The notes under the pieces: generated by a model | The model's input: the letters and a program-made list of their open reading frames with translations, nothing else | Databases searched by the model: none | What the model was told of the DNA's origin: nothing | Assembly: GCA_032718475.1 (NCBI GenBank) | Contig: JAUCBJ010001316.1 | Location: forward strand, 1-41,776 | Direction: 5' to 3' | DNA from: Nemertoderma westbladi | Taxonomy: Eukaryota > Animalia > Xenacoelomorpha | DNA length: 41,776 bases | Program-made: the position numbers and the translations under genes | In this document: positions 1 through 41,776 of the stretch, one piece after another | Position numbering within the stretch: the stretch's first letter is position 1 | Layout: every line of letters begins with the position of its first letter

Positions 1-171
1 TATTCTATAATTATCGGGGGAGGGTCATAATGACTCTGGTCGGGGATAGGGAATCAAATCTATGACAATCTGTATATCCTATTTTGTGTTTACTTTTTAT
101 TTTTTCCGTGAAGCGACGACCAAAATTTAAAATTCCTGAAAATTTCGCGGATAGAGAATTTTAAATATAAT

Positions 172-455
172 TGGTGAGCATAGTGCTACGCGAAGGCTCC
201 ATGGCAGATGTATTTTAGCTATGGACTCGTATATCCATTCTACTCTACTATAGCCAGACTGTCTTTGAGGTGCCCCGTTAGCCTTGGCGCCGCTAAATCT
301 GCATGAGGGCCGGCCATGGTCTTATATGTAGTTCTCTCTCTAGCAATATAGCCCATGTTCACAATGTTGCGCCGGAGGGGGCTCTCTCATCCACCCGATA
401 TAAGACATAGCGACACACGATCCCAGCAAGTTAGCCTCCTGCTGCGTGATCTTTT
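172..455 (+). ncRNA. Candidate structured non-coding RNA 1 of the element (unknown family)
   Basis: GC-richer island with no ORF and nested stems: 200-219/292-305, GCTATGG 218-224/CTATAGC 248-254, GGTGCC 269-274/GGCGCC 286-291, GTCTTATAT 319-327/ATATAAGAC 398-406, GCAATA 343-348/TGTTGC 365-370. Terminal hairpin 419-451 is followed by TTTT. Several non-Watson-Crick pairs are G-U on the + strand. Confidence 0.4.
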
Positions 456-720
456 ATATCCAAATAATCTCTGATGGTTGCGCATAAAAATTTTGCTTAC
501 TATTACATAATTATATTAGTATTAGGACTATTTATCCTTAATAATTATATTAGAATTATAAATGTATTTACCCCCACATTATTTATTACTATTAGGTCTA
601 TCTATTCAAGAAATTATATGTTTTTATAATATACTTTGGAAAATTAGTCGACTAAGTCATAATTTTTAAAACTTTAAATACGGGTTGAGTTATTTTATAA
701 AGTTAAGAAGAATGAACCAA

Positions 721-1040
721 TAGAAGGAGCCTGAAGTCTAATCTCTTGGTCTTTACTCACATTAACTCCCAAGGTTGCATACTATAACTATAGCCGGGGG
801 AGTCAAAGCTAGAGTGTATGCTAGAGTTAACCAAGAGCTAGGAAAAAGAATAATGCTCTTCTAGGGTCCAAACTCACATCCCTCCAATTAGAGAACTAAG
901 CAAATAATCAGCTTGAAGGTCTTAGACCCTTAATCGGAGGCATCGAGCAGCCAATGAGAGAGCAGATGCGAGTACAGTGGTAAAGCCCATCCATAGTGAG
1001 AAAACGTTGCACTAGCTCTCAAGGATCGTTATACTCACCA
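721..1040 (+). ncRNA. Candidate structured non-coding RNA 2 of the element (near-complete second copy at ~1998-2286, partial third at ~1515-1566)
   Basis: Nested stems TAGAAGGAGC 721-730/GCTCTTCTA 855-863, CTCTTGGT 743-750/ACCAAGAG 830-837, TTAACTC 762-768/GAGTTAA 824-830, GCATAC 777-782/GTATGC 816-821; then AGGGTC 863-868/GACCCT 925-930 and GCATC 940-944/GATGC 965-969. No ORF. Strand is tentative. Confidence 0.35.
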
Positions 1041-2535
1041 TTCAAATATCCCTCGCAAACCAGATTCCCCCAACATCTAAAGTAATCCACTTCAATGTAA
1101 AATATATAATGCAATATAACTCGAATATTTCTGTTTTTTAATATAAATAATAATTGTAGCATAAATTTATAATTTAACATAAATATAATGTGAAAATTCA
1201 ATATTATCAAATGACATTGCTATATAATGCATAGACATGAAAGTTGTTTGGTTTGTAATAAAGAAATGAGACAAGACAATTTATCTCGTCATATGGAAAC
1301 ATATAGAAAGGAAAAACTAATGGCTCCGTTACCAAAAAATTTAAAAAATCCGAAGATATTTTTAGTGAAGATGAAAAGAAAAAGAGAGATGAGCGTGATA
1401 TATTAAATATAAAACAGCCAATGGAAAATAAATTTCATAAAGTTGTGAATATTTTGAAAGGGATACAAAAACAGTTACCCCTAGAAAATGAGGAAAATTT
1501 GAGTGAGAAAGATGATCCATAGTGAGATAGCGTTGCACTAGCTCTCAAGGATAGTTATACTCACCATTCAAATATCCCTCGCAAACCAGAGTCCCCCAAC
1601 ATCTAAAGTATTCCACTTCAATGTAAAATATATAATGCAATATAACTCGAATATTTCTGTTTTTATAATATAAATAATAATTGTAACATAAATTTATAAT
1701 TTAACATATAAATATAAGGTGAAAATTCACTTTAACATAGAGTAACTAAACTAAACACAAAATAGGAAAAACAGAAGGTCACGGGCTCAATCCCTACTCG
1801 TATCCCGTTTTATGGGAATTATAAAAAGTAAACATAGAATAACTAGACTAAACTAAACACAAAATAGGATAAACAGATGGTCACGGGTTCAATCCCTACT
1901 CGCATCCATTATAAATCCAACACAAAATAAGTTAAACCAGGGACCGGCAGGACACATGGAAACGATTTTATTACTATGAAATACACTGAAATTTATTCTC
2001 ACATTAACTCCCAAGGTTGCATACTATAACTATAGCTGGCGGGAGAGTCAAAGCTAGAGTGTATGCTAGAGTTAACCAAGAGCTAGGAAAAAGAATAATG
2101 CTCTTCTAGGGTCCAAACTCACATCCCTCCAATTAGAAAACTAAGCAAATAATCAGCTTGAAGGTCTTAGACCCTTAATCGGAGGCATCGAGCAGCCAAT
2201 GAGAGAGCAGATGCGAGTACAGTGGTAAAGCCCATCCATAGTGAGATAGCGTTGCACTAGCTCTCAAGGATAGTTATACTCACCATTCAAATATCCCTCG
2301 CAAACCAGAGTCCCCCAACATCTAAAGTATTCCACTTCAATGTAAAATATATAATGCAATATAACTCGAATATTTCTGTTTTTATAATATAAATAATAAT
2401 TGTAACATAAATTTATAATTTAACATATAAATATAAGGTGAAAATTCACTTTAACATGGAGTAACTAAACTAAACACAAAATAGGAAAAACAGAAGGTCA
2501 CGGGCTCAATCCCTACTTGTATCCAGTTTTATGGA
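757..2535. repeat. Local segmental duplications inside the element
   Basis: 757-1200 is repeated near-identically at ~1998-2449; 989-1200 also at ~1515-1729; 1515-1815 matches ~2233-2535; 1943-1992 is a 50-bp copy of TBP-like coding sequence 3824-3873. Confidence 0.9.
1227..1522 (+). pseudogene. Degenerate C2H2 zinc-finger gene related to the pPolB N-terminal finger; frameshifted and cut by a duplication junction
   Basis: ATG at 1227 gives MHRHESCLVCNKEMRQDNLSRHMETY (cf. pPolB VSCPICDKETRSDHLSRHIKIH; last His replaced by Tyr), stop at 1404-1406 (59 aa, below the ORF-track cut-off). A shifted frame after the A-runs near 1335-1350 continues SEDIFSEDEKKKRDERDILN...EKDDP to 1522, where a duplicated block begins. 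Confidence 0.6.
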
Positions 2536-3735
2536 AAATAAACAGGAGGTCATAGGTTCAATCCCTACTCGCGACCATTATAAATCCAACACAAAATAAG
2601 TTAAACCAGGGTTCGAATCCTAATCATGAAAATATAAAAAGTAAGCATAGAATAACTAGAGTAACTAAACTAAACATAAAATAGGAAAAACATATGCTCA
2701 CAGGTTCGATCCCTACTCGCGACCATTATAAATCCAACACAAAATAAGTTAAACCAGGGTTCGAATCCTAATCATGAAAATATAAAAAGTAAACATAGAA
2801 TAACTAGAGTAACTAAACTAAACATAAAATAGGAAAAACAGAAGGTCACGGGCTCAATCCCTACTCGTATCCCGTTTTATGGAAAATAAACAGGAGGTCA
2901 TAGGTTCAATCCCTACTCGCGACCATTATAAATCCAACACAAAATAAGTTAAACCAGGGTTCGAATCCTAATCATGAAAATATAAAAAGTAAGCATAGAA
3001 TAACTAGAGTAACTAAACTAAACATAAAATAGGAAAAACATATGCTCACAGGTTCGATCCCTACTCGCGACCATTATAAATCCATCACAAAATAAGTTAA
3101 ACCAGGGTTCGAATCCTAATCATGAAAATATAAAAAGTAAACATAGAATAACTAGAGTACCTAAACTAAACATAAAATAGGATAAACAGGTGGTCACATG
3201 TTCGACCCCTTCTCGTATCCCGTTTTATAGAAAAATATAAAAAGTAAACACAAAATAGGATAAACAGATGGTCACGGGTTCAATCCCTACTCGCGACCAA
3301 TATAAAACCAACACAAAATAAGTTAAACATAGAATAACTAGAGTACCTAAACTAAACATAAAATAGGAAAACAGAAGGTCACGGGCTCAATCCCTACTCG
3401 TATCCCGTTTTATGGAAAATAAACAGGAGGTCATAGGTTCAATCCCTACTCGCGACCATTATAAATCCAACTCGAAATAAGTTAAACCAGGGTTTGAATA
3501 CTAATCATGAAAATATAAAAAGTAAACATAGAATAACTAGAGTAACTAAACTAAACATAAATTAGGAAAAACAGAAGGTCACGGGTTCAATCCCTACTCG
3601 CGTCAATTATAAATCCAACACAAAATAGGAAAAACCAGGGTTTGAGTCCTACTAATGCAATTATAAAAAGTAGGTAACACGGATGGTCACGGATTCAAAC
3701 CCTACTCACGGAAAAATAAAAACCAACACAAAATA
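2458..3735 (+). repeat. Complex tandem array of Pol III B-box / tRNA 3'-half-like motifs separated by A-rich spacers (shorter copy at 1739-1941)
   Basis: Recurrent GGTCACGGGTTCAATCCCTACTCGCGACCA-type units (~14 including the short copy) and CCAGGGTTCGAATCC-type units (~6), matching the B-box consensus GGTTCRANYCC. No A-box or D-arm upstream of the units. Confidence 0.85.
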
Positions 3736-3775
3736 AATAATATAGTAAACTTTCATGTATACCATAGTAAATAAA

Positions 3776-4291
3776 CTAATTTAATAATAAAGTTTGTAAA
3801 ATAGATAATGATTCAGGGAATTCACCGGCTGGACACATGGAAACGATTTTATTACTATGAAATACACTGAAATATGCACATCCTATATATATTCTAATCG
3901 CACAAAATAATTCGGGGGTATAGCTAATAAATATTGCTTTATTATTAATTGTATGATGTCCACATTTTTTCATTAATAATTTAAAATTAACACTAGGAAA
4001 AATAATAGTTCGTGTTTCGGTATTAAGTTTCAAATTTTGTAATTGCATCCCGATAGTTTGTTTTAAATAAAGCAATTCACTAGCTAAATTATTGCAAAGG
4101 CCTACAATTGTTACTGCGCCACTGGGAAATAGCATTATAGTTGAATCGTCACCTTTGTAGATAAACATGTTTGGTTTTAAGCAACTTTGACCTGTAATTT
4201 GCTGTGAAATTTTCTCTAGTTCAAATTTGGCAATGTTTTTTCCGGTAAACTGTTTATTGGTTATTTCTATTTTGTTGTTCAATTTCTTATT
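3776..4291 (-). CDS. Divergent TATA-binding protein (TBP)-like protein; no ATG at its 5' end, probably a spliced terminal exon
   Basis: Two TBP core repeats: ITNKQFTG..FELEKIS...TIMLFPSGAVTIVG (cf. LQNIVST..LDLKTIA...TALIFSSGKMVCTG) and ISYTPELFCAIRIY...FSVFHSNKIV (cf. SSYEPELFPGLIYR...LLIFVSGKVV). About 170 aa, the size of a TBP core. The frame opens right after TTTTATTTTTCTAG (AG at 4293-4292); the ORF-track start at 4282 is a TTG. Confidence 0.78.
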   Translation of the reverse strand, partial: NKKLNNKIEITNKQFTGKNIAKFELEKISQQITGQSCLKPNMFIYKGDDSTIMLFPSGAVTIVGLCNNLASELLYLKQTIGMQLQNLKLNTETRTIIFPSVNFKLLMKKCGHHTINNKAIFISYTPELFCAIRIYIGCAYFSVFHSNKIVSMCPAGEFPESLSILQTLLLN

Positions 4292-4305
4292 CTAGAAAAA
4301 TAAAA

Positions 4306-7300
4306 TTAAATTCTAGTAGGGGGGATTACTACTCGTTTCGCCGGTCTAACAAGCTTAGTGCTATAGTGTCCGTATGGTTTGCTGCTATATTTACTACTCC
4401 AATATGATTTCGTATCCCAGAGCGTTAGTGCCTTCTTATAGACATGACCAGTAAAAATTTGATGCTTTCTAGAAGTGAAGGTAGAGTTATAGCGGAAGAG
4501 CATTGCTTCGTTTTCAAAACAGTCTGCATAATCCTCGTGTGTTAGTTGCTTAGCGACAACCGATCTAGATACACCTTTGGCGGTTTTCTTGATTGGGGCA
4601 TCATAGGAGTGAAAACTGTAGACCTTTGGTTTAAGGAAAACCCACTGTTTATACTGCAAACCGCAGCTCTCATCTTTTACGAAGCCGAGAGCCGCTTTGT
4701 GTTTAATGGTATAGAGTGGATGTGTTGTACTGTAGTTGGAAGTATCTAGGAAACCACCCTCAAACATTGCCCGTAGAAAGGTTAGCTGTGGTGTATTAGT
4801 TACGCTTAGCATTAGAGAATCCGTGTCACCGGCTAGACAGCGAATCTGGCAATCCAGTTTTTGTTCTAGAGGCTTCAGTTTGTTGTAAAATAGGTCGTAC
4901 ATCTGTAGCTTAGATAGATCTAGTATAGTGCAACCGATGAACACGCCCTGATTTAGGCAAACAGCCTCTTTAGTGAAAGTATGACCACTCAAGTTGGGGG
5001 TAAATACAACAAACGATTCGTGATTGGGCTTGGCTAAGAGCAAATCGCATTGTTCGTCGCTATTGCATAACCTGAAAGAAACGCGGTCTCTAACCTTTTG
5101 GAGGCATTTCCCATACAAGGCATTGTTCATCAACTTATAAAATAGGACCTCGAATGGGTTATTTGCCGACTGTCTTTTATTTGTATTAAAACTAATGTAG
5201 TCCTTGAAAATATATTTTTGTGAGAAAGAGTAGACCCTATGTACTTGTGTAAGTTTAAGACCGAGCTTCAAATAGAGTTGAAGTAGCTTAATATGGATAC
5301 CGTATTCAACCTTATTAAACTGATGTAGTAGTAGCTTAGTACAGGTATCGTTGTATGGTCTACAGGTGGCCGTATCGGTGAGATTGTAATGCTCCCAAAG
5401 ATCTTCCATGTATTCGCTAAGAAAGGATTTAGGGACTGACATCTTCTCCGCTCCTAGAGGCAGATCGGCGGTCAAATCATGAATTTCTTTCGGGTAATGT
5501 AGATCAACTATGCAATAATAACCAGTATCCCCACTCGCGTCTACTGTAGCTAGGTCTATGGGGGTAGTTACGAGTTTAATATTAGCGTATGGAAGTTTCT
5601 GGCTCAGGGCGCAGCCGTAAAGGTTATTCGCATCGATGGGAATTAGATATTTCTCGGGGAGACTGGAGTCATAGTCGGGTTTATCGGGGATATTTGCGTC
5701 TACGGAATGTGTATTCAAGAATACTAGACCACCCCTAATATTTGTTTCAAAGTCCGAGTAGATGGAAGCGTCTGATAGTAATTGAATTTCTGATTGCGTG
5801 AATTTCAGCGCTGCGTCGTAAGTTAATCCAGGGGCAGTGAAGTACATTACGGGCTCGAGTCCATAATTAGTAAGACAGAGGGAACGGAACTGCTCGAAAG
5901 TATCAGCCAATAGGGTAACATCTAGAACCAAATAGCCAATCATATAGTCGAAGATTGTTAGACAGTTTAATTCATCCCAAGTAGTAAGCGCGCGCTGATA
6001 GTTTTCTGCGCTACATTGTTCCAATTTGAGATCATTATAGAAGCTTTCTAATGGGGGGAGTGTAGTTTCGTGTAGGTTTGAAATATTTTGAATATAGGAA
6101 TATGGGAATACACCCTTGTTTTTTATTGTGTTATCGCTAATGTTGGGATAGAGTTGGGTCATTTGAGCTAGTGTATGGGGTATGGCTGTTGCTAGGTTAC
6201 TGTTATTTTTAGTGAGATAGCTACTAAGATTATCTAGGCTGGCAGTCATAAACTGATAGGAATCTAGAAAATTAATGGAGATACTTTCTTTAGCGTTGGC
6301 TGTTGGTGTACTCGGATCGATTGGGAAGCTAACTTTAAGGTGAATATAAGTTTCGGTGTTTTTTGGTATTACGGTCATTTTCCAGTGTGTTCTAGAACTA
6401 TCGGTCATTCCTTCTTTTAGTAGTAAATGCATATCGAATTTCCTCAGGTTATGAAATATAATATAAAAATTATTCCGTTTTAGGGAAAGTTTCCTGTTGC
6501 AGCTGACGCAGGCAGCCCCCCGATACTCCCCGCTATAATGATCATGATCGCGGACTTTGGTGCTGAGATTGTCATTGAGGTTTAAATTATGCGAATCGGG
6601 GGTTAAATTACAGTTGCAGACGTAGCATTGTGTAGCGTTATTAAAGTCAGTTTGCTGGCTAGTAGTGAGTTGCATGGGGGCGTGTGTGTTTGTACTAGAA
6701 ATGGACCAATCGTATAACCCCCTACAATGACTTTCCATAGCAGTTAGAAAGTCGCGCATTACGTGGTTACTGCCATCGTCACGGAAAATTTGAACATCTG
6801 TTTTAGGAGGGTTAATTAATTTCTGATTTGGTACTGTATAAAAGGCTGCCGCGCTAGCTATATGTTTCTGTGGGAGTTTAATATTGTTTGTAGGTTCTAG
6901 AATAGTTTCAATGTCGGCGTATATACAGAAAGGTGGGGATAGAGTCTTATCGTACCTGTCAAATTTAACCAAGAGATTTTCGGGCATATACTCGAGTTGG
7001 CGTTTACCCGTATAGCAACGCTCTCGATGTTCTTCCAATGATTTGACAGTGTAAAAGGCTCTGAGACAGCGTTCGCAGTGCGTCTTGTTGCCGGTAGAAG
7101 TAGCTTTTGTATTTATTAATCTATCTATGTTAGTAATAGCTACGTAGTGGGCGGGGTTTTTGCTTGTGGCTTCGATAAATAATAAGTTTAGTACAGTTTT
7201 ACCGGAACAGTGCGCGCTATCTGGTTGACTTAGAATGGAGAGTTCTTCCGTATTACTCCAATAAAGAAGGTTTATGCAGTATTTAGGGTTGGCTTTCAGA

Positions 7301-8397
7301 AACTGGGGAATACCAGTTACTCTGTCCACCGGAAAACTTAAATTCGAAAAATCAAACATGTTTAGGAAAGGAGTAAACGTTGAAATTCTACTAATATTAT
7401 TTTGTTTTCTATCAATTTTCTTATAATTTGCGGCGGTCAATTTTCTATCAATTTTCTTATAATTTGCGGCGGTCAATACTGCGTATTTAAAGCATTCCCC
7501 CAGCGGGCAGTCTACGCTTACGGTACATTTTTTATTTAATAATAATTTAGAATTATTGAAGCCTTGACCCTTTAAATAGGGGTTGCGTTGGGAACGCGCA
7601 ATCTCAATAGTTATTCGCTCGATGGCTATTATGCGCCAACCTGAGCCGAGGCAGAGAAACACACTTAACAGTTGATCGATACGATTGACGGCGCCGGAAA
7701 ACCAGTTATTAAAGTCGCTATTATTCAGAATTTGATTATTGTTACCGCTAGATTTAAAACAGAAGGATTCAATTTGAAAACCCTCGCTGGTTTCACGCTC
7801 CATTACGATGTTGATTGTAAGCCAGACTCTTAAAAAAGTTCCCATGGCACTACGTAAATGGCTACTAACATGTTCTTGAATGTGTGGAAAATTTTCGTTT
7901 AATGTTAATTCTGCGTCGAGTCTTGTTTCTGCGAGGTCGTTGTTATAGGTAAACAGTCGTCCGTGTGCGCTTCCGTTGGAGGGTGGTTGAAATGGATTGT
8001 TTGGGGAAATAGAATCTCGCGAAGTTGAAGGTTCGTTATTGGAGCCGCCGCCGCCGACTTGTTCTGGAGTAGAGTTGATGGGGGATGAGTGGGAGGTAGT
8101 CGGAGTTTTGCGTTTCCGCGAAAAAAGTCGAGTGTAGCATTCATGCTCAGAAAAGGATGACAGGCTGAGCGAATCCCCGCAGCGGCAATCGGCTGGCTCG
8201 TTTACGTAACTAAATCCTGTTCCCCCCTGAGGACACGAAACAAGATGGCCAACCAGCGTCTTCTTTTCCGAAGACCAAGTCGGACAGCAGTCGCACCTAT
8301 ATTGCACGAAATGAATTTTAATGTGGCGAGATAAATGATCACTCCGTGTCTCTTTGTCGCAGATGGGGCAGCTGACTTTATTTGTTGATCTTGGCAT
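4306..8397 (-). CDS. Protein-primed family B DNA polymerase (pPolB, Polinton type) with N-terminal C2H2 zinc finger and an inserted endonuclease VII-like HNH domain
   Basis: Uninterrupted 1363-aa ORF. Exonuclease motifs YADIET, FHNLRKFD, YLVLDV; polymerase motifs DANNLYG, KLMNNALYGK, GDTDS, KPKVY, KTAKGV; KGVFPYSY typical of pPolBs. EndoVII-like CYVC...RDHDHYSGEYRGAACVSCN between ExoI and ExoII. N-terminal CPIC-x12-HIKIH finger. Confidence 0.95.
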   Translation of the reverse strand: MPRSTNKVSCPICDKETRSDHLSRHIKIHFVQYRCDCCPTWSSEKKTLVGHLVSCPQGGTGFSYVNEPADCRCGDSLSLSSFSEHECYTRLFSRKRKTPTTSHSSPINSTPEQVGGGGSNNEPSTSRDSISPNNPFQPPSNGSAHGRLFTYNNDLAETRLDAELTLNENFPHIQEHVSSHLRSAMGTFLRVWLTINIVMERETSEGFQIESFCFKSSGNNNQILNNSDFNNWFSGAVNRIDQLLSVFLCLGSGWRIIAIERITIEIARSQRNPYLKGQGFNNSKLLLNKKCTVSVDCPLGECFKYAVLTAANYKKIDRKLTAANYKKIDRKQNNISRISTFTPFLNMFDFSNLSFPVDRVTGIPQFLKANPKYCINLLYWSNTEELSILSQPDSAHCSGKTVLNLLFIEATSKNPAHYVAITNIDRLINTKATSTGNKTHCERCLRAFYTVKSLEEHRERCYTGKRQLEYMPENLLVKFDRYDKTLSPPFCIYADIETILEPTNNIKLPQKHIASAAAFYTVPNQKLINPPKTDVQIFRDDGSNHVMRDFLTAMESHCRGLYDWSISSTNTHAPMQLTTSQQTDFNNATQCYVCNCNLTPDSHNLNLNDNLSTKVRDHDHYSGEYRGAACVSCNRKLSLKRNNFYIIFHNLRKFDMHLLLKEGMTDSSRTHWKMTVIPKNTETYIHLKVSFPIDPSTPTANAKESISINFLDSYQFMTASLDNLSSYLTKNNSNLATAIPHTLAQMTQLYPNISDNTIKNKGVFPYSYIQNISNLHETTLPPLESFYNDLKLEQCSAENYQRALTTWDELNCLTIFDYMIGYLVLDVTLLADTFEQFRSLCLTNYGLEPVMYFTAPGLTYDAALKFTQSEIQLLSDASIYSDFETNIRGGLVFLNTHSVDANIPDKPDYDSSLPEKYLIPIDANNLYGCALSQKLPYANIKLVTTPIDLATVDASGDTGYYCIVDLHYPKEIHDLTADLPLGAEKMSVPKSFLSEYMEDLWEHYNLTDTATCRPYNDTCTKLLLHQFNKVEYGIHIKLLQLYLKLGLKLTQVHRVYSFSQKYIFKDYISFNTNKRQSANNPFEVLFYKLMNNALYGKCLQKVRDRVSFRLCNSDEQCDLLLAKPNHESFVVFTPNLSGHTFTKEAVCLNQGVFIGCTILDLSKLQMYDLFYNKLKPLEQKLDCQIRCLAGDTDSLMLSVTNTPQLTFLRAMFEGGFLDTSNYSTTHPLYTIKHKAALGFVKDESCGLQYKQWVFLKPKVYSFHSYDAPIKKTAKGVSRSVVAKQLTHEDYADCFENEAMLFRYNSTFTSRKHQIFTGHVYKKALTLWDTKSYWSSKYSSKPYGHYSTKLVRPAKRVVIPPTRI
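7405..7476. repeat. Perfect 36-bp in-frame tandem duplication inside pPolB (LTAANYKKIDRK x2)
   Basis: TTTTCTATCAATTTTCTTATAATTTGCGGCGGTCAA at 7405-7440 and 7441-7476. Confidence 0.95.
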
Positions 8398-8404
8398 CTT
8401 GAAT

Positions 8405-9106
8405 CTAGAAAAATAAGTTGATTATTTGTAAAAAATAAAAAATACTGTATACTTGCTAAAAATAAAGTAAAACAGTAGGTATTAATCGGTTACTAGGCAA
8501 CAATACTGTGTTTGTACAGTTAGGCCTATTGCTGTATTGTAACAATCAGTCAGTGAAACATAAAGCAGGCAGTCGGCAGTGTCTAGTGTGGAAGTGTTAG
8601 TGTACCAGCGGTTAGATAGTGGCGATAGCCAAGACACAAAAGCGATGCCAGTTATTATTCGTGGAAAGAGGGTCTATAAACAGCAGTCAGTCAGTGCAGT
8701 AGTGCTAGTGATATAGTCTGCCAGAAGTCAGACGTACCGGTAGCGTTAACCAATAGAAATCAACGATAGGCTTAGCTATTCGCTGTGTGAGAACTCAGTT
8801 AGTCAGTAGGATATATAATGAAAACTGCAGTAATCATTGTTGTTCAGTAGGGTCTATATCGTTACTATGATGGCATTAGGCTAACTCGAATGATGCGGTA
8901 CCGGTAGTTGGGTAGACAAGCAGATAGACAGATGTAGGCCTATTGATCGAATGCTTCGATCACGGTTTAGGCTATCGGTACCACCGCAGTCTGACAGTAA
9001 TTAATAATGAGCCTACTGCAATACTGTTGTACCGGTAGACATTAAATGTAAATTGTTTGCTAGCGGCGTCGAAAGTATAGCTAGATGGAAGGCAGATTTT
9101 ACTTAC
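8405..9106 (-). other. Putative 5'-UTR intron of the pPolB transcript
   Basis: Minus-strand donor ACC|GTAAGT at 9106-9101 and acceptor CTTATTTTTCTAG (AG 8406-8405) 7 nt before the pPolB ATG. The upstream segment 9107-9334 has no minus-strand ATG and starts at an Inr-like TCAGTC with TATTTAA ~28 nt upstream. Confidence 0.45.
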
Positions 9107-9328
9107 GGTGTTAGTAGATATTCACGGAAAGAAGAAGTTTGGAAGTTCGGTGGCGATGAGGAAGTTGGTTGACGTGGACGACGAGAGAGTTTATCAACCG
9201 ATAGACGGAATGGTATCGGAAATTAGAAATATTGAAATATTACGCGGCGGATACGCGGAAAGTTTGTTGTCGACGATGAGCGATAACGCGGCGAAATGAC
9301 AATAATACAACTCTACAAGTGGGTTGTT

Positions 9329-9600
9329 GACTGATGATAACAAATAAATATTCTTAAATAAATAATATTAAATTCGAAAACAAAATAATGGTAAATGATG
9401 TTAATTGTAAATTGCAATTGAAATAATGACCTAATATATTAGTGGGGACGTATTAAATAGCAATTCGGTTAGTAAGGGAGGCCCTTGTCTCTTAAATGGG
9501 CCAATCAGAGCGCAGCAGCAGAAATGAAGCCCGATGATTGGCTGTTCGCGCAAAAGCGGTTACCAAGGCAACTTCTCCTGTTGATTCTATATTAGAAACC
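9329..9600. promoter_or_regulatory. Putative bidirectional promoter of the element
   Basis: Oppositely oriented CCAAT boxes (GGCCAATCAG ~9499-9508, GATTGGCTG ~9536-9544), minus-strand TATA-like/Inr-like pair at ~9360/9334, and a + strand TATA-like CTATATTA near 9587 just before a structured island. Confidence 0.35.
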
Positions 9601-10025
9601 CCTGTAGGCATCTTGACTAATTATGTTGAGTTGGCTGTATAACAGAAGCAGGTCTGGTGCAAAGGAAAGGGATTAGTAGAGAGGAATGCGTGATTAGTGG
9701 CGCTTCATTGTTATGATAGGGGCTGCCTGGATATAGGAAAGGGGCAAAGCGACGCCGGCTATGCCGAGAACAATGGAGGGCCGCTTGAGCATTAGCCTTG
9801 GGCGACATAGGGATTTGCTGTAGTCAAGGCCGCCTGGCGCCATTGAATAATGAAGACAAAGGGGCTGCTAACAGACGGGACCACTCATTTATAATTGCCT
9901 GGGGGGTATACGTATAGATTCACTGCCTGTTGTATCTAGTTAATGAATAATGAGGACAGAGGAGGGGCCCCCCGCCGATGAACCTAGTTGATAGTTGCCA
10001 GTAGGGAGCCGTATACCATAGCCAT
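9600..10025 (+). ncRNA. Candidate structured non-coding RNA 3 of the element, divergent from pPolB
   Basis: GC-richer island: AGTGGCGC 9696-9703/GCGCCATT 9837-9844 enclosing CTTCATTGTT 9703-9712/AACAATGGAG 9769-9778 and GCCTTG 9795-9800/CAAGGC 9825-9830; GGTATACG 9905-9912/CGTATACC 10010-10017. G-U wobbles favour the + strand. No credible ORF. Confidence 0.35.
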
Positions 10026-10263
10026 TATAAAGTTAAAAATAGATATTATGTCATAGTGATCTCGTTGGTAATATAAAAACTAATTAATCTAAAAATAGAA
10101 ATCAATGTATAAAGTAAAAGTAATACAAATATTTAATATAAAATAAAGTACAAATGAATAAATAAAGTAAAATAGAATACAAATAATTAATTAAAATTAG
10201 GTACAAATAAATAGATAAATTGAAAATAACAAAGTTAGAGAAGATGTTAATTTTCAGATAATA

Positions 10264-10276
10264 CGCCCTCTAGCGG
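10264..10276 (-). promoter_or_regulatory. CTCF-like motif in the element's subterminal region
   Basis: Minus strand CCGCTAGAGGGCG closely fits the CTCF core consensus; motif match only. Confidence 0.35.
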
Positions 10277-10602
10277 CAGACTATGGAACTGCAGGCGGTT
10301 GGATATAGGTAAGAGTAATTAGTAATCAGAGCTGTCACGGGGTGGGGGGCAGGGGCGCTTGGATACAACTATCATTAATATGCTGTTGCTTGGTTAAAGC
10401 TAATTGGGGGGTCAAAGGTCAACGATAAAGCTGTCTGGAGTAATTAGTTACCAGTAAGGGAGCTGTATACCCATAAAGTACAAATGAATAATTAATTTAG
10501 AATTAAATACGAATAAAATAAAATGCAAATAATTAATTAAAATTAAATATAAATAAATAAGTATTAATGAATAAAAGAGCTGCGGTGTCACTTATGACAC
10601 CC

Positions 10603-10920
10603 TCTTGAGCCGGCTCTGCGACAGTTGGACAACACTGATTGACCCATTGTGTGTCAGGGCGCTAATCAGTCTGATTAATTAGGATAATCAATTAAACCCT
10701 AATTAGGAGTCATATGACACCTGTTAGGGTTTAATTGTACTAATTAATTGATGACACCTGTCAATTAGGGTCTAATTAGCCTAATTGGGAGGTGTCACCC
10801 AGACAGTCTGGCGCCAATGACACCCAATGACACCCATAGGGTGATAATTGGGTGTCATATGACACCCAATGGGTGTCAGTGGGGTCCAACTGTCGCAGAG
10901 CCGGCCAAGACCCTACTACT
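10603..10920. repeat. Terminal palindromic region of the Polinton-like element
   Basis: Perfect 22-bp inverted repeat GCCGGCTCTGCGACAGTTGGAC 10609-10630 / 10884-10905, extending imperfectly inward and outward. Interior is rich in TGACACC/GGTGTCA and TAATTA motifs; ends ACTACT. Confidence 0.85.
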
Positions 10921-11049
10921 CCTAAATGCTCCTATATAGCCTAAATGCTCCTATATGGCCTAAATGCTCCTATATGGCCTAAATGCTCATATATGGCATA
11001 AATGCTCTTATATGGCCTAAATGCTCCTATATGGCCTAAATGCTCCTAA
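10921..11049. repeat. 19-bp minisatellite (CCTAAATGCTCCTATATGG, ~7 copies) abutting the element end
   Basis: Direct tandem copies seen. Confidence 0.92.
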
Positions 11050-11864
11050 TTTGCTCAGTCGTTCGTTAGAGGGTGAAATATCTGAAATCTGCGAATATGT
11101 ACTATAGACTAGTCTTTAGGTCGTCTTTCTGAGCCCACTGATCTTTATGCAGTTCTTCAGTCTACCGCTAAATGGCGAAATGTCTAAAAGTGAGAAAACC
11201 TTGAAATCCTTCCCCATTTATTTGTTGCTTACAAGGACTACTATACTACTATACTATACTATACTGTAGTATAGTAGTCCTTGGTTGCTTATCCTTCAAG
11301 GTGAGACTGCAGGATATGTAAGCCTTAGACGACAAAATTTCAGTTAAGTGAAATATTTTGAGAAATAAATTTGTTGTGCTTTTGTTCTTGTTCTCTTTGA
11401 AAAAAGATTCCTCGTGTCCACTTGCATACTGTAATTGCACTAATACTCCACTCTCTGACCCACTGGACATGGACAACCATCTCTGAGTGAAGATTATGTG
11501 TGTGTGCTTTGTTCCATCTGTGTGGTGCTGATACGAGTTTCAAAGAAGGGAAGCCGAAACCCCTGGTCATATCTCGCTTGCTGCAAAATTATTCAACCGA
11601 ATAATGTTGAATCGCCGAAACAGAATCGCCGACAGAAAGACTCTCGCTGCGTGGGAATCAGAATGGGTTTCGAAAAGTAGAGCTACAGTAACTTTTGAGC
11701 CAATTCTCGCACTTAAGAACTATTATCAATTAGACATTTAGATTCAATTTATATTCAATTTAGATTTCAATTAGACATTTGGCTGTCATTTCAAGGCCTT
11801 CGATTCTGTGTCACGCCCACGCGTGTTGAGAATTCTTCAGGCATATGGGATTCCCAATATTAAG

Positions 11865-11985
11865 GCAGCCTCAATGTTAAAAATGGAAAGGAGCAGGTTA
11901 CAGTGACACTGTAACCGTTACCGTGACACGTTATCTTAAACAAAACAATAAACTAAACACAATATAGAACAGGTTACCGTTTTAA
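11865..11985. repeat. Dispersed host repeat fragment; related inverted copies at ~35780-35845 and ~37920-38020
   Basis: CCTCAATGTTAA...GAGCAGGTTACAGTG...AAACAATAAA...AGAACAGGTTAC is approximately the reverse complement of 37920-38020 (GTAACCTGTTCT...TTTATTGTTTT...CACTGTAACCTGCTC...TTAACATTGAGG). Confidence 0.6.
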
Positions 11986-12614
11986 TTTTGAGAGTAATCA
12001 GCTGTTATTTGCGTCGAATTTCCCCCGGAGAGTGATGATTTTTTATTGCGTCCAGTCCCCCCCCCCCCCCCCCCCTCCCCTATCTGTTCACGACACATCA
12101 TCAGATTTAACAATCCGCACACAGGTTACTCCAGTATTTCTGTCACTATATTTAGAAACAATTTCTGGCTTAACAATAATCTATCATCGTCATCCTCTAT
12201 AATAATGGGCCTCTTCTCACCCAACTACCAGTAAAGATACAGATTGATTAACTGATATGAGTTTATATGGAGTGACAAGCAATGATATAAAAAATATTAT
12301 TTCATAATCTTATACAGACACATATTTTACCAAACACAAAATGTGGTCAACAGAAACTATATAATCTGTAGGCTGTCTGGGTGGTTCACAAAATAATCCA
12401 ATGTTTAGTAATAAATGATACCATTCGATAAGTTCATGGTGATAAACTTATTTGCGTAATTTAACTGTCGATATTTAAGTGAAAAAATATATAATTTCAT
12501 GGGAAATAATGTATTCTAAAGATGTGGTTTCTTTAGAATATATAATAATGTTTTGTAAGAAAAGTGGGAAACTGGAGGCAAAAATAAAACTGTTTAGTTT
12601 AATTTGAATTCCAA

Positions 12615-12712
12615 GAATAATTAATTAATTAATTATTAATAATTAATTATTAATAATTAATTAATTAATTATTAATAATTAATTAATTAATTATTAATAA
12701 ATAAATTTATAA
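12615..12712. repeat. AT-only low-complexity microsatellite (TAAT/TAATTAT)n
   Basis: Seen directly. Confidence 0.85.
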
Positions 12713-14214
12713 TGATGTTCGAGAACATTAAATAATTATCAATAATTTTAACAATACATAAAACAACGAAACTGATATTATTTACCGCATATATACAAAA
12801 TAATAAAAAGTATTATAATGTACCAAAGGGAAATAATACAGGAAAATACAGCATAGCACAATAATTATATATTAAAGGATATGCCTACCCGGTAACTGCA
12901 AAGATAAACAAGCTGGCAAGCCTGGAGGGTTCACGGTCCTCCTACTTAATCAGTACAATAATAATACGTTTTCGTTCGGGTAGGCCTATGTTTCCTTTTC
13001 ACTTGTTCCCATTGTAGGCGACCTCATGCTCATCCCACCACGACCACGACCACCAGTTACGAGTTGGGTAGGCGTCTACCGGCAACCGGTAAGTAATTAC
13101 GCGCCACACGACGTCATCCCGCCATCCGCCAACATTTATACCGGTACGGTAAGCCTACCACCTACCGGCTGGCTACCATCGCACCGTAGGTCTACCGTTC
13201 CGGTACTGGTACCATATGCATCTGAACGACTGGACGGTTAATCTCATAGCATAGCTGCATAGGCCTACCGGTAGTCAGTGCGAAGTCGCCTGCGAACATG
13301 GCGAAATATTATATTCACTGCTAGGGCTAGGCTAGGACCTACCAGCCTACTGCTGTACTGACCTATGACAGTATGAAGATAGGCAGATAGGCCTACAGTG
13401 GTCAGGTAGTACCGGTCCGGTATGCCTACTACAGGCAGACAATCAGACAGTACTAGCAGTGCTAATTAATTACCTTAATTAAATCTTCAATTAGGTCATA
13501 ATGTAGGTCCAAATTTAAAAATCGGCCTCCGTTAATCGATTTAGAAATAATTCAGGTACCTCCATGCCAAATATCAGAATCATTCATTGCGTTCCCTGTG
13601 ACAAGATAGCTTTTTTATTAAACCATGCGAAAACACGCAAATATAGCGCTCACATCGCACAAATACCATCTCGACACCCAATTTTTTGTATGAGCCTTCG
13701 CCATCCCTATATCTAACTTTTGTCCAAATTTTGTTTCGATTGATTAATAAATAACTGAGATATCGCTCTGGACACACACACACACTAACACACACACACA
13801 CACACACACCTATACGGGTTAACTATGGATTCTGTGGACAAGCTCACAACCAAGGGATCTGTGGACGTACTTATTTATTAAATATCTAGAGAACTATCCA
13901 ATGAAAATCCTTCAAATTTTCAAATTAGCTTCCTAATAAGTAATGGGAAATGTTTACTTTTCAAAATTTAAAATTTTTCCAATATTTCAAAAATCATTTT
14001 TTTACATTCACTGTGCGGACATTGCTTTTGGTGACGTCATAATTATGTGTGTTGTGCCTGAGTGTGTTTAGTGATGTCCACAAACCCCAACTGGGGTCAA
14101 GACACATACGAAAATTAATGTCCACATTCCACAACTAGTGTAACACATACAGTATATGGGAAAGGAAACTGAAATGCTTTGTTTTTATGCAACTTCATGG
14201 ATATGATTCTAGTA

Positions 14215-15030
14215 ATTGGATTACTTCCAGGTCAGTCCATAGAGATAATGTTCTTTTATTGTTTTTATACACTCGTGAATAATTATTGTAAAAGTTAATA
14301 TTTTCCTATTAGTTACCTAAGGACTATTTGTGGTACAAGTTTCCTTAGTTCACTCAGTTACTATAACAATGGGTTATCATTTAGTCGATAGCGATAGCGT
14401 TGAACAATCCCGCCTGTAAAGCAATGCATACAAGTTAGCATGTAGCAATTTGTTTTGAAAATACTTTGCAGTCTCAAGAAATATACCGTAATACTGCCAT
14501 CACTGCTCAAAATATTATTTTTTTCTGCGGGAAGACTAATTATCTTTAGGTTGTATATCAAATAGAGTGGCGCACAACAATTAATGATATAACTCTTATC
14601 ATTCAATTATATTAATTATGAATTGTATGCCTTAAAATTATTTGGACCCTTCTACAGTACTTATTATAAGAGCAATAGACGCTAAGAATAGGCCTTATAT
14701 AATAATTTAACGAAAACACACCATTCTAAATACTGCCCCTTGCGCACATCTGGGGACATTAGTTTTTGTATTGTTTTTCTGCAGGCCATACGGTATGTAG
14801 TTGCAATGGACATTAAGAAAATTTTTTATATATTGACGAAAACACACCGTTCTAAATACTTCCCCTTGCGCATATCTGGGGACATTAGTTTTTGTAGTGC
14901 TGGGAGTATTATACTGTATTAGGTCCTACGTTTAGTTGCAATGAATGTTAAGAATATTTAATATATTAGCAAAAACATACCATTGAAAATACTGTCCTTT
15001 ACGCACATCTGGGGACATTGGTTTTTGTAT
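14215..15030 (+). repeat. Left arm of a long inverted repeat, containing ~121-bp tandem subunits
   Basis: Reverse complement of ~21345-22340 (e.g. TTTATTGTTTTTATACACTCGTGAATAATT vs AATTATTCACGAGTGTATAAAAACAATAAA); subunit core GCGCACATCTGGGGACATTAGTTTTTGTA x3. Confidence 0.85.
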
Positions 15031-15205
15031 AGGTGAGTCCTATATATGTCCTGGAATATAGTGTCGTCATTCAGGTCCCTGCCCCCCCCCCCCCCCCCCC
15101 CCCCCCAGGGTTTAGGGTTTTTTCTAAATATGTTAGGGAAATTTATAAATGAAAATAGCGACTTCTAAATTTTTATACTTGTTTAGAAATTGGTCACATA
15201 GAGAC

Positions 15206-15426
15206 TGTTAGGCGACCGTGTAGTGGTCGGTAACAATGTTCAGTAGGCCACTGTCTGTACGTGACAGCAATGTAGGCCTGTCTGTCTGTGGTGTAAGAAA
15301 CAAGATGTATGACATATGACAGTCTGTACTTCTATTCTGACAGTCTACTGTAATTATGTTACACAGTAAGCTGCACGGTACAAAGGTGCTATATTATGTT
15401 AGGTCCTCATTCCTAGTATCCTAACA
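15206..15426 (-). repeat. Complete 3' LTR (221 bp)
   Basis: TG...CA with 7-bp terminal inverted repeat; 15298-15426 matches 19224-19352 with one mismatch. Confidence 0.93.
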
Positions 15427-15578
15427 TCACCCCCACACAAAATGATTTGTTATACTGTATGTATAATAAAGTTTTGAATTATGGGTACTCTACGTATCTC
15501 GAGTTTATCCACACATATAATTCTTCAACCAGTATATGTTGTTATATTTAGTTCGAGTTCGTATAATTATTGAATTCA

Positions 15579-18500
15579 TCAAACAGTATATTGTTTCCCA
15601 CTTCGCAATGTTTTTATTACTTGACCTTGACCTTGAGTCTGTCCCGGTTCCCGCGTTGCTGGATACTGAGATTGTCCCTGCGAAATAGGATCAACTGAAG
15701 TACCTTCCTGTGTGGATCCTTGGGTCGGTTCCATGATGTCACCACGTCCTGTTGCTAGTGGTAGACCGCCGGTTGGTACTCTTTTACCACTTCCGACACT
15801 GGGACCTGCTCCAGCGTGACGGCTCATCGTAGTAGTTGGATTCGAATTGGTAATGGATGTGGTACCTTCTTTGTCATTCCATGGGTTGTATCGACTCCTT
15901 ATTTGGTTAACATTGCGTTTGACCAAAATATCACCAACTTTAACCATGTATACTCGCGATCCAATCCTTTTTATTATTCGTCCCGGGAGCCACTTTACAA
16001 TTATTTGCCCCCTACCCGGTCGACTATAGTTTTTTATCCAGACCGCTTCACCGATCTCGAATTTTCCACTTGTTTCGTCGCTTTTGTTACTCGTCACTGG
16101 ATATTCCAATAACCGTTCTAACCGAGTCTTTGTAGGATATTGGAAAATTGATTCGTTCGGGGTTTTTCCTCTTGGTGTGTACAGTGAATTTCTATCCTGC
16201 ATTAGGAAATTACTGATCTTATCTTGTATAGTATCGTTTTCGATACTGAACTTTTGTTTCTTCATCGAGTTCTTTATACTTTGCACAGTTCTTTCAGCAG
16301 CACCATTTGAAGTTGGTGAATAGAATGCGGAACTCCAATGAGTTATACCGTTGTCTGTAAAGAAACTTTCTATTTCTGTTGAAATGAACTGTGGTCCATT
16401 ATCACTAAATATTATCGCCGGAATTCCTGTAAATGCAAACATATTTTTCATTTCTGTTATAATTGTAGAAGACTTTGCATTCTTTAATACTCTGGCATCT
16501 TTCCAACCAGAATACGTATCAACCATACCTAAAATCGTATGTTCTTCGAAATCTGCTAAATCTGTGTGAATTCGTTCAAATGCTGCCTTAGCTGTTGGTA
16601 ATGACACATATTCTTGAGGTGGACTGTTGGCGAATTGTTGACATGGTGTACACTCTTTGATGAATAACTTTATATCATCTACTATACCAGGCCACCAACA
16701 GATGTCTGCTGCTTTTGTGAGCATTCTTCTTTCTCCGATGTGTGCGGAATGTAGTTCCTTCATTACATGTGCCTGTAAGCTGGATGGTATTATAATTCGA
16801 TTGCCACGCATAATTATTCCTTCTTTGATTGTAAGTTCAAATTCAATAGCTTTGTAATGACGTAACTCAGGATTATTTGTTTGTATCTTTTCGCCATATT
16901 CGACTGTGCGTTTCAAATGACGTAATCCCGGATCAGCCTCAGTAGCATCTTGTAATCCTTGTTTGGTTAAAGGAATGTCTACTATGTTTTGTTCCTGTTG
17001 TAAGTCCATAGCTCGAATGTCTATATCTGATTTATCCTTGTAAATATTATCTTTGGTTGCAGGTGTAAGTCTTGATAATGCATCAGCAATATTCTCTTCT
17101 GAACTAATAGCTGTAACTGTGTAGTTATGAGCTGCTAGCTCAACAGCCCAGTGTTGTAACCTTGAAACAGTCGTAGCAGGAAGCGCTTTTAATGGACCAA
17201 ATATTCGTTTGAGTGGTCTGTTATCGGTAACGATTGTAAACTTATGACCGATTAAGAATTGCTGGAATTTTCTTGTACCAAACATTATAGCAAGTGCTTC
17301 CCTGTCGAGCTGGCTATATTTTCTCTGATGCGTATCAAGTGTAGCTGATGCAAAAGCAACTGGTGTGAATTCACTTTTCTCATTAATCTGCCCCAATATG
17401 GCAGATACAGCCTTTTCAGACGCATCGGTGATTAATTCCGTTTTCATCGATGGATTAAAGTGAACCAGTAGTGTACAATTCGATATGGCCTCCTTCACAT
17501 TATTGTATGCATTGTTGGCTTCTTTTGACCATTCAAATGGTGTATCTTTCTGTAGTAATTTGTACAATGGGTTGGATATCTCCGCGTATTTGTGTACATA
17601 CTTCCGTAAGTAATTCATAAAACCCAATGCACTTTGTAATTCTTTCTTTGTGGATGGAGGTTTCATATCCCTGACTGCTTGTACCTTCTTTGGATCTGGC
17701 AAAAATCCTTTGCTTGTAATTATATGCCCACAGAATTCCACTTCTGACTTCACAAATGAACATTTCTTCATTCCTATAGTAAGTCCAGCTTCCCTGAGTG
17801 CTGTAAACACTGTCTGGAGATCCCGTAAGTGCTCTTCCATATTGTTAGAAGCTATTAGAAACTCGTCCATGTATGATACTGAAATGTATTTGCTCAATGT
17901 ACAATGAACAACTTTAAGACATTTGGCTGCAGCGGGAGTGATTCCATATGGCAACCTTGTAGGTTTTAACAATCCTAATGGTGTCGCTAATGTAAGCAGC
18001 GCTTGGCTTTCTTTATCGATTGGCAATTGGTTGTAAGCTTGTGCCATATCCAACTTCGTAAAAATTGTCTTGCCCTGCAGTTTGGCGGACATTTCCTCTT
18101 GAGACATTAAAGGGAAATAATCTTCTATGAGGTACTGATTTACAGTGCTCTTATAGTCCCCACAGATTCTGACGGATCCATCGTTTTTAGGCATAATTAC
18201 TAATGGTGTAGCCCAATCAATGTTTTCTCCCTCATCTGTATGTACTAGACGTCCTTCTTTTATGTCAATCTTTAATTGTTCTATGACTTTATCCTTGTAT
18301 GCATGTGGGACTGATCTTGAATGAAGGAATTTGGGATTTGTGTTTGATGTTTTGATCCTAATTTGTAAAGGTTCTCCCTTATAACATCCCACACCAGTTA
18401 GAACCTCTGTAAATTCTTGTAACATGGTTTGTAACCGATATGGTAAATCTTTCGTGTCGAACTGAGTATTTTGGGTTTTAATATCCTGTTGTAACAACTC

Positions 18501-19241
18501 ATCAATACTAGTTCCGCGGTGCACTAAATGTTGTAGCCAATATAGACCAAATAATGGTGAATTTTCGGTTTCACTCTCCTCTGCAATAATTAGCGGCATA
18601 TTTTCTAACTTTGCCACATTTGTACCTGGGAATTCAACCACAACGTAAATGACTCCCTTGATCCTGGCAGTTCCTTTGCAGTATCCACGTAATTTTGAAG
18701 GACAATCATGTAATTGTATATCTTGGAACTGTTCAATGTATTTGTTGTATGGTAATATGCTATGCTTAGCACCAGGATCGAATTCCATTTGTATTTTCTT
18801 ATTATTTATAAGAATATCTAGTTGAATCGAATTAACTTTGGGTAAAGTCACTGTATTAATCTCAACTTCATTGCCTAAATCTTGTAAAATATCTGTATGT
18901 TTCATGAATAAATCGTCATTGTGCTCTCCTTCATCTATGTCAACCATTCCAACTGAGCCTCTTTGACTGTTTGGCTTAAACTGATTAGATCCGGTTGCAT
19001 TACGTTTTTTAAAACATGCCGTTTCAACATGTCCCTTAGCTTTGCAATATCGGCATATGATATGTTCTGGCATTCTGCATTCTGTAATTTTATGGCCTTG
19101 TTTTCCACAACGGTAGCAAGTAATCTGCCTACTTTGACTAACCTGCCGTGGTTGTGAAGTATATGAACTTGAACTACCTCTGCTAGTTCCTCCACGGTAT
19201 CCTACACGACCCCGGCTGTTTCCAAACAAGATGTATAACAT
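15579..19241 (-). CDS. Gypsy gag(NC)-pol polyprotein: two zinc knuckles, aspartic protease, reverse transcriptase, RNase H, integrase; probably defective
   Basis: CYRCGKQGHKITEC and CRYCKAKGHVETAC; protease FDPGA; RT WATPLV..KNDGSVRICGDYK, KLDMAQAYNQL, LPYG, YMDE; RNase H TDAS, REALA, TDNRPL; integrase HSAH..CTPC, IHTD, SDNGPQF, SNGAAERTV. YMDE and DPG deviate from catalytic YxDD and D[TS]G. Confidence 0.93.
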   Translation of the reverse strand: MLYILFGNSRGRVGYRGGTSRGSSSSYTSQPRQVSQSRQITCYRCGKQGHKITECRMPEHIICRYCKAKGHVETACFKKRNATGSNQFKPNSQRGSVGMVDIDEGEHNDDLFMKHTDILQDLGNEVEINTVTLPKVNSIQLDILINNKKIQMEFDPGAKHSILPYNKYIEQFQDIQLHDCPSKLRGYCKGTARIKGVIYVVVEFPGTNVAKLENMPLIIAEESETENSPLFGLYWLQHLVHRGTSIDELLQQDIKTQNTQFDTKDLPYRLQTMLQEFTEVLTGVGCYKGEPLQIRIKTSNTNPKFLHSRSVPHAYKDKVIEQLKIDIKEGRLVHTDEGENIDWATPLVIMPKNDGSVRICGDYKSTVNQYLIEDYFPLMSQEEMSAKLQGKTIFTKLDMAQAYNQLPIDKESQALLTLATPLGLLKPTRLPYGITPAAAKCLKVVHCTLSKYISVSYMDEFLIASNNMEEHLRDLQTVFTALREAGLTIGMKKCSFVKSEVEFCGHIITSKGFLPDPKKVQAVRDMKPPSTKKELQSALGFMNYLRKYVHKYAEISNPLYKLLQKDTPFEWSKEANNAYNNVKEAISNCTLLVHFNPSMKTELITDASEKAVSAILGQINEKSEFTPVAFASATLDTHQRKYSQLDREALAIMFGTRKFQQFLIGHKFTIVTDNRPLKRIFGPLKALPATTVSRLQHWAVELAAHNYTVTAISSEENIADALSRLTPATKDNIYKDKSDIDIRAMDLQQEQNIVDIPLTKQGLQDATEADPGLRHLKRTVEYGEKIQTNNPELRHYKAIEFELTIKEGIIMRGNRIIIPSSLQAHVMKELHSAHIGERRMLTKAADICWWPGIVDDIKLFIKECTPCQQFANSPPQEYVSLPTAKAAFERIHTDLADFEEHTILGMVDTYSGWKDARVLKNAKSSTIITEMKNMFAFTGIPAIIFSDNGPQFISTEIESFFTDNGITHWSSAFYSPTSNGAAERTVQSIKNSMKKQKFSIENDTIQDKISNFLMQDRNSLYTPRGKTPNESIFQYPTKTRLERLLEYPVTSNKSDETSGKFEIGEAVWIKNYSRPGRGQIIVKWLPGRIIKRIGSRVYMVKVGDILVKRNVNQIRSRYNPWNDKEGTTSITNSNPTTTMSRHAGAGPSVGSGKRVPTGGLPLATGRGDIMEPTQGSTQEGTSVDPISQGQSQYPATREPGQTQGQGQVIKTLRSGKQYTV

Positions 19242-19352
19242 ATGACAGTCTGTACTTCTATTCTGACAGTCTACTGTAATTATGTTACACAGTAAGCTGC
19301 ACGGTACAAAGGTGCTATATTATGTTAGGTCCTCATTCCTAGTATCCTAACA
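19224..19352 (-). repeat. Truncated 5' LTR (129 bp)
   Basis: Near-identical to 15298-15426; joined directly to gag coding sequence at 19223. Confidence 0.93.
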
Positions 19353-20019
19353 GAGACTAACCAATTCGCGCGGGAAGGTTTTAAACTTTACATGCATTTA
19401 ACTCAGAATATTATTTCTCATTTTTTCCTTCACTCAAAACCTATCTACACCGTCTTTTTTTAATGAATTGGTTTGAAATTTTCAGTGAATGGTCTCGACA
19501 TATTCACTCACATATTGGCCGTTAATCAGAAGACTAATGTTAAGGGCACGTGTTTGTCCGTACATTTGACTATTAAGCTTATGTACCACTTCTGAGGAAT
19601 TGGTTCAACAGAATGACTTGAAATTTGGAGGGGAATTAATTTTGCATGTATCTCAGACGTGGTAGCAGAATAAATAAAAAAAATTGTTGTGATCACCAGA
19701 AATTTTCAAAGTGAAAAATGTTATTTGCAAAAAGTGAAAAAAAAACACGTATTTTGGCCGTTTTTTGTTATGTAACTTTTTAAATTTCCAACCCATATGT
19801 CTAAATGTGCTACCACCTATAAAGGATTAGTATAAGAACATATACTAAAAATTTCATGCAATTTGGTCCAGTAGTTCCAGAGAAACAGGTACATGAGTGA
19901 AAAATAAAATTCTGAGATAAAGCCATTAAAGTTTTCAAACCTTCCCGCCATTTTATGTTAAATGGAGGGATAATTCAAATTGTATTGAAAAAACAAGGAA
20001 GAATCCTTCCAAACTAAAA

Positions 20020-20445
20020 TTTTCGATATGGGGGTTTTCTGGGGTGGTGATTGCATTTCCGATGTCAGTTTTGACGTTTGATGAATTCCAGTCTGTCTGT
20101 TTGTCGGACAATCTGTCTGTCTGTCAGTCAATAATTAAGGAAACACACTACCGAACTGAAATTTAGGTTATGGGGGTTTTCCAGGTCGGTGATTTCAGCA
20201 CCGAAATTAGTTTGGACGTTTGAAGAATTCAAGGCTGTCTAACTGTCAGTCTGTCTGTTTATCAGACAATCTGTCCGTCTGTCAGTCGAAATTTAGGAAA
20301 GGACACGACATCGCTAAAAATTGATTTAAAGGGGTTTTCCTGGTCGGTGATTCCATTTCTGATGTCAATATTTAAATATAATGGCTTTGTGTTGGGTCTG
20401 TATTCATGTCGGTCTGTCCGTCAAAATATAACAGACAGACAGATT
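20020..20445. repeat. Three degenerate ~140-150-bp tandem units with CTGT microsatellites; probably part of a non-autonomous transposon
   Basis: GGGGTTTT(C)...GGTGAT...TCTGTCTGT units near 20030, 20172 and 20331. Confidence 0.55.
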
Positions 20446-20605
20446 CAGATTTCAGATTATAGGGCTCAAAACATAACTTACGCTCGAAATTTCAAAATTC
20501 TGTCTACAAGTCGAGTTAATGTCAAGACCATTCACTAAAAATTTCAAACGAATTGATTAATAAATGACGGAGTAGATCGATTTTGAATGAAGGAAAAAAT
20601 GAGAA

Positions 20606-21344
20606 ATAATATCATCGCCCTGCTCTCTAATACGCTAACAGATGCACAGCTTCTACTAAATAAAGTGGAGTGGGCTGCTAAGGAGGTTGGATTGCATATA
20701 AATGCTAGCAAGACCGAATTTATGACCTTTAATGTTGATGGAAACTTGACAACCATTGATAATAATCAACTAAGGAACGTTGACGACTTCATGGATAGAG
20801 AGTAGCAAAAAGGACATATAAGCTAGGAAAGCAAAGGCTTGGGTAGCTCTATCAAAAATGAATACCATCTGGAAATCAGATCTCTCCAGGCACCTGAAGA
20901 CTAAGTTCTTTCGAGCCACAGTGGAAAGTGTATTTATTTTTATACGGGGGTAAGACCTGGACACTGGCGAAATCACTTGAACAACGAATTGATGGTTGCT
21001 ACACAAGACTACTAAGGGCAGCCTTAAACATCAGCTGGAGACAACACATGACAAACGCCGAGCTTTATGGTACAATACCACCTGTATCAACCACCCTCCG
21101 TGAATGCCGATTAAGATTCAGTGGGCACTGCTGGCGAAGTAAAGACGAGGTCATACCAGATCTACTTTTCTGGCAACCAACTCATGGACAGCGTAGTCGT
21201 GGGCGACCGGCCTTAACATATATAGATCAACTTGAAAGGGATACTGAACTTAGGAGAAACGAAATTGCGACAACTATGGAGAATCGGGAATCCTGGAAGG
21301 ATCTCATTTCCACTATCCGAGTTCGCTCGACCTAGTAGTAGTAA
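20606..21344 (+). pseudogene. 5'-truncated non-LTR retrotransposon (RTE/RTE-X-like LINE), 3' end of the RT ORF with frameshifts and a (TAG)n tail
   Basis: IALLS...AAKEVGLHINASKTEFM, then KAWVALSKMNTIWKS...FFRATVESV, FLYGGKTWTL, RLLRAALNISW, RLRFSGHCWRS, RSRGRPALTYIDQL, ENRESWK; stop at 21333-21335 runs into TAGTAGTAGTAA. Confidence 0.88.
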
Positions 21345-22340
21345 CATTCATTGCAACTATACGTAGGGTTTATTGTAATACTCCCAGCACTACAAAAACT
21401 AATGTCCCCAGATGTGCGCAAGGGACAGTATTTAGAATGGTGTGTTTTCGTCAATATATAAAAACATTTCTTAATGTCCATTGCAACTACATACCGTATG
21501 GTCTGCAGAAAAACAATACAAAAACTAATGTCCCCAGATGTGCGCAAGGGGCAGTATTTAGAATGGTGTGTTTTCGTCAATATATAAAAACATTTCTTAA
21601 TGTCCATTGCAACTACATACCGTATGGTCTGCAGAAAAACAATACAAAAACTAATGTCCCCAGATGTGCGCAAGGGACAGTATTTGGAACGGTGTGTTCT
21701 TGTTAATTTATTATATATTCTTAACGTCCATTGCAACTAACTACCTACATAAATAGAACGTAGAGCCTAATATAATACTCTCTGCACTACAAAACCAATG
21801 CCCCCAGATGTGCGCAAGGGACAGTACACTATTTAGAATGGGTGTGTTTTCGTTAATTTATTATAATGTCTATTTCCACTACAGTACGTAGAAGGGTCTA
21901 AAAAATTAAAGGTATAAAATTAATGATATACTGTAATTAATATAATAGAATGATGTGAATGTAATTTGAATGATAAGAGTTATATCATATATCGTTGTGC
22001 TCCACTTTGTTTGTTTAAACATGAATTTAATTAGTGCCCCCGCAGAAAAAAAGTAGCAGTGGCCGTATTACGATATTTGTGCATATATTTTTTAAAAAAT
22101 TTCTACATGCTTGTATGCATAGTGCATGCGGGATTGTTTAGCACTATCGACTAAGTGAAAATCCATTGTTATAGTAACTGAGGAAAGTTGCACCACAAGG
22201 GGTGCTTAGGTAACTCATAAGGAAATATTAACTTTTACAATTATTCACGAGTGTATAAAAACAATAAAAAAACGTTATCTAGGGATTGCCTGAGCTGCAT
22301 TGTCTCAACGACAGACCTGACTAACTAATCCATAAATAAT
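21345..22340 (-). repeat. Right arm of the long inverted repeat, with ~121-bp tandem subunits (4 cores)
   Basis: TACAAAAACTAATGTCCCCAGATGTGCGCAAGGG-type cores near 21391, 21517, 21643, 21788; outer part is the reverse complement of 14215-14700. Confidence 0.85.
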
Positions 22341-22870
22341 TGAACATAACACATAACATACTTAATTTCAACCACAAACCGGGGTCGTTAAAAATTAAGC
22401 TCACTGGGGACATTGTGACGTCACAAAATGACGTCGATAATGTGTGTATACTTATCACTGTTATAGTGGGGACATCCATATTTACACCCCATACACACCG
22501 AACACATACGAGTGCGGCTTAACACAAACAAAGTGGGGACTGAGCCTAAATACGGTGAAATTTCATATTTAGACTAATTTGGCAATGAAGATTTCGAATT
22601 TCCAGTCAGAACGTTCTGGGGACGTCCCCAGTTCGCGAAAGGTCCCCAGAACGTGGGTATTGTATGGCACTTACGTCCACAGTATGTAGCGTTAACCAGT
22701 GCACACACATTACGGTAATAATGGTCACTTATGTCAAAGACCGTGAACCAATAAAGAAGAAACACCAAAAAGCAAAAAAAAAATAACAAAAGAAAATCTC
22801 TTGCGCAGAGCGAAGAGATAGTTTTAATTAATTAATAAATTAATTATTATTCATTAATTTGATTAGCACT

Positions 22871-23970
22871 ACAATAACGGCGGCGACAATAACGGCGGCG
22901 ACAATAACGGTGGCGACTATAACGGTGGCGACAATAACGGCGGCGACAATAACGGTGGCGACAATAACGGCGGCGACAATAACGGTGGCGACAATAACGG
23001 TGGTGACAATAACGGTGGCGACAATAACGGTGGTGACAATAACGGCGGTGACAATAACGGTGGCGACAATAACGGCGGCGACAATAACGGTGGCGACAAT
23101 AACAGTGGCGACAATAACGGCGGTGACAATAACGGTGGTGACAATAACGGCGGCGACATTAACGGCGGCGACAATAACGGCGGCGACAATAACGGTGGCG
23201 ACAATAACGGTGGCGACAATAACGGCGGCGACAATAACGGCGGCGACAATAACGGTGGCGACAATAACGGCGGCGACAATAACGGCGGCGACAATAACGG
23301 TGGCGACAATAAAGGCGGCGACAATAACGGCGGCGACAATAACGCTGGCGACAATAACGGTGGCGACAATAACGGCGGCGACAATAACGGCGGTGACAAT
23401 AACAGCCGCGACAATAACAGTGGCGACAATAACGGCGGCGACAATAACGGTGGCGACAATAAAGGTGGTGACAATAAAGGCGGCGACAATAACGGTGGCG
23501 ACAATAACGGCGGCGACAATAACGGTGGCGACAATAACGGTGCGACAATAACGGTGGCGACAATAACGGCGGCGACAATAACGGTGGCGACAATAAAGGC
23601 GGCGACAATAACGGTGGCGACAATAACGGCGGCGACAATAACGGTGGCGACAATAAAGGCGGCGACAATAACGGTGGCGACAATAACGGCGGCGACAATA
23701 ACGGTGGCGACAATAACGGCGGCGACAATAACGGTGGCGACAATAACGGTGGCGACAATAACGGCGGCGACAATAACGGTGGCGACAATAACAGTGGCGA
23801 CAATAACGGCGGCGACATTAACGGCGGCGACAATAACGGCGGCGACAATAACGGCGGCGACAATAACGGTGGCGACAATAAAGGTGGTGACAATAACGGC
23901 GGCGACAATAACGGTGGCGACAATAACGGCGGTGACAATAACGGCGGTGACAATAACGGTGGCGACAATA
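22871..23970. repeat. 15-bp minisatellite (ACAATAACGGYGGCG)n, ~73 copies
   Basis: Seen directly; explains the TITAA/SPPLL/RRYC ORFs. Confidence 0.97.
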
Positions 23971-25164
23971 GTTCATTAGTTCATCCCGGATAATTAATAT
24001 ATTTGTTTCTCCTTTTTAACTCCTTTTTATTATTTATTTTTATATTGTAATATTAGAAAGTGTCAATAAATTGATTAAATTAGGTGTGCAAGTCACCAAT
24101 ATATTCTTCGAATTCATAATACAATTTCGTTAGTTTGTTTAGCTTGTGTCTGTTTATTTCATTTCCAATAAGACAGGCTCTATTTAATATCTGTGATGGT
24201 TCATTTTGAAAATCCAATAAAAATTAAGAAGTTATTTAGCAACATAAATAATTCGGCATATATCAAAAGAAACATATATATTACAAAAACATAATATCTG
24301 CTAAATAATTGGACTATCTATAGGAAAACATTGATGTAACTGACAAACTACTAAGAACTATAATTGCAATTATAATATGTTTTATGTTACTCCCAGCGGG
24401 ACCTATATTTTCGTTATGTGCTGAATATATTAGATTCGATTACCTTTAGAGGTCTTAGCCCTAGACAATGTATTTATTACCTTTCCTATTATATATCACA
24501 GTAGAGCCAGCTTTCTGGCTTGTCTGCGGTATGTAACGTTTTTTTTTCAATGAAGAGGTTTTAATTGTTGCTGCATAGAGCCACCCCCACACTGTAAATA
24601 TAGGGTTATTGCTTATATATTATATTTAGTTGCGGATAAATGTTTTTTGTGCACGCGGGGAAATTATACCCAACTATGGTGGCCCACGTTTTTGACGGAA
24701 ATATGTGCCGTGAACTTCTGCCGTAAAAATTGACAGCAAATTCAATATGCCGTGAACTTCTGCTCAAATTACAATGAGTTCTCAAATTCTCACGTCGTAG
24801 CTCGTAGGCCTGTTATTGTTGGTCTAAATGCACGACGCTGTTGTTACCGTTATATTCTATTGTAGATATAGTTAATAGAAGTATGATAACCATATTTTAA
24901 CATTTGGGTTGCTGGCTACAGTTTCAAACTTTGTATAGTTTTAAGTTTAACCTACCAAAAATGACCGTGCTTTTATAGACTGTACAGGACAAACATTACT
25001 TTTGTTCTTATTTAACTCGCTTGTAATTATATCGTTTTTCGTATACGTATATTACTTGTGTGTATAAAAATATTGGATAAATATATTATAATAGGCCCAT
25101 GTGAAGTATACCAGACTTTCTGCTGTTACAGAAAAGTTAAATATTATAACAGTGGAGATTCTGG

Positions 25165-25223
25165 TAAACTTTACATGGTCCAAGTGGGGGATATAAGTGT
25201 AAAAAGAAATGTCAACCAAATAG
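25165..25223 (+). pseudogene. Tiny relic of a related Gypsy integrase C-terminus
   Basis: Translates LYMVQVGDISVKRNVNQI, versus VYMVKVGDILVKRNVNQI in the 1220-aa polyprotein. Confidence 0.65.
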
Positions 25224-25339
25224 GGTTTGTGCGCGAAAAAATTGTTGGGCTAGAAACAATTGAATAAGGGGTAAGAAGGTGCCCTGAATCGAGTGGCGGG
25301 GTGTGTTTTTTTTGTAAAAACACGAGGAAACGGTCGAAA

Positions 25340-25480
25340 TGGCGTGATTAAGTAAGCGTGGGAAACCAATTTGAAATTCGGCTGTGATTGGCTGTTACAT
25401 ATTTGACGTCACTACGTAGTGCTATGATAATTTTTTATCTTTCTTTCTAGGGAGAGAGATTTTCGATCGATTCAAATACA
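25340..25480. promoter_or_regulatory. Promoter-like motif cluster ~2.5 kb upstream of the cyclin D start codon
   Basis: CCAAT (~25366), TTTGAA (CHR-like), reverse CCAAT TGATTGGCTG (~25386) and CRE palindrome TGACGTCA (~25404) within 50 bp; link to cyclin D unproven. Confidence 0.3.
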
Positions 25481-25887
25481 CATTAAATCTCAATCATTTC
25501 AAACGTGGATTTTATCAATTGAAAGCGGAGAGTCTTTGCGCGTCTTTTCACACTACCAATAAAATAATTAATACTAACTACTGTAATTTTGAACACAACT
25601 AGAATGGTAGCTTACCAAACTTTACAGAACATTAAAGTTATACAATTCCATAGGACTCCGATAGAGTCGCTAAATGTCTGATACTCATTTTCCGGTGTTA
25701 AAAAATACGATGAAAAAAATTATTCACTGGCCCATTAGTATCAGTCGTGATATCTAACATTACTCAGCCTGATGACATCGGTGGAGGCTGAAATTTTCAC
25801 ATGCATTTATGGTGGCAGAATACAAAAGTTCGCAGACCAAACACATTTTAAAATATACTATTATTATATTTACATTCAAATTTTTCC

Positions 25888-26505
25888 TTTTCGTAGTGTT
25901 GACATGGTCTTTCGAAGTGTTGACATTGTTTTTCGAAGAGTTGACATAGTTTTTCCGAGTGTTGACATGGCCTTCCGAAGTGTTGACATGGTTTTTCCTT
26001 TTCGATGTGTTGACATGGTCTTTCGAAGTGTTTACATGGCCTTTCGATGTGTTTACATGGCCTTCCGAAGTGTTTACATGGCCTTTCGATGTGTTGACAT
26101 GGTTTTTCGAAGTGTAGAGAAGACATGGCTTTTCGAAGTGTTGACATGGTTTTTCGATGTGATGACATTGTCTTTCGCAGTGTTGACATGGCCTTTCGAA
26201 GTGTTGACGTGGTTTTTCGATGTGTTTATAAGGTTTTTCGATGTGTTGATATGGTCTTTCGAAGTGTTGGCATGGCCTTTCGAAGTGTTGACGTGGTTTT
26301 TAGATGTGTTTATAAGGTTTTTTTATGTGTTGACATGGCCTTTCGAAGTGTTGACGTGGTTTTTCGATGTGTTTATAAGGTTTTTCGATGTGTTGAAATG
26401 GTCTTTCGAAGTGTTGGCATGGCCTTTCGAAGTGTTGACGTGGTTTTTAGATGTGTTTATAAGGTTTTTTTTATGTGTTGACATGGCCTTTCGAAGTGTT
26501 GACGT
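25888..26505. repeat. 21-bp minisatellite (TTTCGAAGTGTTGACATGGYY)n, ~29 copies, with higher-order structure in the 3' half
   Basis: Seen directly; explains the FRSVDMA/FEVLTW ORFs. Confidence 0.95.
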
Positions 26506-27899
26506 ATACCTAAAAACTACTTATATTCAATTAGTATTGAATTACCGGTTGGATTAATTAATATATAAAATATATGGAAGATTCCGGAAACATTTTTTGT
26601 AATATAATAGGCCTAAATAAATAGTAACAGAATATATAAACTGAATTTTTGTATTGTGTGGTAGGGTGGCGGACGACATACCCGCCTATTTAAAAAGTAC
26701 AGCCGCTTCATAGATGATTACTGTCAATGGGGGAGGGGGGGGGGGGGGGGGGACGTCAAAACTAATACAGAAAATATAAAAGAGAATAGCAAGTACCTAA
26801 CAAATTACGGAAAATATACATTGCCTAATGCCTATGTCGTTCTAAAGACGGCAATGCCGTTGCCTAATAATACTTCTTGGGGATTCCCTACAAATCAGCT
26901 GATCTCCGGTTCATTCAATAGATAAATGTCAGCACTCCACCTCTCCTATTGGCTAAAATTATCGGCAGGCTGAACTAGTAAGAAAGAGCTGTATATAAGT
27001 GTAGTAACATCAGCTGATAATATAACTTGGTTATAAGTTACTATGTTAGTTGCTTCCTAGTTTAGTTTCTTAAAAAATATACTATGTAACTTTACAACAT
27101 ACAAGGGATGTGTTTTGGGCTGGTCGAAATCCCACACCTCTGCACTTTTATGTAGTTTTAGTATAAGATGAATCATAAATGATAATTATTGTATAACATG
27201 ATAAAATTAACCTGTCCGAAATTATTATTCCTCTGTTTATTCGGTTTCGACGGCTGCAATTAATTTGTTTTTTTTTATTTTCCACAAAATGCATAATGTC
27301 ATGCAACACATTATGTTATTCTAATCACAAGAATAGACGACTACCGGTAAATGTTACCGGTATATTCTCGCATTCAAACAGTCAAACACAGAGAGTTTAT
27401 TCAATTTTTGCAACTTTTTTCCAATTGTTTAATCTGTCTTGGATATTAGTACCGTATGACCGTTAACGGTCCGGTACTACTGTTTTAGTATTCCAGAACT
27501 ATGCATCAGTATTGCAGGCAGATTCTAGGCTTATTAACCCGGACCCTCTGCACTATGGCCCTTTTCGTTTTAGACAAAAGTGTAATGTGACTTAATGATT
27601 AACAATTTTAATATTATAAACTGTAAAATGCAGTAAACTTGTTTTTACTTATTCTGTATGCTTCATTTGGTTGTTTGTGCTTTTCAGCATTCTGGCATTA
27701 CTGCATTAGCCTTATATGTTCAAATTGTAATGTATAATAATTGTTTAACAACCTACAAATTATTTTCCTTTAAGGTATATTCTATTTTAAATAAATAATG
27801 TATTTTATTTAAGTCGCACTTAGTTATTAGTTATTTAGTTAGCTTTATATTACCTGTTAGCTGCTTTTCTAACCCTAACCTGCTAAGCACCCATCAGCT

Positions 27900-28097
27900 A
27901 TGGATCTGTTCTGCTGCGAGACGGATGTCGGATCCCCAGTTCGATCCATCGAGGACCCTGTGCTTCTCCGAGACTATGTCCTCAACAACATGTTGAAACA
28001 AGAAGAAGATTTCCAACCTTCCTGCAACTACTTCACTCACATACAAACAGACATACAACCCTATATGCGTTACGAAGTTGCACACTGGATGTTGGAG
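27900..28097 (+). CDS. CycD: G1/S-specific cyclin D, coding exon 1
   Basis: MDLFCCE (LxCxE Rb-binding motif), DPVLL..VLNNML..E, YF..IQTDIQPYMR..VAHWMLE; phase-0 donor GAG|GTAGGT at 28097/28098. Confidence 0.93.
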
Positions 28098-29077
28098 GTA
28101 GGTTTACAGGCCTATACCTGTATAAGGGCTGTATACATTATCTACCCCTGATTTTGCAGATTGGTGGTGGACTTATTCCATCTTATTATTTAGTTTATGG
28201 ATTGTTCTGTAGCTTTTGTTGTATAGTTGCGTTATTTACATTGCCCGCCGCCATAGGTAATTTATTCTTCTATATAGTTGTTACTTTATTTACCTCGCGA
28301 CTTTGCATGCAGTATACGGTAAATGGTACTTATTGCTGTATTTTGTTCCAAATTTATTGTTCATTTATGTATTTAGCGATTACGCAGTTGTTTACTCTCT
28401 GTATTATTATCTTAGTTAATAACGGTACCGGTAGTTCTTATACATTTTATAATAATAATTATATTTAATTAGATATGGTTAACTTAATTTAGTGATTATT
28501 TACAATTACTGCTCCTTAGGTCTGTCTACCTTTACTTACAGTTGCTACAAAATATGGGTATAATTTCCAATTAAAGCAGTTAACAGAACGCGTTGAATTT
28601 CCTTCTCTTTCAATTAATTTAGGTTAAAAATTATTTTAAAATTAAGGAATTAAAATTCCCTAATTTGTTTAATTTTTCGGTTCACATGTTAAATTTTTGC
28701 ACTATTTTTCAACCCGCATTTATGTTTAACTTTCATTAGCTTTTCCTTATTAACTTGTAAATATAGGGTTTCCGTTATACTATACGATTTTGCAAATAAG
28801 CGTTTTCCATAAACGTTATTTGCGTTATTAACGTTATTTCTTTAGGTAAACTGTATTTAGTATAGATAGACCTTCTAGTTTGGATTGGTCAAAGTTTTCC
28901 TTGCGGTAAAAGCAAAAAGAAATGGGTTATGTACTTATGTTGTTTGTTCTGCCAGGTCACTATCTGAAAAGACCCCATTATGTCCGATTTCATTGTTTAC
29001 AGATATATAAACGTTTTTGTACACTATGAATTATAATTCGTTCCTGGATAAAAACTGAATCCTTCCTTCGTCTTCGT

Positions 29078-29418
29078 CTACACTAGCTCGCGCTATTAAT
29101 CCTTTAGATTTGCTACACTAGCTACGCTATTAATCCTTTAGGTTTGTTGCACTAGCTGCGCTATTAACCCTTTAGGTTTGCTACACTAGCTACGCTAATA
29201 TTCCTTTAGGCTTGTTACACTAGATTCGCTATTAATCCTTTAGGTTTGCTACACTAGCTTCGCTATTAACCCTTTAGGTTTGTTTCACTAGATTCGCTAT
29301 TAATCCTTTAGGTTTGCTACACTAGCTACGCTATTATTCCTTTAGGCTTGTTACACTAGCTTCGCTATTAATCCTTTAGGTTTTCTACACTAGCTTCGCT
29401 ATTAATCCCTTAGGTTTG
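29078..29418 (+). repeat. 34-bp tandem repeat x10 overlapping the exon 2 splice acceptor
   Basis: Unit CTACACTAGCTTCGCTATTAATCCTTTAGGTTTG; the TAG ends at 29107, 29141 ... 29379, 29413; the last is the in-frame acceptor. Confidence 0.95.
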
Positions 29419-29629
29419 CCTGGAACATCATTGCGAATCCGATGTGTTCCCCGTATCGGTAAACTTTATGGATCGTTTCCTATCGCTCGTTAACGTACCT
29501 CGTCAGAGACTCCAGTTGCTCGGCTCCACCTGTCTGTTCGTCGCCTCCAAACTCAAGGAATGCAGTCCGCTGTCCGCGGTCAGCCTCTGCTTCTATACCG
29601 ACAACAGCATAACGGTGAAAGAATTACTG
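29414..29629 (+). CDS. CycD: Cyclin D, coding exon 2 (cyclin box)
   Basis: TAG|VCLEHHCESDVFPVSVNFMDRFLS...LQLLGSTCLFVASKLKE..PL....LCFYTDNSITVKELL|GTGAGT; 216 nt, phase 0/0. Confidence 0.95.
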
Positions 29630-30109
29630 GTGAGTTACGTGGGTTACTATTAATTTGTAGTTGCTAGGCCTATTTGAGTTAGAAGTAGCTGAAAGTGGTC
29701 ATACAACACAAACTAATATTATGTGAATTAAAACAATCGTGTTTTGATGAATTCTTTCACTTTTTCTATTATATGAGTAAAATTTACAGGGATACCCGTA
29801 TCGTCTCTAAATCACTATCTGTACACTTTCCCATTTTTTTCCATTACATGTACAACTTCCCCCTACCTTTCTTTGTTATTTGTAATAATTTGTTAAATAT
29901 AACTTCCCCACGAAATAATTAGAACTCAAATTTATCTTATATACATGAATTAGAAATTGTGTGGCTAAACCAGTAAACTGGTACGTTAAGACGATAACGG
30001 ATTCATTAATGTTTCTGCCTGGGTATTATTTACTTGACTAGCTAGTAGAATACCGTCTTCTCCACTCTCCAACCCAGACTGTCCAAAGTGAAATAAAGTT
30101 TTGTCTGCG

Positions 30110-30252
30110 TTCGACAGTTTTTTTGCAACGGACAAATCGACAGTTTTTTTTACAACGGACAACCCGACAGTTTTTTTTACAACGGACAACCCGACAGTTT
30201 TTTTGCAACGGACAACCCGACAGTTTTTTTGCAACGGACAACCCGACAGTTT
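30110..30252. repeat. ~25-27-bp tandem repeat (CAACGGACAACCCGACAGTTTTTTTG) x5 in intron 2
   Basis: Seen directly. Confidence 0.9.
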
Positions 30253-30452
30253 CCTGTAAGATTCGAGATGTATATTTAATTGAGAACCTCTTATGATATG
30301 AACGGTGAAATTTGACAAAGTAAAGTTATATTTAAATATCCCCGCCCCCCAAACTTAATTGGAGCAACTCTACAGCTGTTATTATGTTTGTTTTTTAATA
30401 TATATATATTTCACTGGCACATCTGTAACCGAGCGCTCTTCGCATCTTACAG

Positions 30453-30615
30453 GACTGCGAGATAATGTTAGTTAGCCGACTCAAGTGGGACCTTTGTGCT
30501 CTCACACCGTACGAGTTTCTCGCTCACCTTCTCAAGAAAATCAACTCACTCAACCCCGATTGGTCGAAACGAGTTAAACTACAGACCCACGACTACATAT
30601 CTCTTTGTGCTATCG
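30453..30615 (+). CDS. CycD: Cyclin D, coding exon 3 (gene continues; later exons not found in the window)
   Basis: TTACAG|DCEIMLVSRLKWDLCALTPYEFLAHLL...KLQTHDYISLCAI-G|GTAAGT; 163 nt ending in phase 1; LKWDL..TP..F motif of D cyclins. Confidence 0.92.
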
Positions 30616-33600
30616 GTAAGTATGGAAATATAACGGTCGGTTTAATAGAACTCTACGTCGGTAAGTTTAATGGATTGGTCTGTAGGTTTAATGGAAATGT
30701 CGGTAAGTTTAATGGAATGGTCCGTAAGTTTAATAGAAATGTCGGTAAATTTAATGGATTGGTCTGTAAGTTTAATGGAATGGTCTGTAAGTTTAATGGA
30801 ATTGTCTGTAAGTTTAATGGAATGGTCTGTAAGTTTAATGGAATGGTCTGTAAGTTTAATATAAATATCTGTAAGTTTAATGGAATGGTCTGTAAGTTTA
30901 ATATAAATGTCGGTAAGTTTAATGGAATGGTCTGTAAGTTTAATATAAATGTCGGTAAGTTTAATGGATTGGTCTGTAAGTTTAATAGAAATGTCTGTAA
31001 GTTAATAGAAAAGTCGGTAAGTTTAATGGAATGGTCTGAAAGTTTAATATAAATGTCGGTAAGTTTAATGGAATGGTCTGTAAGTTTAATGGAATGGTCT
31101 GAAAGTTTAATGGAATGGTCTGAAAGTTTAATATAAATGTCGGTAAGTTTAATGGAATGGTCTGTAAGTTTAATATAAATGTCGGTAAGTTTAATGGAAT
31201 GGTCTGTAAGTTTAATGGAATGTTCTGTAAGTTAATAGAAATGTCTGTAAGTTAATAGAATTGTCGGTAAGTTTAATGGAATGGTCTGTAAGTTTAATGG
31301 AATGGTCTGTAAGTTTAATGGAATTGTCTGTAAGTTTAATATAAATGTCGGTAAGTTTAATGGAATGGTCTGTAAGTTTAATGGAATGGTCTGTAAGTTA
31401 ATAGAATTGTCGGTAAGTTTAATGGAATGGTCTGTAAGTTTAATGGAATTGTCTGTAAGTTTAATATAAATGTCGGTAAGTTTAATGGAATGGTCTGTAA
31501 GTTCAATGGAATTGTCTGTAAGTTTAATATAAATGTCGGTAAGTTTAATGGAATTGTCTGTAAGTTTAATGGAATGGTCTGTAAGTTAATAGAATTGTCG
31601 GTAAGTTTAATGGAATGGTCTGTAAGTTTAATGGAATTGTCTGTAAGTTTAATATAAATGTCGGTAAGTTTAATGGAATGGTCTGTAAGTTCAATGGAAT
31701 TATCTGTAAGTTTAATATAAATGTCGGTAAGTTTAATGGAATGGTCTGTAAGTTTAATGGAATGGTCTGTAAGTTAATATAATTGTCGGTAAGTTTAATG
31801 GAATGGTCCGTAAGTTTAATGGAATGGTCTGTAAGTTAATAGAATTGTCGGTAAGTTTAATGGAATGGTCTGTAAGTTTAATGGAATGGTCTGTAAGTTA
31901 ATAGAATTGTCGGTAAGTTTAATGGAATGGTCTGTAAGTTTAATGGAATGGTCTGTAAGTTTAATATAAATGTCGGTAAGTTTAATGGAATGGTCTGTAA
32001 GTTTAATGGAATGGTCTGTAAGTTAATAGAATTGTCGGTAAGTTTAATGGAATGGTCTGTAAGTTTAATGGAATTGTCTGTAAGTTTAATATAAATGTCG
32101 GTAAGTTTAATGGAATGGTCTGTAAGTTTAATGGAATTGTCTGTAAGTTTAATATAAATGTCGGTAAGTTTAATGGAATGGTCTGTAAGTTTAATGGAAT
32201 GGTCTGTAAGTTAATAGAATTGTCAGTAAGTTTAATGGAATGGTCTGTAAGTTTAATGGAATGGTCTGTAAGTTAATAGAATTGTCGGTAAGTTTAATGG
32301 AATGGTCCGTAAGTTTAATGGAATGGTCTGTAAGTTTAATAGAAATGTCTGTAAGTTTAATGGAATGGTCTGTAAGTTTAATGGAATGGTCTGTAAGTTT
32401 AATGGAATTGTCTGTAAGTTAATAGAATGGTCTGTAAGTTTAATGGAATGGTCTGTAAATTAATAGAATTGTCGGTAAGTTTAATGGAATGGTCTGTAAG
32501 CTTAATGGAATGGTCCGCAAGTTTAATGGAATGGTCTGTAAGTTTAATGGAATTGTCTGTAAGTTTAATATAAATGTCGGTAAGTTTAATGGAATGGTCT
32601 GTAAGTTTAATGGAATGGTCTGTAAGTTAATAGAATTGTCGGTAAGTTTAATGGAATGGTCCGTAAGTTTAATGGAATGGTCTGTAAGTTAATAGAATTG
32701 TCGGTAAGTTTAATGGAATGGTCCGTAAGTTTAATGGAATGGTCCGTAAGTTTGATGGAATGGTCTGTAAGTTAATAGAATTGTCGGTAAGTTTAATGGA
32801 ATGGTTCGTAAGTTTAATGGAATTGTCTGTAAGTTTAATATAAATGTCGGTAAGTTTAATGGATTGGTCTGTAAGTTTAATATAAATGTCGTTGAGTTTA
32901 ATGGAATGGTCTGTAAGTTTAATGGAATGGTCTGTAAGTTAATAGAATTGTCGGTAAGTTTAATGGAATGGTCCGTAAGTTTAATGGAATGGTCTGTAAG
33001 TTAATAGAATTGTCGGTAAGTTTAATGGAATGGTCCGTAAGTTTAATGGAAATGTCTGTAAGTTTAATATAAATGTCGGTAAGTTTAATGGATTGGTCTG
33101 TAAGTTTAATATAAATGTCGGTAAGTTTAATGGAATGGTCTGTAAGTTTAATAGAAATGTCTGTAAGTTTAATAGAAATGTCTGTAAGTTTAATGGATTG
33201 GTCTGTAAGTTTAATATAAATGTCGGTAAGTTTAATGGAATGGTCTGTAAGTTGAATGGAATGGTCTGTAAGTTAATAGAATTGTCGGTAAGTTTAATGG
33301 AATGGTCCGTAAGTTTAATGGAATGGTCTGTAAGTTAATAGAATTGTCGGTAAGTTTAATGGAATGGTCCGTAAGTTTAATGGAATGGTCCGTAAGTTTA
33401 ATGGAATGGTCTGTAAGTTAATATAATTGTCGGTAAGTTTAATGGAATGGTCCGTAAGTTTAATGGAATTGTCTGTAAGTTTAATATAAATGTCGGTAAG
33501 TTTAATGGATTGGTCTGTAAGTTTAATAGAAATGTCTGTAAGTTTAATGGATTGGTCTGTAAGTTTAATATAAATGTCGGTAAGTTTAATGGAATGGTCT

Positions 33601-34625
33601 GTAAGTTTAATGGAATGGTCTGTAAGTTAATAGAATTGTCGGTAAGTTTAATGGAATGGTCTGTAAGTTAATAGAATTGTCGGTAAGTTTAATGGAATGG
33701 TCCGTAAGTTTAATGGAATGGTCTGTAAGTTAATAGAATTGTCGGTAAGTTTAATGGAATGGTCCGTAAGTTTAATGGAAATGTCATGTCTGTAAGTTTA
33801 ATGGAATGGTCTGTAAGTTTAATATAAATGTCGGTAAGTTTAATGGATTGGTCTGTAAGTTTAATATAAATGTCGGTAAGTTTAATGGAATGGTCTGTAA
33901 GTTAATAGAATTGTCGGTAAGTTTAATGGAATGGTCTGTAAGTTAATAGAATTGTCGGTAAGTTTAATGGAATGGTCCGTAAGTTTAATGGAATGGTCTG
34001 TAAGTTAATAGAATTGTCGGTAAGTTTAATGGAATGGTCCGTAAGTTTAATGGAAATGTCATGTCTGTAAGTTTAATGGAATGGTCTGTAAGTTTAATAT
34101 AAATGTCGGTAAGTTTAATGGATTGGTCTGTAAGTTTAATATAAATGTCGGTAAGTTTAATGGAATGGTCTGTAAGTTTAATAGAAATGTCTGTAAGTTT
34201 AATGGATTGGTCTGTAAGTTTAATATAAATGTCGGTAAGTTTAATGGAATGGTCTGTAAGTTAATAGAATTGTCGGTAAGTTTAATGGAATGGTCCGTAA
34301 GTTTAATGGAATGGTCTGTAAGTTAATAGAATTGTCGGTAAGTTTAATGGAATGGTCCGTAAGTTTAATGGAAATGTCTGTAAGTTTAATGGAATGGTCT
34401 GTAAGTTTAATATAAATGTCGGTAAGTTTAATGGATTGGTCTGTAAGTTTAATATAAATGTCGGTAAGTTTAATGGAATGGTCTGTAAGTTAATAGAATT
34501 GTCGGTAAGTTTAATGGAATGGTCCGTAAGTTTAATGGAATGGTCTGTAAGTTTAATGGAATGGTCCGTAAGTTTAATGGAATGGTCTGTAAGTTAATAG
34601 AATTGTCGGTAAGTTTAATGGAACG
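30616..34625 (+). repeat. ~4-kb satellite of 20-21-bp units (GTCKGTAAGTTTAATGGAATG), roughly 190 copies, starting at the exon 3 donor
   Basis: Seen directly; explains all VCKFNGM/SVSLMEW ORFs. Confidence 0.97.
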
Positions 34626-37600
34626 GAACGTGAATAAAATGGCTCTCCATTTACGGTTCTAGGGTATCTGGGAATCCAATGCTAAACAGAACATAGCATT
34701 TTCGTTTATTTCATTCGATATAATAATATTATCTTTTTCCTTTGTTCACCTTCATAGTTTATAAAGTGTGGCGCCAGCAAGCCTAAATATTACATTTCCC
34801 TTTCAAAATTCAATTAGGAATTCCCCAAATATAATCAAACAAGGGTGTCTATGGAAACCCAAACTACTTTGTTTTCGTCTAAATTATTTATTCCAAGAGG
34901 TAATAACTTTATATAGCAGGTTATATAGGTATAAGGCTATATAAGTAAGTGTACTGGGGGGTCTATCCCTCTGTAGGCTGTATATAATATCAGCTGAGAG
35001 ACAGTCAGACTCTATTAAGCAGCAAATCAGCTGATTTACGCTTAAACATCTTAGATTGTGTCACATTCCAGTTTTCTATCGGCATGGGTTTAATGTAGTC
35101 TAGTCTATGCTGTCTCCAGACTGTCACACACCCTAGGCAGACTAACAGGGAATGTTATGAATGAATATAAATACTCCAGTCAACTCAACTATCTTATCAG
35201 CTGATTTTACTAAAGTGTCTGAAATATTTCATTCATGTATTTTCACCTTCGAAACCAATAACCTCGGCCCAAAACGACATGGTTAATACCCAGTAATTGC
35301 TCCCAATACCCCGCGCAGACAGACATGCTTGGCATTTAAACCCCAACTAATTTACCATTTATTATATTTTACATATTATATTTTATATATTTTTGTATAG
35401 CGTTTGTCTATTTTTAGCTACCAGAAATCAAACATCACCAGAGTAAAGTATCCCCATACATTTAACGTTTAGCAGAAAATACAATTAAAAAAAGTAAGAT
35501 ATTTTTTCTATTTATAGCTGATCATATAGTGCTTTATGGTTGTGTTCCTTTAAACTGCAATTAAAAATGTACTTATTTGTTTAGCTTTCGGAGTCATAGG
35601 GGTTAAACACTAGTTGTTGTTTATGTTACACATTAATTTATTCTTAAATGAATTTCCTCTGGAAATTCTGCAACAATAAAAATCACTTAAAAACTTATTT
35701 TATTTTTTCAGTAAAAGGGGAAAGTTGATAAAAAGAGAAATAGGGCTCAACAGGGAAAGTGGATACAAATTACAAGGGAAATATGTTTATTGTTTTGGTT
35801 AGAAACGCTACCACTGTTAGTAGTAACCTGCTCCTTTCTCCTATAATAGCCCCTGTTATATTAAATACCCCGAAACATATTTTTCTCAATATGTGAACGT
35901 AGTTAAGTGCTTGTGCACTAAAACCATAACCGAGATAATGCCAATGAACTTCCAATCTCCCCTTTATATCCCCATATCCGTCCCCATCACTACTTTACTA
36001 CTCCAACATTCAACTAAGTAGAGCCTGTGTGGTCCAAAGTTTCTCAAAATACAAAACTCTCCTATGTAGTCAAGTCAAGTCACTACACACTTCCATCCAC
36101 GCAACGCTCTTGTTAGCGAGCGATTGGTATAGGTGTACCACATACGAAACGGCCCCTTCGAATTATACGTTGTTATGTAAATCAACCTTCTGCGAACGTC
36201 TACCCCCCCCCCCCCCCCCCCCCCACCCCCTCTCCCCATGTTAGACTTAGACTGCTATTCTTCGCATATTAAACTTGAACCTCCAGTGTTTTTAAAGGAG
36301 TGTTCGTATCTTTAACTCACCTCACCCCCACCCGACTTATAGAAGCGTTTGTGTTTAATAGTGCAAGAAGCTCATTCGCGTATCATTTGATAAAACTGAG
36401 GACATTATTAAGGGAGGCAGGCCGATAATTCTTGAGTTAAATAATGATGTTGATATAATGAGACATTATAGACACGAATGGCCCCAACATATCAACTAAA
36501 GAATCTCTAATTATTGTATTTCACATTTCCATTATATCACTGTTTTATTTTCTGATCTACTACCTGTGTTTCTCCAATCCGTCGTATAGTGTTGCTCTAT
36601 TGCTTTAAATGAGGCTGGTGTTTATCATATAATTAATGATAACATCTATTGAACAAACTTTACCGCACTAAAATATTTTGTGGACCACACACACACGTGC
36701 CGTTGGCCCTAAACATGTTATTTGTAACGACATAATAATATTGTGTGTTTCTTTAAATGCCAATCTATGACTCATTGGGTTGTACTCTGTTACGTTTAAA
36801 GGTATTTTATCGATCAAGAAATTCTTTAGGAAGCTAAAAATTATTTACATTTACAATTAATTGAAACAGTATCTTAATCATTACGAACTATTAAAGAATA
36901 ACGTATTAATTTGGTCACTGTGACTCCCTGTGTACAAGAAAACACTACCCACAAAACGTCTATATACAATACAATTCTAACTATTATCACAAAATTTCAT
37001 TCCATTCACAATTTTGAAACATCAATAGTTTCTTTTCAAGTTGTACGTTCCTCTTCCCTGGCCTTAAATTATATTAAGACAGGTGGTCAGTGTTATTATG
37101 CGACACCCTGTAATGCCGCATATATCGCGAACATTTAGTGGCCTAATGTTCTATGTGTTATCTTTCTCAGAAGTGAATAAAGGCTCCAACAATCTGCATT
37201 CCAATTAATTAGCCCTGAGCTATAAAACACTGATAAACTTCCCAAACCTCTCGATACTAGTTCTCTACAAAGAGAGGTCAGTAGAGCCCAGCCAACCGCA
37301 ATACCACATGCCTACGTGCTACATGCTTGATATTGGTATCTGAACTACACATGTTAGGGAGGAGGTATTCTGTTTACTTCTTGTAGGCCTACTACTGGTA
37401 ATGAATGAGTGATGTAATGTGATTGACAGCTGTTTGGATATTAGGTAATGAAAACAAAAAACAATTATTATAATGGCTTGAGGCAATACTAAGAATACTA
37501 TATGGTCTGTCTGTCTTCCTCTTGAATGGAACTAACATTCTGTAGCTAATTTTTCTGTGGAATTAATGCATTTATATTCAAACCCCAACATGCGATGCTT

Positions 37601-38352
37601 AGGCCCAATAATTATTTAGGCCAAGTGTTTTAATGTAGTCTAATTTCTAAGGCCCATGTGAAGTTTACCAAAATTTATCCTGTTATATTTAACTTTGAGG
37701 TTTACCCCCATGTGAAATACCAGGGTTTCGCTAAAAACCCAGGTTACAGAAGTGGGCTGAATCTAACCAAAACAATAAACTAATTAGTATCTGTATACCG
37801 GTGTTAAGATAGAAATTAGCTCTATAAAACACTTGAAAAATACAAATTCTTATATAAAAGAGCGTTAGGTCCCCGGCTGGACGTAAGAGACGCAGTAAGT
37901 AGAGTACTCTCAAAAATACAAATGTAACCTGTTCTATTGACTTTTGTTTATTGTTTTGGTTAGATTAACGTACCACTGTAACCTGCTCTTTTCCCTAAAT
38001 TGAGAGTTTAACATTGAGGCGGGATATTAATTCGCCAAGGTGGGATTTGCGTCCAATCCCCCCCTGTCTCCCATCATCATGACTGGAGCTATCATAGACT
38101 CAATAATTGAACTTTATTAGTCCGCTGTCAGTAATGATGCTGAAAGTAACTCGAAAACTGAGATGGGGCCACTACAGAGTTATATTAGAATCACACATCT
38201 TTACTAATCTGTGTGAGTCTCTATTTACATCACTTAGTCTTCGCTTAGCCTTACTATACTGTTCTATAATAACAAGCGCGAAATCGCGCATAGGTCAGCG
38301 TCTACTAACGCATGAACTGTCTCATTGAATGGCTTACAACCAATCTTACAAC

Positions 38353-38429
38353 AAAAAACATTCATCGGAATTGAACTCGGTGCCTAGAGATTCCAAGTCC
38401 CGCGCTCTGCCAACTGAGCCACTGGGGCC
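38353..38429 (-). pseudogene. tRNA-derived SINE head or tRNA pseudogene
   Basis: Minus strand GGCCCCAGTGGCTCAGTTGGCAGAGCGCGGGACTTGGAATCTCTAGGCACCGAGTTCAATTCCGATGAATGTTTTTT: A-box, anticodon-like arm, B-box and T-run are present, but the acceptor stem cannot pair. Confidence 0.7.
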
Positions 38430-39611
38430 GTATAAATCCTTACCAATACCAAACAAATTGCCAACACCAACAACAACGGAGTGAATACTAGAGGTCTCGC
38501 TACGCGGGTCTAAAAATATAGAGGTACTTATACTATAATAATAGAACCGGTTTCCCCACCCCAGTAAAAAAAATAGGTCAGCTACGTGATGAAACAACAT
38601 AATTCCATACTGATAGTGCTTTTACATTATTTTAGGCTCCATTGCCTATATGCCTAACCCCTCAATAAATACACCGATATATAGCAATATATTACCTCAA
38701 TCATCCAGTTCAATTTTCCATCCCGTAAATGTCATGTCACATTTTCCGAGTATCTAAGAAGAATAGATGGACCTATTCATTGTGTAACTGTAATGGGTTT
38801 GGTTAGCGAGCGACTAAGTTTAATGTTCCAAGGCCGTTGCCCTCATATCCTGCGGGTTGTTACCAGCACTCATACCGCCTAGTAATTGCTATGTATTCCA
38901 GGCCCCTACAGCCTACAACAATAGCCAAAACTCCCAGGCCCCATAAATTACTCCTAGTCCCTTTTTTAATTTACTAGGAATTCAATAATTAACGCAGTTT
39001 CTAAGGCCAAAGTTCAGCTTCCAGAATACGGCTACCATTCCGATTTAATCGGGTACCCCTCTATAAACTGTGCCACCGGTAGTAAAAGCAGTTTGACAAG
39101 GAGGCCTACTTACTTTCTCCAACTTTCTAATCTCTCTGAATTTTTTGAGACGGCTATTGTTAACGCCATGTGCCCTTATTGTTACTGCTTCCATTGTCTG
39201 GGAATTTTACGCAGTTGGTTTGTAGAATAAATTATCTACTAATTCACCTGCCTGAACATTTTGTTCGGTGTCGCTTTTGGTATGGTTTAATTTATTTAAA
39301 CAGAATTCAGTTAATATGGATTGGAGCCGAACAGTTAGTGGTGGGGGGGCGGGGGGGGGGGGGGAGCTAACGAAGAATGGCTCTCTGTCGGGCCTATCCA
39401 TGGTAAGAATACAGGACTTTATGTTGTTATATTTCAATTTGGAGTTTGCAAAAATGTGTAGAATACAAACAAGGTTTACACTAAAAACCCGTGTTGCAGT
39501 GGGGCTGGATCTCCTCAATCTCCTCCACAATTCAATGAGAAGCCCAGTTGTGCGGACCTCTGTAATCGGCTCATTACAGCCGCACATTGAGATGCTATGC
39601 CGGCTTAAACA

Positions 39612-39875
39612 ATAATGATATGCCGGCTTATCAACAAAATTGCACCGCCACAACTCCCTATCCCCCACGACTTTCGCGAGATTATCCGCATCTTCAAGGC
39701 CAGTGGCCTTTCGGTGGCGTCTCACGAAAGTCACGTGCTGTCAACCATGCTTATTTTCTCCATGGGGCTGCCAAAGCACAAGATTGTGCACAGGCTGACC
39801 CTGACAGCGATGAAGCGATGTCCTGCAAAGCGGAGGCGGCTTTCCCAAGTCTCAAGCTTGGCGGTGACCAATAGG
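39612..39875 (-). pseudogene. Degenerate 3' fragment of a second RTE-like LINE
   Basis: Across frameshifts and stops: ESRLRFAGH, QPVHNLVLWQPHG, TFVRRHRKATGLED...GDRELWR, similar to the C-terminus of the 20606-21344 LINE. Confidence 0.7.
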
Positions 39876-41696
39876 CAATAGTATTATTTACTAGAAGCGC
39901 CAGTAATTCATTAAATAAAGTATCTGCCTTCTTCCAAACTAATATTGCAAAAATATATATAGAAGTATATAAAGAGTAAACTAGGACACTTCGAGTCCTG
40001 TCGCCAAAACCTGTTCTTTTCCCTTAAAGTTATAAGTAACATTGATGATTCACCCAGGTAGATTGCATTAAAGTCTCTATAACAAAGTTACCAGAAGAAC
40101 GCCCAAATTAGTTAAATTCATCGAATCCCACGAAATATAGAGACTCCCACAGATTAGTTCGTGGTAAATTACGCAATTACGCCAACACAACAAAGCCCTC
40201 TTATTAAAGGTATTATTCATGGAAGTTTCATTGTTATGCGAAATAATACTAGACCCGGGGGTGTGTATTGCATAACCTGTTTGAATGGGATTATATACTG
40301 AATGTCACCTAGCTAATAGTTAACTGCGCGATTGTTTGAGGGCCTTCTTGTTGGGTTACTATTGTTCTTTCGAGTTCTGCACCTGAAAGTCGGACTTGTT
40401 TTACTGTTATGTATCGAGGCCCGTTTCGTTGGGTCCTTGTTTACAACCTGTCCGATTGAGTGGTCTCATATAGTGGAAACTTAAACAGATATGAGTGGCT
40501 TTCATTGCGGGGTTGACATGACGCCGTTATTTGCATCCGAGTGCAACACTTATAACCATTTATAATTTCTTTAATTCACTCCATCTTATATTTAATGGGG
40601 CTAATAATTTATTTTTCTTTCGAACACATATTGAACATGTTTCGATGACATAAAGACTTTTTTTTCCCATGACCAATTATATATTACCCTCGGAAACCCA
40701 CGTGTATGCTACATTAGGCCTACAGCAACTAACTAATCCAACTGACAGTCGGTATACAAGGTCAAGAGTTACTGGCCCCTTTCAGAACTATTAGGGAATG
40801 GGACATATTAGCGACATGCAACTATCCCCATTGTTCATTAAAATAGGGATATAAAACCACAACTTCTTTATAAATAATCAAAACTAGTCTGGTATTGGTA
40901 CCACCACCATATAATTGCCTCACATGTAACCCTGTGCTTATCTTATCTTATATCCCCCACCCCCTCAGATCCAATGGGCCCTTTTAAACAGCTGATCACG
41001 GCCCCATATCAGCTGGGAGTCAGCTGTTTATCGTGTATAACAAATATTACTTGTTCAAACGTATTTAAGAATGCCACGTGATTTGTTCATTACCATGACG
41101 CCCAATTTTTATAGATTGCTATTTAAATAAGATGTTTGCAATAAACGATAATGAGTTGTTTATTATTGGAATGAGTGATTTATTATTTTAATTTATTGCG
41201 GCCCCAGGAAATCGACGCTAACACCTGATTACTCACAATTACTATTATAATTAGAATTACTGTAGCCTGTTCTATAGAATTTAGTTTATTGTTTTGGTTC
41301 GAAGATATACTTATCCTGAATCAATCGGCGTATACGAAAGTTTATCGTTTTCTAGAGTCATTCCCACTGGATGCCACAAGGTAGCGCATTCGCTAGCATT
41401 AGGTAAATCTCTATACTTTAAATATTGTGTAGTATATGTTTCTACATATGAGGAAATGACATCCACTTATTCATAGCAGATTGATAGTTATAATACCAAG
41501 CAAATCTGAGTAACTGTTTCTGCAGAGTGCTGCAAGGTTTTACCAATGAGCCATTGTGTACTGCAACTCATTAATAATATGAAGATCATATAGTGTCAGT
41601 GTGTTGACTTTCCTACCAACACTAGTTAGGGGCCAGTATGGGGGTTTCTATGCCAGTACGTTGCAGTAGTGAAGTTCTTAGACGATTGAGGGAAGT

Positions 41697-41776
41697 TGTT
41701 AAATGTTTATTTTGCTTTGGTTATTAACTGGAGGGAGTGGTTTAAATGTTTTATTTTGCTGTGGTTATTAACTGGA
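41697..41776. repeat. Start of a ~43-bp tandem repeat at the window edge
   Basis: AAATGTTT(T)ATTTTGCTKTGGTTATTAACTGGA occurs twice. Confidence 0.75.

What the first reader, a model, noticed from the sequence alone, without database searches (positions are those of the whole stretch)
172..10920. Candidate new system: Polinton-like element with its own TBP, a Pol III B-box array and several structured RNAs
Seen: within one pPolB element are a TBP-fold ORF, ~20 clustered B-boxes directly downstream of it, and three ORF-free islands that fold into nested stems (one ends hairpin+TTTT). Established: B-boxes bind TFIIIC, which recruits TBP-containing TFIIIB; adenoviruses, pPolB relatives of Polintons, make Pol III VA RNAs; TBP is not part of the canonical Polinton gene set (pPolB, integrase, ATPase, protease, capsids). 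Inference: the element may redirect host Pol III/Pol II initiation with a private TBP and make its own ncRNAs. I do not know of a description of this combination but cannot check the literature.
Basis: partly seen in the sequence, partly recalled or inferred. Interest (0 to 1): 0.88.

Follow-up and report, generated by a model that had tools for sequence, protein, structure and literature searches.

The report
TBP-carrying Polinton with B-box array
This is one end of a repeated, virus-like Polinton element whose lineage carries its own TATA-binding-protein gene, likely used to transcribe its own genes, beside a tRNA-like B-box array found only in this family that likely acts as a chromatin barrier; the proposed structured RNAs are not supported.

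Summary
Bases 1-10920 are the right part of a multi-copy Polinton: intact pPolB, an (ACT)2 end at 10920, and contig depth collapsing just beyond it. The TBP-like exon is real: AlphaFold pLDDT 90, TM 0.75-0.78 to TBP. It belongs to a family of at least 113 proteins. All 9 related loci of one pPolB clade that keep 3 or more Polinton core genes carry it; 0 of 11 such loci outside the clade do. The array is real: 20 B-box units, no A-box, B-box positions changing less than their flanks, TATAAA 23-24 nt on in 10 of 17 distinct units. Two 'RNA islands' fold no better than shuffles. The third is a branched DNA foldback at the terminus (z -18.6). Verdict: separate parts, not one Pol III/ncRNA system. 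TBP in adintovirus-like elements is already a figure label in print; its clade-wide conservation and the B-box array were not found in my searches.

The parts
1..10920 (.). Right-hand part of a multi-copy Polinton (Maverick); the left end lies beyond the window
   Evidence: Summed contig depth 2000-6800 in most interior bins against 48 at 11201-11600 in X1; it falls from 22,887 to 76 across 10932/10933; no inverted partner of the terminus elsewhere in the window
4306..8397 (-). Protein-primed DNA polymerase B, 1363 aa, open frame, with an N-terminal C2H2 finger and an endonuclease-VII-like insert
   Evidence: PF03175 E 8e-18; 417 homologues at E<=1e-20, best 37% identity
3776..4291 (-). TBP-like coding exon (171 codons; first Met only at codon 42, so the start is predicted to come from an upstream exon)
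4292..4305 (-). Predicted splice acceptor of the TBP-like exon, directly after the pPolB stop; the same 12-mer precedes the pPolB start (8405-8416)
   Evidence: The 12-mer occurs twice in the window, both times on the minus strand at these places; no RNA data
1784..3702 (+). B-box array: 20 tRNA-T-arm-like units at 52-107 nt spacing (two displaced units at 1784 and 1886), no A-box, TATAAA at +23/24 in 10 of 17 distinct units, T4 in five others
37..105 (-). Degenerate inverted copy of the array monomer at the window edge
10603..10910 (.). Branched terminal DNA foldback (54-bp outer arms, inner palindromes, 11 TGACAC/GTGTCA sites at 10585-10873)
   Evidence: DNA MFE -119.4 against -41 for shuffles, z -18.6; 16 other 341-nt windows give -13 to -44
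10915..10920 (+). Polinton end motif (ACT)2
   Evidence: Sequence; motif as described in PMC8097293; depth drop
10264..10276 (-). CTCF-like motif inside the subterminal region, in a short stretch shared with other repeats
   Evidence: Only exact match to a recalled consensus in the window; depth spike with loose ends at 10219-10298
9101..9541 (-). Predicted Pol II promoter and non-coding leader of the pPolB/TBP unit: two CCAAT boxes (9501-9506, 9536-9541), donor at 9106, no ATG between 9610 and 9043
   Evidence: motif-level only
1215..1522 (+). Small zinc-finger-like ORF, split into two overlapping frames in this copy, converging on the TBP gene across the array
   Evidence: 10 of 16 identities to an ORF of L001 (E 0.009)
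761..1076 (-). Three mini-exons (38, 18, 77 nt) with TAG acceptors and GTGAGT donors, predicted to give a 43-codon hydrophobic ORF; duplicated at 2003-2321 (44 codons)
172..460 (.). GC-richer non-coding island 1; not more structured than shuffles
9680..10030 (.). GC-richer non-coding island 2; not more structured than shuffles
10921..11048 (+). 19-bp minisatellite flanking the element (outside it)

Best explanation
The region is the right end of a multi-copy Polinton whose pPolB clade carries a conserved TBP-fold gene, which likely serves as a viral promoter factor for the element's own Pol II genes, while the B-box array is a separate feature of this family, likely derived from a tRNA or SINE 3' half, that likely binds host TFIIIC as a chromatin barrier rather than making RNA. 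Shown: the element, its end, the TBP fold, the gene's confinement to one pPolB clade, the array and its motif-biased conservation, the lack of A-boxes, and the terminal foldback. Inferred, step 1 (about 0.6): the 171-residue core, made from a spliced leader downstream of pPolB, bends AT-rich DNA and brings in TFIIB-type factors, as viral TBP mimics do for late genes. The family keeps the second-repeat YEPELF stirrup, three Phe and the first Asn. Step 2 (about 0.5): tandem B-boxes without A-boxes hold TFIIIC between two convergent genes and limit silencing or read-through, like ETC sites. Step 3 (about 0.55): the foldback works as DNA at the replication/integration end, leaving the 10 terminal bases single-stranded. 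The parts share an element but do not depend on each other.
For: Clade: 12 of 105 related loci carry the gene, and all 12 pass Pfam's TBP cut-off with two repeats. Of 20 loci with 3 or more of 5 core markers, 9 of 9 in the clade have it and 0 of 11 outside do. The split has FastTree support 1.0 and SH-aLRT 100 with the window inside; three partial pPolBs were placed by BLAST. 113 homologues; fold. Array: parsimony changes per column are 0.88 at the 8 fixed B-box positions, 3.0 at the 3 degenerate ones and 2.15 in flanks, p 0.002; no A-box upstream of any unit. The array region is covered in three DNA runs from three studies, with length variants. The TBP-carrying relative L030 has two tRNA genes between pPolB and the next gene. 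ETC sites are B-boxes bound by TFIIIC without TFIIIB or Pol III and act as barriers (PMC12409998).
Against: There are no RNA, binding or ChIP data. No shared TATA-like motif was seen upstream of capsid, protease, ATPase or integrase starts in TBP-carrying loci (TATAWA in 1 of 8 MCP upstream regions), so the late-promoter role has no sequence support here. The window's protein is the most divergent member. It departs from the family at four positions that are 96-99% conserved (125, 138, 147, 154), including the first acidic stirrup residue, and no start codon precedes its first strand, so this copy may be altered or decaying. Array units were picked by their B-box match, which inflates conservation; they descend from a few founders; and the C/G variation fits CpG decay. 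Four of 6 listed variants in the foldback's inner arm break pairs. No integrase, ATPase, capsid or protease gene lies in 1-10920. The loci inside and outside the clade came largely from different collections and seed patterns.
Confidence: 0.58

Rival explanations
1. Coupled system: TFIIIC on the B-boxes and the element's TBP on the interleaved TATAAA boxes assemble a private TFIIIB-like complex that makes short Pol III RNAs ending at the T4 runs.
For: TATAAA sits at a fixed +23/24 from the B-box in 10 of 17 distinct units (14 sites on + against 1 on -, shuffle mean 2.4). T4 runs follow five other units. The array starts about 75 bp from the TBP stop. L030 has internal tRNA genes.
Against: 0 of 12 TBP-carrying relatives have an array. 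No A-box. No Rfam match and no fold signal in the array or in two islands. The TATA counts come from duplicated units in AT-rich DNA. None of 107 viral stretches with three close B-boxes encodes pPolB or this TBP.
Confidence: 0.13
2. The array is a neutral minisatellite amplified from a captured tRNA/SINE fragment, and this family's TBP-like gene is a decaying remnant of the clade gene.
For: Units keep tRNA-like variable-loop bases upstream of the B-box (compare the tRNA gene quoted in PMC11811891). The array length varies between copies. The surrounding 756-2611 region is a patchwork of duplications. The protein lacks several family-invariant residues and an in-exon start.
Against: Changes fall on the degenerate B-box positions and avoid the fixed ones. 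The frame is open over 171 codons at about 22% identity to relatives and folds well. A deletion variant seen in two studies loses most of pPolB but keeps the TBP exon (joint 4298/7564).
Confidence: 0.2
3. The TBP-like protein is not a transcription initiator but a decoy for host TBP partners (TFIIB, BRF1, NC2, Mot1), or an origin-bending factor for protein-primed replication.
For: The family lacks the first-repeat stirrup, and the second Asn is replaced in most members. No common promoter motif was found. The gene follows pPolB closely in 5 of 12 relatives and directly here.
Against: Three Phe, the first Asn and the YEPELF motif are 92-100% conserved in 104 homologues, as expected for DNA bending plus TFIIB-type contact. 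In other relatives the gene lies next to the ATPase/capsid block.
Confidence: 0.09

Closest known systems
Polintons/Mavericks (adintoviruses)
   Same: pPolB, (ACT)2 end motif (PMC8097293, passages), multi-copy; relatives have rve integrase with chromodomain and A32/IVa2-like ATPase, plus weak capsid and protease hits
   Different: The TBP gene is conserved across one pPolB clade. This family has predicted spliced expression, a B-box array and a branched terminal foldback. Core morphogenetic genes are not in the visible part.
MELD viruses labelled 'TBP' in Starrett et al. (PMC8502044 Fig. 5 legend; bioRxiv 10.1101/697771)
   Same: A TBP-like gene in an element with adintovirus-like PolB
   Different: There it is a legend entry for non-animal datasets (legends and section 3.4 read, figure not seen); no clade-wide distribution, structure or cis-elements are discussed in what I read.
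Herpesvirus vTBP (KSHV ORF24 and orthologues) and giant-virus TBPs
   Same: Viral TBP-fold protein; ORF24 needs TBP-like Phe residues and recruits host Pol II to late promoters (PMC12529657, abstract); BFVD matches to giant-virus TBPs
   Different: A bare ~170-aa core with no Pol II-binding extension, no known partner complex, and no late-promoter motif found here.
ETC (extra TFIIIC) sites and tRNA-gene barriers
   Same: B-boxes without A-boxes, clustered; a CTCF-like site also lies in the element (PMC12409998, passages)
   Different: Here they are carried in tandem by a mobile viral element and interleaved with TATAAA; occupancy is untested.
Adenovirus VA RNA genes
   Same: B-box motifs in a pPolB element (VA RNA features recalled)
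   Different: No A-box, no stable fold, no Rfam match; 20 short units rather than one or two genes.

Membership tests
Polinton/Maverick | Protein-primed family B polymerase | tested here: met
   PF03175 E 8e-18; nests among pPolBs of full Polintons
Polinton/Maverick | (AGT)2//(ACT)2 or (AG)3//(CT)3 end motif | tested here: met
   ACTACT at 10915-10920 at the depth drop; right end only
Polinton/Maverick | [quoted passage not shown] | not testable with these tools
   The left end is outside the window and no genome is held
Polinton/Maverick | Integrase, ATPase, major and minor capsid, protease | tested here: inconclusive
   None in 1-10920 by local profiles; present in clade relatives; the missing left part could hold them
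TBP (PF00352) | Two-repeat saddle fold | tested here: met
   pLDDT 90.4, TM 0.75-0.78 to solved TBPs; the model leans on the relatives' alignment (single-sequence model pLDDT 29.7)
TBP (PF00352) | Pfam gathering score | tested here: not met
   Window protein 18.4 against 22.9 bits; 12 of 12 relatives pass
TBP (PF00352) | Four intercalating Phe and two central Asn | tested here: not met
   Three Phe (55, 129, 144) and Asn12 kept; the first-repeat stirrup is not alignable and the second Asn is replaced (residue roles recalled)
TBP (PF00352) | Binds TATA DNA and TFIIB/BRF | not testable with these tools
   Needs binding assays
Type 2 Pol III promoter / VA-RNA-like gene | B-box | tested here: met
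   12 exact and 7 one-mismatch units (consensus recalled)
Type 2 Pol III promoter / VA-RNA-like gene | A-box 30-90 nt upstream | tested here: not met
   The only + strand A-box match in 1-3800 is at 1363, over 400 nt from the first B-box
Type 2 Pol III promoter / VA-RNA-like gene | Stable structured transcript | tested here: not met
   no tRNA found in the window
ETC / TFIIIC barrier | B-boxes without A-box | tested here: met
ETC / TFIIIC barrier | TFIIIC bound, TFIIIB and Pol III absent, barrier activity | not testable with these tools
   Needs ChIP and a reporter assay

The most novel reading that the evidence does not exclude
A Polinton lineage runs its own transcription programme with a minimal viral TBP, and this family has added a TFIIIC-loading B-box/TATA platform, so that host TFIIIC and the viral TBP together insulate or transcribe the element. 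It also has a self-folding terminus that recreates an open origin without the other end.
Probability: 0.17. Interest if true: 0.85.

Novelty: new variant of a known kind. Interest (0 to 1): 0.52.

Why it matters
How Polintons, a likely source of many eukaryotic DNA viruses, control their genes is essentially unstudied. A TBP-fold gene kept across a whole pPolB clade gives a concrete, small, testable candidate for a Polinton transcription factor and a marker for that clade. It parallels herpesvirus vTBP and giant-virus TBP. A transposon-borne tandem B-box array, if bound by TFIIIC, would show a mobile virus carrying its own barrier against host silencing and seeding such sites across the genome.

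Tried and rejected
Structured ncRNAs in islands 1 and 2: rejected on z-scores. Of 154 windows of 150 nt on two strands, the best island-2 value was -2.7, and pPolB coding DNA reached -2.9. Of 9 listed variants in island 2, 4 break predicted pairs, 2 keep them as wobbles and 3 are unpaired. Covariation could not be run: no related locus shares the non-coding DNA (one AT-rich 38-nt match only). Direct searches with the window's TBP exon found nothing; relatives were found only through pPolB neighbourhoods. A single-sequence fold failed. Viral-contig scans with the TBP alignment, the window pPolB alone and a clade capsid found nothing. A scan for three close B-boxes gave 107 viral stretches, none with pPolB or TBP. 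A late-promoter motif search was negative. PC4-like neighbours of TBP in relatives were suspected by eye; Pfam gave no such hit. No relative showed a comparable terminal foldback, but few include termini. No RNA holder was listed; run X5 gave only short low-depth pieces and was not used. The protein atlas gave no answer. Earlier findings of this scan: none. No complex prediction was run, because the relevant host partners are not available as references.
Full report
Setting. The window is eukaryotic host DNA, likely animal (inferred): it has a cyclin N-terminal exon at 27900, a Gypsy polyprotein at 15579-19241 and minisatellites. No whole genome is held. Evidence on copies comes from public DNA runs, kept as contigs, whose summed depth is no copy number; the best holder may be the source sample.

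The element and its limits. pPolB is an open 1363-aa frame at 4306-8397 on the minus strand. Depth in X1 is about 2000-6800 in most bins from 1 to 10000 and 48 at 11201-11600. At finer scale it falls from 22,887 (10862-10932) to 76 (10933-11003), and X2 to X4 behave alike. The sequence ends there in ACTACT, the commonest Maverick 3' end motif (PMC8097293, passages), followed by a 19-bp minisatellite. So 10920 is the right end. Depth stays high to base 1 in X1 and X2 (zero at 1-400 in the patchy run X4), and no inverted partner of the terminus lies elsewhere in the window. The left part is therefore inside the repeat family and the left end is out of view. No integrase, ATPase, capsid or protease gene was found in 1-10920, so autonomy is open. 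The last 280 bp have ten to tens of times the interior depth, which suggests non-autonomous derivatives.

The TBP-like gene is real. The frame 3776-4291 begins right after an acceptor-like 12-mer that follows the pPolB stop. The same 12-mer precedes the pPolB start and occurs nowhere else in the window. The first Met is codon 42, so a full protein needs an upstream exon; which one is unresolved. The protein alone is nearly invisible. Among ORFs of 105 loci fetched around related pPolBs, 12 match it. All 12 pass Pfam's TBP cut-off with two repeats, and their profile, built without the window, scores it at E 2e-19. The alignment finds 113 proteins and solved TBPs down to E 3e-28. The model has pLDDT 90.4 and matches TBPs at TM 0.75-0.78 and giant-virus TBPs. 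Across 104 homologues of at least 140 aa, Asn12, Phe55, Phe129, Phe144 and the YEPELF motif are 92-100% conserved. The first-repeat stirrup does not align to cellular TBP and the second Asn is mostly replaced (residue roles recalled). The window's copy departs from the family at four near-invariant positions.

It marks a clade. The relatives are complete Polintons. Of the 105 loci, 20 hold 3 or more of five core markers; 9 of these have the TBP gene and 11 do not. On pPolB trees (71 sequences, FastTree; 27 sequences, IQ-TREE; midpoint-rooted) the TBP-carrying loci and the window fall on one side of a split with support 1.0 and 100, and the TBP-less near-complete loci on the other. L073, L076 and L021 were too short for the tree and were placed by best BLAST hits, consistently. 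Clade members without the gene are contigs of 8.4 kb or less with at most one core marker. This is one gain, not many, and the two sides came largely from different collections. The window sits on a long branch.

The array is real but local. Twenty units at 1784-3702 carry a B-box on the + strand: 12 exact, 7 with one mismatch, 1 with two. The rest of the window has 0 exact and 3 one-mismatch matches. They form a higher-order repeat of a ~50-bp monomer resembling a tRNA variable loop and T arm (compare the gene quoted in PMC11811891, passages). On 17 distinct units, fixed B-box positions change 0.88 times per column, degenerate ones 3.0 and flanks 2.15 (p 0.002). Units were chosen by the motif, and CpG decay explains part of this. 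There is no A-box. TATAAA follows at +23/24 in 10 of 17 units and a T4 run in five others. The array is covered in X1, X2 and X4, with joints showing length variants and one that skips 1515-2676. None of the 12 TBP-carrying relatives has an array: 22 near-matches in 138 kb, and 9 loci have at least 2.7 kb downstream of the gene. One, L030, holds two tRNA genes inside the element. None of 107 viral stretches with three close B-boxes encodes pPolB or this TBP.

The islands. Islands 1 and 2 fold no better than shuffles on the strands tested (both strands in 150-nt windows). They reach no Rfam threshold, and 4 of 6 variants at paired sites of island 2 break pairs. The hairpin-plus-TTTT at 452-455 also reads as a minus-strand TATA box. 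Island 3 is the terminus itself: a branched foldback with z -18.6 as DNA, leaving ten terminal bases unpaired, symmetric on both strands. It is best read as a DNA end structure. Four of six listed low-share variants in its inner arm break pairs, which argues against strict selection on every pair.

Mechanism. Most likely three separate devices. (1) A clade-wide minimal TBP that acts on the element's own Pol II promoters, by analogy with herpesvirus vTBP (PMC12529657, abstract). This is inferred, and no shared promoter motif was found. (2) A family-specific tandem of B-boxes that holds TFIIIC as a barrier between convergent genes, like ETC sites (PMC12409998, passages). A CTCF-like site at 10264-10276 on the other side of the pPolB-TBP unit fits this, but it rests on a recalled consensus and one match. 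(3) A folded terminus for protein-primed replication or integration. The coupled TBP-TFIIIC-Pol III reading keeps some support from the TATAAA spacing and L030's tRNA genes, but fails the co-occurrence test.

What is in print. Searches: polinton with TATA-binding protein; TBP, pPolB, polinton, maverick, adintovirus; polinto with TATA; polinton with RNA polymerase III and tRNA; B-box, TFIIIC, insulator and transposon terms; hairpin and TIR terms. The only hit for TBP in such elements that I read is a legend entry in PMC8502044 and its preprint (passages and section 3.4; figures not seen). PMC10675990, listed, was seen only as a search listing. Term searches of the main text found no TBP in PMC11161782, PMC10748475, PMC8097293, PMC12220804, 10.64898/2026.06.19.733378, 10.64898/2026.10.13.758929 and 10.1101/2025.02.07.637071, nor in the one held supplement of PMC11131425. 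Preprint supplements, figures, Repbase entries and subscription papers were not seen and could annotate the gene.

Verdict. A new variant of a known kind. Observation partly confirmed, interpretation partly supported, interest 0.52. The solid new points are the TBP-marked Polinton clade and a motif-conserved B-box array in a multi-copy family. The ncRNA claim and the single-system claim do not hold on present evidence.

Noticed in passing
window 4298/7564: A DNA joint in runs of two studies skips most of pPolB but keeps its N-terminal 278 codons and the TBP-like exon: a deletion subfamily that retains the TBP gene.
   Followed up: partly
window 761-1076 and 2003-2321 (-): Three mini-exons with clean splice signals predicted to form a 43-44 codon hydrophobic ORF; the two copies differ by one in-frame codon.
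   Followed up: partly
window 401-800, 1201-1600 and 10010-10920: These stretches have several-fold higher contig depth than the interior, suggesting an abundant non-autonomous derivative made of the terminus and the small zinc-finger gene region.
   Followed up: no
window 37-105 (-): An inverted degenerate array monomer at the window edge may begin a second, outward-facing array bracketing 105-1514.
   Followed up: no
window 10219-10298: A short stretch with a CTCF-like motif is shared with other repeat families (depth spike, loose ends on both sides).
   Followed up: partly
window 1943-1992: A 50-bp copy of the 3' part of the TBP-like ORF (3824-3873) sits in the duplicated left region.
   Followed up: no
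window 11232-11283: A separate palindrome of TAC/GTA-rich repeats outside the element, z about -5 to -7.
   Followed up: no
L030 10000-10227: A divergent pair of tRNA genes (Cys and a degenerate one) inside a TBP-carrying Polinton, next to a palindromic insert at 10521-11039.
   Followed up: partly
L030 11223-11687, L059 4147-4623, L073 3449-4009, L080 4561-5130: A similar ~160-190 aa ORF with an exonuclease-like start (by eye) recurs in TBP-carrying Polintons, often right after TBP; no Pfam family.
   Followed up: partly
L109, L114, L120, L131, L163, L166, L175: Viral contigs with 9-14 B-box-like motifs within 2 kb and no tRNA called; unrelated to pPolB elements, nature unexamined.
   Followed up: no
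window 14243-15032 and 21376-22280: Long inverted repeats bracket the Gypsy element (LTRs at 15298 and 19224), suggesting insertion into a DNA transposon or foldback element.
   Followed up: no
window 27900-31052: Host cyclin-like exons interrupted by a 21-bp minisatellite of about 190 copies at 30657-34623.
   Followed up: no

Follow-up and report, generated by a model that had tools for sequence, protein, structure and literature searches.

The frame at positions 3776..4291 on the minus strand (read 4291→3776) of the 41,776-nt stretch of DNA analysed here, which we call the window, encodes a two-lobed TBP saddle and genuinely belongs, although as an outlier, to a TBP family carried by Polintons. 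The original prediction of a TBP-like gene at this place is confirmed with two corrections, namely that the frame lies on the minus strand and that it has no AUG before codon 42. In minus-strand translation the frame runs from stop to stop over 171 sense codons, a length that would stay open by chance at the local base composition with a probability of about 4e-7, and plus-strand translation of 3776-4291 gives many stops. Both TBP repeats that had been claimed are found in the minus-strand frame (LFPSGAVTIVG, SYTPELF and VFHSNKIV), and the structural model of its product matches TBP over residues 4-171. The frame also opens 14 nt after the stop of the polymerase gene, as had been noticed, with the TAA at 4308-4306 and a spacer of exactly 14 nt.

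Taken alone, the window TBP is nearly invisible to sequence search. Pfam PF00352 matches residues 8-65 at 18.4 bits, against a gathering cut-off of 22.9; single-sequence searches returned 0 of 56 candidates, 0 among 1.84 billion representatives, 0 PDB sequences at E<=10, 0 matches in NCBIfam and one weak PHROG match (E 0.18), and a fold computed from the single sequence (pLDDT 30) was discarded. Relatives were therefore sought through the protein-primed polymerase (pPolB), and an alignment of 26 polymerases led to metagenome loci (the best 80 of 376 confirmed) and six viral loci. Among the 2595 frames of these 86 loci, nine frames in nine loci form a closed family with the window TBP. Each of the nine matches PF00352 in two stretches at 46-66 bits, all above the cut-off; a tenth candidate homologue, which has no PF00352 match, was rejected. 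A profile of the window TBP and eight homologues found 35 PDB sequences, all of them TBP chains or TBP fusions (best E 8e-25). The alignment-guided model of the window TBP (9-row alignment, pLDDT 65.6, pTM 0.44) gave TBP in the top Foldseek rows (best E 1.2e-5, TM 0.62), and in VIA the TBP match reached Z 12.3 (rmsd 4.0 A, 160 aligned, residues 4-171), with the first non-TBP row at Z 7.6. A check by profile and structure search against TBP had been proposed for this gene, and it recovers the full TBP saddle, at a structural identity of 14-19% to cellular TBP and its paralogues. The model also resembles TBP-like proteins of large viruses, more weakly (BFVD).

With the profile another 103 proteins were found, either without a name or given the name TBP by automatic annotation, and family members are about 150-200 aa long. 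A second profile of 93 relatives, some of them redundant, was made from the 84 of these 103 with at least 140 aa and the nine locus frames, with the window TBP left out. The window TBP scores 49.9 bits on it (E 2.9e-14 among 1700 window frames), the best of 2000 shuffles 9.6 bits and the other members 123-255 bits, and the window TBP forms the longest branch of the family, at 2.2 substitutions. No locus was confirmed when viral contigs were scanned with the window pPolB, alignment A2 and P0159, a further viral-contig scan with alignment A4 gave one large-virus TBP, and a scan of prokaryote genomes confirmed none. Locus L087 has a near-canonical TBP that keeps the lobe-1 Phe (9965-10513) on a large-virus contig, where family B polymerase-like and ribonucleotide reductase-like frames can be made out by eye.

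The distribution of the gene follows the polymerase beside it. The window pPolB (4306..8397, minus strand, 1363 aa) is protein-primed and contains both a C2H2 finger and an endonuclease VII-like domain; it matches PF03175 at E 7.7e-18 and has 2349 relatives. In a FastTree polymerase tree of 78 sequences and 803 columns, which omits nine loci with short frames, a single pPolB clade with support 1.0 unites the window with all nine TBP loci, and the window branches first. Among the 19 loci with at least 5 kb of downstream sequence, TBP is present in 5/5 inside this clade and 0/14 outside it, counts that collapse to about four and eight lineages with a single gain, so that Fisher values calculated on them overstate the evidence. 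Where only 2-5 kb is available downstream, three of five in-clade loci have the gene, and it was not found in L005 and L006, with 2.4 and 3.2 kb. The suggestion that the gene is long diverged and element-borne is thus borne out, TBP being a core gene of one Polinton clade.

The long relatives are complete Polintons, which carry genes for rve-chromo integrase, A32/IVa2-like ATPase, protease and capsid proteins together with PLA2-like or pX-like genes. A tblastn search of the window with 849 locus frames found no integrase, ATPase, protease or capsid gene, and pPolB and TBP are the only element genes in it; the element may extend past the window, or the window copy may be partial. Polinton termini carry AGTAGT. 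No matching pair of terminal inverted repeats was found in 1-22000, but a long fold-back at 10590..10925 (fold z = -17.9) near an AGTAGT word may be an element end or a separate high-copy repeat, and this candidate end near 10920 has no partner end in the window. The surrounding 10219-11148 has much higher contig depth and many loose ends, and a short palindromic hairpin at 11226-11291 has only chance-level Rfam matches. Neither TFIIB nor an RNA polymerase family was found among 53 locus proteins, in a set where loci are incomplete, many proteins have no family and a remote TFIIB could be missed. In clade-B loci (L004, L011, L013, L034, L037) TBP is preceded by one or two members of another protein family, encoded in a different frame that overlaps the TBP gene; this family has no naming Pfam or PDB match, and a PC4-like identity, judged by eye, found no Pfam or PDB-sequence support. 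In clade-A loci (L014, L021, L023, L035) a small basic-tailed frame precedes TBP, following a clear acceptor-like tract in L014, L021 and L023.

The residues of the family indicate a saddle whose DNA face differs from that of cellular TBP. Positions are given in yeast numbering, and we take I194, L205 and F207 to be DNA-facing; for N69, V71, F99, A101, L114, F116, V122, T124, N159, V161, F190 and P191 the DNA-facing status is that given in Table 1 of PMC12529657. Of 93 relatives, all 93 have F116, all 93 have F190 and 91 have F207, and N69 is near-invariant. As had been noticed, the window TBP has three of the four canonical intercalating Phe (F55, F129 and F144, corresponding to F116, F190 and F207) and no Phe at the F99 position, unlike cellular TBP; its P40, F55 and F129 occupy the positions of an invariant lobe-1 Pro, F116 and F190, each conserved in 93/93 sequences elsewhere in the family. 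That Pro lies in a lobe-1 stirrup that is shorter by two or more residues in the family, at F99 or A101 depending on the register, and a Phe occurs within the four residues before it in only 2 of 94 sequences. Because the Pro is invariant (93/93), the loss of the first-repeat Phe is a family-wide remodelling of the lobe-1 stirrup and not decay of the window copy. Where yeast has V71, V122, V161, I194 and L205 the family has polar residues: the V122 position is Arg in 81/81 clade-A-type and Gln in 12/12 clade-B-type sequences and Thr in the window TBP, the V71 position is mostly Asn in clade A, Met in clade B and Gln in the window TBP, the I194 position is Arg in clade A and the window TBP and Leu in clade B, and the L205 position is Asn in clade A and Ser in the window TBP.

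The protein-binding surfaces have diverged unequally. E186 and E188 are the glutamates that bind TFIIB and Brf, with Brf1/2 using the same Glu (section 11 of PMC7221094). The pair is present in 9/9 loci of the unbiased set found by synteny through pPolB, and in 92/93 sequences per position of the wider set, a figure inflated by word-based retrieval. The window TBP has Thr at E186 and Glu at E188, one Glu being lost, with Cys at P191 and other near-invariant Gly and Pro also missing, and its TFIIB binding may therefore be weak. Helix H2 is basic in yeast, where section 12 of PMC7221094 describes it as a docking surface for Mot1/BTAF1, TAF1, TFIIA and Brf; its net charge is -2 or -3 in 60/94 sequences and 0 in the window TBP.

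A candidate DNA word for such a protein was found upstream of genes in related elements. In six clade-A loci CATAAAC is the top 7-mer of an unbiased search upstream of genes (12/25, p 2e-14); clade-A loci contain it 32 times, and 12 of these copies are 15-90 nt upstream of a start, against 0.57 expected, compared with 0/16 occurrences in clade B and 0/57 in other loci. All 12 upstream copies come from L023 and L035, where the word has a coding-strand bias of 9:1 and 12:0 (Markov expectations 1.4 and 1.9) and marks 5/10 and 6/11 starts; 13 other long loci have no coding-strand excess. The genes behind it are, in both loci, those for the PLA2-like protein, ATPase, integrase and minor capsid protein and, in L023, also the major capsid gene, and no copy occurs within 100 nt of TBP, zinc-finger or polymerase starts. 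The other clade-A loci have TATAAAC and clade B a weaker TATWTAAG (7/21), and in twelve TBP-less loci the leading upstream 7-mer is TATATAA, a TATA word of the ordinary type. The TATA consensus as quoted in PMC2396422 is TATA(T/A)A(A/T)(A/G), from which CATAAAC departs at positions 1 and 7. Since there is a crystal structure of wild-type TBP on a variant with C at position 7 (1qn3, in the structure listing), host TBP may read such words too; P191 is said to favour T at position 1 (PMC12529657), yet clade A keeps P191 and its word starts with C. The protein and the word could also both be marks of the clade without a causal link. The window has no CATAAAC before its two genes. A sequence at 9360, TATTTAAG, matches the weak clade-B word, but it was given no weight as a promoter word because it lies inside an AT-rich mini-repeat. 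Of what had been predicted for the function of the gene, altered DNA specificity gains indirect support from the polar DNA face and from the non-canonical upstream word in two relatives.

The reading we favour, by a modest balance of probability, is that the window TBP is the element's private promoter-recognition factor, working with host TFIIB and Pol II. A family TBP would bend DNA with its three Phe and read a TATA variant through polar contacts, and the window protein is predicted to bind a non-canonical TATA-like word; the lobe-2 stirrup would recruit host TFIIB and then Pol II. Without a basic H2 the protein would escape the host regulators Mot1/BTAF1, NC2 and TAF1, and virion genes would fire once TBP is made, which would give it a late-gene role. 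We infer all of these steps, from binding to DNA and the connection of the protein with the word to the use of TFIIB, the escape from regulators and the late-gene role. Against this reading stand the outlier score of 50 bits, the origin of the word in two related loci and the lack of a virion gene in the window. A more specific form of the promoter-factor reading, which we put forward tentatively and rate as rather less probable than not, is a one-protein switch for late transcription in integrating animal Polintons of 15-20 kb, in which a captured TBP with its own word uses host TFIIB and Pol II unseen by regulators. Face and word would have co-diverged in sub-clades, CATAAAC belonging to clade A, and the window would represent a third, deep-branching type with TBP as an alternative last exon of the polymerase unit.

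How the window gene would be expressed is suggested by the spacer between it and pPolB. These 14 nt (4292..4305, minus strand; TTTTATTTTTCTAG) consist of a pyrimidine tract and TAG, a predicted 3' splice acceptor in phase 0 with the TBP frame and the sole site with at least 9/10 pyrimidines before YAG in the 7.1 kb of 3776-10920, minus strand. The TAG doubles as the in-frame stop that bounds the TBP frame, and because it closes the spacer in frame, read-through or frameshifting from pPolB into TBP is ruled out. The last 12 nt of the spacer occur twice exactly in 41.8 kb, against 0.03 expected for a word picked post hoc, and the second copy (8405..8416, minus strand) ends 7 nt before the pPolB ATG. 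Acceptor-like sites precede 7/24 in-clade pPolB starts, two of these probably internal-Met artefacts, against a 4.5% background, and one precedes 1/7 TBP starts. An AATAAA inside the TBP frame (4253..4258, minus strand), about 50 nt past the pPolB stop, is a candidate poly(A) signal for pPolB, and an ATTAAA at the TBP stop (3780..3785, minus strand) is another candidate poly(A) signal. A leftward unit with two acceptors (4292 and 8405 regions) and two poly(A) signals would make TBP an alternative last exon, and we infer from this arrangement that TBP is expressed by splicing onto the acceptor behind pPolB.

The start of translation would have to come from elsewhere or from a non-AUG codon. The first ATG of the frame is codon 42, and a start there would give a 130-aa product without strand S1, helix H1 and strand S2; 86/88 relatives have Met at the start position just before strand S1, where the window TBP has none. 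The start may be supplied by a 5' exon of pPolB, whose 5' region contains phase-0 donor candidates, by a spliced leader, of the kind reported to carry an AUG in flatworms (PMC9851317), or by a near-cognate codon, a candidate for which is present within the first ten codons. A possible but weak leader exon is the 229-nt ATG-free stretch that ends at a candidate GTAAGT donor (9101..9106, minus strand), ranked eighth by a donor matrix; the ATG-free stretch is not significant as a signal, with 2.2 expected.

The copies of the element bear on whether the window gene is still functional. Contigs covering the region come from three studies, all under the same organism label; in depth the near-identical ones greatly exceed the rare variants, and copies are about 99% alike, which suggests many recent copies, contig depth not being copy number. 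Among these copies the TBP frame is open and its changes mostly silent, in line with the expectation that it would be conserved among them: five of the six sites where most or all of the depth differs from the window copy are silent (expected silent share 0.20-0.28; P 0.002-0.011), as are 10/15 of the TBP-frame difference rows listed, and the variants listed include no indel inside the frame. For pPolB, 7/12 of the rows listed are silent. None of the six majority-difference sites falls in codons 1-41, and over 4215-4304 the window sequence is matched exactly by a high-depth contig, so that the missing AUG is a trait of the copy family and not a lesion of the window copy. Contigs of runs X1 and X4 join across 4298-7564, a deletion form that lacks most of pPolB and keeps the TBP frame. 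Run X5, presumed to be RNA, yielded low-depth pieces only, with none among those listed covering the TBP frame, a result that does not bear on expression.

These data weigh on both sides of an alternative that we consider unlikely, although it deserves more credit than the others discussed below, in which the family works as a promoter factor and the gene of the window lineage is relaxed or dying, hitch-hiking on a recently amplified element, untranslated or yielding a 130-aa product. Codons 1-41 without AUG, unchanged in the high-depth contig, would fit such a gene, as would its place as family outlier with near-invariant positions changed and the lack of virion genes in the window; copies about 99% alike would also have left an open frame little time to break. 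The excess of silent differences argues the other way, however, and codons 10-40 align to the family and keep N12, G17, L25 and P40. The in-phase acceptor-like site ends exactly at the frame start, and a frame open over a 2.2-substitution branch implies long selection.

Apart from the promoter-factor reading, a role on element DNA in Pol III transcription of element RNAs, or in replication or packaging at repeats and termini, appears improbable. It would be favoured by the nested tandem array directly behind the TBP stop (1745..3760, plus strand; 52/148/200/348-nt periods), which contains 12 B-box-like and 9 TATAAAT words and has its last unit connected with the TBP frame by contigs of other runs, and by the use of the same Glu by Brf1/2 and TFIIB. 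However, the array is one unit repeated and hence one observation; it has no tRNA or Rfam match, and in 606 kb of related loci the same B-box pattern is found only four times. For Brf the basic lobe-1 surface is required as well, which the family has lost, and the enriched word lies 18-73 nt before protein-gene starts. tRNA-Cys and tRNA-Met genes, which would also favour Pol III, occur in 4/33 in-clade loci (L035 10156-10227; L051 6409-6482; L062 4157-4228; L069 6343-6414) and 0/27 outside, three of the four being close relatives. The decoy or dominant-negative role that had been proposed, in which the protein ties up host TFIIB/Brf or blocks TATA boxes and so damps host transcription or defence, is the least probable and fits less well: the family keeps the TFIIB/Brf Glu pair on a rebuilt DNA face and an integrated element could conceivably gain by altering host transcription, but the near-invariant three Phe and N69 suggest that DNA bending is retained, the basic helix, which one would expect to find in a decoy, is lost, so that Mot1/BTAF1, TAF1, TFIIA and Brf could not be sequestered through it, the window copy has lost one Glu, and CATAAAC is left unexplained.

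Viral TBP-like proteins of other kinds offer both likenesses and differences. A 'TBP' label for MELD viruses with adintovirus-like PolB stands in the Fig. 5 legend of Starrett et al. 2021 (PMC8502044); there, as here, a pPolB element of middle size has a TBP-like gene, but the legend gives the label only, without family, clade distribution, residue analysis or promoter word, and the supplement text has 0 hits for TBP. Among the papers listed in our search, which left most subscription papers outside, the figure-legend labels of Starrett et al., in its two versions, are the only mention of TBP; a term search found 'TATA' absent from PMC11071308 and PMC11131425 and 'Polinton' absent from Ravarani et al. 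2020 (PMC7221094). A functional parallel is offered by the TBP mimics of beta- and gammaherpesviruses, among them KSHV ORF24, which has a polar DNA face with V122 replaced and reads TATTWAA at late promoters (PMC12529657), so that a nuclear DNA virus using host Pol II there has a TBP fold with a polar face and a non-canonical TATA word. ORF24 is described in the same source as large, with all four Phe, without the TFIIB glutamates, binding Pol II directly and needing five more viral factors, whereas the Polinton proteins consist of the saddle alone (about 170 aa) and have three Phe and, in the relatives, both glutamates, and the window TBP (171 aa) has no ORF24-like Pol II-binding N-terminal domain. 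By analogy, the window TBP most likely works like the herpesvirus TBP mimic, but it is neither a member of that system nor a canonical TBP.

The TBP-like proteins of large dsDNA viruses, as described in PMC7221094, are divergent and have lost the eukaryotic N-lobe basic signature, as has the Polinton family. They keep the Glu pair in about 40% and bring their own TFIIB, whereas the Polinton family keeps the pair and TFIIB was not found in the 53 locus proteins; the large-virus TBP of L087 keeps the lobe-1 Phe that the family lacks. With cellular TBP, TBPL1/TRF2 and TBPL2 the likeness lies in the two-lobed saddle, N69, F116, F190, F207 and the YxPELF motif, and the window TBP differs from cellular TBP in its shortened lobe-1 stirrup, the lack of a basic H2 and of an N-terminal extension, and its place on an element. 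The PF03175 pPolB is common to the window element and to alpha-type adintoviruses/group 2 Polintons, but no OTU family is reported for the window pPolB, unlike in those groups.

If the promoter-factor reading is right, the family would be a third viral solution to the mimicry of TBP, next to that of herpesviruses, which do without TFIIB, and that of large DNA viruses, which supply a TFIIB themselves; here the interface to host TFIIB appears to be retained together with a changed specificity. The timing of Polinton virion genes is not addressed in the papers found, and TBP together with the word provides a testable model of a late programme. A clade-wide TBP with a dedicated word supports the view of these elements as true viruses. 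These natural TBPs, with three Phe and polar faces that differ between sub-clades, lend themselves to the study of DNA recognition by TBP and are candidates for orthogonal promoter parts. In genome annotation, genes of this kind may be taken for host TBP paralogues, or a sequence search can overlook them, as with the window gene.

Several further features of the window were observed around these genes. A partial duplicate of the TBP 3' part (1943..1992, minus strand; a copy of about 3826-3875) is joined to an array unit, and an inverted copy of the array unit lies near the window start (50-105 and 3232-3287, 84% complementary). At 1215-1522 (+), short frames like the C2H2 finger of the pPolB N-terminus are followed by a charged stretch in a high-depth repeat, with no Pfam finger match at E<=0.01. 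A Ty3/gypsy-type retrotransposon at 15298-19352 has an open gag-pol frame of 1220 aa on the minus strand; it is flanked by direct repeats of 129 nt that are 99% alike, and is placed between 210-nt inverted arms (14702-14911 and 21376-21585). Finally, an exon-like stretch at 30465-30620 (+), with no Pfam match at E<=0.01, presumably resembles a segment of cyclin D and is followed by a 4-kb array of a 21-nt unit.
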